Counted from the first letter of the stretch, positions 1-64,000 are shown. The stretch is DNA of 64,000 nucleotides from a virus (IMGVR_UViG_3300047189_000028), one strand, 5' to 3'. Program-made: numbers and translations. The notes: a model not told the origin generated them from the sequence alone.

Positions 1-255
1 AAGACTTGGCATTCTGATGATTGATACCTTTCTTGGAGAGATGTAGTCGGCTTTGAATTCCTCTACTGTTTCCTCTTCTAAGAAAATATGTGCGTTTCTG
101 ATGCTTGGAGTCCACAACACTTGTGTTAAATATTCGGTTTTTGTTTCCAAGTTAAGAAAAAACCACTTCCCTTGATTCTTTCTCATTTCTATCATATACA
201 CATGGCTATGACTTTTTACCGTTGCTAACATATCATCTATCCACTGCTGATACAT
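1..255 (-). CDS. hypothetical protein, partial (C-terminus lies beyond window start)
   Basis: Open minus-strand frame from ATG at 255-253 (MYQQWIDDMLATVKSH...) runs off the window edge. The stop of the upstream gene overlaps its start (TAGTATG). Confidence 0.4.
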   Translation of the reverse strand, partial: MYQQWIDDMLATVKSHSHVYMIEMRKNQGKWFFLNLETKTEYLTQVLWTPSIRNAHIFLEEETVEEFKADYISPRKVSIIRMPSL

Positions 256-256
256 A

Positions 257-481
257 CTATACCTGTGTTACTTTAATTTCAGATTTCTTATTCTTCCTTG
301 ATACCTTGATTGATTCCATAGCATCAGTAGCAGCTGGTAGTGTTGCATACTTTTTTGCTTTGTCTTTCTTGGTTGTCCACACAAACTTGCCAGCATCACT
401 TATAATTTCTGATAGGTAGTACGTAGTTCCATTTTTGACGTATGTTACTGCCCATGCTATGCTCAAAGGTACGCCAAACAT
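257..481 (-). CDS. hypothetical protein (74 aa)
   Basis: ORF track; same strand as flanking operon. Confidence 0.4.
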   Translation of the reverse strand: MFGVPLSIAWAVTYVKNGTTYYLSEIISDAGKFVWTTKKDKAKKYATLPAATDAMESIKVSRKNKKSEIKVTQV

Positions 482-544
482 TATTTAGTGACCCCTCCAC
501 GTTTGTGTGCTTGTATTTATCGCACAGAAGGGTTTTTCTTGGAA

Positions 545-576
545 AATAAAAAAGCCTGCACGAGGCAGGCTTTTAT
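545..576. terminator. rho-independent terminator (bidirectional hairpin GCCTGC-acgag-GCAGGC flanked by A/T runs)
   Basis: Perfect 6-bp stem at 554-570. The T-run on the minus strand follows the stop of the 594..980 gene. Confidence 0.6.
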
Positions 577-593
577 CTAAAATTTAAGTAGGT

Positions 594-980
594 TTACTTG
601 TAAATTATGTGCGGTCCTTCCCGCTCCGCATCCCGTTTCAAATCACCAACGAGATTGATTCCGCTGAGAGCAGCTTGTTTGTCGTGGTTAGATGCTTTCT
701 TCAAATCAAGAACTTTTTTGTATGCAATTTCTGCGAGATCAAGCTGACCAGCTGTTAGCCCAATATTTCCCATCAGAAGAAATGCTGATGAGTATACTTC
801 GTCAGGAAGTCCTTTGACCTTGAATACTTCAAGATCCATCTTTGCAGCCTCTGTGAGGTGGTGCGCTTTGAACAGATCATCTGCTTTGATGAGATAAGCA
901 GTGGCCTTATCGAGAGGAGTTGGTTCAACAGCAACACAAACAGTCGAGGCAAGAATCAGCAGGAGTACTATTTTCTTCAT
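594..980 (-). CDS. secreted protein with N-terminal signal peptide (MKKIVLLLILASTVCVA)
   Basis: Start chosen at the internal ATG at 980 because GGAG lies 7 nt upstream. Hydrophobic N-terminus. Confidence 0.5.
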   Translation of the reverse strand: MKKIVLLLILASTVCVAVEPTPLDKATAYLIKADDLFKAHHLTEAAKMDLEVFKVKGLPDEVYSSAFLLMGNIGLTAGQLDLAEIAYKKVLDLKKASNHDKQAALSGINLVGDLKRDAEREGPHIIYK

Positions 981-1045
981 CAAGGTCTCCAATCGTGGGT
1001 AGATACAGAGTATCTACTCAGCCGAGACTTGCGACAACAAACGAA

Positions 1046-1465
1046 TTAGGGAATTGGAAGGGACAGCGCAGCAATAGCGTCTTCGGTCCGCCCGATCTCT
1101 ATTGGGTCGTGGAGAGATTCGACCCCATTGTCCCACTCAATGACCAGTCTGTAATTACCAGTGTTGTAGAACGAGCTGGCATAAACGAGAATCCAATCAA
1201 TATTCGTCACGACGCCGAGTGGGAACTTGTCGGGTATCTTTCGGGTGTAAAATACACGATCACCAACAGAGAAATTCGCTTTAGGTTGTTTCACTCTACT
1301 GGGACGAATTTCTCTGAGCTCCTCAGCAAAAAACGACTTCATTGTCGCACCATCTTCAGTGTATACATGGTATAGAACTTCACCGTGCGAACCTTCTGAT
1401 GTAGCAGTCACATAGCCTTCGCGGCCATCCGGAATACGAACATGATGTCCAACGATGAAGGTCAT
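1046..1465 (-). CDS. hypothetical protein (139 aa)
   Basis: ORF track; AAGGA 8 nt upstream of the ATG. Confidence 0.5.
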   Translation of the reverse strand: MTFIVGHHVRIPDGREGYVTATSEGSHGEVLYHVYTEDGATMKSFFAEELREIRPSRVKQPKANFSVGDRVFYTRKIPDKFPLGVVTNIDWILVYASSFYNTGNYRLVIEWDNGVESLHDPIEIGRTEDAIAALSLPIP

Positions 1466-1623
1466 GCGAACATCCTTTTGACACTAACCATCAATATCAT
1501 TACTGAAGTAGCAAGTCCTGCAATACAAAACAAGAATTGTGTGGAGGGGATCGCATTACCAATGGTATGAACCACCACCGCCAATGCGATTATTCCACCA
1601 ATTACTTTGTCGGTAGTGTCCAT
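1462..1623 (-). CDS. small membrane protein (53 aa)
   Basis: Start MDTTDKVIGGIIALAVVVH... is coupled to the upstream gene by a TAATG overlap. One predicted TM helix. Confidence 0.4.
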   Translation of the reverse strand: MDTTDKVIGGIIALAVVVHTIGNAIPSTQFLFCIAGLATSVMILMVSVKRMFA

Positions 1624-2039
1624 TACTTTGTCTCGATTCGTACGCAAGTTTTGTCCTTGAACGAACGATATGCCTGCTTGATAAACGAAGGTGGCTTCTG
1701 GTAGCTTCGTACTCGATGCCTCAGCCACAAAGTGCGAATGCCCCACACTACAAGAGCAACCACTGTAGCACCAGCAGTGCCTCCGCCAGCCTGGAGCATA
1801 ACTGTTGGTAGGTTGAAGTTGATCAGCAGATGAACAAGAAAGGCAAGACCACAGATTGCAAGAAAGGCTGCCCCTGCAAACAAAGCACAACCCAGTGCAC
1901 CAAGAAGAACTCCCTGTGCCACCTGCCTTACATAGAAGCAGATGTTGTTTTCGTCGGTTGCGCTCTCATCGTCGTGGAAGTCTCCGAGCTTGTAAGCAAG
2001 GAAATAATGCCACGACTTGCGGTTGATTGTGAATGTCAT
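1623..2039 (-). CDS. membrane protein (138 aa)
   Basis: ORF track; two hydrophobic helices (LLGALGCALFAGAAFLAICGLAFLV). Confidence 0.5.
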   Translation of the reverse strand: MTFTINRKSWHYFLAYKLGDFHDDESATDENNICFYVRQVAQGVLLGALGCALFAGAAFLAICGLAFLVHLLINFNLPTVMLQAGGGTAGATVVALVVWGIRTLWLRHRVRSYQKPPSFIKQAYRSFKDKTCVRIETK

Positions 2040-2050
2040 GGGATTCTCCC

Positions 2051-2674
2051 TTAACCGTTGCCGAACTGTTCAGCCTGGAACTGGTACTTGTTGTTAAAGT
2101 ACCCCATCAGAAAATCGAGGTCCTGCATGCGAGCATTCGACCACTTACCAGTCAGGTAGGAAAACGCCATCACCTTCTTGATATCTTCGATGCACTCACT
2201 GTCATCAGTCGGCATCAGCTCCAGAGCGGCGGACAGGTTAGCAGTGATGAACTCTTCGATCTCGTAGTCGAGCTGTTCCGTCAGAAGAATCTCAAGCTGT
2301 GACTGCTTGTGAGCAGCCGCAACCGTTGCCTCGATCGCGCCAGTGAGCTTCTTGTACTCTTCAGGAGTCAGATCGCTGTCGTCTTCGTCAAGCTCAGCGA
2401 AATCAATATCCGGAAAGTCCACAACCTGAACAGGTGCGGTCTTAGTGACGAGCTTGAAGCGCGATTCACTGACAGCCTGAACAGTGAACAAGCTGTCGAG
2501 CTTTGCTAGACGAAGGCAGAAGTTGGCAGACGCCTCGATGTTCTCGAGGGAGCTGAACGGATCGCGCAGCGTAATGGTGACGCACGTCTTGTTGACGCGA
2601 ATCTCCGCAGTGCCGTAGTAATCACGAATCGCGTTCTTGACGTACGTGTAGTCGATAAAGTCGGTGTCCAGCAT
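2051..2674 (-). CDS. acidic hypothetical protein (207 aa)
   Basis: ORF track; GGAG RBS; Asp/Glu-rich. Confidence 0.5.
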   Translation of the reverse strand: MLDTDFIDYTYVKNAIRDYYGTAEIRVNKTCVTITLRDPFSSLENIEASANFCLRLAKLDSLFTVQAVSESRFKLVTKTAPVQVVDFPDIDFAELDEDDSDLTPEEYKKLTGAIEATVAAAHKQSQLEILLTEQLDYEIEEFITANLSAALELMPTDDSECIEDIKKVMAFSYLTGKWSNARMQDLDFLMGYFNNKYQFQAEQFGNG

Positions 2675-2760
2675 TGTCAGTCTCCAATTAGTGAATTGAG
2701 GTTGTCAGTATACCACAACTTAACCCTATTAACAACAGATCAAAGAATTCTTTTCAGAGT

Positions 2761-3036
2761 TCACGCTGGCACTTTGACAGGATGTGCAGCTTCAAATTCA
2801 GCATACGTCATCGAATCACCGACGGCGCCTACGCCAGTTGCAATGAACGAACCACGAGACTTCGAGATTGCCTTGACGCCATTCTTTCGCTTGCGTCCGT
2901 CGAATTTACGAAACGTTGATTCCTGCCAACCTTGCCCTTTGCAGCCAAGACAGATTACCGCAGTTCCTTTTGCCTCGGCAAATCCACAATAAAGGCCAGT
3001 TCCGTTGCAAGAAACACATTCATGAATTACGTTCAT
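2761..3036 (-). CDS. small CxxC zinc-finger protein (91 aa)
   Basis: Internal ATG at 3036 with GGAG RBS. The N-terminal part of the listed ORF overlaps the neighbouring gene. CVSCNG...CLGCKG. Confidence 0.4.
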   Translation of the reverse strand: MNVIHECVSCNGTGLYCGFAEAKGTAVICLGCKGQGWQESTFRKFDGRKRKNGVKAISKSRGSFIATGVGAVGDSMTYAEFEAAHPVKVPA

Positions 3037-3037
3037 G

Positions 3038-3388
3038 TTAGTTACTCCCAGTTTCGCATACACAGTCGAGTAGATCAGCTTTCGATGTCCATTCGCCACA
3101 TTCCTTGCATTTCGTTTTGCACTCACAATCTTCTGTGAGTTCACCACACTTCCGGCACTCACCGTCTTCATTTTCACCCATTTCAAGAGCACATGGCTTG
3201 AGAGGGAAATCGTCCTGAATCTGGCCACAGTTCAGGCACCAGCTGAACTCAACATAGTCGCCACCACCGATCCCCATGTCACTTGGTAGGTAGCCGTCTT
3301 GTTCGTTTTCACCAATCGAGACAAAATGAAGGTCACTTGCCTTGCTGTTAACCGAAGCAATGCGATTGCTGCCACATTTGCATGTCAT
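3038..3388 (-). CDS. Cys-rich zinc-ribbon protein (116 aa)
   Basis: AGGAGAG RBS; multiple CxxC pairs. Confidence 0.5.
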   Translation of the reverse strand: MTCKCGSNRIASVNSKASDLHFVSIGENEQDGYLPSDMGIGGGDYVEFSWCLNCGQIQDDFPLKPCALEMGENEDGECRKCGELTEDCECKTKCKECGEWTSKADLLDCVCETGSN

Positions 3389-3390
3389 GA

Positions 3391-3789
3391 TTACTCTCCT
3401 GCGTTTGGAAATGGGTTGAGGTGACCAAGCCTGATCATCTCTTCATACTTGCGGAACAACCGATCGAACTTGCGGTGATACAACTGGTGTAGGCCAAGAA
3501 CAATGTTTGCAATCTCGTCCTTTGTCATTTCATCATCTTCCATTACCGCCTCAAACAGAACATCAAGATCGTCAGTAACATGCCATGCATCCATGATCTT
3601 GTCTTCTAGTGTGTCATTTGGACCAGCATTGACAATCTGCTGCTCAGCTGGTTTGATTTTTGCTGCAAGTTCATTTGCTGCAAGGACAAAGTCGACATTT
3701 GGTGGTTCGCCGTAACGATTGACACCTCGAGCAGCAAAGAATGTCAGAAGATCGTGGATCCGTTCTGCAGTGTGATCGTCGATGTTCAT
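3391..3789 (-). CDS. hypothetical protein (132 aa)
   Basis: ORF track; tightly packed operon. Confidence 0.5.
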   Translation of the reverse strand: MNIDDHTAERIHDLLTFFAARGVNRYGEPPNVDFVLAANELAAKIKPAEQQIVNAGPNDTLEDKIMDAWHVTDDLDVLFEAVMEDDEMTKDEIANIVLGLHQLYHRKFDRLFRKYEEMIRLGHLNPFPNAGE

Positions 3790-3989
3790 CGCTTGACCAC
3801 TTCAAATAGCTTCTCGATCATCTCTGAACGAACACGTTGTTCAGCGGTGTATAGTATGTGATCGGAAACGTTTCCTTTGACTGCAAGCACACACTTGATC
3901 ATGCGGATTGCATTGATCACGCACTCAACGTCGTCGTCTCTCATATCTTTCTCAAGAACGACGGTTAATGAATGAATTCGGTCTGTCAT
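3786..3989 (-). CDS. hypothetical protein (67 aa)
   Basis: ORF track; 4-nt overlap coupling. Confidence 0.4.
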   Translation of the reverse strand: MTDRIHSLTVVLEKDMRDDDVECVINAIRMIKCVLAVKGNVSDHILYTAEQRVRSEMIEKLFEVVKR

Positions 3990-3994
3990 AATAC

Positions 3995-4198
3995 TTACCT
4001 CGGAATGTCCTTCAGTGGCTCTTCACTCCTTGCCTCGACAATCAGCCTCATCAACTGAGCCTCGAGAATCAGAGCAGTTTCCTTTGCAGCAATGATCTCT
4101 TCGCGAGGGTTCTTTGCACCAACATCAAGCATTCGGAATGCTGTCGTTGATCCATACGCTCGCAGTAGCATTGAGTTCAGTTCACGCCTTGTAGCCAT
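3995..4198 (-). CDS. hypothetical protein (67 aa)
   Basis: ORF track. Confidence 0.4.
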   Translation of the reverse strand: MATRRELNSMLLRAYGSTTAFRMLDVGAKNPREEIIAAKETALILEAQLMRLIVEARSEEPLKDIPR

Positions 4199-4300
4199 AT
4201 ATCACCTATTGGGTCAGTAAACAAATAGACATCACAATAACGTACAGAAGAATGCCGATTGTGACATTCCTCCAAAAATGAAACGGTTCGACTGGTTCGC

Positions 4301-4519
4301 TCATCGGTGAACATCGTCACGAGGATTTGGCTTCTCGCCAGAAGCACCCCAGTACGCAAGACGAATCAGCTCACCATCAGACAGCATGCAATACTCTCGT
4401 GTACACGCAAGACGGCGAGCCTCACGAAGGATTCGATCACCTTCGGGCGTTTCCGCCTTTCGCCCCCACAACGCTCTCGTCTCTGGTTTCGTTTCGTCTA
4501 CGATTTTCATAATCTTCAC
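4301..4519 (-). CDS. hypothetical protein (72 aa)
   Basis: ORF track. Confidence 0.4.
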   Translation of the reverse strand: MKIMKIVDETKPETRALWGRKAETPEGDRILREARRLACTREYCMLSDGELIRLAYWGASGEKPNPRDDVHR

Positions 4520-4631
4520 CTTTCTCCTGAGCTAAGTCACACAGCGACCAATTTCCAATACCCCAAAATCATGTCCCCGATTGCTGTTACCATCATCACA
4601 ATTCTCTACGGTATCGCAGAGCCTTCGACAA

Positions 4632-4925
4632 TTACTTGCGAATAAACCTCTCGTAAACAATCATACCGATTATGCACAGTGGGATCACAATAAACCACAG
4701 TTTGATAATCAATACGAGTGCAAGTCCTGCGCCACATGCGGCGAGCATTAACATCCCACCGCCACTGAGTGTCTTCCAAAATCCCTTCCAGCCAGAATGA
4801 AATACCATTCCGCAAGCAAGCAGCGCTGGGATACCAAATATCACCCATAAGATTGACATACTACGATCTCCTTGTGATTTCAACTTCCCAACCATTCTGT
4901 TTGCAGAACTCTTCCACCCCTTCAA
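4632..4925 (-). CDS. membrane protein (97 aa, 2 TM)
   Basis: ORF track; hydrophobic helices. Confidence 0.45.
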   Translation of the reverse strand: MKGWKSSANRMVGKLKSQGDRSMSILWVIFGIPALLACGMVFHSGWKGFWKTLSGGGMLMLAACGAGLALVLIIKLWFIVIPLCIIGMIVYERFIRK

Positions 4926-5289
4926 CTGTCACGTTGGAAAAGAAGCAGTCAGCCCATTGCTCCTCATTCCCTTCGAATACTTCTCCGCCTTCCACGATAA
5001 TATCAAGCTTCGGCAGTGGCTCAACAAATTCAGGTTGTTCGTACAATGGCTGCCAATAACCCAAATACCGTTCAAGTGCCTCAACAATTGGCTTCAGTAC
5101 AACATCAATTGGAGGATGGTGACTCGTTGTATAGTACACAGGTGCGATTGCATTCGGCGCAGCGTTCATATACGCACTGACACCGATTGGTCGGTTGTGC
5201 TCATATAAGATTCGCTTCAAGCTCTCATACGTCTGACATAGTACGAATGCAGCCTGTTCCGGATTACCGTTATAGTTCATCTGCATCAA
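4861..5289 (-). CDS. hypothetical protein (142 aa)
   Basis: ORF track. Confidence 0.45.
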   Translation of the reverse strand: MMQMNYNGNPEQAAFVLCQTYESLKRILYEHNRPIGVSAYMNAAPNAIAPVYYTTSHHPPIDVVLKPIVEALERYLGYWQPLYEQPEFVEPLPKLDIIVEGGEVFEGNEEQWADCFFSNVTVEGVEEFCKQNGWEVEITRRS

Positions 5290-5588
5290 ACAATCTCCAT
5301 TGTTCTCTCAACGATTGCCCATTCGATGTTCGACCACACGGTGATATTACCATCCTTACCCTTGATCTTGAGATTGCCAAGCGTACACCACGTATTCCAT
5401 GGATTCGACCTTGTTCGGCTGATTACTTCCAAAATGTCACCTTCGCGGTATACTTCAACCGGTGTGACAAACGAATGTAACACCCTAATCTTGTCCCCAG
5501 CTTTTGGTAGACGTGCAGGTGTATCCATAGTAATCGACATTCGCTTATTGCCGGCGCCATAAGCCTTTCTGATGATACTGAATCTCAT
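5286..5588 (-). CDS. hypothetical protein (100 aa)
   Basis: ORF track. Confidence 0.45.
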   Translation of the reverse strand: MRFSIIRKAYGAGNKRMSITMDTPARLPKAGDKIRVLHSFVTPVEVYREGDILEVISRTRSNPWNTWCTLGNLKIKGKDGNITVWSNIEWAIVERTMEIV

Positions 5589-5589
5589 A

Positions 5590-5912
5590 AAGTCTCCAAG
5601 AAGTGAAACGTTGTCAGCGCGAGGAATCGAACCTCGAATTCAAATGCGTGTTAACCGTTGACACTACCCCAACAACGTCATAAACAAATTCGCGATGAGT
5701 TAGGCTCATAACTCCACCTGACGGTCGGCTGCATCTGAGTCAGGTACCCAAGCCTTTCGTATGCAGTTGATGGCTCGGCGTCAATTCGCGTTCAGTATGT
5801 GCTGGGGGTCGAAACCCAGACAGGCCGCTAAGCCTTACACTGTTAAAGTAGTGTTGCCTCCTTCAGTGCTACGGTTTCGAACCCATATAGCATCGTGGCC
5901 ACACACCGAACA
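5590..5912 (-). ncRNA. promoter-driven structured non-coding transcript (no ORF of 60 aa or more), containing tRNA-like T-arm motifs and nested hairpins
   Basis: ~320 nt lies between the promoter at 5919..5947 and the next CDS. It contains GGTTCGATTCC (rc of 5622-5632) and a GGTTTCGAACC nested hairpin (5864-5906). Confidence 0.3.
5612..5673 (-). other. tRNA 3'-half-like fragment (T-arm CGAGG-TTCGATT-CCTCG plus a 7-nt acceptor-like strand); incomplete, no anticodon arm
   Basis: A canonical T-stem/loop is seen in the reverse complement. Folding as a full 72-nt cloverleaf fails: only ~62 nt and no anticodon arm. Confidence 0.25.
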
Positions 5913-5918
5913 CAGGAC

Positions 5919-5947
5919 ACTATACCCCAAACATTTTATGATGTCAA
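5919..5947 (-). promoter_or_regulatory. sigma70-like promoter TTGACA-N17-TATAGT (reads leftward)
   Basis: rc: TTGACAtcataaaatgtttggggTATAGT. Confidence 0.5.
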
Positions 5948-6251
5948 ATTGGGTGGGGGACACCGTTTCGTTGGTAGCCAAACAATGCGAATACGGTGCT
6001 AGGAGTGGGTGGCAATGGCGGGTTGTAACGCCGATCGGGGTAACAGTAAATACACAATGCAAGAACAGCTGCTAACTCATTGATGGGATTGGGAGAAATT
6101 GGGTAGTCAGCTGTTGTGTGATTATTGGTCTGGTTGGGTGAGACTTTGCAAAAACGTTACACACCCTAGAGGTTCAAAAGGTCAACAATTAAATTTTTCC
6201 AATCCAAATCGAATCGATCGTGTCGATCATTCCCACAGGTAACCTGTTTTT

Positions 6252-6983
6252 ATGAATAAACGAAAGTCTAAGTACCCACCATATTCGCAAGCTCGTGCTA
6301 GTGCACTAGATTTACAGCTTAATTCCCGTGCTGATTACATCAAGTGGCATAAGGATACAAAATGCCAATACCTCCCTCGTTATCCTGAGCGTGTGTATAA
6401 GGAGTTTGTTTCGTGGAATGATTGGCTTGGGACTGCAAATGTGTTCAAAGGAGATGTTGTTAAGCCAGCGCGTCCTTTCTGGGATGCTGTCAAGTGGGCG
6501 CAGGACCATGCTGCTGTTCATAAGTTAGATACTATGGCTGATTGGTTACTGTGGGTGAAGGAACATGAGGAAGAATTGCCTACCGACATTCCACCCCGAC
6601 CCGATACACGTTATACCGAATGGTCGCAAATAGGGTGGAAGGGATGGTTAGGAACGGATGTTCGTGGACGACTCGCAGCTGCTAAGCAGTCAACAGCTTT
6701 GTTCGCTATTTGTTCTCACCACAACCTTCGTATGCCTGGTAACAAGTTTGCATTGATACAAGCTGAGCAGGGGGAGGCTCAGTTGTTGAATATCCTAAAG
6801 CAGGCAGGCGACTTGCGAGTCGTTCGTTGCTACAAAATGGATAATGAGTTGAAAGAGAAGGTTCACGAACTGTTAGCTCAGTACGGTCGTGACGAAGGGG
6901 ATGGATGGTTCATCCCAAATGTTAACAATGTTCTGTTTGAGCTTGATGGAATGCTTCAGGTGTACCGTGGAAGTGGGATGTAA
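6252..6983 (+). CDS. hypothetical Trp-rich protein (243 aa); lone plus-strand gene inside a minus-strand block
   Basis: ORF track. Repeated Y..W..WLGT motifs, and HNLR followed ~36 aa later by Tyr (weak recombinase-like pattern). Confidence 0.5.
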   Translation: MNKRKSKYPPYSQARASALDLQLNSRADYIKWHKDTKCQYLPRYPERVYKEFVSWNDWLGTANVFKGDVVKPARPFWDAVKWAQDHAAVHKLDTMADWLLWVKEHEEELPTDIPPRPDTRYTEWSQIGWKGWLGTDVRGRLAAAKQSTALFAICSHHNLRMPGNKFALIQAEQGEAQLLNILKQAGDLRVVRCYKMDNELKEKVHELLAQYGRDEGDGWFIPNVNNVLFELDGMLQVYRGSGM

Positions 6984-7117
6984 GTGGGATAGTTGTGGGA
7001 TCAAACTGGGATTGTGTGGGATGCTAGTGGCATGAACCTGAACAAACCTTACAAGACCGTATTGTATGTTCGATAGAGTGGGATAACAGTGGGATCAAAC
7101 TGGGATTGTGTGGGATT
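6974..7117. repeat. two arrays (6+4 copies) of heptamer GTGGGAT/CTGGGAT phased every 11-12 bp, including a 29-bp direct repeat GTGGGATCAAACTGGGATTGTGTGGGAT x2
   Basis: Read directly: copies start at 6974, 6985, 6996, 7007, 7018, 7028 and at 7079, 7090, 7101, 7111. Confidence 0.9.
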
Positions 7118-7430
7118 ACGCAATAGGCAATTGGTCAAATGGGACGAGTATTCCCAATGGATACAGCTTCTTGAACTCCAATGATGCCTTCAATTCAGTA
7201 TCAAATCGCTTTTGATGCTTGAAGAATGAGTAAATCCCCAGATTTTCCACATAGTTCGCGCGGACATAGATCGCCCACTTACCATCAATACCGAGCTTGA
7301 CTGACGCGACTGCCTTTGAATCTAGCATATTTCCCCGAAAAATGACGCCTGAGCTTGGAACACCAGGCGTGGTCACAAATGTAACACTTCCAATACGGGC
7401 ATATTTCAGCCCTAGACGTAGTTGTCTCAC
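7116..7430 (-). CDS. hypothetical protein (104 aa)
   Basis: ORF track. Confidence 0.45.
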   Translation of the reverse strand: MRQLRLGLKYARIGSVTFVTTPGVPSSGVIFRGNMLDSKAVASVKLGIDGKWAIYVRANYVENLGIYSFFKHQKRFDTELKASLEFKKLYPLGILVPFDQLPIA

Positions 7431-7682
7431 CCAAAATGGAGTGAGAGCACGGATATTTAGCTTCCAACAAATTTAGTTTCAGGTCAACCGGAGTGTTGTC
7501 TGTGTTATTTTGGCCGGATGGACGGATCGAAGACACGATCCCACCGTATTATCCCAAAAATTCGTGTTGACTACAACAGACTGCTCCTTTATGGGTGAGG
7601 CAAAAGGTGACGGTCAACAGCGCACACCCGTTGAACAGCACACCAAAGGAGACGATAATGCTATTGTCAGGAACCGAGTGTC

Positions 7683-7750
7683 AATTTTAGAAAATTTGAG
7701 ACAGCGTTCCGGGACTTGCTGGGCTCCCGTTTCGCGGCGTCGGTGGTCTT
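7683..7750. other. conserved intergenic element copy A (AATTTTAGA...ACAGCGTTCCGGGACTTGCTGGGC...)
   Basis: A 24/25-nt near-identical core is shared with 15890..15950. Confidence 0.7.
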
Positions 7751-7774
7751 TCCCTGTTTTTCTATTGTGGAGTG

Positions 7775-7803
7775 ATTATTGCCTGACCTAGTGTTGGGGT
7801 CAA
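7775..7803 (-). promoter_or_regulatory. possible sigma70-like promoter TTGACC-N17-AATAAT
   Basis: rc: TTGACCccaacactaggtcaggcAATAAT; weak -10. Confidence 0.3.
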
Positions 7804-7977
7804 CGTGTCACCGACCGAGCCAGTGCTCGCCGGAATACACTCTGATGCTCTTGTCAATCGCGTATACGACGATTGCAACTGGGTAGAGGACCCACGGAGC
7901 GACGATGACGATCGTCATCGTGATTGTGAACACCACCATTGCGAGTGCAATCCCGGAGTATACCAACAGTCGGAACA

Positions 7978-8250
7978 TCATGAGAGGCGCGGCGGCTTAC
8001 CTATTGTCTGGACCTTCGGCAGCTTGTCGGCAGGTAGCGGGGTGTACACGTCCTTCAGCGCTTCAGCGATCGTTGCCCGCGTATCGGAGGCATCCATCAC
8101 ACCGAGGCTGTTCAGCATTTGGAGTATCTGACCGGCCTGGCTCAGCAGCACGATCGCAAGGACCTTGCTGTCATATTCGCCAGCCATCTCATGGACCTTC
8201 TCGGTAATCTCACGGGTTACCGTGTTGAAGTGTTGCTTTTGAACATCCAT
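7978..8250 (-). CDS. hypothetical protein (90 aa)
   Basis: Internal ATG (MDVQKQH...) with GGAGATAACC RBS. Confidence 0.5.
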   Translation of the reverse strand: MDVQKQHFNTVTREITEKVHEMAGEYDSKVLAIVLLSQAGQILQMLNSLGVMDASDTRATIAEALKDVYTPLPADKLPKVQTIGKPPRLS

Positions 8251-8252
8251 GG

Positions 8253-8477
8253 TTATCTCCGAGAAGTGATTGCAGTATCCAGGGCCCACAACTTCGATGA
8301 AACCGTGCGGAGCTCTTCAGCTTCCCGGGTAGCGTGTTGGGGTGTGGGGCCGTTGCGAGTGCTTTGTAGCTCACTGATCTTCATGTTGATCAGACGATAT
8401 AGCCACCCCAGGTCCTGGTTGTTGAGTACCTTATCGGCTTCGATTGTCAGGCGAACATTTGCCATAGCTTTCCCCAT
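8253..8477 (-). CDS. hypothetical protein (74 aa)
   Basis: ORF track; first gene after the promoter at 8494..8522. Confidence 0.5.
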   Translation of the reverse strand: MGKAMANVRLTIEADKVLNNQDLGWLYRLINMKISELQSTRNGPTPQHATREAEELRTVSSKLWALDTAITSRR

Positions 8478-8493
8478 AGTTCTCCGTGCGTGT

Positions 8494-8522
8494 AGTTTAC
8501 CCTAAACCGAGGTTAAGGTCAA
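8494..8522 (-). promoter_or_regulatory. sigma70-like promoter TTGACC-N17-(TTTAGGG)TAAACT
   Basis: rc: TTGACCttaacctcggtttagggTAAACT. Confidence 0.45.
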
Positions 8523-8710
8523 CTGTGTGCCGCTCTATCCAGGATAGTGCTGGCAAGCTCATCTTCAGGCTTCAGAGCTTTGAACCGGCCGGTAAGCTCA
8601 GCCCGAACATGGTCCGGGAAGAACTTCGCAATGTCGGCTGCGGACATCTCTTCGACGACAATACTCGGTTCCTTCCGACGGTACGTGATGTTCCACTTCG
8701 GTTCAGCCAT
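8519..8710 (-). CDS. hypothetical protein (63 aa, MAEPKWNITYRR...)
   Basis: Start coupled (ATGGCTGA) to an upstream 41-aa membrane peptide ORF (8705..8828, AGGAGA RBS). Confidence 0.4.
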   Translation of the reverse strand: MAEPKWNITYRRKEPSIVVEEMSAADIAKFFPDHVRAELTGRFKALKPEDELASTILDRAAHS

Positions 8711-8837
8711 TGGGGCGTTTCCAATAGTTGCGGCTTGCCCACGCCTTGCCAATACTTTCGATTGCCTCAACGACGATGAGGACGATGAACAGAGTCATCC
8801 ACGGGTGGGCCATACACCAGGTAGTCATTCATTTCTC

Positions 8838-9257
8838 CTAGAGAGCGAGGCGGAGGCCGAGGCGGTAGTTGTGAACCGCATACCCGGTCTCAACACCTAT
8901 TGTAATGTATTCCCACGCCTTGATCAACCCCTTGGGTGCCCCACCATCAACCAGTTCATACGTAACGGCTGCGTGAAGCAGGTCGGTTGCGATGAAGTAG
9001 CCAACGACCTTGGCGTCTGATGGGTGCTTGCCGAGAATGAAGTTCGTTTCCTCGATCTTGCCAGGGTGGTGCTTGATATCAAGCGTCGTCAGCATGTCGA
9101 GGCCCGCGGCAGCGAAGTAGACGTACTCCTCCTTCGGCAGCGACTTCCAGAAGGGTTTGCACCACTGCGTGCACTTGGCTTCAGTGGTTTCGGTTTCCTG
9201 CGCCAGGGCAGCGGATGAGAAGGCAAGCAGCGCAAAAGCTGCGAGTAGATGCTTCAT
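8838..9257 (-). CDS. secreted/periplasmic protein with cleavable signal peptide (139 aa)
   Basis: MKHLLAAFALLAFSSAALAQ...; GGAGG RBS. Confidence 0.6.
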   Translation of the reverse strand: MKHLLAAFALLAFSSAALAQETETTEAKCTQWCKPFWKSLPKEEYVYFAAAGLDMLTTLDIKHHPGKIEETNFILGKHPSDAKVVGYFIATDLLHAAVTYELVDGGAPKGLIKAWEYITIGVETGYAVHNYRLGLRLAL

Positions 9258-9445
9258 TTGATTTCCTCCAAAAGTTCAATCGTGATGCGGACCCTGAAGG
9301 CGCGGTCGCCGAGGGTATTTCCTTTCGTAGCAGCCCGGGCGGCCTTCACCGTGATGATCTCCGGGAACTTGTGGTAGTCCTGGAAGAAGCCACCACGCTT
9401 CGTCATGATGACGGCCTTCTTCGAGTTGTCCAGAATGATGCTCAT
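9254..9445 (-). CDS. hypothetical protein (63 aa)
   Basis: ORF track; overlap coupling. Confidence 0.45.
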   Translation of the reverse strand: MSIILDNSKKAVIMTKRGGFFQDYHKFPEIITVKAARAATKGNTLGDRAFRVRITIELLEEIK

Positions 9446-10299
9446 GCGCGCCTCCGCAGTTGGGCGTAGTAAGTCGAAGCCGTGGTTTCCTTCATCCCGG
9501 CTTCCACGGCGCGGACGATGAACTGTCCACGGGTGAGGTGGCCGCCATACCGCGCCATGATCCCGACGGCGATGTCCTTGGAGCTCCGCGTGCCATCCAT
9601 AACCTTCTGCTTGAGCGCAGGCGGCAGCTTGCTCGGCGGAATGTGCTCGTCAGTGAACCGTACCGGGGTCTTCTGCTGAGCGGCCTCGCGCGCCTGTTCG
9701 TACGAGACCTGGCCGCGGTTCGCGATGAATCTGAGCTGACCGCGCTCACGACCGCAGCGCTTGCACGTGTAGAACGACTTGCCCGGGTTCATCAGCTCAT
9801 ACCGGCGCTGCTTGTTATGGCGCACGCTGCTGACAAACAGCGACTTGTTGCAGCACTTGCACTGGTACTCGAACTTCGTCTTGACGCGCACCTGGGCGTT
9901 CGTCGTGTCCATGTCGTGCGTGCGCTGCGGTTCCACACCGAAGATGTTCCGCATGATGTGCTTCCACGACGGGCCGTGAATGCTGCGCTTGGCGCGGCGC
10001 ATGCGGCCGTAGCGATCAAACCGGATGCCCTCGCTCTGGTTGTCACCATTCGCGGTGTCAATGCAGTGAGCGACTTCGTGGGCGATCGTCTCGCCGAAGT
10101 ATTCCTCGGGGTTCTCCATGAGGAGAATCGGGTTGAAGTCGACCGTATGCGTTCCCCGTGCAACGCCGGCCGTACGGCCGCGGAGGTCGAACTTGACGAG
10201 GGGAACGTTGTAGTGGCGGCCGGTCTTCTTCGTAGCCAAGGCAACGTAGCGCTTGACTTCGTTCTCGACGCGAGCTCGCATTTCAACTGGTACGTGCAT
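9442..10299 (-). CDS. SprT-like zinc metalloprotease with C-terminal zinc ribbon
   Basis: HEVAHC (HExxH) in the ETIAHEVAHCID context typical of SprT. CxxC...CxxC follows. GAGGAG RBS. Confidence 0.6.
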   Translation of the reverse strand: MHVPVEMRARVENEVKRYVALATKKTGRHYNVPLVKFDLRGRTAGVARGTHTVDFNPILLMENPEEYFGETIAHEVAHCIDTANGDNQSEGIRFDRYGRMRRAKRSIHGPSWKHIMRNIFGVEPQRTHDMDTTNAQVRVKTKFEYQCKCCNKSLFVSSVRHNKQRRYELMNPGKSFYTCKRCGRERGQLRFIANRGQVSYEQAREAAQQKTPVRFTDEHIPPSKLPPALKQKVMDGTRSSKDIAVGIMARYGGHLTRGQFIVRAVEAGMKETTASTYYAQLRRRA

Positions 10300-10364
10300 C
10301 TCTGTGCTCCTCTTGACGATGGAGACATTTTACCCCAAACCGGGGTCAACGCAACGGGTGTGTC

Positions 10365-10631
10365 CTACTGCTCCAGGACAAGAGCGAGGATTGGGCGATC
10401 GGTCTCTTCGTCGTGGATCTGAATGTAATCCACGCTTTCGCCCATGAAGTAGACGTCTTCGATCGTTAGGTTGTTCAGGAAGCCATTGGCGTTGAGAACA
10501 TCCAGGGTGAGCTGGTCATCCTCTGCGACGGCGAGATCGACGTCGATGCTGCCGACCTGGTGCTGGTCATTGACTTCCCAGCTACCGTTACGGTCCTGGA
10601 TCACATCGAGAGTGGTGACAGCGAATCGCAT
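10365..10631 (-). CDS. acidic hypothetical protein (88 aa)
   Basis: Internal ATG (MRFAVTT...) with AGGAGA RBS. Confidence 0.45.
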   Translation of the reverse strand: MRFAVTTLDVIQDRNGSWEVNDQHQVGSIDVDLAVAEDDQLTLDVLNANGFLNNLTIEDVYFMGESVDYIQIHDEETDRPILALVLEQ

Positions 10632-10687
10632 TTGAGTCTCCTGAAACGATGCGGGGAGGATACACCCTCCCCGCACCTGAGGTCAAC

Positions 10688-11746
10688 TCAGTTCAGCTTG
10701 CCGAAGAACGCCTTCTCGTGGTTGTCGAAGCTCGCATCACGCGGCTTGACAAAACGCGAAGCGTGCTGGGTCAGATCCTGATGGTTGAAGATGAAGTCAT
10801 TCGCCATCCGATCCAGGGCCAGTGCACTTGAACCTTCCGTCTCGCGCGTGTGCGTGCGGACCTCAGTGACGAGGTTGTACGCATCGAACAGTGAGAGATG
10901 GCCAGGAACCTGCGCACTCAGGCGCTTGTCCTTGAACACATTCTCACGATACACATTACCCATGTGCATCGACGGATCAGCCACCTGGATGATCGTACGA
11001 AGCTGGTCGTGCGCATCTTCACCCTGCATGGTCTGCTCGAAACGCTTACGAGCGTGGCTGGCAATCGCCTGAAGCTCACTCACCGTAGCGTACTGATCAC
11101 CCATGCCAGCGAGACGCTTCTTGACCATCCCATCGACCTTGTTCTGGATCTGAGCGTTCGCGATGTCGAGATGCTCCTCCCAGCGATTGATCAACGGGAT
11201 CTTCGTGTTCAGGAACGAAGTCACACCACGCATGCCGTTCTCACAGATCAGACGCCACAGCATGAACGCGCTGTTGACCGTCTTGACGAACGGGTTCCAT
11301 GAGAAGAGCAGTTCGGACTTGAACTCACCACCGTCGTTGTACTCAGGCACGACGATCTTCTGCTTCGACCACGACGTGCCGAGCGTGTAAGCGTGCGACG
11401 TCAGGTTGTCCTGAAGAGTCGTCGACAGCTCCTTCGCCTCGACAATGCCGATCACCTTGACGAGCTGCTTGATGCTCTCGTCTTCGTGAACGAAGCCAGC
11501 GTAGTTCCCGTAGCGGAAGTCAACCAGGACTCCCTCGACGAAGAAATACGTGCCACCACTCATCAGGGCTTCCAGCGCGCTGACATCCATCGTCTCGAGG
11601 TTCCGAGAAACCCGCGACTCCGGATCGAACACGTGCTTGTAGGTGTTGTTGACGACGATCGTCGCAACAGGAAAGTTCTTCGAGTTCCTCGAAGCCGTAA
11701 CGCGCACCTTCGCGTTACGAATCAGCTCATACCGTAACTTATGCAT
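10688..11746 (-). CDS. hypothetical protein (352 aa)
   Basis: Internal ATG (MHKLRYELIRN...) with GAGGAG RBS, downstream of the promoter at 11802..11830. Confidence 0.55.
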   Translation of the reverse strand: MHKLRYELIRNAKVRVTASRNSKNFPVATIVVNNTYKHVFDPESRVSRNLETMDVSALEALMSGGTYFFVEGVLVDFRYGNYAGFVHEDESIKQLVKVIGIVEAKELSTTLQDNLTSHAYTLGTSWSKQKIVVPEYNDGGEFKSELLFSWNPFVKTVNSAFMLWRLICENGMRGVTSFLNTKIPLINRWEEHLDIANAQIQNKVDGMVKKRLAGMGDQYATVSELQAIASHARKRFEQTMQGEDAHDQLRTIIQVADPSMHMGNVYRENVFKDKRLSAQVPGHLSLFDAYNLVTEVRTHTRETEGSSALALDRMANDFIFNHQDLTQHASRFVKPRDASFDNHEKAFFGKLN

Positions 11747-11801
11747 TTGAACTCCTCGTGTGCTGCCACAGCACGTTGGTTTAGATTCATCTGACCAGGA
11801 G

Positions 11802-11830
11802 AGTATCCCAGATCTGACCCTAGAGGTCAA
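11802..11830 (-). promoter_or_regulatory. sigma70-like promoter TTGACC-N17-GATACT
   Basis: rc: TTGACCtctagggtcagatctggGATACT. Confidence 0.45.
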
Positions 11831-11833
11831 CGC

Positions 11834-12061
11834 CTACAGTTTGTCCCTGAGGAGCAGATTGAGGTCGGCCAAAGCGTCCGTATTAACGATAAGGTCGGCG
11901 ATCGCCTCAGCATCTTCCCTGCTGAGTATGAGATCGTATTGATCGATCTTCTTGCGAATCAGTGCAGCAGTATCGACCACGAGGTCCGCAGTGATTGCGT
12001 CCTCCTCAGCTTCGTGGTACGTGCCGTCCTTTGCCTTCCACATTGTGATTCGTTCAGCCAT
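11834..12061 (-). CDS. hypothetical protein (75 aa)
   Basis: ORF track. Confidence 0.45.
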   Translation of the reverse strand: MAERITMWKAKDGTYHEAEEDAITADLVVDTAALIRKKIDQYDLILSREDAEAIADLIVNTDALADLNLLLRDKL

Positions 12062-12062
12062 G

Positions 12063-13262
12063 TCAGACTCCTATTGCGTCTCGAACGGGACCAGTCTCGC
12101 CATTTTCAGCTTCGCGGGCAAGACGACTGGCCTTGAGAAAGTCGTCCAGCGACAACGTCTTGATCTGAGCCTTCGCCTCAGCTAGCGTCATTCTCTTGAC
12201 CGAAGTCAAGTCCTGACCACTCTTGAAGATCGACTCAGGCTTGAATGCACCCTTACGATACACACCCTTCGTCGTCAAGTGCTTCAGAAGAGTCCGAAGC
12301 GCGATGTACGAGTCCAGCGTCTCAACACGACGAGTCATTCCGATTAGCCAAGCGATGGCGATCGTAAACTTCAAGCCAGTGTCGAATGTCTGCTTCACTT
12401 CGTTCGCGATGTTCGGCAGGTTGACAGTGCGAAGCTGAATCATCATGTCGTCGAGGCCAAGCGGCTCAATCGAATCGTAGCCGAACACATCAGACAACAC
12501 ACGACCAGCTTTCAGTGCGAATCCAAGATTGACGCACAGATGGTCGTCGACCTTGTCGAATTGAGTTTTGTCAGCTTCCTGGTGAATGTACGTGACCGAC
12601 GAATCATTCTCGACCTCGTCGTCGTTGCGAGTATCACCCTTCGCAGTCAACTGACGCTGGCCGATGTTGGTGAGCGTCTTCCAGATCGGCGGAGTCAATG
12701 CCATCTCACCAGTCTTCGGATAGAACGCAAGACATACTCGCTGTTCAAGTTCAGGCTTGTCGCCGAGAGCTGCGAGCTTGATCGCTTCGACCTTGACCTG
12801 GCGAAACTTCTTGTCACTTGACAGGACCTCAGCTTCTTTGAGGTTCTCTTCCGAAACGTGATACACGTATGAGCCATCGATGTACCAGTTACGATCCATC
12901 ATCAAGCTCTTGAGAATCTTGTCGGAGTTGACTTGTGAATCCGACTGCCACGTCACCTCGCCGAAAAGACCTTCCGTCTTCTCGCGACCGAGATTGCCGA
13001 GTGGATGACGTTCGAGACACACGACGTGGTCTTCGTAGAACGTCACAGCAGTGAGGACAGGCTTGATGTACTTCGTGATCCGATACTTCTTTGCGAAGTG
13101 CCGAGTGAGGTGGTACGGAATTCGGATCTTGCCGAACACTTCCTTGCCAGCCTGCTTGGAACGCTTGTCATCCAGGAACGTCAGCATGCCACCAAGAGCA
13201 CCACTGACCATCTTGATCTGCATGTGTTTCGTCACGAGCTTGGTAGCGTCGAACCGAATCAT
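12063..13262 (-). CDS. hypothetical protein (399 aa)
   Basis: ORF track; GGAGAGG RBS. Confidence 0.55.
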   Translation of the reverse strand: MIRFDATKLVTKHMQIKMVSGALGGMLTFLDDKRSKQAGKEVFGKIRIPYHLTRHFAKKYRITKYIKPVLTAVTFYEDHVVCLERHPLGNLGREKTEGLFGEVTWQSDSQVNSDKILKSLMMDRNWYIDGSYVYHVSEENLKEAEVLSSDKKFRQVKVEAIKLAALGDKPELEQRVCLAFYPKTGEMALTPPIWKTLTNIGQRQLTAKGDTRNDDEVENDSSVTYIHQEADKTQFDKVDDHLCVNLGFALKAGRVLSDVFGYDSIEPLGLDDMMIQLRTVNLPNIANEVKQTFDTGLKFTIAIAWLIGMTRRVETLDSYIALRTLLKHLTTKGVYRKGAFKPESIFKSGQDLTSVKRMTLAEAKAQIKTLSLDDFLKASRLAREAENGETGPVRDAIGV

Positions 13263-13331
13263 TAGTATATCCTCTCCGTTACTGTAGGAGCATCTTAGTT
13301 GAAATCGCGATCAGGGTCTAGCGTGTCACCG

Positions 13332-13577
13332 TTACTGTGACAGTGAACTCCTGGTGATTTTAACGCGAATGTTGCCGGTGGTATCAAATTCACCACCTGG
13401 TTCAACATTTAAGCCAAAACAGTAGGCTGTGTGTAGCGCAGATTTGATCTGTGCAATCACTTGCTGTTTGGCCTTCTGATCCTTTTTGCTCGTTCCATAC
13501 GAGAAGAACGGCACAGCGACGTCGATCTTGACGTTGACCACCGTTGCCTTATCTTTCTTGGGTTGATACTTCTTCAT
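13332..13577 (-). CDS. hypothetical protein (81 aa)
   Basis: ORF track. Confidence 0.45.
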   Translation of the reverse strand: MKKYQPKKDKATVVNVKIDVAVPFFSYGTSKKDQKAKQQVIAQIKSALHTAYCFGLNVEPGGEFDTTGNIRVKITRSSLSQ

Positions 13578-13600
13578 GATCGTCTCCGTACGTTATCAGG

Positions 13601-14749
13601 TTAGCGTCTGACCGGCGGGCCTCGAACGATCGTGTGTTCGACTTTCATCTCGTTGTGGTGGCTGACATAATCGAACTCCTGTTCGATCCAGTCACCGTGT
13701 CGCTTTGAGATCAACCGATGTCTCTCTGGAGTGCCGACAACGACAGTTGTGTCGAGGTTTCGACCACTGAGAGGGTTGACAAGCTCCCACACGCGACAAT
13801 CGCTGTCCGGACGTGAAGCACGACCAATCACCTGGTTCAGTTGTGGATACGAACCATACGACCTGCCGAGGAAGACATCAGTGCAGCCCTTAACATCAAC
13901 GCCCTCATTGATCTTGTTGCAGTTCAGCAGGAACTGGATCTCACCACGACTGAAGCGATTCAACGTCTCATCCAACTCTTTGTTGGATTGAGTTAGGATT
14001 GCGATGGATTTCTTCTTCATCTTCGAGAGGTACTCGTTGACTTCAACGACTTCCTTCTTCGTGCGGAAGAACATCATCGTCTGACCGAACTCGTTGCCGA
14101 ATCGGTCAAGGATCATCTTCGTCACAGGAACCTTATCCTGGTGAGGAGTGTCAACGATTGTGTTCAGATACGTCGGAGCCAACCAGCCTTCAGCGACACA
14201 CTGTTCGCGACTGATCGGAGCGACAATCGACTCGAACTTAATCAGCATGCCGTCTGCACGATCAGGAGTCGCAGTCAGGCCGAGAATCGGCTTCTTGCCG
14301 AGTCGGTCCAAGCGGAACTGAATCGTCTGCATTGCCTCGTGGTGTGCTTCATCGATACAAGCGACGTCCCACACGAGACCTTTCGGAATGTCCTGAAATG
14401 CTGAGTGAGCGAAGAACTTGACGTTCGACGCATCAGCGTACGCTTCTTCAGCCTGAGTCAACAGTCTGTGCTTGTGAGCGACAAACAGAAGACGAAGGTC
14501 CTTGCCAGGCTTGATTCCAAGCGCTTTGCGAATCCGATCGGACGAAAAGATCAGACCAGACGTGACAGTCTTGCCAGCGCCAGTCGGCAGTTCGACGAGG
14601 ATACGCTTGACACCACGTTCGAGAGCGTCTTCCACCTGATTGCAGGCAGCCTTCTGGTACCAGCGAATCTCCTTCTCGCCGTACATGATGACTTCGTCTT
14701 CACCACCATCAATGGCTTCGAAGTCTTCATTCTCGATTTCCTGGCTCAT
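13601..14749 (-). CDS. SF2 DEAD/DEAH-box helicase
   Basis: Walker A ELPTGAGKT, DEAH box IDEAHH, and motif LGLTATP. Start at the MSQEIEN ATG (GGGAGA 6 nt upstream). Confidence 0.7.
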   Translation of the reverse strand: MSQEIENEDFEAIDGGEDEVIMYGEKEIRWYQKAACNQVEDALERGVKRILVELPTGAGKTVTSGLIFSSDRIRKALGIKPGKDLRLLFVAHKHRLLTQAEEAYADASNVKFFAHSAFQDIPKGLVWDVACIDEAHHEAMQTIQFRLDRLGKKPILGLTATPDRADGMLIKFESIVAPISREQCVAEGWLAPTYLNTIVDTPHQDKVPVTKMILDRFGNEFGQTMMFFRTKKEVVEVNEYLSKMKKKSIAILTQSNKELDETLNRFSRGEIQFLLNCNKINEGVDVKGCTDVFLGRSYGSYPQLNQVIGRASRPDSDCRVWELVNPLSGRNLDTTVVVGTPERHRLISKRHGDWIEQEFDYVSHHNEMKVEHTIVRGPPVRR

Positions 14750-14773
14750 TAACATCTCTCCCGTTTGACGATA

Positions 14774-14802
14774 GTGGGATTATACTGGGATTCGAGTTGG
14801 AT
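14774..14802. repeat. phased heptamer array GTGGGAT-CTGGGAT-GTTGGAT (11-bp spacing) just upstream of the helicase start
   Basis: Read directly. Confidence 0.8.
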
Positions 14803-14815
14803 GCAACCGTCTGCC

Positions 14816-15100
14816 CTACTGGAGCGGGACCTCGTGGATCACCCACCAATCGTTCGGAAACTCGTAGCTGGTGTTGCGCAGGTTGACCTGGACGACAGGC
14901 GAACCCGCCTCCTTGAAGTCGACCTCGGTGATCTCGTACTGCTCTTCGGGATCATCCGCGGCATGCTCTGCAGCACATGCCTTGGCATGTGCGATTGCCT
15001 TGTCCCGCGTAGTGAACGCAGCACAGAAGCTATCGTGGAGGTCTGAGCAGCCGTACTCGATGATCCAGATAGTGGGATGCGAGTGGGATTCAGTAGTCAT
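14816..15100 (-). CDS. hypothetical protein (94 aa)
   Basis: Start MTTESHSHPTIW. The GTGGGAT repeats fall in codons 4-10; no alternative in-frame ATG. Confidence 0.4.
   Translation of the reverse strand: MTTESHSHPTIWIIEYGCSDLHDSFCAAFTTRDKAIAHAKACAAEHAADDPEEQYEITEVDFKEAGSPVVQVNLRNTSYEFPNDWWVIHEVPLQ
15071..15088. repeat. two phased GTGGGAT heptamers
   Basis: Read directly. Confidence 0.8.
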
Positions 15101-15322
15101 TGTTTTCTGCCCAGTTGCGGATGCCTTGCTGATCTCGCTCGTTGATCTCGCGGATCTCACCACCGACCTCGATTCCACCGTTCCACTCGATGAACGTCAG
15201 GGAGTTGCAGTACTCCTTTCGGTCCACCTTGATGGAGACATGGCACCACGTCGAGCCGTCCGACTCGGTCCCGAGGACCAGGTCGTAGTGCCTGTACTTG
15301 CCAGCGACTTCCTTGACTGTCA
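15090..15322 (-). CDS. hypothetical protein (77 aa, MTVKEVAGKYRHY...)
   Basis: Start ATG at 15322, immediately 3' of three ATCCCAC repeats in the mRNA sense. Confidence 0.45.
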
Positions 15323-15324
15323 TA

Positions 15325-15353
15325 GTGGGATCCTTGTGGGATGTGAGTGGGAT
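15325..15353. repeat. three phased GTGGGAT heptamers (11-bp spacing)
   Basis: Read directly. Confidence 0.85.
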
Positions 15354-15820
15354 CAGCGCGACATCGCGCGGAATTCCTTGAGCAGGTCCGCGCAAACATC
15401 CGCCCGTTCGAGGTTCTTCTCAACGGCCTCACGGATCTCCACGAGCTGGGCAGGAGTGGCACCGTTGGCGTACTTCTTGTCGTAGAACACCTCAGTGACA
15501 GCCTCATTGACCTGGTCGTTGAGGAAGTCCAGGCCCTTGTCGATCACCTCGATGCCTGTGGCGTCGAAGTAAATCGTCTCACCGACCTTCGCCTTCAGCT
15601 CTTTCGCGGCGATGACGAACCGCGTGGCGAACCCAACGCGACGGTTCATGTCCACGATGTCAGCGAGCGTCTCGTCACGGCGCGCCTGAGACACTTTGCA
15701 TGTGATGCTCTGGGCGAGTTCGACAATCATGTCGCCTTCGAAATCCCTGACGAACTCAACGGCCTCGATGAGCAACGCGATCGCAATGGGCGAACGCGGC
15801 GTGTACTGAGCACTACGCAT
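15353..15820 (-). CDS. hypothetical protein (155 aa)
   Basis: Internal ATG (MRSAQYTPRS...) with CAGGAGACAGCT RBS; first gene after the promoter at 15849..15876. Confidence 0.5.
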   Translation of the reverse strand: MRSAQYTPRSPIAIALLIEAVEFVRDFEGDMIVELAQSITCKVSQARRDETLADIVDMNRRVGFATRFVIAAKELKAKVGETIYFDATGIEVIDKGLDFLNDQVNEAVTEVFYDKKYANGATPAQLVEIREAVEKNLERADVCADLLKEFRAMSR

Positions 15821-15848
15821 AGCTGTCTCCTGTGTTAACGATTCGAGC

Positions 15849-15876
15849 AGTATACACGTCACCCTATTGAGGTCAA
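15849..15876 (-). promoter_or_regulatory. sigma70-like promoter TTGACC-N16-TATACT
   Basis: rc: TTGACCtcaatagggtgacgtgTATACT. Confidence 0.45.
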
Positions 15877-15889
15877 CGGCTAGTCCATA

Positions 15890-15950
15890 AGGAATTTTAG
15901 ACAACGTTCCGGGACTTGCTGGGCCACCGCGTCTCCGCGACTTCGAAGCC
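15890..15950. other. conserved intergenic element copy B (AATTTTAGACAACGTTCCGGGACTTGCTGGGC...)
   Basis: Near-identical to 7683..7750. Confidence 0.7.
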
Positions 15951-16045
15951 ATTATCGCGTTTTGGCTGGTACAGCTCAACGCCTCACCCGACAGGTTGAC
16001 CTCGAGTCTATAATCATTATGATGGCACCAACTTTCGGAGGCTCT

Positions 16046-16513
16046 ATGAACTTTGGACGCTGCAATCTTCCCTTCTCGACAATCGCTGGTATGGACAAGG
16101 CTATCGCATTCCTGCTGAGCCTTCCCAAGCCGACGCGTGGCTATCGCAGTTCGTACGCTGAAGAGTCTCCGACATACATCAAGGCCGACAAAGACCTCAT
16201 CTGCTCTGACTTCAACATCAAGGCGGACAAATGGGTTCGCCTTGTTCAGGACGCCCTCGACCATGCTGGTATCAAATACGAGCCAGTAGAGTCGCTGAAG
16301 TCAGGGCAATACACCAACGACGTGTTCATGATCGGTGACTACGCTGTATATGTGTGTTGCCTCAAGCGTGGTGGCAGAGGTGTCCTTGTTTGCGACAAGC
16401 AGCATGTCGCTTACATGCGTGATGATGACAAGACGACTCGTGCCAAGACCTCTGAGCGCGCGAAGGTCCTCTCGACACTCACCATTGAACAGAGACGCGC
16501 GTTGGGCATATAA
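16046..16513 (+). CDS. hypothetical protein (155 aa)
   Basis: ATG with GGAGGCTCT RBS; first gene of the plus-strand block. Confidence 0.5.
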   Translation: MNFGRCNLPFSTIAGMDKAIAFLLSLPKPTRGYRSSYAEESPTYIKADKDLICSDFNIKADKWVRLVQDALDHAGIKYEPVESLKSGQYTNDVFMIGDYAVYVCCLKRGGRGVLVCDKQHVAYMRDDDKTTRAKTSERAKVLSTLTIEQRRALGI

Positions 16514-16539
16514 TGCCTACACTGGTTCAGGAGAAGCAA

Positions 16540-16752
16540 ATGCCCGACTACCGCAAACCGATTCACTTTCGCAAGACGGATACCGATCCTCAGGTCGATA
16601 ACCGCGTCGGCGCAGTGCTTCAGTTCGAGTCGACCGATCGCGCACGCATCCAGGCCTGGCTTGACCGCGCTGCGGCAGCTGGCATCATCAAGAAGACGGT
16701 TGCCCGGCAGTACGATGCCAACATGGGCGGACCGGTTTGGTACATCCCGTAA
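16540..16752 (+). CDS. hypothetical protein (70 aa)
   Basis: Conserved leader GTTCAGGAGAAGCAAATG. Confidence 0.5.
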   Translation: MPDYRKPIHFRKTDTDPQVDNRVGAVLQFESTDRARIQAWLDRAAAAGIIKKTVARQYDANMGGPVWYIP

Positions 16753-16761
16753 GGAGTTGAC

Positions 16762-17184
16762 ATGAAGCACGCAACGATCCTCTCTCTTCGCGCCGCTACG
16801 GAGACGCAGCTGGCAGCAATTGCCCTGAAGATGGCCGAGGTGCACCCGACGACGTTCGAGAAGCTGCTCGTCGAGACCGTCGCGTTGACGCCGCCGCTTC
16901 GCACGTTCAACGTGAAGTGGGGTAATGACGCGTTCCAGGGGTTCGACGCCCACCTGACGAATGATCAGCTCCGCAAGTTCGCCGCGCGCAATGGCCCGAA
17001 CGACAAGGTCACGTGCATCAAGATGATTCGCGAAGAGCTCGGTATTGGTCTGAAGGAGGCGAAGGAGCTCAGCGAGAACCTCGAGTTCATGAAGGCGATC
17101 AACGCCGGCTGGATTTACCCCGGGACGAGCCAGACAATCGATGGCCGCTCGTACGAAGCCGTCTACGGCCACAGCCGTTACTAA
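16762..17184 (+). CDS. protein with ribosomal L7/L12 C-terminal-domain-like segment
   Basis: VTCIKMIREELGIGLKEAKELSENLEF closely parallels the bL12 CTD ([27 protein letters not shown]). Confidence 0.5.
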   Translation: MKHATILSLRAATETQLAAIALKMAEVHPTTFEKLLVETVALTPPLRTFNVKWGNDAFQGFDAHLTNDQLRKFAARNGPNDKVTCIKMIREELGIGLKEAKELSENLEFMKAINAGWIYPGTSQTIDGRSYEAVYGHSRY

Positions 17185-17211
17185 ACACAACAGAAGAGAA
17201 GGGAAACGACA

Positions 17212-17913
17212 ATGGTAGAATTCAACACGCCGATCACTCCTGAGCAGAAAGCATTTCTCGCTGCCAACAAGGAAGAACTCTGTCAGAAGGACAGTGGAAA
17301 GGCCATATGGCAGAACAGAGTGAAGAAGGCGGGCGAGGCATATGCCATTGCCAAGACGATACACGGCGAAACGAGCACGCACACGCTTGTCGCCAAGACC
17401 GCAGAAGACGAAGATGATGATGTTGATTCGACATTCCCCGACTGGCCGACATACCGGGATAATTTCATCCTGGACTGGATCGGAAGCCGGATCGTAGTAA
17501 CTGATAAGGAGGCTGACATGATTTTCGATCGTACCGCTGATGAGGCGCTCGCTGCTATCGAGCAGGGCGAGCAGAACCAGGCCGACGCTGATGCGCCGGT
17601 GGTTGACCCCGCACCGACTGTTGTGACTGTCACGATGGGTGATGTCCCGGCTGTCAAGCGTCGGGGCCGTCCGCCGGGCAGTGGCAAGAAGAGCGCGACT
17701 GGCGTCGTCAAGGCGACCAAGACCGTGAAGACGAAGACTCGCAAGGTCGCTGCGAAGAAGAAGAGCGGTGGCTCGGCTTCGGCGAAGGCGCAGGCGATCA
17801 TCGAGAAGTACGGCTCACGTGACTGGTCCCGCAAGGACATCATCACGAAGCTGCAGAATCAGCTCGGAATGGGTGCCGCGTACGCCGCGACTCTGTACCA
17901 GAAGTTCGCCTGA
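17212..17913 (+). CDS. AT-hook protein (RRGRPPGSGKK) with family-specific C-terminal domain
   Basis: AT-hook GRP motif. The C-terminus (KDIITKLQNQLGMGAAYAATLYQKFA) is shared with 18825..19379 and 28943..29332. Confidence 0.5.
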   Translation: MVEFNTPITPEQKAFLAANKEELCQKDSGKAIWQNRVKKAGEAYAIAKTIHGETSTHTLVAKTAEDEDDDVDSTFPDWPTYRDNFILDWIGSRIVVTDKEADMIFDRTADEALAAIEQGEQNQADADAPVVDPAPTVVTVTMGDVPAVKRRGRPPGSGKKSATGVVKATKTVKTKTRKVAAKKKSGGSASAKAQAIIEKYGSRDWSRKDIITKLQNQLGMGAAYAATLYQKFA

Positions 17914-17970
17914 CCGTGGAACTGAAGAGTGGGGAGGGGTAACCTCTCCCCACTTGTTCAGGAGAAGCAA

Positions 17971-18255
17971 ATGAATCTGACTGGCGCTCAGCTGAAGCAC
18001 GTGCTTCACAACATCTCGTACCCGGCATTCAATGTCTTGACGTCTCATCTGAGTCCGGACACTGAAAACTCGATTGCGAAGGGCATCCCGATGGCGTTCC
18101 TCTGGATTGTCCCTGGTATCAACCGGATACTTCCGGTTCGTGTTAAGTATCGTGGTCCTCGCCTTACGGCTCCAGGCAACACACGCGATTGGTTCGCGTG
18201 TAAGAATTCCTGCCTGAAGAAGGACGCAACAAGTTTCGCCATCTACCCGCGTTGA
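17971..18255 (+). CDS. hypothetical protein (94 aa)
   Basis: Conserved leader GTTCAGGAGAAGCAAATG after the hairpin at 17922-17947. Confidence 0.5.
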   Translation: MNLTGAQLKHVLHNISYPAFNVLTSHLSPDTENSIAKGIPMAFLWIVPGINRILPVRVKYRGPRLTAPGNTRDWFACKNSCLKKDATSFAIYPR

Positions 18256-18406
18256 CCCAATACGCGAGTTGATGGATACTTCCCGCAGCTTGGGAAGCTG
18301 ACAAATACCACCGAAAGGTGGAGATGGTAAGGCTGGGTAGATCGCCCGGAGTGTTTTGGCAGCGTATTGTGGTGGGGGCTGGCCAGGACGTTTTTTAGGA
18401 GTACCT

Positions 18407-18586
18407 CGTGGCTGAGAAGAAGTTGGAAATGACGGTTGGTGATCTCATCAAGCTGCTCGCTGGTGTGAACCCCAATGCGTTGATCGTCCACCAGGACGAA
18501 AATAGCGAGGAAGCAACTCCGCTCGTCGTTGATCAGATTGGAAAGACACGAGTTGTTCTGACATGGCATCCTGACTACACCCGATA
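18407..18586 (+). CDS. small hypothetical protein (GTG start)
   Basis: AGGAG 7 nt upstream of GTG; alternative ATG at 18428. Confidence 0.3.
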
Positions 18587-18598
18587 AAGGAAATTCAA

Positions 18599-18778
18599 GT
18601 GGCAAAGACGAATCGTCGTCCGAGTGATAAGCTCGAACGGAAGCAGCGCCTGGCTCAACGCCCTGTCCGCCAGGAAGATGAATTCAACGACCAGGATTGG
18701 CTCCGCGCGCTCGATGAGAGTGACGAAGAAGTCGCTGACGAGATCACGAGTCCGATCACCAACGCAGCCTATTGACCA
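18599..18778 (+). CDS. small acidic protein (GTG start, 59 aa)
   Basis: AAAGGAAATTCAAGTG. Confidence 0.3.
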
Positions 18779-18824
18779 TAAGGTCATAGAGAGCTAAGAT
18801 ACCCTCAACAGTTAGGAGAAGCCA

Positions 18825-19379
18825 ATGTTGAATGTATCGCAAGTCCTCACCCGCCTGAATATCAACGCAGACTCGCGCTGCGCTGCGGTGCAGGATGTAC
18901 GTCACCTGATTGAGTCCAGTGAGAATCCGATCGGTGCTGCAAAAGCAATCATCCACAACCTCATCAATACCGACTTCGTGTGCAACGATCCGATCGTTGC
19001 CAGAATGACTGCACAGCGCCTGGTCGACGAAGCAATCATCCTCGGTGATCGATACGACCCGGAACAGGCTCTCCTGAAGGCTGCGGAGAAGATTGCACAG
19101 GCGCGGATCGACTCGCCGTGGAGCTTCTACCGCGAATCATTCAGCACCGTCGAGACAAAGACGGAGCAGCGTGAAGGTGTTTCTGTTGAAGTCAAGACTG
19201 ACGGCAGCTTCAAGAAAGGGTCAAAGCAGATCCTCGCCAAGGCTCTGTACGAGAAGCATAAGGCTCTGTCCAACGCGGAGATCATCACGATCTTCATGAA
19301 GGAACTCGACATGAGCAAGCCAGGCGCCACCACCTACTTGTACAACGCGAAAAAGGGTGCGACAACCGCGGGTGGTTAG
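18825..19379 (+). CDS. member of paralogous family with conserved C-terminal domain
   Basis: Leader CAGTTAGGAGAAGCCAATG; C-terminus NAEIITIFMKELDMSKPGATTYLYNAKKG. Confidence 0.5.
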   Translation: MLNVSQVLTRLNINADSRCAAVQDVRHLIESSENPIGAAKAIIHNLINTDFVCNDPIVARMTAQRLVDEAIILGDRYDPEQALLKAAEKIAQARIDSPWSFYRESFSTVETKTEQREGVSVEVKTDGSFKKGSKQILAKALYEKHKALSNAEIITIFMKELDMSKPGATTYLYNAKKGATTAGG

Positions 19380-19394
19380 CTCCATAAATAGGAG

Positions 19395-19937
19395 ATGGCA
19401 AGCGGAACACCTCTCAAACGAATCTTCAATGAAGCAGGAGAACTGACACACAAGGAATGCCGAAAGTGTGATCAAATGCTCCCTATCAATAATTTCTATC
19501 ACAAATACACATCCACTAGGTATCAACACGATAAGTCAAACAATCGTTGCATTCCTTGTCAAAAGATCCAATGGCATGAGCAAGCGAAGAATCCCGAATC
19601 TCGCAAGCGTTGGTTGTTAAGCCGAATCCGTACTAAATGTAAGAAGGAAAGACTCCCATTCGATTTAACTATCGAAGACTTGGCAATACCAACGCACTGT
19701 CCTATTTTTGGAATACCTCTCGCCTTCGGTGTAAAGACTCCGTCTTCATATCGAGAAAAGAAAGGACAGGTGACGGTTCCTGATGACAGTCCGTCTGTTG
19801 ACAGAATCGTCCCTGAACTTGGGTACGTCAAGGGCAATATAGTAATTGTCAGCTATCGTGCTAATCTAATCAAGACAAACGCTAGCGTGACAGAGTTGAT
19901 TAAGGTGGCTGAGTTCTATAAGATGCTTACATCGTAA
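19395..19937 (+). CDS. HNH homing endonuclease (HNH_3 type) with N-terminal zinc finger
   Basis: C-terminal SPSVDRIVPELGYVKGNIVIVSYRANLIKTN matches the phage HNH_3 signature. CRKC...CIPC zinc finger. The gene is AT-rich relative to the GC-rich surroundings. Confidence 0.65.
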   Translation: MASGTPLKRIFNEAGELTHKECRKCDQMLPINNFYHKYTSTRYQHDKSNNRCIPCQKIQWHEQAKNPESRKRWLLSRIRTKCKKERLPFDLTIEDLAIPTHCPIFGIPLAFGVKTPSSYREKKGQVTVPDDSPSVDRIVPELGYVKGNIVIVSYRANLIKTNASVTELIKVAEFYKMLTS

Positions 19938-19951
19938 ACACAAAAGGCATT

Positions 19952-20266
19952 GTGATGTCCAGATCAGAAAGAATAATTGAGGCGCTGGGGGGTGTAATGG
20001 CTACCATACTACTCATCACATTGTGCTTCGTGTGTTTTGATGCGGCGTACTCACCAACCACATTCGAAGGGTTGGTTGTCCTATTTGAAGGCGCCAAGTT
20101 AATCTTCTTCGAGATCGTAGGGTTTGTCATTGTGGGTTTGATTCTTGGAATGGTTTGCAACGGATATGCAAATGTTTCAAGGAAGATTAAAGCAATGATT
20201 TTGGAGTATAATCAATGGGGACATAACGCTGGACTCTCGTGGTGGAAGTATAAGCTATTTGGTTGA
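19952..20266 (+). CDS. membrane protein (104 aa)
   Basis: ORF track; two TM helices. Confidence 0.45.
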   Translation: MMSRSERIIEALGGVMATILLITLCFVCFDAAYSPTTFEGLVVLFEGAKLIFFEIVGFVIVGLILGMVCNGYANVSRKIKAMILEYNQWGHNAGLSWWKYKLFG

Positions 20267-20286
20267 GTTTCAACTAAATATGCTTC

Positions 20287-20535
20287 ATGGAAACAAAAGC
20301 CCCTGAAGTAACAGTAATCCCAGCCGACTTCCTTGTCAACTGTGAGTTTCTCCCAGATGGTTCGGCTACCACAAATCAACAACTGTGGTTGAAGTCTTGG
20401 GCAGAAGTGGCTCAACTTCAAGTCGCTCAGGGAAAGATCAAGTTACAGGACGTAGCGGAATACGATCCCGAAACAGGACAGGTTCCGAACTCGTTCATCA
20501 AAGAAGTTTATCTGAAGAACAGAAAGGCACATTAA
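20287..20535 (+). CDS. hypothetical protein (82 aa)
   Basis: ORF track. Confidence 0.45.
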   Translation: METKAPEVTVIPADFLVNCEFLPDGSATTNQQLWLKSWAEVAQLQVAQGKIKLQDVAEYDPETGQVPNSFIKEVYLKNRKAH

Positions 20536-20771
20536 TGAGTGGATACGGTGGACCTGATGACGAAGCTCTCCGCGCGATGATTCGTGTTGAAGAGCAAGTT
20601 GCATTGGCAAGATCGATGCTCCCTTCAGGTCCTGGTTCATCCACTTGTCATGGATGTGGTCAGTTGATAGATGAGCGTCGTCGTAAGATATTTCCAGGTA
20701 CCCAGCACTGTGTCAAATGTTCTGAAGCCAATGCCGTATGGCCTAAGTACAAAGAGCCGTGGGCGACCTAA
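20535..20771 (+). CDS. TraR/DksA-family C4 zinc-finger protein
   Basis: CHGCGQLIDERRRKIFPGTQHCVKC has the typical TraR/DksA spacing; TAATG coupling. Confidence 0.55.
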   Translation: MSGYGGPDDEALRAMIRVEEQVALARSMLPSGPGSSTCHGCGQLIDERRRKIFPGTQHCVKCSEANAVWPKYKEPWAT

Positions 20772-20830
20772 GCGGTTGACCTTATCGTGCATTTCGCATA
20801 AGATGCCCCTAACAGTTCGGAGAGGATGTT

Positions 20831-21118
20831 ATGCATATCAAAGCCCGTGAAGTTGTAGTCAAAGTGGTCGACGAGATCAAGCTGACTCCGGAGCAGTGGG
20901 ATACGCGAGGCCACGGAACCGTTGGCTGGCGCGATCACATGGCGAAGATTCTCAACCTCCGCGTTCAGAAGCTCGCTCCTCAGTACAATGCTGTTGATTT
21001 CTACCAGAACCTGGCTCGCTTCGCTCACGAAATCGGATACGGCGAAGCGCACGTTGTTGCCGCAGTCACCGAACGCGTGTACAACGTCAAGCTGGACTTC
21101 GAGAGCGAGGCTGCGTGA
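20831..21118 (+). CDS. hypothetical protein (95 aa)
   Basis: Leader CAGTTCGGAGAGGATGTTATG. Confidence 0.5.
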   Translation: MHIKAREVVVKVVDEIKLTPEQWDTRGHGTVGWRDHMAKILNLRVQKLAPQYNAVDFYQNLARFAHEIGYGEAHVVAAVTERVYNVKLDFESEAA

Positions 21119-21321
21119 ATCTCAAGCTCATGTCAATCGAAGGGCTTATGACTCGCCAGAGCGAGATCAAAGTTCAAATCGATAAGGTGGAAGGCCGTAT
21201 TCACAAGCCTCCTCCGTTCACGTACTACAATCCGCGAGATGACCTCAGCCTTGCCTCTGAACTCCACAAGTACCTCAAAGAGATCGAAACCGAACTCTGC
21301 AACAGGAATGATGTAACATGA
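21115..21321 (+). CDS. hypothetical protein (GTG start, 68 aa)
   Basis: GTGA overlap coupling. Confidence 0.4.
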   Translation: MNLKLMSIEGLMTRQSEIKVQIDKVEGRIHKPPPFTYYNPRDDLSLASELHKYLKEIETELCNRNDVT

Positions 21322-21554
21322 AACGCAGGATCACCGACTACTATCATGTTGACGACGGCGTTGTCGTCCTCAACAAGACGACTGCCAATGGTGTGCCGTA
21401 CAACGAGGAGAAGTTCCTTGCTGAATGTGCAAACCTCGAGGCACTGCTCGCTCAGCACAGAGCCAAGGCAATCGCCGAAGGTAAGTGGCCGCCGACACCC
21501 AGCCGCTTCGTTGATCATAACGTCAGAAAAGAGGATGCTCTCCCCATCAAGTAG
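21318..21554 (+). CDS. hypothetical protein (78 aa)
   Basis: ATGA overlap coupling. Confidence 0.45.
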   Translation: MKRRITDYYHVDDGVVVLNKTTANGVPYNEEKFLAECANLEALLAQHRAKAIAEGKWPPTPSRFVDHNVRKEDALPIK

Positions 21555-21563
21555 GAGACCTCT

Positions 21564-21863
21564 GTGACAAGCAAGCTTCAGCAATTCATCGATCAGAACA
21601 AGCTCTACCAGAACGAGGGTGAGCGTGGTGTGTCGAACCTCTGCAAGATCGTTGCGGGGCTCGGCTACAACGATCCGATGTACTTCGGTCAGCTCTCGCA
21701 GGGTGGCAAAGTTGGTGACCTCCTGGAGTTCCTCCAGGATAATCCTGGTGCGATCACGGCAATCCTCGAATGGATCGAAGAGACCAATGTCCCCGAGTGG
21801 GATGAGGCTCTCAGCGAGCAGATCATCGAGGAAGACGATGAGGACGAGGAAGGCGATGAGTAA
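21564..21863 (+). CDS. hypothetical protein with poly-acidic C-terminus (EEDDEDEEGDE)
   Basis: GTG start after GTAGGAGACC. Confidence 0.45.
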   Translation: MTSKLQQFIDQNKLYQNEGERGVSNLCKIVAGLGYNDPMYFGQLSQGGKVGDLLEFLQDNPGAITAILEWIEETNVPEWDEALSEQIIEEDDEDEEGDE

Positions 21864-22122
21864 GTACCGCGTCAGCCTCTTCACCCACTGCGCCGAGACG
21901 AAGTGCTTCACAGCAGAGGCCTCAGAACTCGAGGGTGGACCGAGCCCAACAATCACTCTGGTTAGTGATGGGGGCAACGAAGCGACGTTCGCTCGTATTG
22001 GTGTCGAGAGAAGCAATGACGAAGACGATGAGATCATCGCCTGGACGTATCGTCCTGCCGCTGAGTCTCTTGATCGCAACCCACGCCTTGCTGGATACTC
22101 CTTGACATTGTTCAACGACTGA
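21856..22122 (+). CDS. hypothetical protein (88 aa)
   Basis: ATG (MSKYRVS...) overlapping the previous stop. Confidence 0.45.
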   Translation: MSKYRVSLFTHCAETKCFTAEASELEGGPSPTITLVSDGGNEATFARIGVERSNDEDDEIIAWTYRPAAESLDRNPRLAGYSLTLFND

Positions 22123-22131
22123 GGAAGTACC

Positions 22132-22380
22132 ATGCGCGTTGTCGAAGGCGACTTCAAGTTCGACGAAGACGAGTGCGAACTCCTTGGCTTCTTCCTCAGT
22201 GATGGTCGCAAAGTCATCGAGTACGATGGCTGCGATTGGAAAGAAAACCCAGGCGACATCCTCGTCAAGCTCGCGAAGAGGCTCGTCAAACTTGGCACCG
22301 ATGACCACGAGCTCCTCGAGATCGCTGATGGGTCAGACACGTTGTGGTATGGCATCGTTCCTGTGAAGGTGTCCCCATGA
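22132..22380 (+). CDS. hypothetical protein (82 aa)
   Basis: TGAGGAAGTACCATG. Confidence 0.45.
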   Translation: MRVVEGDFKFDEDECELLGFFLSDGRKVIEYDGCDWKENPGDILVKLAKRLVKLGTDDHELLEIADGSDTLWYGIVPVKVSP

Positions 22381-22652
22381 AGATCACCAAAGCCAAGGCG
22401 AAGGTCGAGTTCTGTGTCGAGACCTCGTACCCAGCACAGTACTACTCGATTGAGCATGACGAAGCCATCGAGAAGCTCGCCAAGAAGTTCAAGGGCGAGC
22501 GCACTGGTGCCGGCATGGGTTTCGGTTACCGCGACAACGGTTTTTCATTTGCCAATGAAGTCACACGCGCTGCATTCGTCGGCGCCCTCACGAAAGCTCA
22601 GAAGACGCTGAAGGTCAGTAAGTGCTACCTGAGCGTTTACATCAACGACTAG
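22377..22652 (+). CDS. hypothetical protein (91 aa)
   Basis: ATGA coupling. Confidence 0.45.
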   Translation: MKITKAKAKVEFCVETSYPAQYYSIEHDEAIEKLAKKFKGERTGAGMGFGYRDNGFSFANEVTRAAFVGALTKAQKTLKVSKCYLSVYIND

Positions 22653-22679
22653 TGGGATGACAGTGGGATCCAACTGGGA
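22651..22679. repeat. three phased heptamers GTGGGAT-GTGGGAT-CTGGGAT upstream of a plus-strand gene
   Basis: Read directly; 12- and 11-bp spacing. Confidence 0.85.
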
Positions 22680-22693
22680 TAGGAGTGACATTC

Positions 22694-22981
22694 ATGGCTA
22701 AGGCTAAGAAGTTCAAGATGGACGCCAACTATGTTGTGCGCAGCCTCGCCGAGACGTTCACCGATATGGACGGGGACGAGAAGGAACTCAAGAGGATCCT
22801 GAAGGAAGCCAACGCGGCTGGAGTGGACTTCAAGAAGATCGCCATGACGCTGAAAGGCGAGATGGAACAGGATTACGGCTGGGAGATCAACGACGCCAGA
22901 ACGATGGGTCGCCTGCTGAAGCCATATGGGATCAAGACGTTCAAGGTCACGTTTTCCGTTGACGAAGAAATGGAGTTCTAA
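22694..22981 (+). CDS. hypothetical protein (95 aa)
   Basis: GATAGGAGTGACATTCATG. Confidence 0.5.
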   Translation: MAKAKKFKMDANYVVRSLAETFTDMDGDEKELKRILKEANAAGVDFKKIAMTLKGEMEQDYGWEINDARTMGRLLKPYGIKTFKVTFSVDEEMEF

Positions 22982-22982
22982 C

Positions 22983-23186
22983 ATGAAGACTCCCAAAGAG
23001 ATGACGACGATGCAACTGAACCGGGAAGTCCTCGCCCTGAGGATCCTCGAAGCCAGTCTGGAAGAGTGCATGGCTGAGCCTGGCTTCCGTGATGCCAAGT
23101 CCGAAGAATGCCTGGCCAACACCAAGGCATCGCTGACCACGGCTCAGCGCGAACTGGAGCGTCGCGTCAAAGCCAGCCGAGGATAA
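22983..23186 (+). CDS. hypothetical protein (67 aa)
   Basis: ATG 2 nt after the previous stop. Confidence 0.4.
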   Translation: MKTPKEMTTMQLNREVLALRILEASLEECMAEPGFRDAKSEECLANTKASLTTAQRELERRVKASRG

Positions 23187-23255
23187 GCGTCTCAGCTGAG
23201 ACGTTGACCCCAACCCGTAGTCAGGCGAAGATACGCCATCGATTAGGAGATCACA

Positions 23256-23549
23256 ATGCTCTCGAAAGCCAAGATACTGGAAATCGCGTCGAAGATCACC
23301 GACCAGGATGAGCTGGCACAGATCACCGCGCATTTCCTCCTTCGTTCAACGAAGGAAATCAACCTGGAAATGTCCAAGGACAAAGGCAACGACAGCGAGA
23401 CACGCGCCAACTGCATCCTCACACTGATCGATGAGAGCGAACTCATCGGTTCATGTCAAGACGGTGTCTACCAGATGATGACGGAAGAATTCTTCGATGA
23501 CGTCAGTCGCCATATGGTCGAGGTTGCGGGACAGTACATCACCAAGTAG
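23256..23549 (+). CDS. hypothetical protein (97 aa)
   Basis: TTAGGAGATCACAATG. Confidence 0.5.
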   Translation: MLSKAKILEIASKITDQDELAQITAHFLLRSTKEINLEMSKDKGNDSETRANCILTLIDESELIGSCQDGVYQMMTEEFFDDVSRHMVEVAGQYITK

Positions 23550-23557
23550 GAGTTCCC

Positions 23558-23833
23558 GTGGCCAAAGACATCATCAAGTTCGGCGACTACGTTCAGACTG
23601 ACCGCCACGGTTACCGTGGCCGCGTCTACAAGTTCGAGCGCCTGACCAACGCCGACCAGGCGTGGGTCGATGGACAGAGCCTCAAGGTAACGATTGAGGA
23701 CATTCAAGGCGAGTGGGTCGGGATCCTCGTCCATGATGGTGGAGCAGTCTTGACGCCGATCGCGTCCTGCCGTAAGATCCCAACCATCAAGGATTTCAAA
23801 CATCACTGCGCGAAGGAGCACTTCGGTGCATAA
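23558..23833 (+). CDS. hypothetical protein (GTG start, 91 aa)
   Basis: GTAGGAGTTCCCGTG. Confidence 0.45.
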   Translation: MAKDIIKFGDYVQTDRHGYRGRVYKFERLTNADQAWVDGQSLKVTIEDIQGEWVGILVHDGGAVLTPIASCRKIPTIKDFKHHCAKEHFGA

Positions 23834-23836
23834 CCA

Positions 23837-24037
23837 ATGAACGCAATCCGCAAATTCCTCTCGAATAGCCTTAACGTTGTCGTTTGCATCGTTATCGTCC
23901 TCACGATAACGGGTCTGATCAACCTGACTGCCGCTTTCTTCATTCTCCTGCTGACTGTCCTGTTCCACATAGAGGATCATTTGCGTAGGATCCTCACAGT
24001 CGTCAGCAAGCCGGAGAAGGATAATGCAGGTTCGTGA
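23837..24037 (+). CDS. small membrane protein (66 aa)
   Basis: ORF track; two TM helices. Confidence 0.45.
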   Translation: MNAIRKFLSNSLNVVVCIVIVLTITGLINLTAAFFILLLTVLFHIEDHLRRILTVVSKPEKDNAGS

Positions 24038-24218
24038 TCTACTGAACGCTCTCGTCGGCGTGCCGCCGGACACTGAAGTTGTCCTCGTCAAAGTTGATGG
24101 GCACGACAATCCGTTCACCGACGGCAACTTCACCATCTCGAAAGGTCGCACCAACGAAATGGGTGACTTCCTTGATAAAGATGACGAGGAAGGTGATAGT
24201 GTCATACTGATCGGCTAA
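24024..24218 (+). CDS. hypothetical protein (64 aa)
   Basis: ORF track. Confidence 0.4.
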   Translation: MQVRDLLNALVGVPPDTEVVLVKVDGHDNPFTDGNFTISKGRTNEMGDFLDKDDEEGDSVILIG

Positions 24219-24229
24219 CGGAGAGATCG

Positions 24230-24550
24230 ATGTACACGCACTCACGCGAAGTGTCGAAAGGCCAACAGGACGTCAACTACGTCGAGCTTGGCGAAATCGA
24301 GCAGAATGGTAAGTCTGTGAAAGTCAAGATTGACATTCGCAGCAATGCGTACAAGTTCCTGTGCCATGCTTGTGTGTACCTTTGGTCGCCCGTCGACCTC
24401 AAGTGGAATCTCGCGTATGCGATCGACCCAATGACGATGGCGACGGCTGAAGGGTTGTGCTACCAACCCTTCCACAAGTCACCAACTGTGCGCGACTTCA
24501 ATCTCGACCGCGAGACGCTGGTCAGACAGGTGAACTTCATCCTCAGCTGA
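24230..24550 (+). CDS. hypothetical protein (106 aa)
   Basis: ORF track. Confidence 0.45.
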   Translation: MYTHSREVSKGQQDVNYVELGEIEQNGKSVKVKIDIRSNAYKFLCHACVYLWSPVDLKWNLAYAIDPMTMATAEGLCYQPFHKSPTVRDFNLDRETLVRQVNFILS

Positions 24551-24584
24551 CCTATACTCTCCCTACCAAGTGAGGAGAACGAAT

Positions 24585-24830
24585 ATGAGTGGTGTGATCG
24601 CAACTGGTCCGGTCGGCACGAAGATTTTCCAGCTCCTGGCTGTCAAAGGTGCACTGCGCCTCGAGAGCCTCGGGATGAAGCACAGCAAGATCCGCAGCCT
24701 GCGCAAGGTATGGGCACTCGAGATGGGGCTGAAGGCGAATGCTAAGTACCCGGAGATCCTTGCGAAGATCGAAGAGAAGCTCACCGAGCTGAAGAACGAT
24801 CCGCGCGGGACAGGGATCGAGGCACTGTAG
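24585..24830 (+). CDS. hypothetical protein (81 aa)
   Basis: Conserved leader CTCCCTACCAAGTGAGGAGAACGAATATG. Confidence 0.5.
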   Translation: MSGVIATGPVGTKIFQLLAVKGALRLESLGMKHSKIRSLRKVWALEMGLKANAKYPEILAKIEEKLTELKNDPRGTGIEAL

Positions 24831-24881
24831 ACCCTAAGGTGGGGAGGGCGTATGCTCTCCCCATCAGTTAGGAGATCAGCC

Positions 24882-25097
24882 ATGAGCGAGCGCGACCCGT
24901 ACCAGACGATGGATCCCCGCGAAGAGTTCGAACAGCTTCACCACGACCACCTCGAGCGCGACTGCGACGAGGAGTTTATCCCGGAGCAGACCGATGAGAT
25001 CGACGACGAAGACATCAACGAAGGCGACATCGACAGTTGGGACGACGGCCAGCCCGACGAAGCGCAGGAGTGGCACGACTTCGACCCCGACTGCTAA
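24882..25097 (+). CDS. extremely acidic small protein (71 aa, Asp/Glu ~40 percent); DNA-mimic-like
   Basis: Leader CAGTTAGGAGATCAGCCATG. Confidence 0.5.
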   Translation: MSERDPYQTMDPREEFEQLHHDHLERDCDEEFIPEQTDEIDDEDINEGDIDSWDDGQPDEAQEWHDFDPDC

Positions 25098-25371
25098 GAT
25101 CACTCTCACGGTCTATTACGAGGCCTACGAGCGCTACGGCAGTGGAGGCACTGGAAAGCGAACGTACACCGGTACCGAGCTAACCGTCCTTCAGAACATC
25201 GCCGACCGCCACTCGTATGGCCGTCGAACCGAAGAGGATCTCGACGAGGGGCAGGTGTTGACACCAAAGCTCGTTTGGGATAGTATCCAGGAACTGAATG
25301 GCGATGGGTGCGACTACATCATCGACATCGTTGTTGGCAAGGGCAAGAAGTATCGAGGGCCAAAGAAATGA
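24994..25371 (+). CDS. hypothetical protein; start unresolved. The only in-frame ATG is 103 nt inside the preceding acidic gene.
   Basis: Frame stays open from 24994. No ATG/GTG/TTG between 25097 and the conserved body (KITLTVYYEAY...). Possible +1 frameshift fusion or a non-canonical start. Confidence 0.3.
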   Translation: MRSTTKTSTKATSTVGTTASPTKRRSGTTSTPTAKITLTVYYEAYERYGSGGTGKRTYTGTELTVLQNIADRHSYGRRTEEDLDEGQVLTPKLVWDSIQELNGDGCDYIIDIVVGKGKKYRGPKK

Positions 25372-25619
25372 GCAGACATATCCTTCGACAGGTCTCTGGT
25401 GTGCTCGAGGAGCTCGTCGAGATGGCGACCGAGAGTATGCAGACATCATCGCAAGGCCTCGCCGGTGAGGCACTTGCGCGGTGGCGCGATGAGCGCAACG
25501 GCCGACTGAACAACCTCGTGCAGCTTTACTGCGCGCACAAGGTGGCAGACGAAGTGTCGACGCTCGACAGTACATTGACCGACGTGGGCAAGCAGATCGA
25601 GTACCTACGGCCGGTCTAA
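25368..25619 (+). CDS. hypothetical protein (83 aa)
   Basis: ATGA coupling. Confidence 0.45.
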   Translation: MSRHILRQVSGVLEELVEMATESMQTSSQGLAGEALARWRDERNGRLNNLVQLYCAHKVADEVSTLDSTLTDVGKQIEYLRPV

Positions 25620-25727
25620 ACGGCGACCGAGTAGGCGTGACGTTCGCGCCGAAACAGTAGGGGACAGCCTGGTAGACGTCTACCGGGCTTTCCGCTATGC
25701 TTTCCCTACCAAGTGAGGAGAGCCGCA

Positions 25728-26096
25728 ATGAGCATCGTAACCCGCGCCACGCTGATGGATCTTCTGAAAGATGAGAAGAAGCGTCCCCATGTGATCGGAC
25801 GCGCGCTGGTTGCCTTGTTCGAACATCAGACGCGGACCGAACAGGCCGCTAATCATACGCAGGTCCACAATTACGTTGGCTTCAGCAGCAGCGATGCCCG
25901 CGATGGCAGCATCACCGCGAAGTACTACCTCAAGCACAAGACGCTCCTTCCCTGGCAGATCGACAACTGGATGAAGGACTTCCGGGGGTTCCCGCGGATC
26001 ACCAAGTACGTCCGCCAGCTAAATGCTGCTGCTGAAGCGAAGGCTGCAGCCAGGCGCCCGGCGATCATCCCAATGGACCCGGACCGCGGCTACTAG
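25728..26096 (+). CDS. hypothetical protein (122 aa)
   Basis: Conserved leader TTCCCTACCAAGTGAGGAGAGCCGCAATG. Confidence 0.5.
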   Translation: MSIVTRATLMDLLKDEKKRPHVIGRALVALFEHQTRTEQAANHTQVHNYVGFSSSDARDGSITAKYYLKHKTLLPWQIDNWMKDFRGFPRITKYVRQLNAAAEAKAAARRPAIIPMDPDRGY

Positions 26097-26125
26097 TTGA
26101 CACCAAAGTGGGATTAGGGTATCAT
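26097..26125 (+). promoter_or_regulatory. sigma70-like promoter TTGACA-N17-(TAGGG)TATCAT
   Basis: TTGACAccaaagtgggattagggTATCAT; the ATG lies 20 nt downstream. Confidence 0.5.
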
Positions 26126-26145
26126 TCCCACAATAGGAGAAGCAC

Positions 26146-26337
26146 ATGACTGCGTGGGACTGGGTGATTGCATTATTCATTGGCTACTGGGTAGTCACAT
26201 GGATTTGGATCAAGGGAACCGATCCGCTGTCATCGAGCTTCTTCCACGTGTTGTGGATCATCATCAAGATCCCGTTGTTCTTGTGTGGTGGCTTCGTCAT
26301 CTTCGCACTGTTGTGTGGTTCATCGTCAAGGAGCTGA
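26146..26337 (+). CDS. small membrane protein (63 aa)
   Basis: TAGGAGAAGCACATG. Confidence 0.5.
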   Translation: MTAWDWVIALFIGYWVVTWIWIKGTDPLSSSFFHVLWIIIKIPLFLCGGFVIFALLCGSSSRS

Positions 26338-26339
26338 AC

Positions 26340-26534
26340 ATGATCAATATCGACGTCACGTTTCCGTACACCGGGAAGACTCGCACGTTCCGCAGCATCC
26401 GCCGTGTCGCCAAGATGCTGAGCGGCAACGGTACCGCGTCAGGTGGCCTCCGCAGCAACATCGAGCGCAAGGCTCGCAATGCACTGTACGGCACCAAGCC
26501 GACGACCGTCCGTCGCAACAGCGTGTATGGCTAA
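26340..26534 (+). CDS. hypothetical protein (64 aa)
   Basis: CAAGGAGCTGAACATG. Confidence 0.45.
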   Translation: MINIDVTFPYTGKTRTFRSIRRVAKMLSGNGTASGGLRSNIERKARNALYGTKPTTVRRNSVYG

Positions 26535-26733
26535 GCGAGTCGTCCACTACCTGCCGGATGAGGTCACGCAGATATTCATCGGCATGGGCGCTCTCGTCAA
26601 GCCAGTCGACCACGAGAGCGATCTCGTCTCGAACAAGAAATACGTCCTCACATCTGTTGTCATCAAGTGTGATGATGACGGATCCTTCGAAACTCTGAAC
26701 TCTCTCTATGTACCAATCAGACAGGTGAACTAA
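26527..26733 (+). CDS. hypothetical protein (68 aa)
   Basis: Overlap coupling. Confidence 0.45.
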   Translation: MAKRVVHYLPDEVTQIFIGMGALVKPVDHESDLVSNKKYVLTSVVIKCDDDGSFETLNSLYVPIRQVN

Positions 26734-26957
26734 TGAACGATTTTCTTCCCAAGGTGCTCGCCGCCCTCTTGATCATCATCGGCGTCGTCGCCGCTGTGTC
26801 AATCTTCGGCCTGCTCCTGGCTTGGCCGGTCAAGTGGTGCTGGAACTACACGATGCCGTACCTGTTCGCCCTCAAGGAGATCTCCTGGGGTCAGGCATGG
26901 TGCCTCAACTTCCTCAGTGGAATGCTGATCAAGTCAACGCTCTCAACGAGCAAGTAA
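26733..26957 (+). CDS. small membrane protein (74 aa)
   Basis: ORF track. Confidence 0.45.
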   Translation: MNDFLPKVLAALLIIIGVVAAVSIFGLLLAWPVKWCWNYTMPYLFALKEISWGQAWCLNFLSGMLIKSTLSTSK

Positions 26958-27024
26958 CGGGACACGCTAGGGGACCTAGGCTGTGGGATCAGGGATGATC
27001 CCTCCACAGTAACGAGGAGCAAGC

Positions 27025-27390
27025 ATGTACTCACGATCAGATCGACTTCGCCACTCGTGGGCGATCCTCCCGGCAACGATGGAGCTGTGGGGCAAGAAGA
27101 AGATCACGGTAGCTGAGTGCGTTTCCGTGTGGGACGAGGGCACAGTCTACGTGTGTGAGAACGAGCAGGGAAGGATCTGCTTCGTCCAGAGCTGCGGTGT
27201 TGACATCCAGGGCAAGGAGCCGATTGGATCGCGCCACGCCACTCACCACGACCAGACGCTTGTCTCGAAGGGCTTCTACAAGATCATCAATTACGTCGAG
27301 TACCGCAAGCAGGCTGACGGCACTGTGGCACTCAAGTCTGACCTGCCTTTCGACCGCAACCTCAAGGCAAGTCTCGCAGTTTTCAAGTGA
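27025..27390 (+). CDS. hypothetical protein (121 aa)
   Basis: TAACGAGGAGCAAGCATG. Confidence 0.5.
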   Translation: MYSRSDRLRHSWAILPATMELWGKKKITVAECVSVWDEGTVYVCENEQGRICFVQSCGVDIQGKEPIGSRHATHHDQTLVSKGFYKIINYVEYRKQADGTVALKSDLPFDRNLKASLAVFK

Positions 27391-27405
27391 TCTCCTTGGT
27401 AGTTG

Positions 27406-27432
27406 GGGTGGACCGCACACACCCCTTTTTTC
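27406..27432 (+). terminator. rho-independent terminator GGGGTG-gaccgcaca-CACCCC plus T6
   Basis: Read directly; followed immediately by the promoter at 27434..27462. Confidence 0.65.
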
Positions 27433-27433
27433 G

Positions 27434-27462
27434 TTGACCCTAACGTAGGAACACAGTATACT
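27434..27462 (+). promoter_or_regulatory. sigma70-like promoter TTGACC-N17-TATACT feeding the conserved leader
   Basis: TTGACCctaacgtaggaacacagTATACT. Confidence 0.55.
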
Positions 27463-27488
27463 CTCCCTACCAAGTGAGGAGACGGACA

Positions 27489-28031
27489 ATGAACCAGACA
27501 GTACGTGAGATCATGACCGACAAGGTGAACGGCGCTACGTTCATCGGTCTTGACACCGAAACCGCTGTGACGCTGAAGGGTGGAAAGAGCAATCCTCTTC
27601 AAGGCCGAGTCACGAAAGTCACCATCCGTTCGAATGTGATGGTGTTCCAGAACAAGCACACGAACGCCTACGAGAACATGGTCAATCGCCGTCTCGTCGA
27701 AGAGGGCAAAGATCCGAACAGCTTCCAGGTTGGTCCTCGTGCATGGGGCACTCGCGAGAAGGGCACGCCGTTCGTCACGCACAACGGCAACGAATACCTC
27801 GAAGTGATCTTCCTGAAATGCGGCGACGTCCACTATCGTGTCGATGGTGTCGTCACTCCGAAGTCGCAGATTCCTGGCCTGCCTGAGTCGAGTCAGGAGG
27901 CGCATCAAGGTGGACTTGACCAGAAAGTGATCATCCGGACTTTCGCGGTCGAGAGCATTCTGGCGATCACGATCGACAAGACGACTCACATCGTCAGCGA
28001 GCGTGCTCTGGCTCTGCAGCAGGTTGCTTGA
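27489..28031 (+). CDS. hypothetical protein (180 aa)
   Basis: Conserved leader CTCCCTACCAAGTGAGGAGACGGACAATG. Confidence 0.55.
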   Translation: MNQTVREIMTDKVNGATFIGLDTETAVTLKGGKSNPLQGRVTKVTIRSNVMVFQNKHTNAYENMVNRRLVEEGKDPNSFQVGPRAWGTREKGTPFVTHNGNEYLEVIFLKCGDVHYRVDGVVTPKSQIPGLPESSQEAHQGGLDQKVIIRTFAVESILAITIDKTTHIVSERALALQQVA

Positions 28032-28080
28032 ACTGAATCAGGGGAGAGCGTAAGCTCTCCCCAACGGTTAGGAGAGCATC

Positions 28081-28371
28081 ATGAAGTCGACGGAAGTTCA
28101 CGAAGCGCTGGTTGGTCTGGTAGACGCAGTCAGCAAGAAAGGTGATGTGTTCACCGTCCGCCGCGGGTTCTTCTACACGCACGGGATGACCTCTGAGAAG
28201 TTGTGGCACGCGATCCAGAGACGGTTCCCCAACGCGGTCCTCGTTGAGCACACCGACCAGTGGAAAAGCTTCCGCGGTGGTGCCGACTTGCGCAACTCGT
28301 CACACTTCTGCGTCAAGTTCACGCTCGCCCAGGTGGTCAGTGCTGGTGAACATCTCCGCGGCGGAGTGTAA
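28081..28371 (+). CDS. hypothetical protein (96 aa)
   Basis: A 9-bp-stem hairpin with GTAA loop (28038-28059) followed by AACGGTTAGGAGAGCATCATG. Confidence 0.5.
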   Translation: MKSTEVHEALVGLVDAVSKKGDVFTVRRGFFYTHGMTSEKLWHAIQRRFPNAVLVEHTDQWKSFRGGADLRNSSHFCVKFTLAQVVSAGEHLRGGV

Positions 28372-28399
28372 GCTCCCTCCAACGGTTAGGAGAACAGCG

Positions 28400-28717
28400 A
28401 TGAGCCAGGCAACGATCCGACTTCTCGTGAACTCATGCGCCCGGGTGTTCCCGCGGTACAAGGATGACCAGGTCCAGGCTGAAGCCGCCCGACTGTATCT
28501 CAACGCCGGTGGGTACATCACCGCGTGCACGCTGGAGACCAGCGAGGTTGGCAAGGCTGCTGCTGAAGAGATGTTCGACCTGACGAACAATCCCTCACGC
28601 AATGACGAGCGCGACACACGATACGGCAGCGGTGGGCGGTCGGTGTCGAGTGGCGACATCATCACGGTCGATGGCGTTGACTACCTCTGCTGCAGCATCG
28701 GATGGTTGCAGCTGTGA
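28400..28717 (+). CDS. hypothetical protein (105 aa)
   Basis: AACGGTTAGGAGAACAGCGATG. Confidence 0.5.
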   Translation: MSQATIRLLVNSCARVFPRYKDDQVQAEAARLYLNAGGYITACTLETSEVGKAAAEEMFDLTNNPSRNDERDTRYGSGGRSVSSGDIITVDGVDYLCCSIGWLQL

Positions 28718-28893
28718 GCAAGCAGCGCAAGCCCGACAACGGTCCCGAGTGGTTCCAAAAGGCCTTCGCCAAGGCCGCCCACAAAGACGACTGGGGTGTT
28801 GAGTGCATGTATGGGTACGCGGCATGGCGGCTCGTCAAGCTCGCTCTCCGGCGCCAGCGGATGTCAGACCGAAGGATCCCAACACCCTCGTAG
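28702..28893 (+). CDS. hypothetical protein (63 aa; start uncertain between ATG 28702 and GTG 28714)
   Basis: ORF track. Confidence 0.3.
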   Translation: MVAAVSKQRKPDNGPEWFQKAFAKAAHKDDWGVECMYGYAAWRLVKLALRRQRMSDRRIPTPS

Positions 28894-28942
28894 GCCTGTA
28901 CGACTTGGTCAGCTATAATCTCCTCACAGTAAGGAGAGCGGC

Positions 28943-29332
28943 ATGGAACTGAGCGAGATCAAAGTCTACCGAATCAATGACCAGGTTGTCTGGCGGGCCG
29001 GTCAGCCGATCGCCGACCTTGAGGCGATCATCAACCGCAAGCTCCCCACCCCCGGCATCCGCCCGTACCAGGCCGCCGCAGTCGCCCAGATCGCCAGCCA
29101 GCCGACCGCCTCGATAGAGATGCCGGCCGGCGCCGGCAAGAGCATCCCCACCCCAGTCCGCACGGCAGCCGCTAAGGGTGGTAGCAAGAAGGAGCAGGCG
29201 ATAGCGATCTACCGCAACATGGCCGGCGCTAGCAAGGCTGAGATCATCCAGGCATTCATCACTCAGCTGAGCATGAGTGCTGCCGGTGCGAGCACATACT
29301 ACTACACAGCTAAGGCTGCTGTTGTCTCCTAA
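28943..29332 (+). CDS. member of paralogous family with conserved C-terminal domain
   Basis: C-terminus KAEIIQAFITQLSMSAAGASTYYYTAKAA; CAGTAAGGAGAGCGGCATG. Confidence 0.5.
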   Translation: MELSEIKVYRINDQVVWRAGQPIADLEAIINRKLPTPGIRPYQAAAVAQIASQPTASIEMPAGAGKSIPTPVRTAAAKGGSKKEQAIAIYRNMAGASKAEIIQAFITQLSMSAAGASTYYYTAKAAVVS

Positions 29333-29373
29333 CCTACATTAGGGTAAGCTCTCTACATCTACTGGAGACTACT

Positions 29374-29598
29374 ATGCGACTGCGAGACATACTGAAGCAT
29401 AAGGTGGTAGGCAATGCGCACCACGACATGCCTCTGCTCAATGCGATTGATGCGTACGTGATGAACAAGCGTACGCCTACGGCCGGCAAGCTCCAGGCGC
29501 TCGCCAAGATGGACAGCGTGATGGGGTTGCAGCCTCCTGCGAACCCTGAGTACGCTCTCAAGGTCTACCTTGCGACGCGTGCGGAGGACTTCGCCTAG
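29374..29598 (+). CDS. hypothetical protein (74 aa)
   Basis: ORF track; last gene of the plus block. Confidence 0.45.
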   Translation: MRLRDILKHKVVGNAHHDMPLLNAIDAYVMNKRTPTAGKLQALAKMDSVMGLQPPANPEYALKVYLATRAEDFA

Positions 29599-29699
29599 CA
29601 TACTGTGGTGGGTGATGTGGGTGTACGGGACTGACCCGGGCACCCAAAAACAAGATCGAGGTCCCTTCGACTCGACAGACACGCTTGACCTGGCGTAGC

Positions 29700-29840
29700 C
29701 AACGAATTTAATTTTTTGACCCAATCGCCAAATCCTAAAAAATAATCTATTACCGCACAAAAATTTGAAATCCAAGTTCTACCCGTACAAAAATTTTTAC
29801 ACACGCCAAAATACGCGTGGTCAAAAATTTTTACACGCTA
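29700..29840. repeat. AT-rich zone with three direct repeats (C)ACAAAAATTT(TT)ACAC spaced ~32 bp, at the convergence of the plus and minus transcription blocks
   Basis: Read directly: copies at 29756, 29786, 29819; also two TTGACC copies and ACGCGT. Confidence 0.7.
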
Positions 29841-30037
29841 TTTTTGGAGATACAAATTCAATTTCCGTAAGAAATCCTGGACATCCAACAAGATATACCC
29901 ACTAGCTTCCCTCTGCAACCACGAATGACAGGTTTGTTCGTGGTCAAAATGCTTGCAATCATATTTCTGTGTTAGGGTATTATAGAAAGCGGTAGTCCAA
30001 CCGCGTGCCCTATCACATTTCCACACATAAGCGAAGA

Positions 30038-30346
30038 TCATGAGCCAGCAAAGACTTGTTCAAGCCATTTACGCGGTAGTTCCTTCTTGTCAGCCGCCCA
30101 ATAAGCGTTCCAATTGGCATACCCGGGCGGTGTTACTGCATGGAGCTTGGACTGCTGATCGCGTGTTAGCTCTTCATTATGACCGCAAATCGAACATTTC
30201 CCTGTAAAAACGATCTCAACGTCCTTGGCTTCGAGCAAATAAGGACCACCACCGAAGCAACCGCAACCGGAGTGGGAGTTTCCTAGTCCGTGTGGATTGA
30301 TAGCATATCCTGGAATTAGGTCAATATCACATTTGGGGCATTTCAT
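30038..30346 (-). CDS. zinc-ribbon protein (102 aa)
   Basis: CPKC...CGC...CSIC. Confidence 0.5.
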   Translation of the reverse strand: MKCPKCDIDLIPGYAINPHGLGNSHSGCGCFGGGPYLLEAKDVEIVFTGKCSICGHNEELTRDQQSKLHAVTPPGYANWNAYWAADKKELPRKWLEQVFAGS

Positions 30347-30573
30347 ATTTGCGTTCCTGGTGGAGAAGTGTCAACACACACTATTGTGAACTTGATAATA
30401 CCATTCTTCTTCAATACGGCGACGTTTTCAGGAGAGGTTAATTCCTCGTAAAATGCATTACGCGCCTCAATACACTTTTCGTGTGTCATAGGAGAAAGAC
30501 CATTTGCAAATTCCTGGCCATTAGGATATTGGGGTGAGAACATGAGGATCAAAAGGACGAAGTGTTCTAACAT
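30343..30573 (-). CDS. hypothetical protein (76 aa)
   Basis: ORF track. Confidence 0.4.
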   Translation of the reverse strand: MLEHFVLLILMFSPQYPNGQEFANGLSPMTHEKCIEARNAFYEELTSPENVAVLKKNGIIKFTIVCVDTSPPGTQI

Positions 30574-30581
30574 AGTAGCTC

Positions 30582-30896
30582 CTATCTCGTCTTTGATAAA
30601 TCTCGGTTGTTTCTAAAAAGGAATGCCTGAATCACCCATGCTAAATTCGCGGTGACAGTGACGAGTGTGCCAAAAAACGCGTAGTGAGCATGGAGGTGCC
30701 AAAGAAAGAATGCACTATAGCATCCTGCCGCCATGAAGTATATATTTGTCCACCAGTTAACGCCACTTACATGGCGGTCTTTGTGTAAACGTACGACATT
30801 GCTCCAGTTGAGAACTCCACCTATCCCACTGATTATTGCTGCTAAGATGTCAGCATTGAAATCCATTATGTTAACTTCTCCGCTGTTGATCGCCAC
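30582..30896 (-). CDS. membrane protein (104 aa)
   Basis: ORF track; hydrophobic helices. Confidence 0.45.
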   Translation of the reverse strand: MAINSGEVNIMDFNADILAAIISGIGGVLNWSNVVRLHKDRHVSGVNWWTNIYFMAAGCYSAFFLWHLHAHYAFFGTLVTVTANLAWVIQAFLFRNNRDLSKTR

Positions 30897-31183
30897 TGAT
30901 GGAGATCAAAAGCGTGCCTTGCTTGTGCGAGGACGGACTCAACTGAACTCCCATACCAAACGTAACTGCCAATCGGTGTATTTGGATAGATCTGAAGTGT
31001 CCAAATAGAGTTTAGCTCCCTCATAAGACGCAGTTGACCACTATCAACATCTGCAAACTTGTGTGGGTTGTCTTCAATGTGCTCTGCTGCAGTTGTGTAA
31101 TCTGTGGCATGATCATTATATGTCAAATGAATTGAGTTTGCCTTCAGGCCACGAAACCAGTTGTAGTCGGTGATAATCTTCAT
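30866..31183 (-). CDS. hypothetical protein (105 aa)
   Basis: ORF track. Confidence 0.45.
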   Translation of the reverse strand: MKIITDYNWFRGLKANSIHLTYNDHATDYTTAAEHIEDNPHKFADVDSGQLRLMRELNSIWTLQIYPNTPIGSYVWYGSSVESVLAQARHAFDLHQWRSTAEKLT

Positions 31184-31389
31184 GACTTCTTTCCAGACTT
31201 GCCAACCGTTGATAGCTTGCGGCGCTGCTTGAAGTTACCGTTACGATGAACGAACACTGCACGGTTCGTTGTTGCAATCAGCTTCTTAGTTGCCCTTTTG
31301 CATAGAGGGCACTTGATCTTGTCTTCGAACTTAGCAAGTTCAGTAAAAACGTGCTTGCACTTCTTGCATTGATATTCATACAGCGGCAT
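31180..31389 (-). CDS. FmdB-family zinc-ribbon protein
   Basis: MPLYEYQCKKCKH...CPLCK is the YEYxCxxC signature. Confidence 0.5.
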   Translation of the reverse strand: MPLYEYQCKKCKHVFTELAKFEDKIKCPLCKRATKKLIATTNRAVFVHRNGNFKQRRKLSTVGKSGKKS

Positions 31390-31390
31390 G

Positions 31391-31726
31391 TCAATCTCTC
31401 TTGTATTGTGTAAGTAGTTTGTTAAGGACTTCAGGTGTCTCTGAATCGATTTCGGTCAAAAACTGGTTATCTTCGTTCTGATTTTCTTCATTAACAAGGT
31501 ACTGCATGTAGCTTATGCTTGACTCTAGCTCGCGGGCAAATGACTGGTTATCGTCAATTTCAATTTCATCAACAATGAAAACCTTATGGTGATTTTCACG
31601 AAAGTACTCTGCATTATCTGTAATCCAAGGTGCTGACTGCTCTGCCTTCTCACGAGTTGAGAATATACCAGTTGCGTATGCTCCACCTTCGTATGGACAA
31701 TAGATTCCAGCGATAAACACTTTCAT
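31391..31726 (-). CDS. hypothetical protein (111 aa)
   Basis: ORF track. Confidence 0.45.
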   Translation of the reverse strand: MKVFIAGIYCPYEGGAYATGIFSTREKAEQSAPWITDNAEYFRENHHKVFIVDEIEIDDNQSFARELESSISYMQYLVNEENQNEDNQFLTEIDSETPEVLNKLLTQYKRD

Positions 31727-31908
31727 TGTTTGCTAACCTTTGCCTTACACGCAGAACAAGGAGTATTCTTTTTAGTAAACGCTTTGCGGAGGATTTGGAT
31801 AACAGCAATCACCGCAGCAATGATGATAAGACCAACCGTAACGTTTTCATACACAGAGTAACCAGTTAGCATGTTAGTCCAGTGTGAAGTGAGTTGTCTC
31901 TGATTCAA
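31723..31908 (-). CDS. small membrane protein (61 aa)
   Basis: ORF track. Confidence 0.4.
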   Translation of the reverse strand: MNQRQLTSHWTNMLTGYSVYENVTVGLIIIAAVIAVIQILRKAFTKKNTPCSACKAKVSKQ

Positions 31909-32398
31909 TCTGCTTTGTTAGCTCAACAATATCATCAAATGACATACGTTCTGGATTGTCTGCTGTTTTGTAGATAGCGCTGTTCTTTTCAGCCTCAATA
32001 CACTCACAACTAATAACCCACGAGCGATCTTGTGTTGATTTACGAATGACGCTATCAGCGTACTCCGCAACGTACTCCGCAAGTCCCTCACAGCTGATCA
32101 ATGGGAATGTTCTCAGTGCAACGTGGCCGAGCTTTTCCAGCTTACGGAATGTTCCAACCATTGGATCATCTGCTTGTAGAATCACAGTGTGATCAAACCA
32201 GTATTCAAGCTTTCGCTTGATCTCTCTCATGATTCCACCGAAGTCGACAACGAATCCTTGCTTATCTAGGTTCTTGCAACCGAAGACAAACTTGAATGAA
32301 CGGTCGTATCCATGAAGTAGGTAGCAATCGCTATCACTACGATGATTGCGGTAGGCACATGGGCCAAGCTCTTTGAAATATTTTGTTGACGTATACAT
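31874..32398 (-). CDS. QueD/PTPS-like T-fold protein (second paralog)
   Basis: CYLLHGY...GFVVDFGGIMREIKRKLEYWFDHTVIL matches the PTPS/QueD pattern C..HGH...G.v.DF..l......lDH..l. The third His is replaced by Tyr. Confidence 0.5.
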   Translation of the reverse strand: MYTSTKYFKELGPCAYRNHRSDSDCYLLHGYDRSFKFVFGCKNLDKQGFVVDFGGIMREIKRKLEYWFDHTVILQADDPMVGTFRKLEKLGHVALRTFPLISCEGLAEYVAEYADSVIRKSTQDRSWVISCECIEAEKNSAIYKTADNPERMSFDDIVELTKQIESETTHFTLD

Positions 32399-32421
32399 TA
32401 TAGTTATTCCTTATCCGTATG

Positions 32422-33063
32422 TTATAATTGTACCATCCACGAGCGGCCGAATGCAACAGCTTTATCACCAAACGAATCGATGACCGCCTTAATCACGCTT
32501 GGCCAACCTATTTGCCCATCTGCATCAGCAACGAAATCATCACCGGCGAGGATTCCGCCTTTTTTGATTTTAGGTTCCCATGCTTGAATATCAGCCTTGA
32601 CACTATTGTAATCGTGGGCCGCATCAAGGTATACAAAATCAAGGGAATGATTTGCATACAGGTTTGCTGCCTGGACAGATGTGCTGTGGATAACGGTAAT
32701 GTGATCTTTAACAGGGACAATGTTCTCAATAAACAATCGCTGTGCCTCTTTACAAGGCATTAAAAATATCTCCTTGTGTCGAGAGAACGTTTCACGGAGC
32801 ATTGGATCTGTTGCAATAAGAAAATCAGCAAGGTCAGGACAAGGATTGTATCCTTCCTCTGCCCACGAATCAACACAGTCGAATTTGATTTGTTTTCCTG
32901 AGTTTATGATTTCAACTGCCATGAACGCAGCAGATCTACCCTTCCATGAACCAACTTCTACAAAATGAGAACCAGTGGGGAAACGCTCAACAGCCATCTT
33001 GTAGATGTCGTCAAACCCAAACCAAGCATCACCAAATTTTTCGTCTTTGTAGAAGTGTTCCAT
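32422..33063 (-). CDS. class I SAM-dependent methyltransferase (TylF/CmcI-like, Methyltransf_24-like)
   Basis: Motif I HFVEVGSWKGRSA, an acidic loop FDFVYLDAAHDY, and GGILAGDD. Start uncertain: ATG 33063, or 33147 with overlap. Confidence 0.55.
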   Translation of the reverse strand: MEHFYKDEKFGDAWFGFDDIYKMAVERFPTGSHFVEVGSWKGRSAAFMAVEIINSGKQIKFDCVDSWAEEGYNPCPDLADFLIATDPMLRETFSRHKEIFLMPCKEAQRLFIENIVPVKDHITVIHSTSVQAANLYANHSLDFVYLDAAHDYNSVKADIQAWEPKIKKGGILAGDDFVADADGQIGWPSVIKAVIDSFGDKAVAFGRSWMVQL

Positions 33064-33073
33064 CCAATATTTA

Positions 33074-33370
33074 CTACATCCTTGGCCAAGGTTTGCAAGG
33101 AAGAATCTCAGATTCTGGAGGTTGAGTGACACCCTGCAGCCAATCATATGCGATCGCCTTTTCTTCTTCGTTCATCAACCCTGTGGGCATAACCGGACCA
33201 TACGCATGATTAAGCAACGTCTTGAGGTTAAAAGCAAACTGCTTTGCCTCTTCGACATTCATTGAAATTTTGATCTTGTCATCAGGAGACTCAGTCATTA
33301 CAACTGCTTTATCAAAAGCACGGAGATGTTTCTGGACCCATTCAATCAGTTCACGACTTGGGGGTGGCAT
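33074..33370 (-). CDS. hypothetical protein (98 aa)
   Basis: Internal ATG (MPPPSREL...) with AGGAAATTCAA RBS. Confidence 0.45.
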   Translation of the reverse strand: MPPPSRELIEWVQKHLRAFDKAVVMTESPDDKIKISMNVEEAKQFAFNLKTLLNHAYGPVMPTGLMNEEEKAIAYDWLQGVTQPPESEILPCKPWPRM

Positions 33371-33878
33371 TTGAATTTCCTGAGTTAGGGGCAATTAGCC
33401 CATTTGCAACAAACAATGCTTGAACATCAACCATAGCGGCCTGATAACCGTCGACATATCCCTGACGATACCCATTGACATATCCTTCCTGTATTCCAGC
33501 CTTGAATACACGAATGTCACGGTTCGCTTCATCGACAACCTTTTCTTGATTCGCATTATGATCTGTCACTGCCTGCTTTGTCAATGCTGGCAGCGTCTCA
33601 CCAAGAAGTTTTGATAATCCAGGTTCTCTTACAACCTTAATCATTTGCGAGGGGAGGAGTTCAACAAGCAAATCTTTTCCATGTTCACCAATCACTGCTG
33701 TGATGAATCCAGTTGCTCCCTGCCTACGGATCGTTCCCTTCTTTCCATGCCAATCTGGGTGTGTTGGGGCATTGATCGTAATGAAGTCACCTACTTCGAA
33801 GTTACTCACTGTCCCACCACTTTGTGAATCGGTTCCAGAAAGAAGGCTCAACATAGCTTTCCATATTTTCTTGAACAT
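33351..33878 (-). CDS. hypothetical protein (175 aa; N-terminus overlaps the upstream ORF, start uncertain)
   Basis: ATG MFKKIW with AAGGAATCTCC RBS. Confidence 0.4.
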   Translation of the reverse strand: MFKKIWKAMLSLLSGTDSQSGGTVSNFEVGDFITINAPTHPDWHGKKGTIRRQGATGFITAVIGEHGKDLLVELLPSQMIKVVREPGLSKLLGETLPALTKQAVTDHNANQEKVVDEANRDIRVFKAGIQEGYVNGYRQGYVDGYQAAMVDVQALFVANGLIAPNSGNSNATPKS

Positions 33879-34191
33879 TTGGAGATTCCTTCGTCTGTTC
33901 TGACGATGCAGAGTACTTCTTGCCGTTGACAAAAATCTCATCGTCTTCGATCACAATCGAAATTCCCTCACTCTTACCAACACTAAGGTCGATTTTCTGA
34001 CCGTTGATCGTTCCCTTGATCGATGCACCTGTTGGCTTCATGTCATCGAACATAATATCAACTTCATCGAACACTTTGTCCATCTCAACGAACGTTGAGT
34101 TTATATCGAGGAACACTTGATCCATCGATGCACTAATCTTGTCCATTGACTTTGATAGGCGTTCTGTTGCTTTGTTGAGATTATCATTCAT
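33802..34191 (-). CDS. hypothetical protein (129 aa)
   Basis: ORF track. Confidence 0.45.
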   Translation of the reverse strand: MNDNLNKATERLSKSMDKISASMDQVFLDINSTFVEMDKVFDEVDIMFDDMKPTGASIKGTINGQKIDLSVGKSEGISIVIEDDEIFVNGKKYSASSEQTKESPNVQENMESYVEPSFWNRFTKWWDSE

Positions 34192-34481
34192 GGCTTGAAC
34201 TCAAATACTTTTGCACCGTATGCTTCCATAGCAAATCCCGTGACACCATTGTGGACATGAACAACTCGTCCATATCGCTTGTGGATCTTGACAACGGTGC
34301 CAAGATCAATTGCGAAGCTCAGCTCAATGAGAGCGCCGAGCGGAAGTGCCATTCCTTCTGTCTTGATTGCAACACCACTTGCAGATAAATTGACTGCCTG
34401 GCACATCTTCGAGTCTTTCCCCTCGGGTCGGACATGTACACGAGTTTTCGCGCGGTGGCGAGTATGAAGACGTCGTTCCAT
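34188..34481 (-). CDS. PilZ-domain protein (c-di-GMP-binding-like)
   Basis: RRLHTRHR (RxxxR) followed by NLSASG (D/NxSxxG) with ~20-aa spacing. Start at MERRLH (GGAGG 9 nt upstream). Confidence 0.5.
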   Translation of the reverse strand: MERRLHTRHRAKTRVHVRPEGKDSKMCQAVNLSASGVAIKTEGMALPLGALIELSFAIDLGTVVKIHKRYGRVVHVHNGVTGFAMEAYGAKVFEFKP

Positions 34482-34495
34482 TTTTACTTCCTCCG

Positions 34496-34753
34496 TCATA
34501 TCACACCATGTACCTTCCAGTACGAAAGGATTGCGACAGTAGCGCCGACAGAAATCACCGTTGTCAAAAACAGGATTGCATACGCCCACTTCTTGAACTT
34601 TGCAAATCCTTTGTAAATTTTTGGAATATCAAGTTCTTTACAAATGAACCCGAACATCCAGTTAACAACTGCAATCTGTGCGATCGTAACAACTGATAAT
34701 GCAGACACTAGTGTGCCAGCCGTGTAAATCCAATTCAGTGTCTCGTGGCTCAT
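34496..34753 (-). CDS. membrane protein (85 aa)
   Basis: ORF track. Confidence 0.45.
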   Translation of the reverse strand: MSHETLNWIYTAGTLVSALSVVTIAQIAVVNWMFGFICKELDIPKIYKGFAKFKKWAYAILFLTTVISVGATVAILSYWKVHGVI

Positions 34754-35088
34754 AGATGTTCCTTGATCTTCTCGATCTTCGCCTCAGCGTCTTCGTACCG
34801 TTTCTTGTACTCTACGAGACGAGCATTCAGTATTTCGATGTCGCTTTGCAACTTTGCAATCGTCACCGCTGTAACGCCATGCTGTTGATCAAGTGCAGTA
34901 TAATGCTCACGAATTGCTGTCAAGTGCTGCTCAATTGGATTTGGGATTGCTACAGGGATTCGAGATCCAATCGTCACCGTTCTATATCCAGATGATACCA
35001 TCGGAGCTGAAGCGTCAGGGGCTGGATGATGCCAGGTCATCCCACCATTCTCACTCCACCAACCATCTTCACGCACTTGTCGAGACAT
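34750..35088 (-). CDS. coiled-coil protein (112 aa)
   Basis: First gene after the promoter at 35108..35136. Confidence 0.5.
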   Translation of the reverse strand: MSRQVREDGWWSENGGMTWHHPAPDASAPMVSSGYRTVTIGSRIPVAIPNPIEQHLTAIREHYTALDQQHGVTAVTIAKLQSDIEILNARLVEYKKRYEDAEAKIEKIKEHL

Positions 35089-35107
35089 AAGTTTACCTCT
35101 GGTGAAG

Positions 35108-35136
35108 ATTATACCCTAACATAGGAAAAAGATCAA
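35108..35136 (-). promoter_or_regulatory. sigma70-like promoter TTGATC-N17-(TTAGGG)TATAAT
   Basis: rc: TTGATCtttttcctatgttagggTATAAT. Confidence 0.55.
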
Positions 35137-35945
35137 CGAGGACCATTAGACACTGTTCCCTTCTTCATAACCTTTGCTTTAATAGCATCACAGTCTGCTT
35201 TGATTTTTGAATCCAGCTGTTTGTGATGCCACTCAATCTCTTTCATTTTATCGTTTAATGTTTTGGTCATGTAATCATACGTCTGCTTATTAGCATCAGG
35301 CTTTGGTTTCTCTTCAGCATTCTCAATCATTGTGCATGCATCACGGAACATCAGCTCTGTATCAACGTGCTGCATATCAACGTGCTGGAAGTCTGGATAG
35401 CGAACAGTCAGTGTTCCCATGATTTTCTTTCCAGCCTGATTGAACCACACAAGGTTCAACGATAGAACATCTCTGTGATCATATGTGTTTGGCTGCATCA
35501 GGATTGCTTGTACCCAAGGATACTTTGTATTGATTTTGTACAATAGCGCAAGTCCCATTGGGTTCTCAAACTGGTGTGCATTCTGATATGATGAGGATGT
35601 AACACCACCAGCGCCACCATTCCCTCCTCCGCCTTGTGCAAAGGAAGTACTATTTCCACCATTTCTGAATGACGGTGGTGGAGCAGTATGCGGTTTCTGA
35701 CCGTTAAGCATTTTCGCTTTTACATCACTCCAGTTCTCAAACACTTCACTTGCTTTAATCTGCTCTGCGCGTGCTGCATTATTCTTGAACACTGTTTTAA
35801 TCAATGTCTCATAGTTCAGCTTTGGTATAGACAACTTCGGCAGCGAAAACTTCAGGCTGACATCTTTCAGCTTTGTCTTGTAATGGTCAGCAGCAAGCGC
35901 AATGGCGCCTGCACCAACAACACCAACATAAATCTGGAGTAACAT
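35133..35945 (-). CDS. membrane-anchored protein with Gly/Ser-rich linker (270 aa)
   Basis: N-terminal TM; GGGGNGGAGG low-complexity linker. Confidence 0.5.
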   Translation of the reverse strand: MLLQIYVGVVGAGAIALAADHYKTKLKDVSLKFSLPKLSIPKLNYETLIKTVFKNNAARAEQIKASEVFENWSDVKAKMLNGQKPHTAPPPSFRNGGNSTSFAQGGGGNGGAGGVTSSSYQNAHQFENPMGLALLYKINTKYPWVQAILMQPNTYDHRDVLSLNLVWFNQAGKKIMGTLTVRYPDFQHVDMQHVDTELMFRDACTMIENAEEKPKPDANKQTYDYMTKTLNDKMKEIEWHHKQLDSKIKADCDAIKAKVMKKGTVSNGPR

Positions 35946-36445
35946 TATTTTACACCAGCAACAACCATTGGCTTCTTCTTTCGTGGCTTTGCCTTCTTCG
36001 TATCATGAAGGCTGTCTTCAATCAACGTGCAAGCCTTGCGCCATGGATCACCTGTCGTTTGATCAAACGGTCCCTGCATCTTCTTGCCAGCAAAATTCTT
36101 CCATGTCATCAGTTTCAACTTCTCGTTGATCTTAACATCAGCAAAACCGTAGCGGAGGTTCAGTCTGTCAACAAGCGGTATTGTCTTGTCTGCAATCTTC
36201 TTGGTAATCGTAATTTCTGTTGTCTTCGATTCCCAAACCGGTGTCTTCGATTCCCAAACCGGTGCTTTTGTTGGAGGATTGTATGCGTTCGAACGGTCAT
36301 AATCACCAACAGATGGTGAACCAGGAATCAGTCCTGTCAAGTTGATCCAATCTTTCACTCTTTTGGAAACAGTAGCCCAACCGTAGTGTTGGATCACAAT
36401 AAACGCTGCTATTGCAATGATGCCTAGAAGGTATATGAAAATCAT
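35945..36445 (-). CDS. membrane-anchored protein with tandem peptide repeat KAPVWESKTPVWESKT
   Basis: 21-bp direct DNA repeat at 36224-36265; N-terminal TM. Confidence 0.5.
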   Translation of the reverse strand: MIFIYLLGIIAIAAFIVIQHYGWATVSKRVKDWINLTGLIPGSPSVGDYDRSNAYNPPTKAPVWESKTPVWESKTTEITITKKIADKTIPLVDRLNLRYGFADVKINEKLKLMTWKNFAGKKMQGPFDQTTGDPWRKACTLIEDSLHDTKKAKPRKKKPMVVAGVK

Positions 36446-36639
36446 TTTGTCACCTCTTTAATCCAGTCAGTCAATTTGCGTCCTGTCAATGCTTGGAACA
36501 ATAGCGAACTGAAAAGGCTGTTGATTCCGATGAATGCAACCGCAACGAGTATCCATCCAAGAGCATGCGGAGCAAGTATCATCATTAGGATGATAAACCA
36601 CAATGCAACAACGGCTGTAAATGCAAGTTTGGGGCTCAT
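36442..36639 (-). CDS. small membrane protein (65 aa)
   Basis: ORF track. Confidence 0.45.
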   Translation of the reverse strand: MSPKLAFTAVVALWFIILMMILAPHALGWILVAVAFIGINSLFSSLLFQALTGRKLTDWIKEVTK

Positions 36640-36977
36640 TAGTGTACACTCGGAAATGGTTGGTCATCTTCAAACTCTTCAAGATCATCTTCGTGGCTTT
36701 CGACAGGATCAAACAGGTCTACAAAGAAGTGATAAACTTCTTCGTTTTCTGATTCGAGAAGTTCAATCACTTGGTCAAACATGAATTCGCGAAGTGCGCC
36801 TTTGACGTCCTCTTCAAGCTCCTCAACATCATCGATAGTGATCTGACCAGCAGTGTCAGCGTTTGAATTATACGCATCAACAAGCTGTTGAATATCTGCA
36901 TCATCAAACTCGACTTCAATCTTGAATGCCATGTTTGCTCTCCTGTAAAATTCATGCAGTGTAATAACGCCTCGCAT
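36639..36977 (-). CDS. acidic protein (112 aa)
   Basis: ORF track; Asp/Glu-rich. Confidence 0.5.
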   Translation of the reverse strand: MRGVITLHEFYRRANMAFKIEVEFDDADIQQLVDAYNSNADTAGQITIDDVEELEEDVKGALREFMFDQVIELLESENEEVYHFFVDLFDPVESHEDDLEEFEDDQPFPSVH

Positions 36978-37280
36978 TTCACCTGGACTCTTGCAAACTA
37001 GACACCATTTGCAAGATTTCCGGACGGCATCGTTGTAGGTGTCTTATTCTACCCGAGACTTCGTTCCATCGAACTACCATTGGTAGCCCAGAGTTCCTCG
37101 TAGATCAGGTCTCCATTGACGATTACACTGCCGAATGATTTTACCATTTGGCGAGACAATGTTCAAGGGTATAAAAGAGTAGAGCACCAAAGACCCAATC
37201 GGGGGACAGATTTATTGGGTAATATAAAACGGCGGCTCAAAAACTTAGCTCTCTAATACGGTCTAAACTATGGAAAAGAA

Positions 37281-37310
37281 AAACCCTCCGGCGAAGGAGG
37301 GTTTATATAG
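37281..37310. terminator. bidirectional rho-independent terminator CCCTCC-ggcgaa-GGAGGG with flanking A/T runs
   Basis: Read directly; downstream of the minus gene 37334..37924. Confidence 0.6.
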
Positions 37311-37333
37311 GGTCGAAAAGTTGAGAATACTGA

Positions 37334-37924
37334 TTAGGCTAGGCTCATTTCGCCTGCAGCCTTGTTGGCTGCAGCTAGACGTGTTGGGTCCATTTCAATT
37401 TTATTCATACCACCATGTTGCTGAACATTTGGTGTTGCTTTTGGTGCATTAGGATTCTGAGGAACGAATACTTGAACTTGACCTGCAACAATCTTGTCGG
37501 CAAGTGCTTTGTCAATTGAGTTAATATGTGCTAGTGCTGCATCTAGTTGCTGTGCATTTGCTACAACATAACCAGGAGCTGGTGGGGTGTGCATTCCGCT
37601 TGCCTGCTTGGCATCTTCAACACGACCTGTTGCTGGGTTGTACATCAACTGAATACGGCCTGTCATTGCATTTGTTCCACCTGGACCCTTAGGTGGAGGT
37701 GTGACTTGTTGAGGCTTAGCTACGCCAGGTTGTGGTTGGAATTCAACGGAACCAGGTGCTGGCTTTCCAGAAGCTACGTCCTGTTGATAGTATGCGGTTT
37801 CGCGTAGGCCGAGACGCTTTTCAAGAGAGATTGTCTCTTCGAACTGTTCAATCTTCTCAACGAGAGAATGAATGTGATTGTGGTAAGACTTAATGTCTTC
37901 AGTAATCTGTTTTAACAAATCCAT
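37334..37924 (-). CDS. Pro/Gln-rich hypothetical protein (196 aa)
   Basis: ORF track. Confidence 0.5.
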   Translation of the reverse strand: MDLLKQITEDIKSYHNHIHSLVEKIEQFEETISLEKRLGLRETAYYQQDVASGKPAPGSVEFQPQPGVAKPQQVTPPPKGPGGTNAMTGRIQLMYNPATGRVEDAKQASGMHTPPAPGYVVANAQQLDAALAHINSIDKALADKIVAGQVQVFVPQNPNAPKATPNVQQHGGMNKIEMDPTRLAAANKAAGEMSLA

Positions 37925-37981
37925 GCGTACGCTCCATAAAAGTCATAGGGTTATCCAGTGACTATTTATGGAGGAACTTTA

Positions 37982-38293
37982 TCAGACGCCGAGATTCGCG
38001 CAATCAACGCAGAGAGAGAAAGCAAACAACGCATTAGCCAGCTCATGCCACACTGACTGGTCCATATCGTATCTCTGCCCCTTTCCGAAATTGACGGTAA
38101 CAAGACCAGGATAGTTGTTCTTTTTCATGTGGTTGAGGTTGGCGGAGATCGACCGAAGATTGTCGTTGTCCTGTACCTTCACAGTGATCGTTTCAGAACG
38201 ACCACCGGTGATAAAACTGCCGACGCGAAACACCGAAAGAATGATGTCTGCTGTGCTCGGGCCAGTCTTGTGCAAACAAAGTACTTCTGTCAT
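37982..38293 (-). CDS. hypothetical protein (103 aa)
   Basis: First gene after the promoter at 38325..38353. Confidence 0.5.
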   Translation of the reverse strand: MTEVLCLHKTGPSTADIILSVFRVGSFITGGRSETITVKVQDNDNLRSISANLNHMKKNNYPGLVTVNFGKGQRYDMDQSVWHELANALFAFSLCVDCANLGV

Positions 38294-38324
38294 AAATCTC
38301 TCCCAAACTGCGAACCTAGAGACG

Positions 38325-38353
38325 ATTATACCCTAATTACATTTTAGGGTCAA
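38325..38353 (-). promoter_or_regulatory. sigma70-like promoter TTGACC-N17-(TTAGGG)TATAAT
   Basis: rc: TTGACCctaaaatgtaattagggTATAAT. Confidence 0.6.
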
Positions 38354-38639
38354 CAGGTGTAATTGGAAATAGGTGAGCGGGACGAACACTGACGATTGGT
38401 GCTGGATCTGACCACGGATCGCATGGCTGCCCGTACAAGAAACGTTTGCGTTGGGCGATTGTAATAGTTACTTTCTGAGGTGTAAACCTCAGTGCTGTAC
38501 CAAGAACGATATCGATAAATCCATTCTTTGAGGCGGAATAGCCATACGACTTTCCAAGCTCAATGGGATTGCCAAGCGCATCTTCCATCTTGATTGGATC
38601 TCTCATTTGTGATCTCCAAGTCGGCGCTCGACCTGCCAT
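38337..38639 (-). CDS. hypothetical protein (100 aa)
   Basis: ORF track; preceded by an ATGA-coupled ~54-aa ORF at 38640..38768. Confidence 0.45.
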   Translation of the reverse strand: MAGRAPTWRSQMRDPIKMEDALGNPIELGKSYGYSASKNGFIDIVLGTALRFTPQKVTITIAQRKRFLYGQPCDPWSDPAPIVSVRPAHLFPITPVDPKM

Positions 38640-38756
38640 GCCTCAATAATTAGACCAGAAGCACGCTGCGAGCTGGATCGAGCAAAAGGAAGGTCACCTT
38701 TGTCAATAGCTTCAATCGCGTGCCAAAGTTCTTCCTGAGCCTGCTTCAGTAGTTCA

Positions 38757-39044
38757 TCAGGCGCCATTAATCACCTTGATCTGACTGTATGGAATCGCGA
38801 GCACATACTGTGCATTGCGATCACCACCATTCTCACCGCCGAACAATGCGTAGCCTTCCTCGGCCATACGAACGGCAAGTGGCTTTTTCGCCGCCTCAAC
38901 AACCATTGTCTTGACGACAAGTGGATCAATCAACGATGCGGTGAAGTTGAAATCCTTGCGAGTTGTCCAATCGACAACTTCCGCATCCTTATTCGGCAGT
39001 AGCTTAACGAGCTTGCCGGTAGTGCCTTTGGCAACATGATACAT
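38757..39044 (-). CDS. hypothetical protein (95 aa)
   Basis: ORF track. Confidence 0.45.
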   Translation of the reverse strand: MYHVAKGTTGKLVKLLPNKDAEVVDWTTRKDFNFTASLIDPLVVKTMVVEAAKKPLAVRMAEEGYALFGGENGGDRNAQYVLAIPYSQIKVINGA

Positions 39045-39047
39045 AGT

Positions 39048-39305
39048 TTAATCCTTTACGGACTTGGAGGTGAAGTCGAAGTAGCTCTGAGCTTTCTGCT
39101 TGCGAGCAACACGCGGGCGGGGAATACGAACATCGGGATAGTTGGTCAGATCGTCCCACGTCTTGCGGTTCCTTTCGCGCGTATTCGCTACCAGACGAGC
39201 GTGTGCCGCTTCAGCTTCACGATTGCGATTGCGAATGTAACGGAGAAGGACGAATAGCCCAACAATGAAAATGACGGCTAAACCAACAGTAAACCCAGTA
39301 TTCAT
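39048..39305 (-). CDS. membrane-anchored basic protein (85 aa)
   Basis: First gene after the promoter at 39344..39372. Confidence 0.5.
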   Translation of the reverse strand: MNTGFTVGLAVIFIVGLFVLLRYIRNRNREAEAAHARLVANTRERNRKTWDDLTNYPDVRIPRPRVARKQKAQSYFDFTSKSVKD

Positions 39306-39343
39306 AACTCACCTCGTACGCATAAAGTCTCATGCTAGGTGAA

Positions 39344-39372
39344 ATTATACCCTAAGTCTATTGATTTGTCAA
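39344..39372 (-). promoter_or_regulatory. consensus sigma70 promoter TTGACA-N17-(TTAGGG)TATAAT
   Basis: rc: TTGACAaatcaatagacttagggTATAAT. Confidence 0.65.
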
Positions 39373-39373
39373 C

Positions 39374-39562
39374 CTAATTTTTACGTTTGGAAATAAGGGA
39401 GCACTTTTCGATTACTTTGCCAAGAGTTGCTATCTCTTGATCGGACGAAGGCTCGTTAGCAATGCGGACCATTTGCTTGACCGCTGTGCCGAGAATTTCT
39501 TTGATTTCACTTTCGGAAAACTCAACTATGTGAGTTCGTTCCGCTTTTACCTGTGTCGCCAT
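39374..39562 (-). CDS. hypothetical protein (62 aa)
   Basis: ORF track. Confidence 0.4.
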   Translation of the reverse strand: MATQVKAERTHIVEFSESEIKEILGTAVKQMVRIANEPSSDQEIATLGKVIEKCSLISKRKN

Positions 39563-40016
39563 CGCTTGCCTTCTCTTTTATTTCTACCATCAAGCCTGCA
39601 TATGCTATGAAGTAAAATCCAATAGCCTGCTTTACGTTTGACCTTCTGATCACAGTTCTTGGAAAAAACATTACCAGCGAACCAAGTAGCATGACGATGA
39701 CCATTAGAAGTATATATGGGATCCCAGTGTTAAAAACAACCAAAGCTCCAAGTAGGAACAATAGAAGCTGCAACACGAACGTGATTCCACCGTACCAAAG
39801 GCACGCCTTGTTCCATTCTTCGAGGATTGGGAGACGTTCTTTTTGCAAATCCCGCGCCTCATCAGGATGCGCGTTGTTGAGTAGAGCTGGACGAAACGTC
39901 TCTTTCAGCCAAGGGATTAGAATATCCAGATGGTGGTGGAGATTTGCGTTTAGTGCTGATGCAATCGTGATTATGACGAATAGACCAGTATAGGCCAACC
40001 AGAAATTTAGTAGCAT
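39522..40016 (-). CDS. multi-pass membrane protein (164 aa)
   Basis: ORF track; four hydrophobic segments. Confidence 0.5.
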   Translation of the reverse strand: MLLNFWLAYTGLFVIITIASALNANLHHHLDILIPWLKETFRPALLNNAHPDEARDLQKERLPILEEWNKACLWYGGITFVLQLLLFLLGALVVFNTGIPYILLMVIVMLLGSLVMFFPRTVIRRSNVKQAIGFYFIAYAGLMVEIKEKASDGDTGKSGTNSHS

Positions 40017-40035
40017 ATCTCCTCGTGTAAAAATG

Positions 40036-40066
40036 CCGCCCCCTTTCGGGGGCGGTTGCTCCTGTC
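40036..40066 (-). terminator. rho-independent terminator GCCGCCCCC-tttc-GGGGGCGG, T-run on the minus strand
   Basis: Directly after the rIIB stop. Confidence 0.6.
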
Positions 40067-40087
40067 TGGGAAAACTAGGAGCGAAAC

Positions 40088-41287
40088 TTAGTACGGAATG
40101 TCGTCGCCGAAGTCTTCGTCATCATCATTCATGTCGGCATCGAGCTGAGTGTGGTGCGGACGTCCGCCCTTCAGTGTACCATGCTCATGTAGATTGGCAA
40201 GATGGGTTGGATGTGGAGCAGTTGGATCGGCAGGCTTTGCACTTGCATCCTTCCAACCATATCCACCAGTTGACTTGCGATCGCCCTTAAGTACACGACG
40301 AATTGCGCTTGGAGTAACCATCGCCCACTTAGCAGCCTCCTCTACACTATGGAAGCAATCGATTACTTCACCATCAGAGGTATCAATTGCTTCGATTGGA
40401 CACTCGTTGTTGTCATCAGACTCAACAGCTGCAGCAGTAGCAACTTGATCATTGTCAAACTCATTCTGCTCGTCGTCGAAGTCATACTCGTCCTCGTCAT
40501 CCACCGGTGCCTTGTAGTTGTCCGAAGGCTGGAACGACCCCTCAAGCGGCTTCTCGTTCTTGTGCTCAAGTTCACCAATCACCTCGTAGCGGCAAGTACG
40601 ACCCTTCGTGTCGTTGTAGTCAGCAGGAATCGCAACAACATCAGCAGGGTTGATCTTGAGGATCACCGTGCGATTGCCCGAATCGTTGCCGAAATGCTGG
40701 AGATACTCACGCGAGCAGAAGTGCAAGCCAGCTGAACAGGTCTGCTTCGGATCTTCGTTGACCTGGTTGCGCTCCATTTCGACAACCGTACCGATCGCAT
40801 TGCTCATCGTGCCGGTGTAACAATCGGTGTAGTTGTTGCGAACACGCTTGTAAGAGAGGAAGTGACCATCTTCAGTGATAGGCAGCTTGCCCTTCTCGAG
40901 GAAGCCGTACAGTTCATTCACCGCACGGAAGCTCGGATTCTGCTGAAGGTTCGAAAGGAAGTTGCACATCGGTTCGATGTCAAACCCTTCATTCGCCATC
41001 GCAACGATGCGATCGGTCAGTGTGTTGTGAATCGGCTTGTCGTTGTAGTACACAACACCAGCCTTGAGTTCGACGTTCTTGACACCGCGCTTTGTGACCT
41101 TCTCGATCTTGGCCTTCACTGCCGCAACCGGAACAGCGAGCTTACGAGCCTTCTCAAACTGCTTCGCGTTGAGTGCTTCGATGATCTCGTTGTAGCGAGG
41201 GTTGGTAGGATAGACGGTAGTCGTTTCACCATTTGCAAAGGAAATCGTGAGATGATCCTTTGACTTCATATATGCTTCTGCAGTCAT
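40088..41287 (-). CDS. rIIB: rIIB-like protein
   Basis: The central region (ITEDGHFLSYKRV...CSAGLHFCSREYLQHFG...NPADVVAIPADYNDTKGRTCRYEV) parallels T4 rIIB (ITEDGYFYAWKVV...CSRGLHVCSKSYIRHFG...DYNDAKMRTCQYEV). It sits immediately downstream of rIIA. Confidence 0.8.
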   Translation of the reverse strand: MTAEAYMKSKDHLTISFANGETTTVYPTNPRYNEIIEALNAKQFEKARKLAVPVAAVKAKIEKVTKRGVKNVELKAGVVYYNDKPIHNTLTDRIVAMANEGFDIEPMCNFLSNLQQNPSFRAVNELYGFLEKGKLPITEDGHFLSYKRVRNNYTDCYTGTMSNAIGTVVEMERNQVNEDPKQTCSAGLHFCSREYLQHFGNDSGNRTVILKINPADVVAIPADYNDTKGRTCRYEVIGELEHKNEKPLEGSFQPSDNYKAPVDDEDEYDFDDEQNEFDNDQVATAAAVESDDNNECPIEAIDTSDGEVIDCFHSVEEAAKWAMVTPSAIRRVLKGDRKSTGGYGWKDASAKPADPTAPHPTHLANLHEHGTLKGGRPHHTQLDADMNDDDEDFGDDIPY

Positions 41288-41290
41288 GTG

Positions 41291-43525
41291 TTAACTCCTG
41301 TCGATGAGTTCAATGTAGTCGAACAAAACAGTCAAATCCTTTCCGCTGGAGTAACTGATGCTGCTAATATAGCTGAACATCGGATACACCTTGAATGCGT
41401 TGTCGTCAAAATATCCTGGAACCTTATTATCAAACAAACCAAGGCCCAAGTCCACATTTATTTGCCTGATGAACCTGACCATACGGCCAACCTTGCCAAA
41501 CTTTGCATGATCTTCAATGAGAGGCAGTACCGCTACCCTGAAAGCAGAATCCTTGTCAAGTTTCTGAACAAGTTTGACGAAATCGGAAGTGCTCTTTTCG
41601 GTGCAGCGAGTCTTGATTCCGTGTGCATCGCTCGTACGCTCGATTGCATCGAAGTAGTGAACCGCAGTGTCATATCCCTTAACAACTTCCTTGAGGACGT
41701 CGAAGAGATTGACCCAGTTCTCATTCTTCTTGATCTTACCGATCGCCTGCGAACCAAAACCGTAAATGTCCTTAACACTGTAATCAGTCTTGAGGTGCTT
41801 GTTGATCAGATCGATCGCAACCACGAAGTTGCCTTCGACATCACTGATCTTCCAGTTTACGTTCTCCAGAACACCATTCTTCATGAACGACACATGCGCG
41901 CCGTTCTGAAGGTGGAAGTAAAGGCCACCCTTCTCGAGGTCGATTGTAGGCGTACGCTTCCAAACGATGTACGGATTGTACTTACCTTGAATGCCACTGA
42001 ACTGAAAGATCGGAAGTTCGTTCTTGTACGAACCACGAGCACGTTCAGGAATCGGTGCATCCTTGCTAGTAAGCAAGAAATTGACATTGCCGAGCTCCTG
42101 GCGCAGGCGGGTTAGCTCAGTCAGGTAGTGCTGCTCAGTCCACACTTCTTTCTTGAGCATCTTTTGACCGCTCGGATCGTACACGACCTCTTCGAAATCC
42201 TTCTTGGGGCGAATAACGATCGCAGTCGGAGCATGCTGACCGTATGCCTTGTTGGCACGACGGACCCACTCCATCGCACGAGCAACACCACCAACCGGCA
42301 GATCGTTGTAGAATACAACGATATGTGACTCAGGTGTGACACCACTACCAAACGTCTTGCGCTTGACCGTGCGTCCTTCTTTTCCATGTGTCTGCTCAAA
42401 TACCGAAATCTCGTGACCAGTCAGCGAACCAACCTGCAGAGTGCCACCAATCTTGACGTACTCCCGAATCTGTGTGTTGGTCGTTTCTTTGACGAATTCC
42501 TTGAATAGGTTGCGGTTGCCAAAAATCTGTTCAGCAACCGTGTGGAGCTGAATCATGACATCCCAAAACGGCTTGTCTTTGAGAGCTTCAACTTGATCCT
42601 CAACCGACTTGAGAACACCCGCGCGGACAGCCTTGATCTTCTCGATCAGTGCAGCCTTCGAGCGATCATCGTAACGAATTTCCTCACGGTTGGCAGCAAC
42701 CTCAAGATCGCCGATGTCGAAGAATCCGACAATGTGTGCGTTCTCAAGGATCTTCGTGTCGCTTGCGCTGAGCTCCAGCTTGCTGATGTCAACCTTGTAG
42801 GCGACGTTGCCCTGTACTGCAGTCATTTTGCTGTAGTCGCCAGCGAAGTTCTTTTCGAACATCTTCCAACCTTCGCCCTCGAGGCGCTCTTTGGAAACCT
42901 CCGGCCACGAGAAATTGTGTGAACCAACAACTTCCGGCTTAATCGGGAACCAGCGAAGTGCCTTTGCAGTCTTTTCACTGAACACATACCAGTCGCTAGC
43001 AGCAACTGTAATACGAACTTCAAGACCATTGTGCTCATCAGTGTTGATCTCACCGAGACGAGCGATCGACGGAACACCATCTTCGTTAATGAACGCGGAG
43101 TATGTGCGGCGCATTCCATTGAAGCGTGACACAACCTCGAAAGCCTTTGTGTAACTGAACGGACTCTTCGATCCGAGGCCGAGAGCACCAATGAACGCGT
43201 TGCTGTTTGACTTCGTGGAATCAAAATACGTGGTGTAGAGCTGCATGACGTCTTCGTCAGACAAGCCAGTACCGAAATCACGAACGTGGAACCACGGCTC
43301 TAGTGAATTCGGAAGGTGAATCTCAAACGCCTGATCAGCATTGCCAGCTGCGACGTGCGCATCCCAGGCATTGCAAGACAGTTCGCGGACAATCGCAAGT
43401 TTCGGGTCGGTATAGAGGCCGGATGATAGAATGTCAAAGGCCTTGGCAGTCGTCTTGATACTGAACGCCCGTTCGGACGCAACACCAAATCGCTCAATAT
43501 CATTACGTTCGGTATGAAGTTTCAT
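41291..43525 (-). CDS. rIIA: rIIA-like protein (histidine-kinase-like ATPase fold)
   Basis: N-terminus AFSIKTTAKAFDILSSGLYTDPKLAIVRELSCNAWDAH and FIGALGLGSKSPFSYT closely match T4 rIIA ([20 protein letters not shown]...VRELITNMIDAH; FIGGFGLGSKSPFSYT). Confidence 0.85.
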   Translation of the reverse strand: MKLHTERNDIERFGVASERAFSIKTTAKAFDILSSGLYTDPKLAIVRELSCNAWDAHVAAGNADQAFEIHLPNSLEPWFHVRDFGTGLSDEDVMQLYTTYFDSTKSNSNAFIGALGLGSKSPFSYTKAFEVVSRFNGMRRTYSAFINEDGVPSIARLGEINTDEHNGLEVRITVAASDWYVFSEKTAKALRWFPIKPEVVGSHNFSWPEVSKERLEGEGWKMFEKNFAGDYSKMTAVQGNVAYKVDISKLELSASDTKILENAHIVGFFDIGDLEVAANREEIRYDDRSKAALIEKIKAVRAGVLKSVEDQVEALKDKPFWDVMIQLHTVAEQIFGNRNLFKEFVKETTNTQIREYVKIGGTLQVGSLTGHEISVFEQTHGKEGRTVKRKTFGSGVTPESHIVVFYNDLPVGGVARAMEWVRRANKAYGQHAPTAIVIRPKKDFEEVVYDPSGQKMLKKEVWTEQHYLTELTRLRQELGNVNFLLTSKDAPIPERARGSYKNELPIFQFSGIQGKYNPYIVWKRTPTIDLEKGGLYFHLQNGAHVSFMKNGVLENVNWKISDVEGNFVVAIDLINKHLKTDYSVKDIYGFGSQAIGKIKKNENWVNLFDVLKEVVKGYDTAVHYFDAIERTSDAHGIKTRCTEKSTSDFVKLVQKLDKDSAFRVAVLPLIEDHAKFGKVGRMVRFIRQINVDLGLGLFDNKVPGYFDDNAFKVYPMFSYISSISYSSGKDLTVLFDYIELIDRS

Positions 43526-43564
43526 CGTAGCTCCTGTAATACTGTTTTCCCAGACAGTGAGGAG

Positions 43565-43593
43565 ATTATACGAGATTAGGGTCTAAATGTCAA
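43565..43593 (-). promoter_or_regulatory. sigma70-like promoter TTGACA-N17-TATAAT upstream of rIIA
   Basis: rc: TTGACAtttagaccctaatctcgTATAAT. Confidence 0.55.
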
Positions 43594-43841
43594 CGCTTAT
43601 TTGATGCGTATTTTTTCGCTCTTTCTTCGAAGCGCTTTTTGAGATTAATGTGATAACGCTCGAGAATTGCACCAGGTGTGAAGCAAACTTTGCCGGCGCC
43701 TTCGAGTTGAGTGAGTTGATCCAGATAGAATAAATGAACGAGAGGCATTACCCTGCAACCTTTGGAGTAATAGAATGCCACATCGTCGACAGTAATTCGA
43801 CTTAGGTGCTTTCCTTTATTATTTGGAGGCACCGAGGACAT
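43590..43841 (-). CDS. hypothetical protein (83 aa)
   Basis: ORF track. Confidence 0.45.
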   Translation of the reverse strand: MSSVPPNNKGKHLSRITVDDVAFYYSKGCRVMPLVHLFYLDQLTQLEGAGKVCFTPGAILERYHINLKKRFEERAKKYASNKR

Positions 43842-43846
43842 ACAAT

Positions 43847-44158
43847 TTAGCCGCCGAACTTCTTAATGTAGGCACGCATGAGTCGTGCTACGGTAGCTTG
43901 CAGTACTCGCTTGGGTGCAGTTTCAAAACCTGCAACATCTTCGAGTGCCATTCCTGCGGCGTCTTGAACATCCATCAAGCTACCGCGTACCTTTGCGTCT
44001 TCAATCATTTCCTTCATGTAGTCTGCTAGCATCTCAACTTGTTCGTCATCAAGATGTGTAGGATCCATATTTTCGGAAACTTGCTTAATAGCTTCTGTGA
44101 CTGGGTCCTTTTCCTTTAGAGAATTGTTTATATCTTTGATCAGTTTCATATTATCCAC
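43847..44158 (-). CDS. acidic hypothetical protein (103 aa)
   Basis: ORF track. Confidence 0.45.
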   Translation of the reverse strand: MDNMKLIKDINNSLKEKDPVTEAIKQVSENMDPTHLDDEQVEMLADYMKEMIEDAKVRGSLMDVQDAAGMALEDVAGFETAPKRVLQATVARLMRAYIKKFGG

Positions 44159-44172
44159 CTGGTAATGTTGCG

Positions 44173-44358
44173 TTAGTCACGATGAAGCTCTTTCTTCCAC
44201 TCATGCTTTTGGCGATGACGTGGAGCAGTTGGGCCTGTTTTATCTTGATGTACACCAGCACCTGCGCGTTGCGCATGCTTAGCCACGAAGTTACGATCAC
44301 GCAATTTAGGCATGGTCATCTTCATGATTTTGTGTACTTCTTGTAAAAGGCTCATCAT
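44173..44358 (-). CDS. small basic protein (61 aa)
   Basis: ORF track. Confidence 0.4.
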   Translation of the reverse strand: MMSLLQEVHKIMKMTMPKLRDRNFVAKHAQRAGAGVHQDKTGPTAPRHRQKHEWKKELHRD

Positions 44359-44373
44359 AATCTCCTATTGAGA

Positions 44374-45018
44374 TTATTTATCCGATCTGGTGTAAGAGCT
44401 CCGACTCTTCGGTGTTTCAAACCAGTCGACCCTTGATACCTGCACATTTAGCGGTTTCATCTTTTCTTCGACAATTTGATAAATCCACTGAGCAAAGTGT
44501 TCAGAGGTGGGTAGGAATGTCGTGATAAAGAACCCTTCAAAGAATTCGCGCTCAACCCCCGACATTTTTGATACGTCAATTACATAGCCAATCGGACGAA
44601 CATGCAGGTCGTTAGCATACACAGGAACCGCATCGAGTTCTTTTTCACTGGTTGTGTTCAAAGGCTGTCGAGGGACGAATCCTGCTAAATATGGTTCGCC
44701 GCCAATCATTGGATTTGGCTTCCATGTTGGTTCGAGGTTAACAATATTGTTGAACCACGGATCATTCACATCGATAATGAATTTGTGATCGAGGTATTTG
44801 TTGAAGAATGTATTCAACCAACCCAAGTGCTTGAAGTCAGTTACCATTCCACGCTCGAGCTTGTCGCTCTCTAAGAACACATGAACTGTCGCCCCGTGAC
44901 CGTGAAGAAATCTACACTTGCATGAACTGTCGCCCGCCTCGCAAAACTCTTTCCTGAGTTGCTGGCTCCAAACACGATGTCCGTAACAGAAAGAAAATTG
45001 TTTGTCAATCGCCCACAT
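44374..45018 (-). CDS. queD: QueD/PTPS-family T-fold enzyme (6-carboxytetrahydropterin synthase-like), long form
   Basis: FSFCYGHRV...CRFLHGHGATVHVFL...GMVTDFKHL...YLDHKFI matches the QueD signature (C-x-HGH zinc ligands, GxVxDF, LDH). Confidence 0.6.
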   Translation of the reverse strand: MWAIDKQFSFCYGHRVWSQQLRKEFCEAGDSSCKCRFLHGHGATVHVFLESDKLERGMVTDFKHLGWLNTFFNKYLDHKFIIDVNDPWFNNIVNLEPTWKPNPMIGGEPYLAGFVPRQPLNTTSEKELDAVPVYANDLHVRPIGYVIDVSKMSGVEREFFEGFFITTFLPTSEHFAQWIYQIVEEKMKPLNVQVSRVDWFETPKSRSSYTRSDK

Positions 45019-45089
45019 TGTTATTCTCCAAAGAAAAAGGTCGTAGACCCGTAGGATCCACGACCTTTCTCATATTGTCAAGCAAACCC

Positions 45090-45662
45090 TTAGAATGAAT
45101 GGACGTATCCAACACCCCAAGTGTGGTAATTGCTATCGCCGTGTTCACGTGCGATTTTTGCAGTCAGCTGATTAGTTGGTGTGAACTTGTAACCAACCTG
45201 AAGGCTATTCTCGACTGTGCGATACTTGTTGCCTTCACCAATGTCTGTCTCGTTGAACGGTGTACGTAGGCGACTCGTTGCCTTCAACTGAATCTGCTTC
45301 GTGACATCGTACTTGAGACCACCCTCAACTACGTAGTAGTCAAAGTTTGAAGTTGCCTTGCTTTTGTAACCAACAGCGCCAGCAACGTATGGCGTCAAGC
45401 CATGAAAGTTGGTGATGTTGTAGGCTCCACGAAGCTGGAATAAGCCTTCGTGCTTCGATGGATCATGAACAATTTCATTTTCCATACGGCCTTCTACGGC
45501 GAACTTGCCGATGTTGTCACCAACTGTGACGCCATATACATCATGCTGTTCCGCAACGCCGACCTTCTGCTTGCTCGAATAATCGAAACCAGCATAGTCA
45601 CCAGCCATTGCCGTCCCGACAAGTAGCATGCTCGCACATAAACCAATGATAACATTTTTCAT
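45090..45662 (-). CDS. outer-membrane beta-barrel protein (Ail/Lom/OmpX-like)
   Basis: Signal peptide, alternating beta-strand pattern, C-terminal ...GVGYVHSF ending in Phe. Confidence 0.55.
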   Translation of the reverse strand: MKNVIIGLCASMLLVGTAMAGDYAGFDYSSKQKVGVAEQHDVYGVTVGDNIGKFAVEGRMENEIVHDPSKHEGLFQLRGAYNITNFHGLTPYVAGAVGYKSKATSNFDYYVVEGGLKYDVTKQIQLKATSRLRTPFNETDIGEGNKYRTVENSLQVGYKFTPTNQLTAKIAREHGDSNYHTWGVGYVHSF

Positions 45663-45792
45663 AAGACTCCCTTTGGGTTAAATAAACGGGTGCCATTCTC
45701 CAATGTCCGGTAAAGAAAGTCAAGAGGATAAAAAGGGGCCTAGATGTAAATAGCCGCGCGGGGGTCATCCGCTACTCCTGCATGGAGCAGTG

Positions 45793-46119
45793 ATGAAGAG
45801 ACTCTTGGTTGTGATGTTGTTGATGGTATCTGGTTCCGCGTTCGCTGAATCTTCTCTGTTTGAAAAAATGCAAATGTGTACGTTTTATGCTACAAAAGTA
45901 ACCGAGCTTACGGTTTACGCAAAGGCGCTGAACGTCGATCAAATTAAAACTTTTGAAATCATTGTCCAAGAAAACGTTGATAACGTTACTTCGCCCAGTG
46001 TTAAACAATCAATCGCTTTCCTTGGTGACATTGCTTGGCGCAATCGTGAACAATCCCCCGTCGACGTTGGTATGGCTGTATATGCTAATTGTTTTGAAAA
46101 GACAGGAACTAAAACGTAG
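45793..46119 (+). CDS. secreted small protein (signal peptide MKRLLVVMLLMVSGSAFA)
   Basis: Plus-strand gene divergent from the OMP gene; GGAGCAGTGATG RBS. Confidence 0.5.
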   Translation: MKRLLVVMLLMVSGSAFAESSLFEKMQMCTFYATKVTELTVYAKALNVDQIKTFEIIVQENVDNVTSPSVKQSIAFLGDIAWRNREQSPVDVGMAVYANCFEKTGTKT

Positions 46120-46864
46120 TAACAGTACTCGTTTTCCAAGTTGAACGATCCACTGCACGCTTTAATTTACGAGCACCAGGATTTGTGCGACCTGTACGAT
46201 CGGGACCGTGTGCTTCTGTAATCATTCGCTGAGCTTGAATCTGTGACCAACCCTGCTGTGCATTTGGAATGTTTACTGGGAACTGGCTTAGGTAGCCACC
46301 AGGAAGCATTGTTGGATATGGACCTTGCAAGTGTCCACCGAAGTCCCACTTGTTACCTGGCATCGAGCGTTGAAAGTAAGCTGGTAGAACGAAGTCTGAC
46401 ATCAACACATTATCGATCTGATAGCCAAACTTATCATCTTCAACAGCATCGCAGTTCTCAAATGCATACAAGTAGCCTGTTGTGTTTGTTGTCTGAAGAA
46501 ATACTGTTAAATTGATCTCTGGATCGCCAAGCATTTCCAACAGTTCATGACTTGCTGTTACTGACCATTCCAATCCGTACTTGAGATCTGTTTTGCAGAA
46601 TACCTTTCCGATTGGAAGGCCTGCTGGTGTCAACTCATGATACCCTAAAGCACCTGCTGTATCGCTGTCGTCTAACAATACTAACCACCAATGCATTGAA
46701 TCTGGAGTTTGGCCTTTTGGAACGAACGTCAAATCAGCGTCAATCCCCCAAGCTGGTGCGAAGTCTCGGTGTACTTGGACTTGCATAGCTGCAACTACAG
46801 GTTGGGCTTGGACGTCTGTTACACACGTTGTCTGGTTGATGACTGAAATCTTGATGTTGGCCAT
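46109..46864 (-). CDS. hypothetical protein (251 aa)
   Basis: Internal ATG (MANIKIS...) with AGGAGAATTTC RBS. Confidence 0.5.
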   Translation of the reverse strand: MANIKISVINQTTCVTDVQAQPVVAAMQVQVHRDFAPAWGIDADLTFVPKGQTPDSMHWWLVLLDDSDTAGALGYHELTPAGLPIGKVFCKTDLKYGLEWSVTASHELLEMLGDPEINLTVFLQTTNTTGYLYAFENCDAVEDDKFGYQIDNVLMSDFVLPAYFQRSMPGNKWDFGGHLQGPYPTMLPGGYLSQFPVNIPNAQQGWSQIQAQRMITEAHGPDRTGRTNPGARKLKRAVDRSTWKTSTVTTF

Positions 46865-46931
46865 GAAATTCTCCTGATTTTGACCCCAATATTTATGGGT
46901 CAAAGGAGAATTTTAGGGTTCTATAGTAGAA

Positions 46932-47387
46932 TCAACGCTTATCGTTTGGAGTACCTATTCCAAATTTCTTTCTGTTCTTGTCGAAGTAGTCTGTGTTGAT
47001 CCATCTGTATGGATTATCGCGGTGTGTTTCGACTACACTCTTGAACAAAGGCGAATAGATTCGACGGAACTGTTCCTCAACATCCCACTCGTAGTGCTTT
47101 CGCTTTTCGTAGTCTACATCGTGATCGTTAAACAACACACGATTCGCGACTTCAGTCTTAGGGCATATAATCCAAAGTTCGCCCATATTCCAATAATCAC
47201 CACCAGTACATCCATATGGTTCTGTGTACCAGTGTGTTTGAACAGCAACACACGTTTTGATTTTGTGAATGCCTTTGCAGGCTACACAACGAAACAGTTT
47301 GTTCGCTTGTGCTTCTTTTAACTTACCACGAAGGGTTGCAACAACACCTTCAGCCTGTACAAGATCACGTTCTATAGTTTTGCTCAT
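46932..47387 (-). CDS. hypothetical protein (151 aa)
   Basis: ORF track; ATGA-coupled to an upstream 50-aa membrane ORF. Confidence 0.5.
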   Translation of the reverse strand: MSKTIERDLVQAEGVVATLRGKLKEAQANKLFRCVACKGIHKIKTCVAVQTHWYTEPYGCTGGDYWNMGELWIICPKTEVANRVLFNDHDVDYEKRKHYEWDVEEQFRRIYSPLFKSVVETHRDNPYRWINTDYFDKNRKKFGIGTPNDKR

Positions 47388-47540
47388 TTGTTCATCCAGT
47401 CATTACCAGTCCACTTATTATAATAGTACCGAATAGTTTGAAGGATACCAACAATCAGAATAAACCCCCCGAACATTTTAAGTGCGAGGATGATCTGGTC
47501 GGATGTGGTATACACATCATAACTAGAGTCAATCATTTGA
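47388..47540 (-). CDS. small membrane peptide (50 aa, MIDSSYDVYTTSDQIILALKMFGGFILIVGILQ...)
   Basis: Found by eye; ATGA overlap with the next gene. Confidence 0.35.
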
Positions 47541-47952
47541 TATTTTCCTGTTCCTTGATCAACCGAATAGCAGCGCGAACAACTGGCTTGTGCAAGTCAC
47601 GACCCACTGCATCGAACTCATCAACTGTCATCCATCTAACTTCTTCAGTCTCGTCACATGGATCACCAAACAAGTCTTTATCTTTGATCTTTGCAACGTG
47701 CACCGTTGTACGGCCAAGGAATGTTCCTAAGTCGTGTGCTTCAATGATATTTCCAGTGAATAGGCCAAGCTCTTCACCAGCCTCACGAAGGCCTGCCTCA
47801 AGGGCTGATTCACCTTCTTCGTGCTTTCCTTTTGCGATCTGGAATGTGTCACCACCGAACTTCGGGTCGGATGGTCGCATGAACAGCATCTTGATCTGTC
47901 CGTCTTCAACGATATATGGGATTACGCCCGAACGATCTACTTTCTTCGACAT
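47533..47952 (-). CDS. Nudix hydrolase
   Basis: Complete Nudix box GKHEEGESALEAGLREAGEELGL (GX5EX7REUXEEXGU). Confidence 0.7.
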   Translation of the reverse strand: MSKKVDRSGVIPYIVEDGQIKMLFMRPSDPKFGGDTFQIAKGKHEEGESALEAGLREAGEELGLFTGNIIEAHDLGTFLGRTTVHVAKIKDKDLFGDPCDETEEVRWMTVDEFDAVGRDLHKPVVRAAIRLIKEQENIK

Positions 47953-48006
47953 AGTATTCTTCCTCTTTGTAGAGATGATACTAGTACTTATGTGTGAAGA
48001 AAAGGG

Positions 48007-48216
48007 TTAGTCGACTGGCTTGAAATACTCCATTACGGTTTCCATCGCGTCGAGTAATCGAACATTACGCCCTAAATCTTCGAGTTGATGTTGGGGTAAC
48101 TTACGCTTACGTTTGAGACCTTTGGTCTCTTCTTGTAGTAGCTCACGATAGTACACAAGTGAATCGTACACTATGCGATCTGCTACCTCAGCATCAATTG
48201 TGATCTTCATTTCCAT
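48007..48216 (-). CDS. hypothetical protein (69 aa)
   Basis: ORF track. Confidence 0.4.
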   Translation of the reverse strand: MEMKITIDAEVADRIVYDSLVYYRELLQEETKGLKRKRKLPQHQLEDLGRNVRLLDAMETVMEYFKPVD

Positions 48217-48953
48217 TACTGATTCGCTGATGCGCCGCCAGTTCCTGATGTAGTGAGCGGCGGTAGATTACGACGAGCGCCATCCCAGTCAACATTTGTA
48301 CACCACTTCATAGCTTCACCAGATAAATTTTCTGAGTGGCAGAATCCGCTGACAATACCAGCAATCTGTTCAATACGAGCACGAACAATCTTCATGCGTT
48401 CTGTAGCTCGTGTCCACGCTTCCGCATTAACAGTAGATAGTTTGTTGAGTTCCGCAAGGCGAGCATTCTGCTTTACAATTACAGCATTAACAGGATCAAC
48501 ATTCTGGTGATTCCACTGTACTGTGTAATTAGCCCACCACTGCTTATTGCGCTCAAACTGTGCTTCTAGTTCGGCTTTCCAATTAATGCAATGGTTGTAT
48601 CCGTCCATTTCCTTATCACGATCAAACTGACGGTTGCATTGAGCATTATACTGAGCAGCTTGTTCGTTTTGCTTCTGTTCTACAGGGACACGAACAGTTG
48701 TAACTACATTAGTCTTTGCAACTTCAAGTGCAGCAAGTTTTTGCTTCTGATCATCTACATACACCTTCGCTTCCTTTTTATAGTTGGCGTCATTGGTGAG
48801 TGTATTCTGAATTGTTGTTGTTAGACCTGGAACTTCTGTAGCAAGGGTTCCCATCTCAGACGAGAGTCCCTGAACTTGTGCAAGCTGACCAGGAGGTTCA
48901 GCAAATGCAACAGATGTAATAGCAAGTAAGTATATTGTGGCTAAGTATTTCAT
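48216..48953 (-). CDS. secreted protein with signal peptide (245 aa)
   Basis: Start at MKYLATIYLLAITSVAFA. Confidence 0.5.
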   Translation of the reverse strand: MKYLATIYLLAITSVAFAEPPGQLAQVQGLSSEMGTLATEVPGLTTTIQNTLTNDANYKKEAKVYVDDQKQKLAALEVAKTNVVTTVRVPVEQKQNEQAAQYNAQCNRQFDRDKEMDGYNHCINWKAELEAQFERNKQWWANYTVQWNHQNVDPVNAVIVKQNARLAELNKLSTVNAEAWTRATERMKIVRARIEQIAGIVSGFCHSENLSGEAMKWCTNVDWDGARRNLPPLTTSGTGGASANQ

Positions 48954-49357
48954 ATTGTCACCTTGAGACAAACTCGTTGTCTAACAGCTTCGAGGGTTTG
49001 GGTTGCAGGAGGTCCGGTAATAGTTTTCCAGCTGGTATCACCAACTTCAATTTCATTGCTATCGAGATCAATAAACGACAATCGTCGAGCACGGCCTTCG
49101 CCTGTATGACAATTGACTTCGAACAAGGAAAGAATAGTGCCAATCTGTTTGCCGTTGAAAGAGAATGGATTTATGTAGAACGTCATTACATTAAAGCCGT
49201 TGAAATCACCATCAACAATTAGACGAGCATCATCAAGCATGATCGATGTGAGTCCATTTGGACCTTGCGTCTTTCCGACTTCAACCCAATGTTGGTAAGT
49301 CTTGGCAAATGCTGACGTTGAAAGTAAAAGAGCAAAAAATGTGGCTAATATTTTCAT
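48950..49357 (-). CDS. secreted protein with signal peptide (135 aa)
   Basis: MKILATFFALLLSTSAFA. Confidence 0.5.
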   Translation of the reverse strand: MKILATFFALLLSTSAFAKTYQHWVEVGKTQGPNGLTSIMLDDARLIVDGDFNGFNVMTFYINPFSFNGKQIGTILSLFEVNCHTGEGRARRLSFIDLDSNEIEVGDTSWKTITGPPATQTLEAVRQRVCLKVTI

Positions 49358-49366
49358 GCGGATAGT

Positions 49367-49561
49367 TTACCCGATTCTTGCTCGCACGACAACATCATCC
49401 GCATTGACCTGTATATTATAGCGATTTGGGTGCTGGTAATCGGTATCCCAGCGGTTTGCGCGTCGATCCAGATACGTATAACAGAAAGAGGAGTTCTGTT
49501 CCGCTAAAAGCTTGATTGCCTCTTCAATGTGCAATCCAATCAGTGTTTGTGGATCAATCAT
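49367..49561 (-). CDS. hypothetical protein (64 aa)
   Basis: ORF track. Confidence 0.4.
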   Translation of the reverse strand: MIDPQTLIGLHIEEAIKLLAEQNSSFCYTYLDRRANRWDTDYQHPNRYNIQVNADDVVVRARIG

Positions 49562-49758
49562 ATTATCCTGCTATAAATCCTGCTGAGGTTGCATTTGTTG
49601 CACCTGCCTTGCTGATCTGGTGTGAGTTGTGCCCACGTAAGAGCACCCGGTGCTGCCTGTGCTTCGTACATTGCTTGCGCTCGTGCAACGGGATCATCCA
49701 TATGTAGCTGTTTGCACAACGTCATCTTCGCCAACAAATAAACGAACACGATTTGCAT
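49558..49758 (-). CDS. hypothetical protein (66 aa)
   Basis: ORF track. Confidence 0.4.
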   Translation of the reverse strand: MQIVFVYLLAKMTLCKQLHMDDPVARAQAMYEAQAAPGALTWAQLTPDQQGRCNKCNLSRIYSRII

Positions 49759-49909
49759 TGTATCCTAAACTGTTGTGCCAGATGTTTTTTGAGATGAGAA
49801 TATATTCAACCCCAACATCCTCAAGTGTGGCAATTGCGTCTTTGAAATTTATACCAACGAAGCACTCAAGTTCTTCGTTTGGCTCGATTGTACCTTGATC
49901 ATCACTCAT
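49694..49909 (-). CDS. hypothetical protein (71 aa)
   Basis: ORF track. Confidence 0.4.
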   Translation of the reverse strand: MSDDQGTIEPNEELECFVGINFKDAIATLEDVGVEYILISKNIWHNSLGYNANRVRLFVGEDDVVQTATYG

Positions 49910-49955
49910 TGTCCCACTCCAATTCTGTTATCGGTCTTGTCGTCGATACTGCCCA

Positions 49956-50324
49956 TTAGAAATTGCTATTTGAAAGCGATGCTGCGTACTTCGTGTTCGA
50001 CAGATTCCAATGCTGCTTCCAATTCCAGTTGTCGTCAACATAGTTTGAAAATTGCTGCTGGTCAAGTTCGACTATTGGATCGACATCCATTTCAAGCATA
50101 CGGATTACCATGTTGTATTCGCCTGTGTGGTCTTGGGGAGCTTGCTCAAAGAAAGCTACAACAACCTTCTTTCCACTTTTGAGAAGCTTGAGGTTTTCTT
50201 CAAGAATACGTATGCATTCTTTGCGGTAGCCTTCGAAAGCTTCTTCATAAACTGAATGATGGTTGTCGCGATTCTTCTTAATTGTCGCCAACAGTTCTTT
50301 CTTATCTACTTTAATTGAGTGCAT
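49956..50324 (-). CDS. hypothetical protein (122 aa)
   Basis: ORF track. Confidence 0.45.
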   Translation of the reverse strand: MHSIKVDKKELLATIKKNRDNHHSVYEEAFEGYRKECIRILEENLKLLKSGKKVVVAFFEQAPQDHTGEYNMVIRMLEMDVDPIVELDQQQFSNYVDDNWNWKQHWNLSNTKYAASLSNSNF

Positions 50325-50332
50325 GTTATTCC

Positions 50333-50563
50333 TTATTTAATTCCAAAATGTTTTTTGATCATTTGCATTGCTGCAAGTCGACCGTATTCTTCGTTCATTG
50401 AAGTGAGGTCATCTGATGGGTCGAGCACCTTGAGGCACTCTTCAACAACCAGTTCACCAAACTTTTCTTCCCATACCCACGGCACAGGACCATCGCTGTC
50501 CTTGTAGGTTTCACAACAATGGTCAAATGCTTGTGTTGCAAGTTCACGAATCTTTGTGTTCAT
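50333..50563 (-). CDS. hypothetical protein (76 aa)
   Basis: ORF track. Confidence 0.45.
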   Translation of the reverse strand: MNTKIRELATQAFDHCCETYKDSDGPVPWVWEEKFGELVVEECLKVLDPSDDLTSMNEEYGRLAAMQMIKKHFGIK

Positions 50564-51495
50564 TAGGTACCTACACCATTTCCAAACACACTGTTCTGGA
50601 TACGGTGGCAGTAAATGTATCCTTTATCGATACACATTTGTGCTACCTTCGCTGCAATCTCTTGTTGCTGTTCTTCCGTACAAGCTACTGGCATAATGTA
50701 TACGTCAGCATCTCGTGGAACACCAACCCCATAATATTCTTCCATTGCGTTTTCAACTTCTCTAAAGTCTACTTCATATGGGCCACAAACGAACTTGAAA
50801 TACTGTTCTGTATACAGACGACCGATTACAGCCGTTGGATGTGCTGGATCAGTTGCGTATAAAATTTGCTTTCGAGCAATCTCTGGACGAATAGCATCCT
50901 TCCAAATCTCACCACTACCAGAAATCTTTGGTGAGTTGCTCCAAATAAATCTAATCTGGCTAACAAGTGTCTGCTTGTGGGATGCCCACTCGTATAATGC
51001 TGTTAGGTCTTTATCGCGCATTGGAGCAGCACAGTTTGTTTCAATCAGAACCGTACGCATACCATGCTGATACAGTTCCTCGAGAATAGGAATCCAGAAC
51101 TTGAGTCGGATTGTAGGCTCACCCCCTGTTAGTGATAAAATGACTCGTTTGCCAGTTACTGGATTTTGGAAAGTGTTGTGTGGAAGTACTTTTAATACTT
51201 CAGCGGCAAGTGCCTTTTCATCTCCTTGCCCCCACATATGTGCGAACTTAGGATTGACAGCATATTGACTATCGCATCCTTTGTGGATAAGTGGAATGTC
51301 TTGAAGTGTCTTGAAATCTTCTGGCTCAAAATTTAGTGTTGCATACCCATCACTTTCAATAGCTTTTGTTGGATTGTTAAATCCACGACATTGAAAGTTG
51401 CAACGAGCGAAACGAATATAAACTGTTGGGTGCCCGGCATATTTGGCTTCACCTTCAATAGACATAAAGATTTCAGACCATTCATACTTTGCCAT
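50563..51495 (-). CDS. queE: QueE-like radical-SAM enzyme (7-carboxy-7-deazaguanine synthase family) with non-canonical Cys spacing
   Basis: N-terminus EIFMSIEGEAKYAGHPTVYIRFARCNFQC follows the QueE hallmark EIF.SIQGEG...P.VFIRF.GCN. The canonical CxxxCxxC is replaced by CNFQC plus a distal Cys. Confidence 0.55.
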   Translation of the reverse strand: MAKYEWSEIFMSIEGEAKYAGHPTVYIRFARCNFQCRGFNNPTKAIESDGYATLNFEPEDFKTLQDIPLIHKGCDSQYAVNPKFAHMWGQGDEKALAAEVLKVLPHNTFQNPVTGKRVILSLTGGEPTIRLKFWIPILEELYQHGMRTVLIETNCAAPMRDKDLTALYEWASHKQTLVSQIRFIWSNSPKISGSGEIWKDAIRPEIARKQILYATDPAHPTAVIGRLYTEQYFKFVCGPYEVDFREVENAMEEYYGVGVPRDADVYIMPVACTEEQQQEIAAKVAQMCIDKGYIYCHRIQNSVFGNGVGT

Positions 51496-52369
51496 TTAAT
51501 ATTTTCCTTAGTTGATCGGGTGTTTGAACAAACAGAAAATTTTCGTTTAATTCCTTAACCCAACTTATCTTTTTTTGAAGTCTTGATTTATACACTTCCG
51601 TTTTAATTCCTGAAACTTCTATCCATAATTGTACCTCAGGAATATAGAAATCACAAGTGTGATTTGTTGTACTTTGAGGGTATCGTTTTTGGTGTTCAAA
51701 CGACAACCCATTATTTTTACAAGCCTCTTGAACTACAGTATAACAAGCACTTTCAAGTATTGACCTAAATGTAATACCATTAACAGTGGTTGGTGTTCCA
51801 AATTTAGATCTGCATTTTGGACATCCAGTTGCTCTTTTTCCATGTAGTTTCGTTGGTTTTGCTTTCCACGAGTATAAGCAATATTCACATTTTACGGTAA
51901 TAGGAACATGAGATCCACAATAGTTTCCCACTCTTACAATTCCACGCTGTGCCTTTTTGAGTTTTGTATCAAATTGCTCATTAGTTAATAGGGTATTAAA
52001 AGCACAAGTGGGACATCCTTGTCTGGCAGAAATATGTTTGTTTGGTGTTATTGAAAAGGGTCCATGAAATTTACATTCGACCAATATAGGACGCAATGCT
52101 GAAGAATATTTTGTGTTTGTGTAATCATAGGTGGTTCCATGAATGCTCTTAGCTTTAGAGATGAATTCATCGGTAGTTAGTTTAATTGAGCCGGCACATT
52201 TTGGACACCCTGTCTTTTGATTTATTATTTTGAAGGGGGTAGTAGTCCAACAATGATCGCAGATGAGACACTTAAACTTTGTGGGTTTGCTAACAAAGGT
52301 AAATTCTTCAACAACTTGAATTTTTCGCTTTGTTAATATATAATCAATCTGCTTTTTTGTCCTGCTCAT
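51482..52369 (-). CDS. freestanding homing-endonuclease-like protein: multiple GCPxC zinc ribbons plus C-terminal Vsr/DUF559-like nuclease motif
   Basis: Repeated GCPKC/GCPTC; C-terminal CDFYIPEVQLWIEVSG resembles the Vsr/DUF559 core (D..iP....iEvDG). Start MSRTKKQ with AGGAGAGACACG RBS. Confidence 0.5.
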   Translation of the reverse strand: MSRTKKQIDYILTKRKIQVVEEFTFVSKPTKFKCLICDHCWTTTPFKIINQKTGCPKCAGSIKLTTDEFISKAKSIHGTTYDYTNTKYSSALRPILVECKFHGPFSITPNKHISARQGCPTCAFNTLLTNEQFDTKLKKAQRGIVRVGNYCGSHVPITVKCEYCLYSWKAKPTKLHGKRATGCPKCRSKFGTPTTVNGITFRSILESACYTVVQEACKNNGLSFEHQKRYPQSTTNHTCDFYIPEVQLWIEVSGIKTEVYKSRLQKKISWVKELNENFLFVQTPDQLRKILNGKV

Positions 52370-52437
52370 CGTGTCTCTCCTATAAATAGTATTTATAAGT
52401 AATGTGCGATAAGTTGGACACAACAATAAGGGTTATA

Positions 52438-53934
52438 ATGAGAAAGAAAGTAACGATAAACAAATCAACATTTGATGTTCCAGCCTTTTCACAAAACGAG
52501 ATTAAAAACGAAGGTAAGGTATACACTCCTGATGTGGTAACTCAGGATATTGTCGCTCGCTTTCCATATTTTGTTGATCCAAGTCGTGTTGTTGCTGATC
52601 CGTCTTGTGGTCAAGGTAATTTACTTCGTGTTGTGTTTCAACACCGACTTACGCAAACCAAGTCAGCGGATCAAGCATTTGAAAATATTAGAGGATTTGA
52701 GCTTGATCCGGTTGGTGTTCAAAGGGCTCACGAATATTTTATTGAAGAGGGTGTTTCAAAAAAACTCGTAAAGCAGAATATTGTTCAATGTAACACACTA
52801 GAACGCTACACTAAGTACACTGGAACAATTGATGATGTACTTGGAAATCCACCATATGTTAGATCGCCGGGTAATCTTCCGGCTTCAATTACAATGAACG
52901 ATAACTTAGTGGATGCGTTCTTTCAGGTTGGTATGGAATTATTGAAGCCTGGTAACGACCATCACCTTGTGTACATCGTACAGGATTCGTTTATTACAAA
53001 TGAAATTTCACCATTGCGTGAATATTTTCAACAGTTTAATATTAAGACGCTTGAACATCGTTTTGATTACTCACAAGCATTTCGTCGTCACGACATTGCT
53101 GTAGATATTGCTCTTGTTGAACTAACTAAGGGACCACAACAAGAATTTGTTGATGTTAGTAGACACATTCCATTCAAAATGCCAGCAGCATCCTTTCAAA
53201 CGAAAGAAAAATGGTTAATATATCCTTCCGTCATCAATGATCTTGCGGTTAAGCTTGGATCGGTTGGATACCCTCTGTCTTCTTTATGTACTATTAAGAA
53301 AGGACGAACAGTAAACCAGAATGGTGCTGTGCCAGCATCTTACGGAAGCACAACATTTAGTAAGAAAAAAACTAAGGAATTTAGTATTCCGGTGTTGAGC
53401 GAACCAAACACAGGTTATTTTTTTCCTGAAAGTCTAACGCCATTAGTTTTTGGCAAGTCAGTTGATAAGGTAATAGATAAACCGTTTGAACCTTTTGTTG
53501 TATTACCATACTTTACAAGTAAATTTCGGTTCTGTCTTATTGAACAAGACCTACTTACGACTCCATTGCTCTATACACTATCAGGTCCCAATGTAAAGTG
53601 GTTACTTCCTATTCTTAATTGCTCAGCAGTTGATTTTATGATCCGGTATCACACAAAGAGTCGTGACACTGGATACGAATTTAAGAGTTCAACATTTGAT
53701 AGGATTATCATTCCTACACTTGATTCTAAGGGAAGAAAACAAATGCTCCACCTCGTAGAGCTTGTTCGTTCTGGAAAGATAAGTAAAGAAGACTGTGATC
53801 GCTATGTAATGGATAATGTCTTCAAGTTATCCAAAGAAGAACAGGAACTAATTGAAAAATGTAAGGTCTTCTGGTTTAAGAAGAATGTCAAGACTTTACT
53901 TGCTGATCCTGATTTTTTAGCGACATTATCTTAG
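52438..53934 (+). CDS. gamma-class N6-adenine DNA methyltransferase with C-terminal target-recognition region
   Basis: Motif X VYTPDVV, motif I ADPSCGQGNLL, motif IV GNPPY, in that order. Confidence 0.7.
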   Translation: MRKKVTINKSTFDVPAFSQNEIKNEGKVYTPDVVTQDIVARFPYFVDPSRVVADPSCGQGNLLRVVFQHRLTQTKSADQAFENIRGFELDPVGVQRAHEYFIEEGVSKKLVKQNIVQCNTLERYTKYTGTIDDVLGNPPYVRSPGNLPASITMNDNLVDAFFQVGMELLKPGNDHHLVYIVQDSFITNEISPLREYFQQFNIKTLEHRFDYSQAFRRHDIAVDIALVELTKGPQQEFVDVSRHIPFKMPAASFQTKEKWLIYPSVINDLAVKLGSVGYPLSSLCTIKKGRTVNQNGAVPASYGSTTFSKKKTKEFSIPVLSEPNTGYFFPESLTPLVFGKSVDKVIDKPFEPFVVLPYFTSKFRFCLIEQDLLTTPLLYTLSGPNVKWLLPILNCSAVDFMIRYHTKSRDTGYEFKSSTFDRIIIPTLDSKGRKQMLHLVELVRSGKISKEDCDRYVMDNVFKLSKEEQELIEKCKVFWFKKNVKTLLADPDFLATLS

Positions 53935-54799
53935 CTGTAATTGTATTGACATAGAATTCGCGGAGTGTTTCACCTTCCATAAAGCCTTTTGAAATATCGT
54001 GAATGTCAACCGGACGAAGAATTCGTTTCTGTTCAAATGTAGTAGTTGGATCGTTATCCAACGCTTTCTGTTCTTCAATAGAGAACTCTACATATGCGTT
54101 TGCGATATGATAGTACGATTTATCAAGCATTGTTTGGAGGAAGCTGAGATCATAACCAATCCAGGACACAAACAAATCATCAAGTTCGCCCTTAGTACCA
54201 ACACTCTTACCTGATACCATTGAAAAGCGTTCCGTAATATTCTGTAGTTCACTAATGCGTTTGTTTTCTTCGTGAAAAATATTTGTTGTTTTATAGGTGA
54301 TTCGGATATCCTCATTACCTGACTTTTTCTTGCGAGGGTGAATAACCTTTAACTCAGGTCCAAAATCTTTCAGAATTGACTGAACCCACTTTAACAGGAG
54401 TTTATCTAATGCTTGTGATCTTGAACTGTTCTTACCTTTGCTGGCACCCTTTTGAACGGAAGCAATATATGCCCATTCCTCAATGAATCCGCGAGGAACT
54501 GTGGTTGAGTATGCTCTAACATCATCAAACAACTTCAATTCTTTGGCTGCAGCCTTGACCTTGTCAAATTCTGAGTCTGCTACCAACACAACATATAGAC
54601 AACAATTTAGACTATCAACTTCGTATACAGATTTCAGCACTTCTTTATCAAAAGGAGCATCTTCAAAATCAATAATAGCAATATCGTGTTTTTTGTTTTT
54701 GGGTTGAATCACGAAACTAATCTGAACATCGCCTATAGTATATCGCTTCCAAGAGCGAGGACGACGACCTAAGTTACAGGGAGTGATTGTAGCAGTCAT
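53888..54799 (-). CDS. hypothetical protein convergent with the MTase; candidate restriction endonuclease
   Basis: Own TTGACT-N16-TATAAT promoter. Convergent 3'-overlapping arrangement with the MTase. No recognisable catalytic motif. Confidence 0.3.
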   Translation of the reverse strand: MTATITPCNLGRRPRSWKRYTIGDVQISFVIQPKNKKHDIAIIDFEDAPFDKEVLKSVYEVDSLNCCLYVVLVADSEFDKVKAAAKELKLFDDVRAYSTTVPRGFIEEWAYIASVQKGASKGKNSSRSQALDKLLLKWVQSILKDFGPELKVIHPRKKKSGNEDIRITYKTTNIFHEENKRISELQNITERFSMVSGKSVGTKGELDDLFVSWIGYDLSFLQTMLDKSYYHIANAYVEFSIEEQKALDNDPTTTFEQKRILRPVDIHDISKGFMEGETLREFYVNTITAKIMSLKNQDQQVKS

Positions 54800-54828
54800 A
54801 TAACACCAACTATTGTTTAGATAGAAGA

Positions 54829-54856
54829 ATTATACCCTAATGATACTAAAAGTCAA
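54829..54856 (-). promoter_or_regulatory. sigma70-like promoter TTGACT-N16-(TTAGGG)TATAAT
   Basis: rc: TTGACTtttagtatcattagggTATAAT. Confidence 0.55.
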
Positions 54857-54860
54857 CCAA

Positions 54861-55055
54861 TTATTCTTTCTTTATAAAGATTAAATTTAACACATTCGTA
54901 ATGTGGCCTTCGTGGATGTGGGTTTGTGTGGGAACTACAAATTGAAGTTCATAGCCAGCGTCAATCAATGATGTAACATGTTGCTCATTTGCGGTAATGT
55001 GTTGACGATCGTTTGTTCCGATTACTAAATGCTTAAATTTTGTTTGTTGTGACAT
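54861..55055 (-). CDS. small hypothetical protein (64 aa), weakly QueE C-terminus-like
   Basis: AGGAGAAAGAT RBS. ITANEQHVTSLIDAGYELQF loosely parallels QueE CTEEQQQEIAAKVAQMCIDKGYIYCH. Confidence 0.35.
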   Translation of the reverse strand: MSQQTKFKHLVIGTNDRQHITANEQHVTSLIDAGYELQFVVPTQTHIHEGHITNVLNLIFIKKE

Positions 55056-55067
55056 ATCTTTCTCCTG

Positions 55068-55112
55068 TTATTTAATACTCATAAACACTTCAGACCATTC
55101 GTACTTAGCCAT
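55068..55112 (-). pseudogene. truncated queE paralog 5' remnant (14 codons, MAKYEWSEVFMSIK then stop)
   Basis: 12/14 residues identical to the intact QueE N-terminus; ~80 percent nt identity. Confidence 0.55.
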
Positions 55113-55291
55113 TAGACCACATCCTTCTTTTTAATCGTTCCACATTGCTCGCATTGTAGAACGTATCGTGTTCCAACTTTACATAATTCACCACCATCTT
55201 CTGGATGGCGATAAACTTTAAACACAGTCTCATCAATGGTTTTCCACTTATGAGCGTGTCCAAAAAGTAGTAGTTGAATTACTTTCCACAT
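55112..55291 (-). CDS. small zinc-ribbon protein (59 aa)
   Basis: TAATG coupling with the upstream gene; CKVG...CEQCG. Confidence 0.35.
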   Translation of the reverse strand: MWKVIQLLLFGHAHKWKTIDETVFKVYRHPEDGGELCKVGTRYVLQCEQCGTIKKKDVV

Positions 55292-55695
55292 TACAAAATT
55301 TCCTGAATCTTACTCACAACTTCGTCAAGTGAATTGACAATTGTTGTAGAGTGATAGATTAACCATGGTGATAGTCTTGCATCCCTTGATGTCCATACCA
55401 CAACTGGAATACCAAGCGTCCAAGCATAGAATACTTCCATACTTGTACCAACTGATGGCTTGTCGTAGTTTACGAGAACAATATCACAGTTACGGATATC
55501 ACGCTTATCAAGATCAACAATCTCACGATAATTGGAAAGTTCTTTACCACGATAGTCCCTCTTCATTGGATCTACGGAAGCAGGAAAATGTATCTTTACT
55601 ACTTCGCGCCAATTCCTTGCTTCTTCATTCGTGCAGCCATTAATAGGACCACACAAATAAACTTTAATTGTTTCCGGATTCATTTCAATCTCCAC
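55291..55695 (-). CDS. nucleoside 2-deoxyribosyltransferase / DNPH1(Rcl)-family protein
   Basis: KVYLCGPI...D...GTSMEVFYAWTLGIPVVVW matches the family pattern (YLAGP...GTAMELGYA.ALGKPV) with the catalytic Glu in GTSME. Confidence 0.55.
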   Translation of the reverse strand: MEIEMNPETIKVYLCGPINGCTNEEARNWREVVKIHFPASVDPMKRDYRGKELSNYREIVDLDKRDIRNCDIVLVNYDKPSVGTSMEVFYAWTLGIPVVVWTSRDARLSPWLIYHSTTIVNSLDEVVSKIQEIL

Positions 55696-55898
55696 ATCGC
55701 ATTTGTGGGGTCAATCTTACACTAGCTGACATAGGAGGGGCAAGGGTCCTCTCCGTTATGTGGTTGTCTTGCTTACAAAAGGGGCAACAAATTCCCTTAG
55801 GGACATAGTTCAAGTCTGTTGTTGCGTAACTCCACCAATTCTTACATTCGGAGCATGTGAAGTGAAATATTGTTTCTTTGTTATATTGTATTGCCATA

Positions 55899-56462
55899 TT
55901 ACCTCTTTGGCGGTTTCTTTTTAAGGAATGCCTTAAATTTCTTCTCCATCTTTTCTTTCCACTCACTACTATGTCGTCCACGCTTACCGAACAGTTCGCG
56001 AGCATCTGCCAATAGAACACCAGCTTCGTGGTATGCTTGTTCCCATTGCTTTCCAGGTTCCATAATATGTTTTAACTTATTGTTCTCTTCTTTTGTTACG
56101 TAATGAACATGACAATACTTGTCAACAATTGTTTTGACTTCTTCAAACGTTGGGGAGCGACCTTCACCAAACGTTGCCAGAATAAGCGTAACGATTTCTT
56201 CACCACCACGCTGTCTTGAGTGGTAATGATCTTCGCTGTGTCGAAACTTGGCACTATGTAGCTTCTTCTTAATCGCCGTTTGACTTGCCTTTCCGGTCCA
56301 TACACTTGGCATGTCGTGGATCATGTTCGCGTAATCACGACCGACACCTTTGAAGTCTTCAAATAAGACACGCTCAAGAGGTCGCTCGTGACGGAGCAAG
56401 TATTGCGAGTGAGATTCTACAGATTCAAACACCTTACGGAGCTTGGTCTCGTAATTTGACAT
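55899..56462 (-). CDS. hypothetical basic protein (187 aa)
   Basis: ORF track. Confidence 0.45.
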   Translation of the reverse strand: MSNYETKLRKVFESVESHSQYLLRHERPLERVLFEDFKGVGRDYANMIHDMPSVWTGKASQTAIKKKLHSAKFRHSEDHYHSRQRGGEEIVTLILATFGEGRSPTFEEVKTIVDKYCHVHYVTKEENNKLKHIMEPGKQWEQAYHEAGVLLADARELFGKRGRHSSEWKEKMEKKFKAFLKKKPPKR

Positions 56463-56561
56463 GTACTCTCTCTATTGTTATTCTTCTTCTCGAAGAGATT
56501 CTTGTCAGGCTATATTACATCAACGAAACATCACCTTCAACGAGTAGAGTATTTATGCAAT

Positions 56562-56598
56562 AAAAAAAGGGGTGCGTGAGAATCTCCCACGCACCCCT
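56562..56598 (-). terminator. strong rho-independent terminator GGGGTGCGTG-loop-CACGCACCCC plus T7 on the minus strand
   Basis: Read directly; after the SPFH gene stop. Confidence 0.7.
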
Positions 56599-56624
56599 AA
56601 GGTTATAGAACCTTCTGGTTGATC

Positions 56625-57866
56625 TTACTTCTTATCACCAGCCTTTACAGATAGATCAAGATTCAAATCTTTGGCAGCCTTGGCTGTCATGATTTCCATA
56701 AACGTCTGTGCACCATTTGCACCAGCACCCGAACCACCACCAAACACTGTGTTTGGTACGATGTTACCCTGGTACTTGGCAAACGCGTCTGCCCACGCAG
56801 ACTGCACTTCCTTGTATGTCTCAAGCTTCTGCGTCAACGCGCCGTCAGCATTAATGACAAGACGCTTCTTTTCAGCATCGCCCTGTCCTTCGAGAATCTG
56901 TTGCTGCTTGTAAGCTTCAGCCTGCTGAGCTGCAAGGATCGCAACCTGCTTGTTCTTCTCGGCAAGAGCAATTTCCTTCGCGTTGATTGTTTCCTGTTCC
57001 CACTTTGCCTTCGCGGCGTTGGCTTCACCCTGCTTAGCAGTTGTGATCGCATCCTGTTCAGCACGACGAGCGTTCGCCTGTGAAATCTGAACCTGAGTCG
57101 TCGCCTTCTGTCGCTCAGCAATCTGACCTTCGACAATATCGTTGTAGCGAATCTTGTTGATCGTTACAGGATACAGACGAATGCCGTGATCAGTAATCTG
57201 CGACGGAGCTGAACGAGCAGGATGACCATCAGTACCCACAACGATCTCAACAATCTTTGCTTCCTTGTCGGTGTTGGTCAGCGGATCGTGCTGAATAACA
57301 CTCTTCGTGTGAGTCAGGTACGGACCATTGACGAGCTGGTCATCAATGTACTGAGGGATCTCAGGACGACGTTCAGCGGACGATTCCGTTGACGACATCG
57401 TAGGACCGACAGTGTAAACAACCTTCTCAATCATTGGACGAATCAGCTGCTGCTCAATAGCTTCGAAGCTACCGAACTCGCGATGGATCTGGATCACCTT
57501 TGCAGTGTCGAGTGGCATATCCCACGAAACGACGCCGGATAAGTGCGCAGTACCACCATCGTTAAATCGAGTCTCAATCGACTCATCGACCTTACTGCCC
57601 TGATCCTTCGAAGAGCTGAAGGAATACTGAGCACGACGAGGATACTTCGTGTACTTGCCGAATCCCAACCACTTCCAGCCAGAGTCCGTGTATACGGAAA
57701 GACTGCCGCTGACTGGGCTCTGGACAACCATGATCTCATGAGCATCCACGTTTTCATACATATTCATCGCCATGACCGGAATACCGATCACTACGACCGC
57801 TGCCACCACGATTCCAAGAATGCCGAATCGGGAAAGAAGCGAAGTGCGACCTTCAGTTGTAGACAT
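56625..57866 (-). CDS. SPFH/band-7 domain membrane protein with long C-terminal coiled coil
   Basis: N-terminal TM, band-7-like core, Ala/Gln-rich coiled coil. Confidence 0.55.
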   Translation of the reverse strand: MSTTEGRTSLLSRFGILGIVVAAVVVIGIPVMAMNMYENVDAHEIMVVQSPVSGSLSVYTDSGWKWLGFGKYTKYPRRAQYSFSSSKDQGSKVDESIETRFNDGGTAHLSGVVSWDMPLDTAKVIQIHREFGSFEAIEQQLIRPMIEKVVYTVGPTMSSTESSAERRPEIPQYIDDQLVNGPYLTHTKSVIQHDPLTNTDKEAKIVEIVVGTDGHPARSAPSQITDHGIRLYPVTINKIRYNDIVEGQIAERQKATTQVQISQANARRAEQDAITTAKQGEANAAKAKWEQETINAKEIALAEKNKQVAILAAQQAEAYKQQQILEGQGDAEKKRLVINADGALTQKLETYKEVQSAWADAFAKYQGNIVPNTVFGGGSGAGANGAQTFMEIMTAKAAKDLNLDLSVKAGDKK

Positions 57867-57892
57867 AATATAACTCCTGTGTTATTGAAAAA

Positions 57893-58183
57893 TCAAGACT
57901 TCTGTTCAGGCTGCGTAGGAGCAGTCTCAACAGATGTTGGGTGCAGGGCGGCCTGCCTCTCGGCGAGTTTCTGTTTGAGAGAAACAACTGTAGATTCAAG
58001 CTCTGTGTCATCAAGCTGTGCTGTGACTTCCTGCTTTTCAGCGAGAAGTGCCGTACGTGACTTGCGAAACATTGGGAACAGAATCGTTCCGGTGAGTAGC
58101 GGAGCTAGTACCTGAGTGATGACAAAAGCAAGACCGAGGACAATCAAAAGCAATCTGAAAAATAAAAGCGCGGCCATATTCAT
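57893..58183 (-). CDS. small membrane protein upstream of the SPFH gene (NfeD-like operon position)
   Basis: TM helix plus coiled coil; TTAGGAGAATGAATATG RBS; operon partner of SPFH. Confidence 0.45.
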   Translation of the reverse strand: MNMAALLFFRLLLIVLGLAFVITQVLAPLLTGTILFPMFRKSRTALLAEKQEVTAQLDDTELESTVVSLKQKLAERQAALHPTSVETAPTQPEQKS

Positions 58184-58248
58184 TCTCCTAAAATAGAGGG
58201 GAGCAAATGCTCCCCTCTATTATCAATCAAACGACTTATCGAGTCAAC

Positions 58249-59178
58249 TTACTTCTTTGTAGGAGTAACGACCGGGATTTCGTACCAAGGCAGAACACCA
58301 TGGTCATTCGCATCAACCGACTGCCAGTTCGGCGAACCGCTGTCCTGAAGCTCAGCAACGTGCGTCACGAAGCAGTCACGGAAGTGCTTCTGAGCAAGGA
58401 CTTTGGCAGGCGTGCTGTACTTGCGTGTCAGCAAGGTAGCAATCGGAGCCAGAGTCTTGAGTGGGCCGCTCGTGATACCAGGATAGTTGATCGTAGCTGG
58501 ACGATACACACCACTAACACGGCTAGCAATTGACTCACCAATCGGAAGGATCTTGACTTCACCACGAGCAAACTTCGTGATGTTCGGCAGAGGAGCCGCA
58601 CCCACGAAAATTGCAGCAGCAATGTCGCCGCTCTTCAGAGCAGCAATCACCTGGTCACCAGTGTCGTAAGGAACAACGGTGAACCCACCCTCGCCCTGAC
58701 CCTGCAGAATGCGTGCCGTATAGACACCACCACCAGCAGCACCGACCCTGTAGCCACGCACATCAGCGAGGCTGTTAAACTGCGCCTTGCCAAAGCTGAA
58801 CGTACCGTTCTGACCAGTCTTCGACTCAACAAGAGCGATCACATGGATCGGCTCAGGGTAGAGAGCGACGAGCGTCTGGAACTTCGCATACGAACTGTCA
58901 GCCTGCGCATTGGCAAAGTAGACGTCGCTGTGAAGGAATGCGGCCTGTGCCTTGTTATTCACGAGAGCGTCGAGGTTACCAGGCGCGCCGCCGGTCACGC
59001 CGCGAGCCTGCTGAATGTTGAAATCGTCTGTCGAACAGACACCGATAATCTCACTCAGCATCTTCTGATACGTACCGCTTGAACTATCTGCAGCAATCGT
59101 GATGCTGCTGCCGTTGTCGTCCGCGAAGGCCGCAGTCGACAGAGCGACGAGGAACAATGATGCAATAAACTTCTTCAT
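58249..59178 (-). CDS. periplasmic solute-binding protein, TAXI-family TRAP-receptor-like
   Basis: Signal peptide. ITIAADSSSGTYQKM...AAFLHSDVYFA...YPEPIHVIAL...VRGYRVGAAGGGVYTARIL...GDIAAAIFVGAAP...VKILPI follows the TAXI pattern. Confidence 0.55.
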   Translation of the reverse strand: MKKFIASLFLVALSTAAFADDNGSSITIAADSSSGTYQKMLSEIIGVCSTDDFNIQQARGVTGGAPGNLDALVNNKAQAAFLHSDVYFANAQADSSYAKFQTLVALYPEPIHVIALVESKTGQNGTFSFGKAQFNSLADVRGYRVGAAGGGVYTARILQGQGEGGFTVVPYDTGDQVIAALKSGDIAAAIFVGAAPLPNITKFARGEVKILPIGESIASRVSGVYRPATINYPGITSGPLKTLAPIATLLTRKYSTPAKVLAQKHFRDCFVTHVAELQDSGSPNWQSVDANDHGVLPWYEIPVVTPTKK

Positions 59179-59215
59179 ATAAAACTCCTATCTATCAGTT
59201 GTGGTAAAACTAAAC

Positions 59216-59356
59216 TCAATTGATCCGAAGACCGCCATCTTGCGATGTGCTTACTGGCGGGCTGTCCTCGGAGTTATTACTTCCACCTTTTAGCAGGAAC
59301 ACTCCCACTGCAAGGGCCAAGAGCAACAGCAAAGTTGCGATTATTCGAAATTTCAT
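59216..59356 (-). CDS. small membrane/lipoprotein-like peptide (46 aa)
   Basis: ATGA-coupled to the upstream gene; hydrophobic N-terminus. Confidence 0.3.
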   Translation of the reverse strand: MKFRIIATLLLLLALAVGVFLLKGGSNNSEDSPPVSTSQDGGLRIN

Positions 59357-60114
59357 TTGCGAGCGACTCCTACACGCGTCTTGTCCGTGAAAGACGCCTC
59401 GATTACATTAGACGTCTGGTGAGTCAAAGCAGGCGTTGCATCAGTGTCATCAGGACCACTGAGTGCAGCAGCCGTCTCGAGTTCAGCAAACGCACGGTTC
59501 ATGGATGTGTACACAGCATCGACAGCTGTATCCGCCTTGAGCTTCTCGTAGAGATCACCAGTATCCATTCCAGCAGCCTTATTGGCAGCCTGAGCGGCCT
59601 GTGACATCTCCCAATAAGCCTTCATCTCGTCGAGCTTTGCATCACCTTCGTTGAGTGAATGCTCGGCATCACGAAGAGCCTGATACTTACGCTTGACGAG
59701 TTCGGTCATAGCAGCGAGCTGAGCTTCAAACTCAGGTGCACGTGCTGGAAACTTTTTCTTGAAGCCGTCAACCTTCGTTGCAAAGTTCTTCGCAGCAGTG
59801 GCGGCAGTTGTGACGTTTTCCTTAAAGGACTCGAAAGCCTTGCGCTTTTCGATCAGGAGATTTGTCAATGTCTCGATTGGATTGACCATCGCTTCAGAGA
59901 CAATTGCCTTGACCTTCCAGTTGGCAAACTTCATTGAAACAACTGGAGCGAGGTTGATAATCGCAACACCTACAACAGCTGCAAGTGCAAGGCCAATCAA
60001 GCCTTTAACGGCGAGGAACACGAACGGTGAGATCACCGCCGCACCAACGAGGCCGAGACCCCACTTGGCATACTTGGCGATCTTGTCGCGCTTGACATTG
60101 ATATCATCAGACAT
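59353..60114 (-). CDS. membrane protein with extended coiled-coil domain (253 aa)
   Basis: Two N-terminal TM helices followed by an alpha-helical Ala/Lys/Glu-rich region. Confidence 0.5.
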   Translation of the reverse strand: MSDDINVKRDKIAKYAKWGLGLVGAAVISPFVFLAVKGLIGLALAAVVGVAIINLAPVVSMKFANWKVKAIVSEAMVNPIETLTNLLIEKRKAFESFKENVTTAATAAKNFATKVDGFKKKFPARAPEFEAQLAAMTELVKRKYQALRDAEHSLNEGDAKLDEMKAYWEMSQAAQAANKAAGMDTGDLYEKLKADTAVDAVYTSMNRAFAELETAAALSGPDDTDATPALTHQTSNVIEASFTDKTRVGVARK

Positions 60115-60128
60115 ATAAAACTCCTAAA

Positions 60129-60620
60129 TTAGTCGGAAGAAGAACTTGAATCGGAACTACTGTCGCTCGACGAATAATCATTTGTGTCGCTCGACGAATA
60201 ATCATTTCGGTCAGCATTGTCCTCAATTTGGGGCGAAGAATCAACAACTGGTGAACCATTGGCATCCCAACTTCCACTTGCACCCGCACCAGAAAACTGA
60301 CCGCCACCACCTACAAACGCAGGTGCGTCATCAGTCTGTGTATTCCGGTTGTCCGAGCTGTTCAGTAAGTTGTCAACCAGCATAGCCGTTGTTAATGTTG
60401 AGACTAGACCATCATCTTCGTCGCGAACATAACCTGGTGGATTGATACGACGATTCGGAAACGTATATGGTCCTACCGCGCCAACAGTTGAGAGATGGGG
60501 TGCCAACTTGATTTTGTTCGCTGTATTCAGTCTGCGTTTTGCTCGGTAATGAAGAATCAGTACAGCAACACAAACGAGGCTGACACTTAGTGAAATCAAA
60601 AACCAAAAATTGGTATCCAT
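60129..60620 (-). CDS. membrane-anchored protein with Ser/Asp-rich low-complexity C-terminus and tandem repeat DYSSSD
   Basis: 21-bp direct DNA repeat at 60163-60208. Confidence 0.45.
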   Translation of the reverse strand: MDTNFWFLISLSVSLVCVAVLILHYRAKRRLNTANKIKLAPHLSTVGAVGPYTFPNRRINPPGYVRDEDDGLVSTLTTAMLVDNLLNSSDNRNTQTDDAPAFVGGGGQFSGAGASGSWDANGSPVVDSSPQIEDNADRNDYSSSDTNDYSSSDSSSDSSSSSD

Positions 60621-60684
60621 TTTTCAACTCCTATAAAGAGGGGCGCACGGAGCGCCCTCTTTATTTTGTTGCCCACCAGTTTGA

Positions 60685-61212
60685 TTAGGCCTTTTCGCGC
60701 CAGATCATCAACGTCTTCGAAGTCTTGTCCTTCTTGACCTTGACAGTACCGCCGCCAACAGTATCAAAGCGCTTACTCTGACGCAGGACAGCGATTGAAA
60801 CGCCGTGCGTCTTGGCAAACTCGTCTGCATTTGTTGGGGAGGCTGGGATCGAAGAGAAAGCCTGAGTGATCTTATCACCCTTGCGGCCACGCTTCTTCTG
60901 TTCGCGAACCTTAGCCGTTGCGGTCTCAGGTGCTGCCTTTGTGGAAGTAACTGTTGGCTTCGTACGAACCGGAGCCTTTGTGGTCGTTACCGTCGTCGAT
61001 TCGTCACTGGCTTCGCTTGAAGCGAACAGAGTGCCATATGAACCAACATCAAGTGTATTCGAAAGACTGAACACACCGGCCTTTAGCTGATTGCGTGCAA
61101 CATCAAGCTCAGGCTGAGTGATGCCGAACGCTTCACAAGCCTGCTCGTCTGTTGGCTTGTAATGATTGATCAATGTCAATCGATCATTCCATGTAAATGA
61201 CTTACCTTTCAT
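60685..61212 (-). CDS. AT-hook (KKRGRKG) protein, putative DNA-binding
   Basis: RGRKG AT-hook-like; HTH-like FGITQPELDVARNQL. Confidence 0.45.
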   Translation of the reverse strand: MKGKSFTWNDRLTLINHYKPTDEQACEAFGITQPELDVARNQLKAGVFSLSNTLDVGSYGTLFASSEASDESTTVTTTKAPVRTKPTVTSTKAAPETATAKVREQKKRGRKGDKITQAFSSIPASPTNADEFAKTHGVSIAVLRQSKRFDTVGGGTVKVKKDKTSKTLMIWREKA

Positions 61213-61307
61213 ATTAAAACCTCATTGTGAATGTGATGGAGATTACCTCCCCATGGTGAACACTATACCGTTATCCCTAAACTTTGTCAACCATAATCGT
61301 GAAAACA

Positions 61308-61679
61308 CTACTTTTTTGGGAATTTGACGACCGAAGGCTCGCCCTGTTGATTGAGAACTTCCTCAGGATTCTGCAAGGTTTGCTGAAATTCCTTGACCCC
61401 AATCCAGAACATTTCAACCATACGATTCATGCGAGCAGTCGGATCTTTGAAGTTGCGCAGTTCTTGTTGAATGCGCCAATTGAACGCGTGAGCTCTTTGC
61501 TGGCGTTCAGGGGTGAGAGTTGAAATGTACTCTTCCATGATTTCTTTCACCTTCGCTTCCGCTGCGACAGGATCAGTATCGAATAACGTACTAAGTTCAT
61601 CAAATGTTACATTCATCAAGGTACTCCTAGGGGAGATATTAATGAGGCGAACGAATAACTTAAGTACATCTTCTTTCAT
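61308..61679 (-). CDS. hypothetical protein (123 aa)
   Basis: ORF track. Confidence 0.45.
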   Translation of the reverse strand: MKEDVLKLFVRLINISPRSTLMNVTFDELSTLFDTDPVAAEAKVKEIMEEYISTLTPERQQRAHAFNWRIQQELRNFKDPTARMNRMVEMFWIGVKEFQQTLQNPEEVLNQQGEPSVVKFPKK

Positions 61680-61897
61680 TCAATGGTACAGAGGATCACA
61701 CCTCTGTTGCCGAGTTGAACTCGTGGTGCAAGTCCATAGCCTTCCAATAGCTTGACTAGTTCATTGCGAATCACTCCATGACCAACAATAAACTCAGCAT
61801 CTTCTGTCTTGCGTGAAGAGCGAATCGATCCAACAACATCTTCAGCATCACAAAGTGCTTCGTGAAGTCTAAAAGCGTGATAGTCGCGACGAATCAT
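61676..61897 (-). CDS. Smr-domain-like small protein
   Basis: DYHAFRLHEAL...FIVGHG...LEGYG loosely follows the Smr pattern (DLHG..v.eA...iItGkG). Confidence 0.35.
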   Translation of the reverse strand: MIRRDYHAFRLHEALCDAEDVVGSIRSSRKTEDAEFIVGHGVIRNELVKLLEGYGLAPRVQLGNRGVILCTIE

Positions 61898-62155
61898 TTA
61901 GTTCACCGGAAAGAGAACAACGCAACGCTTCTTCTTGAGGATTTTCTTCCATTCGGCTTCATCCATGCCAGCGGCATCTGCGGTCCATTCGGTTGAGTAG
62001 ACTTCTCCTGACCACGTAGTGTCAGGAATATAGACGGAGTTGGTATAGACATCCGAAAGAGGAGAGTATCCATTGCCTTCGCTATCTTTCTGAAGGATTA
62101 CGTCGGCGTCTTGCTTGCATTCAAGCAAGGCTGCAATCAATGCTTTGACTTTCAT
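61898..62155 (-). CDS. hypothetical protein (85 aa)
   Basis: ORF track. Confidence 0.4.
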   Translation of the reverse strand: MKVKALIAALLECKQDADVILQKDSEGNGYSPLSDVYTNSVYIPDTTWSGEVYSTEWTADAAGMDEAEWKKILKKKRCVVLFPVN

Positions 62156-62605
62156 TTACAGCTCCCAAGGAAATTCAATCCAGTTTGCATCTTTCGGAAT
62201 CGTCTGCCAAATATAGTCTGGTGTGATTACAGCGCCTTCCTTATGATAAAGAGCAGCCGTTCGAACTACATTTCCGTTCAGACGATAAAACTTGTCGACT
62301 TCTTTCATAGTATACCCTGAATCACAGATATCGTCAACGATTAGGATATCCCACGTGATTGGGAACTCTGGCAACACATTTTCGTACTCTTTATACTCTC
62401 CGTTTCCTTTCTTTGATGAGTATGACACTGGAAACATTTTGACCTGGAGCAGATGTGACATAATTACGGCGGGAACTAGGCCACCACGCGCAAGGCCAAT
62501 AATCGCTTTTGGCTTGTAGTTGGTATCTTGTGACACTTTAATTGAAAGGAACGCAGCCCCCTTCTCTACTTGTGTCCACGATGGATGTACTAATGTTGCT
62601 TTCAT
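62156..62605 (-). CDS. gpt: xanthine-guanine phosphoribosyltransferase (Gpt)-like type I PRTase
   Basis: IIGLARGGLVPAVIM, PRPP loop ILIVDDICDSGYT and C-terminal NWIEFPWEL parallel E. coli Gpt (IIAVSRGGLVPGALL; FIVIDDLVDTGGT; TWIEQPWDM). Confidence 0.65.
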   Translation of the reverse strand: MKATLVHPSWTQVEKGAAFLSIKVSQDTNYKPKAIIGLARGGLVPAVIMSHLLQVKMFPVSYSSKKGNGEYKEYENVLPEFPITWDILIVDDICDSGYTMKEVDKFYRLNGNVVRTAALYHKEGAVITPDYIWQTIPKDANWIEFPWEL

Positions 62606-62979
62606 TTCTTTACAATCCCCATCGCACGGTCATACGCGTCATGTGCATTTCTGCCTTTTCCTTCGTTTGCAACTTCTTCATATACACACCAGAACGGCGA
62701 TAGATCAAGCATTCCACTCCAACGCATTGCCACACAATGGAGCGAACCACCATAGTTCTTTGGAGCAGGTGGCATTGCCTCATCTAACACAATCAAGGTT
62801 GGATCACCATAACGACGAACTGCTTCTCTAAAAATTGGTAACCTGTCTGGTTGAAAGTTCGTAACACCTGTTCCACCTTCTGTCCAGTGCTTCATAATAA
62901 TGTTCTTCATGGTCCAATTCCTTTCATTGCTCGTTCGTAGCTTTCGTTTGGATTTTCTTTCTTTGCTCTTGAGTTGCAA
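62602..62979 (-). CDS. hypothetical protein (start possibly at internal MKNIIMKHW)
   Basis: ORF track. Confidence 0.4.
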   Translation of the reverse strand: MQLKSKERKSKRKLRTSNERNWTMKNIIMKHWTEGGTGVTNFQPDRLPIFREAVRRYGDPTLIVLDEAMPPAPKNYGGSLHCVAMRWSGMLDLSPFWCVYEEVANEGKGRNAHDAYDRAMGIVKK

Positions 62980-63110
62980 TAGATGATATATTGCTCAATG
63001 TGTTTAATCGCCTCAGCAAGGGATGTAACCTGAGCATCTCTCAACATAGTATTAACCTTATGAGCTGAAACTGCATCGTGATAATCTTGACTGTCCTTGC
63101 TGTGATTCAT
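62907..63110 (-). CDS. hypothetical protein (67 aa)
   Basis: ORF track. Confidence 0.4.
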   Translation of the reverse strand: MNHSKDSQDYHDAVSAHKVNTMLRDAQVTSLAEAIKHIEQYIIYCNSRAKKENPNESYERAMKGIGP

Positions 63111-63751
63111 TAACTGATTGCCTTGGTGAAAATCTTGCGAACGATGCGCGCGGACTCCAGCGCCTGCTCAGCATCCGTGAGTGCATTGTGGTCGCCACGA
63201 TGTTCGAAACCAACGGCTTCAAACAGGTCGTCGCTGTTGTACGTCATAAACGTTGCGAAGCCGATTGAGTTCGTATCGTAATGGCGATTGCCGAACTTGA
63301 GCGGCACCCCATGACGACGGAATAGATCGCGGAAGAATGGCATATCAAACGTGTGAACATTGTGACCAAGGCAGCGAATATTGCCTGTTGGTCCCCAATA
63401 CTTCAAAATCATCTCACCCATCTGAACAACAGCATCTTCTTCATCAACACCGTTCTTTTCTAAGTAGGCTTGTGTCAACCCGTGGATCTGTTCGGCGCGA
63501 GTTCCCCACTGTGAGTCAGCCTTTTGCTGCTTCTTGCTTGTTGGATTCCATTTGATCTCAACATACATCTTCTCAATTGGCTTTAGTGTCGTGCTATCAG
63601 CGACAATTAGTCCCCAAGACACAGCCTGGTGACGTTCACCAGTGTCTGGATTGTGAGTAGGATCGTCCTGGTTTGTGCACAGGCCTGTTGTTTCGCAATC
63701 CATTGCGAGTAGGTATTGGAAGTAGCCACGTGGTTTGTTATCTTTTGCCAT
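63110..63751 (-). CDS. DEDDh 3'-5' exonuclease (DnaQ/RNase T-like)
   Basis: Exo I LAMDCETTGL, Exo II HNVHTFDMPF, Exo III HNALTDA. Confidence 0.65.
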   Translation of the reverse strand: MAKDNKPRGYFQYLLAMDCETTGLCTNQDDPTHNPDTGERHQAVSWGLIVADSTTLKPIEKMYVEIKWNPTSKKQQKADSQWGTRAEQIHGLTQAYLEKNGVDEEDAVVQMGEMILKYWGPTGNIRCLGHNVHTFDMPFFRDLFRRHGVPLKFGNRHYDTNSIGFATFMTYNSDDLFEAVGFEHRGDHNALTDAEQALESARIVRKIFTKAIS

Positions 63752-63986
63752 TTTGTTCTCTTTTTTGTTTTGCCTTGATCAATGCCTCTTCCAGTTGCTC
63801 GACAGCACTAGGCCACGAACCATCAAGAATTGCTTGGTTTACATTTGCATCCATACCTTCGTTGCAATACTGTTCATAGAATTGTTCCATGAACTCTCTG
63901 TCAGCCGGCGCAGGGATCGCCGAAATGATTCGCATGTACGTGCGCCCCTGTGTGCAAATCTTACAATCGCAACGACCGGCCATCAC
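63738..63986 (-). CDS. hypothetical protein (82 aa)
   Basis: ORF track. Confidence 0.4.
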   Translation of the reverse strand: MMAGRCDCKICTQGRTYMRIISAIPAPADREFMEQFYEQYCNEGMDANVNQAILDGSWPSAVEQLEEALIKAKQKREQNGKR

Positions 63987-64000
63987 TTACTCATGTGTGG

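Follow-up and report, generated by a model that had tools for sequence, protein, structure and literature searches.

Introduction

In the LuxP-LuxQ, TorT-TorS and ChvE-VirA systems, the ligand occupancy of a binding protein in the periplasm is signalled to a membrane protein with a cytoplasmic output domain. A periplasmic binding protein without a transporter is also found in phages, namely the cyanophage PstS, which is thought to serve the host PstCAB. Among the SPFH proteins, QmcA and YqiK, which are partnered by NfeD proteins, have the SPFH domain in the cytoplasm. For the TAXI binding proteins, a membrane partner other than the TRAP Q-M permease is described in the TAXI-GltS system of Bordetella pertussis (bioRxiv 10.1101/2024.11.27.625746), and phage SPFH/Band 7 ORFs of unknown function have been noted since 2006 (PMC1524935; PMC13239085, PMC10269572).

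Here, we analyse a locus with genes of both families in a window of 64,000 nt from the uncultured large phage IMGVR_UViG_3300047189_000028. That the window comes from a phage is supported by rIIA and rIIB, by a fragment of a homing endonuclease, by a DNA helicase PHROG and by many relatives in IMG/VR. We find that the interval is a six-gene envelope operon, made up of two separately inherited cassettes (A and B) and one variable gene. Cassette A is a widespread module that is shared by phages, a megaplasmid and bacterial MAG contigs.

Results and Discussion

The six genes occupy positions 56625-60620 on the minus strand, with gaps of -4 to 65 nt between them. A sequence-only reading had previously placed five genes here. 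These are all real, in position and strand alike, and they are indeed directed to the envelope, TAXI309 having a signal peptide and cc253, SD163, sm96 and SPFH413 hydrophobic anchors. What had been overlooked is sm46 (59216-59356, minus strand), an equivalent of which is conserved in all related loci examined. The unit contains no transporter gene, as that reading had already pointed out for the binding protein.

On the upstream side, between the gene p175 and SD163, a consensus scan gives a terminator-like GC hairpin (60641-60657, minus strand) of six G-C pairs with a T-rich stretch behind it. On the downstream side, 27 nt past the stop codon of SPFH413, there is a strong hairpin of the intrinsic-terminator type (56568-56598, minus strand) with a 14-bp stem, nine G-C pairs and a T7 tail. 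These two terminator-like elements mark the boundaries of the unit. The 65-nt gap between TAXI309 and sm96 holds a sigma-70-like promoter match on the minus strand (TTGACT-17-GATAAT, 58219-58247, 10/12 matches in the consensus scan), which might let transcription of cassette B begin internally; promoter-like matches in the region are not more numerous than in shuffled sequence, and the match is therefore weak. The scan also calls a mirror-image hairpin on the plus strand at 60640-60658.

We now turn to cassette A, which consists of cc253 (59353-60114, 253 aa), sm46 and TAXI309 (58249-59178), in this order on the minus strand. The comparison set comprised about 140 related loci; 31 dereplicated loci have both cc and TAXI. 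In 30 of the 31, cc lies directly upstream of TAXI, and in one (L018) downstream. All 30 cc-upstream loci have a 40-60-aa ORF with the architecture of sm46 in the interval from cc to TAXI, and such an ORF is also found in L061, L062 and L064. The TAXI loci without cc are either cut by a contig edge or belong to L046 and L047, natural deletion variants from the same population as L033, which means that the cassette is accessory and dispensable. Neighbour clustering across the loci gave no other widely conserved neighbour, and there is no recurrent TRAP or ABC permease beside the cassette in the about 31 dereplicated loci. As judged from these comparisons, cassette A is a self-contained accessory module of three genes. 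It appears to be undescribed so far.

The cassette is carried by the jumbo phages RP12, RP31, phiRSL1 and Motura. Homologues of TAXI309 occur in these four, in the jumbo phages FLC1-1B, FLC4-3B and RsoM2USA, and in more than 120 metagenomic clusters, so that the earlier remark that such a protein is unusual in a phage is only partly true. Non-phage carriers are the Burkholderia megaplasmid pMBR01 and MAG contigs, including those of candidate-phyla bacteria (one of 893 kb is Wolfebacteria-like), and identity is 55-70% across contigs assigned to CPR bacteria, Acidobacteria and Proteobacteria. In RP12, the TAXI gene adjoins a ModA-like binding protein and an ABC permease, a pair for which neighbour clustering found no equivalent in the other loci. 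On pMBR01 the cassette lies among genes for a RES toxin, NERD nuclease and tyrosine recombinase (integrase). In L020 it comes directly after rIIA-rIIB, with a different SPFH subfamily behind it. Genes of NAD salvage (NAMPT/NAPRTase with or without NMNAT-Nudix) adjoin it in phiRSL1, L021 and L031, and housekeeping-type genes surround it on the MAG contigs from Wolfebacteria and Gammaproteobacteria.

The assignment of TAXI309 as a TAXI-type binding protein is borne out by PF16868 (NMT1_3; 36.1 bits, gathering score 27) and by an AlphaFold model with a pLDDT of 90.6, whose seven best Foldseek matches (E 3e-15 to 3e-12) are the seven TAXI proteins of solved structure. It also matches phrog_6856 (3e-30), and the family profile matches 1US4, 8U79, 8S4J and 9IBO. 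The TIGR02122 profile, which had been named as a check, scores 52.7 bits and stays under the NCBIfam cut-off of 84.35; we assign TAXI309 to a divergent TAXI clade, apart from the standard TRAP-TAXI subunits. The signal peptide is of type I and ends in AFA, followed by DD. A type I signal peptide without a lipobox is common to all homologues, CPR MAG contigs included, and retention at the membrane would thus need a partner. The pocket-region motifs SSSGTY, GGAPGNL, HSDV and YPEPIH are invariant in the family, as are the cysteines C48 and C269, and the constancy of the motifs across hosts argues for a genuine, constant ligand. Of four glutamate-binding positions of VcGluP/TtGluBP, as mapped by inference from a partial profile alignment and the residue list in PMC11574862, Tyr37 and Glu109 are kept and two are changed (Gln to His83 and Ser to Ala65).

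The cc253 protein has a basic N-terminus, then a hydrophobic hairpin of 49 residues, whose two TM helices are linked by K-G, and an invariant NPIET, after which come three long helices (79-121, 126-180 and 188-218) and a disordered tail with a K-V-x-V-like motif at its end. The predicted topology is N-in/C-in, with a periplasmic loop of only 2-3 residues. The protein is without an enzymatic, DNA-binding or recognisable catalytic domain, and its fold matches are generic for long helices. In the natural fusions P0394 and P0427, cc is joined to a hydrophobic segment and a different extracytoplasmic domain, as would suit a two-compartment device of which cc is the 'inside' half. The chimeric ORF P0470 has cc together with NAPRTase.

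The ORF of sm46 (46 aa, single-pass) overlaps the cc253 stop by 4 nt. It encodes MKFRII, a TM helix, a Ser/Pro/Asn-rich linker and a conserved C-terminal G-[ILV]-x-[LIVF]-[NQH] (here GGLRIN), and is predicted to be N-in, C-out. Across the loci, the N-terminal part of sm (the TM-helix end) tracks the clade of cc (Fisher p=1.8e-4), and the tail motif tracks that of TAXI (Fisher p=4e-5), both values being uncorrected for phylogeny; all four pairings of cc clade and TAXI clade occur. We propose that sm46 is the adaptor of cassette A. The covariation of the two halves of sm could also be a product of linkage only, if recombination takes place within the low-complexity linker. It should be noted that all topologies given here, also those of SD163 and SPFH413 below, were derived solely from hydropathy and flank charges (positive-inside rule).

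Cassette B consists of sm96 (57893-58183, 96 aa) and SPFH413 (56625-57866, 413 aa), both on the minus strand. The latter had rightly been recognised as an SPFH protein: it scores 38.5 bits against PF01145 (gathering score 23.6), a profile that all 27 aligned relatives match as well, and it belongs with phrog_11908 (5.4e-47). There are at least 1483 homologues, mostly on contigs of 100-480 kb and many on contigs of 200-480 kb. A TM anchor (about 15-37) and the SPFH/Band 7 domain (40-272) are followed by an Ala/Gln/Glu/Lys-rich helical region (about 250-345) and a Gly-rich C-terminus. A sequence/profile search against solved structures (HflK/C, stomatin, prohibitin and flotillin chains) gave no significant similarity. 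The predicted orientation is N-in/C-out, which gives the SPFH domain an HflK/C-like placement on the periplasmic side, and the N-flank of the SPFH protein in L070 is strongly basic.

The partner sm96 begins with 39 hydrophobic residues that contain the motif L-I/A-P-x-L-T-x-x-x-L-F-P-M-F-R-K, and continues with a charged helical segment and a disordered tail that is not OB-fold-like. Homologues lie directly upstream of SPFH in L001, L061, L062 and L063, and a crude scan places some small TM-bearing ORF there in about 38 of 75 viral loci, 19 of them with the motif. Hence sm96 is a conserved, dedicated small partner of the SPFH413 family. The sequence-only reading had called it NfeD-like; there is no match to PF01957/NfeD in Pfam or NCBIfam at E<=0.1. 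The likeness to NfeD-SPFH operons extends to the dedicated small upstream partner, but neither to the NfeD domain nor to the orientation of the SPFH domain, predicted here to be periplasmic.

Among 74 IMG/VR SPFH loci, cc is found within 5 kb in one and TAXI in none, and L001 and L063 have sm and SPFH alone. Seen from cassette A, SPFH follows only in the window lineage (L061, L062) and in L020, and most trio loci are without SPFH nearby. Cassette B is a pair separate from cassette A, common in large phages and usually without A, and the view of the locus as one joint five-gene system is not supported.

The remaining gene, SD163 (60129-60620, minus strand, 163 aa), encodes an N-terminal TM helix (about residues 5-24), then KRRLNTANK, a disordered region and the Ser/Asp/Tyr-rich tail NDYSSSDTNDYSSSDSSSDSSSSSD, and is predicted to be N-out, C-in. 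It has no match in Pfam, PHROG, NCBIfam or PADLOC. The gene is missing from the closest relative, L062, and analogous genes with a TM helix and an S/D tail occur at other positions in L061 (199 aa) and L070 (338 aa); in L070 the order is cc, S/D-tail protein, sm96-like gene, SPFH. In P0365, a cc protein is fused to an S/D-rich tail. SD163 is the lineage-variable component of the unit. It would be a membrane protein of facultative occurrence, with its polyanionic tail in the cytoplasm, and is found repeatedly alongside these cassettes in the window lineage.

The best reading of these results, to which we give somewhat less than even odds, is that cassette A encodes a non-transport complex spanning the inner membrane and cassette B a periplasm-facing, HflK/C-like SPFH assembly. 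The secreted TAXI309, with its TAXI fold, would bind a specific small ligand in the periplasm, and the periplasmic C-terminal tail of sm46 would tether it at the membrane or relay its state. The TM helix of sm46 would pack against the two-helix membrane hairpin of cc253, whose three-helix domain would be a cytoplasmic, membrane-associated scaffold. We infer these contacts among the three proteins, as well as their topologies and biological role. Such an arrangement would couple a periplasmic signal to the cytoplasmic scaffold, or merely anchor a periplasmic receptor to it, and the benefit would go to the mobile element. Cassette B would provide a phage-specific SPFH assembly that probably corrals or shields inner-membrane proteins during infection.

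The true partner of TAXI309 could instead be a host permease. TAXI309 would then be a nutrient-scavenging auxiliary protein that raises the number of periplasmic binding proteins or changes their specificity and passes its ligand to a TAXI-TRAP QM, GltS-type or other permease, with cc and sm only aiding its biogenesis or positioning. A working binding-protein fold with invariant pocket-region motifs is what one would expect in this case, the NAD-salvage neighbours and P0470 fit a metabolic role (e.g., import of nicotinate or another aromatic carboxylate or amide), and the RP12 cassette does have a ModA-like binding protein and ABC permease as neighbours. Permeases of more than one kind are also known as partners of TAXI proteins (bioRxiv 10.1101/2024.11.27.625746). 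We nevertheless consider this unlikely, as the strict co-inheritance of cc and sm and the missing recurrent permease are left unexplained, the TIGR02122 score is under the cut-off, and docking would have to be unusually tolerant, since permeases would differ among CPR, Acidobacteria and Proteobacteria hosts. Superinfection exclusion, which the sequence-only reading had suggested as one possibility next to receptor masking and envelope remodelling, or anti-phage defence, by a block of adsorption or DNA entry or by periplasmic sensing of a second infection that triggers a membrane response, also strikes us as improbable. The invariant small-molecule pocket is no obvious sensor for phage particles or DNA, a recognisable effector (nuclease, NADase or pore-forming domain) is absent, and some MAG contigs have the cassette in housekeeping-type surroundings; the earlier suggestion of a link to phage defence found no counterpart among known systems, PADLOC giving no significant match for the six proteins. 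What speaks for it, circumstantially, is the accessory distribution over phages, megaplasmid and MAG contigs, the deletion variants within the L033 population, the toxin, nuclease and recombinase setting on pMBR01, the position in L020 right after rIIA-rIIB, genes tied to phage-phage exclusion, and the fact that two unrelated SPFH subfamilies came to sit just downstream of cassette A.

The arrangement in L020, with a different SPFH subfamily behind the trio, would also suit one obligate six-gene system, in which an SPFH-organised membrane platform holds the binding-protein complex. The single unit between terminator-like hairpins, the gene order repeated in L062 and L061, the composition of L070 and the P0365 fusion point the same way. 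Such a system is quite unlikely, though, given that cc is absent within 5 kb in 73 of the 74 SPFH loci and TAXI in all, that either cassette is found on its own (L001 and L063 on one side, most trio loci on the other), and that SD163 is missing in L062; moreover, the SPFH proteins of the window, L061, L062 and L070 are 55-72% identical, so the synteny may be simply inherited. We find it very unlikely that cc253 is a BAR, ESCRT-III or PspA-like scaffold which, with SPFH and with TAXI as regulator, stabilises or remodels the inner membrane and keeps it intact and energised over a long infection. The weak BFVD matches to Snf7 (E=0.055) and PspA (E=0.26) are of a type that three-helix coiled coils give in general, the hhalign probability for E. 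coli PspA is 1.6%, and there are no PspA_IM30 or Snf7 Pfam matches. The proximity of the cassette to SPFH and rII genes would be in line with such a device, but the strict linkage to a binding protein would be unexplained.

Comparison with Known Systems

The TAXI-TRAP binding proteins (TtGluBP 1US4/1US5, VcGluP 8S4J/9IBO and the Ehrlichia 'immunogenic protein' 4DDD) resemble TAXI309 in fold (Foldseek E 3e-15 to 1e-13, TM 0.61-0.67) and in being secreted, and share with it the Gly-x-Tyr and Tyr-Pro-Glu pocket motifs by profile alignment (PMC11574862). The identity to solved TAXI proteins is, however, only 17-18%, and Gln93 of VcGluP, the residue most critical for glutamate binding, is apparently His in TAXI309 (PMC11574862). 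Their systems have a fused Q-M permease and are without cc and sm genes, whereas the TAXI309 family is always paired with both and has no adjacent permease of this kind in the about 31 dereplicated loci. GltS is a multi-pass secondary transporter, while the partners of TAXI309 add up to three TM helices and a large coiled coil in the cytoplasm, a non-transporter architecture. In LuxP-LuxQ, TorT-TorS and ChvE-VirA, the receptors dock the binding protein by a periplasmic domain and have a kinase as output; cc253 has its short periplasmic loop and no recognisable catalytic domain, and cassette A would require the separate 46-aa protein as a bridge. Cyanophage PstS is a stand-alone auxiliary gene with a known host ABC system, in contrast to TAXI309, which is locked in a three-gene cassette that is also present on plasmid and MAG contigs.

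For cassette B, the closest parallels are the NfeD-SPFH operons (YbbJ-QmcA, YqiJ-YqiK and YuaF-FloT) and HflK/C-FtsH (see also PMC12048511 and PMC12005517). In the former, a small membrane gene lies directly upstream and is co-inherited, as with sm96-SPFH413, but NfeD proteins have an OB-fold domain that sm96 is without. HflK/C is type II and periplasm-facing, with an N-terminal anchor, SPFH domain and coiled-coil region, and SPFH413 is predicted to be alike; HflK and HflC are a gene pair, whereas cassette B has one SPFH gene. The SPFH ORFs of T4-like, T5-like and crAss-like phages (44RR ORF098c, Aeh1 ORF064c, RB43 ORF139c, pVp-1 and crAss001) show 26-31% identity to SPFH413 by tblastn, and relative to them SPFH413 is a distinct subfamily (phrog_11908) with its own conserved small partner.

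Organization of the locus

Comparative genomics splits the minus-strand interval 56625-60620 into two cassettes. One consists of a coiled-coil membrane protein (cc), a small single-pass protein (sm) and a secreted TAXI-type binding protein, and is called the trio below; the other is a small membrane protein followed by an SPFH protein. The sequence-only reading had treated the interval as one module of five envelope genes. It contains six ORFs, all on the minus strand, the overlooked one being sm46. In the order of the strand, they are SD163 (60129-60620, 163 aa), cc253 (59353-60114, 253 aa), sm46 (59216-59356, 46 aa, with a 4-nt overlap with the cc253 stop), TAXI309 (58249-59178, 309 aa), sm96 (57893-58183, 96 aa) and SPFH413 (56625-57866, 413 aa).

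The intergenic gaps of -4 to 65 nt, together with the flanking hairpins, make the six genes look like one transcription unit. On the same strand, SD163 is closely preceded by a GC hairpin (60657-60641) that has a T-rich tail, and a strong terminator-like hairpin with a 14-bp stem and a T7 tail (56598-56568) lies 27 nt past the SPFH413 stop. The candidate internal promoter match before sm96 (58247-58219, minus strand) is weak, since such matches are no commoner in the region than in shuffled sequence.

The single module is not supported by comparison with related loci. Among the SPFH413-family loci of IMG/VR, a cc gene is found within 5 kb in one of 74 (L070) and a TAXI gene in none, and two loci (L001 and L063) have the small protein and SPFH pair alone. 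The trio and an SPFH gene are adjacent in two settings only. One is the lineage of the window, represented by L062 (72-91% identical to the window) and L061 (36-63%). The other is the T4-like contig L020, with the order rIIA, rIIB, cc, sm, TAXI, a 62-aa ORF and a 272-aa Band_7 protein that shows no BLASTP similarity to SPFH413. The occurrence of two different SPFH subfamilies beside the trio is suggestive; it reflects only two independent events, and large phages commonly have SPFH genes.

The cc protein of the window is 56-60% identical to those of L020 (6910-7833) and L021 (6914-7846), while its TAXI protein is only ~30% identical to theirs. For L061 the relation is reversed, with 36% for cc and 63% for TAXI. 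The cc and TAXI clades are thus reshuffled among genomes, which implies recombination within the cassette.

The binding-protein cassette

The trio is widespread and strongly conserved, and it moves between phages, plasmids and contigs of bacterial MAGs. A set of 60 TAXI loci was collected from annotated phage records and from viral, genome and metagenome collections. By tblastn against the phage records, homologues of TAXI309 were found only in jumbo phages of Burkholderiales hosts, namely RP12, RP31, phiRSL1, FLC1-1B, FLC4-3B, RsoM2USA and Motura. The orthologous set in RP12 is ORF193-195. In the protein database the TAXI309 homologues form 229 clusters, the best 120 of which are 54-88% identical, and for the cc family by itself there are 660 clusters at 50% identity.

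HMM searches over all ORFs gave 31 dereplicated loci with both cc and TAXI, and cc is immediately upstream in 30 of them; in the remaining one, L018, it is downstream. Every cc-upstream locus has between the two genes a 40-60-aa ORF with the architecture of sm46, whose C-terminus has the conserved motif G-[ILV]-x-[LIVF]-[NQHK]. An sm-type ORF was also found in L061, L062 and L064, and in two retrieved loci the 40-60-aa gene had been left uncalled.

The earlier observation that the TAXI protein has no transporter partner holds. A TRAP Q-M gene is absent from the window unit and none recurs in the ~31 dereplicated loci, and clustering of the ORFs that flank the trio revealed no other widely shared neighbour and no recurrent TRAP or ABC permease. 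ABC genes beside the RP12 TAXI gene are noted in PMC5468394. As the missing transporter they were rejected, because they encode a ModA-like binding protein and a permease, a pair without an equivalent among the clustered neighbours of the other loci. ABC ATPase genes near the trio on MAG contigs were also discarded as partners, as they lie several kb off in an ordinary bacterial context.

TAXI loci without cc are due to contig-edge cuts, except for L046 and L047. Compared with L033, these two are 99.5-99.9% identical outside a 1.55-kb deletion (L033 6555-8102), which takes out cc, sm and the first ~60 TAXI codons, and their contigs come from other samples than L033. They are natural cassette-loss variants in one population, and the cassette is therefore dispensable.

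Outside phages, the full trio is present at 4073-5912 of pMBR01 (NZ_CP053612.1, L064), a 356-kb megaplasmid of the cultured isolate Burkholderia sp. MBR-1 (WP_181709832, WP_181709831 and WP_181709830). It is situated among a RES NAD+ phosphorylase toxin, a NERD nuclease and a tyrosine recombinase, a context that looks like a mobile or defence island. Candidatus Wolfebacteria MAG contigs and an unlabelled 893-kb metagenome contig have the same trio locus, beside ribosomal proteins L3/L4 and GroEL/ES. Further MAG contigs with the trio are labelled Candidatus Lloydbacteria, gammaproteobacterium (a 513-kb contig), Terracidiphilus, Gemmatimonadales, Acetobacteraceae and Bryobacteraceae. Since the collections that gave these carriers were matched only by MAG and metagenome contigs, some of them may represent phage DNA that was mis-binned.

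In the distantly related carriers phiRSL1 (L002, 7344-10399), L021 (3350-5926) and L031 (531-2009), the cassette adjoins genes of NAD salvage (NAMPT/NAPRTase with or without NMNAT-Nudix), and in the database protein P0470 the N-terminal 200 residues of cc are joined to a C-terminal NAPRTase fragment. This adjacency could be chance in auxiliary-gene islands, or it could hint at a ligand or a pathway.

TAXI309 itself is a true binding protein of the TAXI fold, though a divergent one. It matches PF16868 (NMT1_3) with 36.1 bits against a threshold of 27, and scores 52.7 bits with TIGR02122 (TRAP_TAXI), under the cut-off of 84.35. The family profile matches the solved structures 1US4, 8U79, 8S4J and 9IBO with E values of 3e-7 to 9e-5. 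The AlphaFold model (pLDDT 90.6) has the two-lobe TAXI (cluster F) fold, and TAXI proteins make up all seven of its best Foldseek matches in the PDB (E 3e-15 to 3e-12, TM 0.61-0.67).

The protein starts with a type I signal peptide, MKKFIASLFLVALSTAAFA followed by DD, and 29 TAXI homologues, including those on CPR MAG contigs, also have type I signal peptides, by eye without a lipobox. Motifs in the pocket region and two cysteines (C48 and C269) are invariant across the family. The ligand residues were mapped by inference from a partial family-profile alignment and the VcGluP binding residues listed in PMC11574862; on this mapping Tyr (in G-x-Y) and Glu (in Y-P-E) are retained, and the key Gln appears to be replaced by His and a Ser by Ala. 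The two replacements suggest that the ligand is probably not glutamate. Longer TAXI homologues were considered as candidate sm-TAXI fusions, and none is one, the added length being over-called starts or C-terminal tails.

The coiled-coil protein cc253 has no Pfam family and belongs to phrog_27316. After a basic N-terminus comes a hydrophobic hairpin of 49 residues, whose turn takes up 2-3 residues; an invariant NPIET motif and three long helices follow, and the chain ends in a disordered tail. The predicted topology is N-in, C-in. For sm46, which consists of MKFRII, a TM helix, a Ser/Pro/Asn-rich linker and GGLRIN, it is N-in, C-out. Some cc fusions (P0394, P0427; L065 5001-6725) have a signal-peptide-like hydrophobic segment and then a ~330-aa beta-rich domain with no Pfam match, so a TAXI protein may not be the only type of extracytoplasmic domain with which cc can pair.

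SD163 has an N-terminal TM helix, a basic stretch and a long Ser/Asp/Tyr-rich tail, predicted to be cytoplasmic, and it matches no family in Pfam, PHROG, NCBIfam or PADLOC. TM-helix proteins whose tail is rich in Ser/Asp lie beside cc and SPFH genes in the window (60129-60620), L061 (5975-6574) and L070 (3664-4680). Their tails have interspersed Trp or Tyr (SSSW, DYSSS), and positions and architectures differ in this lineage. In the database protein P0365 such a tail is fused to a cc protein. As SD163 is not present in L062 and similar proteins stand elsewhere in L061, L070 and P0365, it appears to be a recurrent but facultative companion.

The SPFH pair

The SPFH assignment is confirmed, with residues 40-272 of SPFH413 matching PF01145 at 38.5 bits against the gathering score of 23.6. 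The protein also matches phrog_11908, Band_7 is matched by all 27 aligned relatives, and the family comprises 1483 or more proteins, many of them on very large contigs. A hydrophobic segment at residues 7-38 forms an N-terminal membrane anchor, and an A/Q/E/K-rich helical stretch seen in the sequence at ~250-345 forms a C-terminal coiled-coil region. The anchor has a basic N-flank (2 Arg) and an acidic C-flank, which by the positive-inside rule, as a prediction only, places the N-terminus inside and the SPFH domain in the periplasm, like that of HflK/C. The homologue in L070, whose N-flank has six Lys/Arg, agrees with N-in. Against solved structures, the single sequence had no match at E<0.01, and the family profile found only coiled-coil prohibitin matches at E>0.1.

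The upstream protein sm96 had been called NfeD-like. A small partner does precede the SPFH gene, and its homologues are co-inherited with it; the NfeD identity was rejected, as sm96 has no NfeD (PF01957) match at E<=0.1 in Pfam or NCBIfam. Its residues 40-96 are charged and of low complexity. Homologues that immediately precede the SPFH gene in L001, L061, L062 and L063 have the motif L-I-P-x-L-T-x-x-x-L-F-P-x-F-R/K-K. In a crude scan of 75 viral loci, about half had a small TM-bearing ORF upstream of SPFH, and 19 of those had the motif. The simplest reading of the pair is a putative SPFH ring that faces the periplasm and has a small subunit of its own.

Genomic surroundings

The window is phage DNA. 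It has homologues of rIIA (41291-43525) and rIIB (40088-41287, PHROG match over residues 6-247), a helicase PHROG, an exonuclease, a DNA methylase and homing-endonuclease fragments, and as relatives it has IMG/VR contigs 100-480 kb long. When the 5.3-kb region was compared by Megablast with 50,697 phage records, it had no match, so the window is without a close cultured relative among them.

Residues 300-343 of the rIIB-like ORF (40088-41287) match the NUMOD-like domain of I-HmuI, which suggests a fused or decayed homing-endonuclease remnant at its C-terminus. A gene for an N6 DNA methyltransferase (Eco57I-like) at 52402-53934 on the plus strand stands inside a long run of minus-strand genes and adjoins treble-clef zinc-finger/DUF723 ORFs that are homing-endonuclease-like. 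The stretch ~8000-30000 may be a compositionally distinct block, with a GC content of 0.50-0.57 versus 0.37-0.45 in much of the remainder; both strands have long overlapping ORFs there, and PHROG or Pfam matches are nearly absent apart from the helicase at 13601-14755. The idea that the six-gene interval itself is of foreign base composition was dropped, its GC of 0.46-0.55 being similar to that of rIIA and rIIB.

Two flanking ORFs were assigned by eye, one at 62156-62605 as phosphoribosyltransferase-like (motif ILIVDDICDSGYT) and one at 55291-55695 as nucleoside 2-deoxyribosyltransferase-like. Pribosyltran, NUDIX and NADAR genes are also close by in the relatives L061 and L062, and these neighbours together place the operon in a nucleotide/NAD-metabolism neighbourhood.

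Possible mechanisms

The reading that we tentatively favour, at somewhat less than even chance, is that the trio forms a tethered-receptor complex that does not transport, with its role left wide (sensing, exclusion or metabolic control). The helical domain of cc would be cytoplasmic, with nearly no periplasmic exposure, and the tail of sm would be periplasmic; sm would then be the only element able to link the secreted TAXI protein to cc. Where the TM helix of sm ends, 20 of 23 loci of one cc clade have a Tyr, versus none of six of the other. The sm tail has G-I/L-x-L/I in all 25 loci of the main TAXI clade, while divergent clades have [FM]-K-[DN]-L-K-[IV]-[ND] or other endings, and all four combinations of cc and TAXI clades occur. 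This covariation of the two sm halves is consistent with the tethered receptor. It is important to note that it is not proof of contact, since sm lies between both genes and recombination in its linker would give the same pattern.

A more far-reaching version, to which we give perhaps one chance among several, is that the trio is an unrecognised class of membrane device dependent on a binding protein, a horizontally exchanged metabolite sensor. The C-terminal peptide of sm, a 40-60-aa adaptor, would here act as a tethered ligand or anchoring strand for TAXI, and the captured receptor would control the hairpin-anchored cytoplasmic cc scaffold. Jumbo phages, megaplasmids and CPR bacteria would swap the cassette horizontally, and with it they would detect an extracellular metabolite of universal occurrence and adjust their infection or exclusion behaviour; cc could also partner other extracytoplasmic domains, as in the P0394-type fusions.

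Several other explanations have to be weighed against the tethered receptor. With a genuine TAXI fold and no permease of its own, the secreted protein might feed a permease of the host, which we hold to be unlikely beside its two constant membrane partners. An exclusion or defence function, which would go well with the island on pMBR01, is doubtful to a like degree; in PADLOC-DB 2.0 the six proteins gave only coiled-coil matches of cc253 to ZorA and PD-T4-6 (E=0.017), and the other five gave none. Superinfection exclusion, receptor masking or envelope remodelling had been the original proposal. The sequence-only reading is largely borne out in what it observed and partly in how it was interpreted.

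The compact transcription unit would suit an obligate system of all six genes, which the separate distributions of the two cassettes make improbable. Least probable of all, and very unlikely, is a membrane-stabilising scaffold: cc253 has the long helices for one, and its hhalign comparison with PspA gave a probability of 1.6%.

Relation to known systems

We found no description of the cc, sm and TAXI cassette in full-text searches of the literature, and for the function of phage TAXI or SPFH proteins such searches gave annotations and speculation only. The trio is a binding-protein system whose architecture fits no described class, and the current categories (transporter, defence system, lysis gene) do not account for it. 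It comprises a large conserved TAXI clade (> 120 clusters at 55-88% identity) with two small membrane partners and without a recurrent permease gene, and its spread over jumbo phages, a megaplasmid and candidate-phyla MAG contigs points to a portable cell-envelope function. Its function is directly testable, since cultured carriers exist: the Ralstonia phages RP12, RP31 and phiRSL1, the Achromobacter phage Motura, and Burkholderia sp. MBR-1 with pMBR01.

The SPFH pair belongs to the known, functionally unexplained phage SPFH proteins. The frequent SPFH genes of large phages have been noted since 2006 and never explained, and a phage-specific family with its own small partner, now defined, gives a start for asking why large phages often encode them. 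SPFH ORFs of T4-like phages are noted in PMC1524935 (2006), and on phage SPFH function two later papers (PMC13239085, PMC10269572) offer only speculation. HflK/HflC differ in having paired K and C genes, whereas the window unit has one SPFH gene, without a detectable sequence relationship to HflK/HflC. NfeD-SPFH operons have the same arrangement as sm96-SPFH413, as an analogue and not as a matter of family membership.

As for the trio, TAXI proteins are to our knowledge the least understood branch of the binding-protein-dependent uptake systems, and orphan binding proteins of phages are usually dismissed as metabolic helper genes. Among the closest known systems are the cyanophage PstS and binding-protein-dependent sensors such as LuxPQ. 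The binding proteins of TAXI-TRAP transporters have their fold in common with TAXI309, but the trio is without their Q-M partner. A precedent for a partner other than TRAP is the TAXI-GltS system (bioRxiv 10.1101/2024.11.27.625746).
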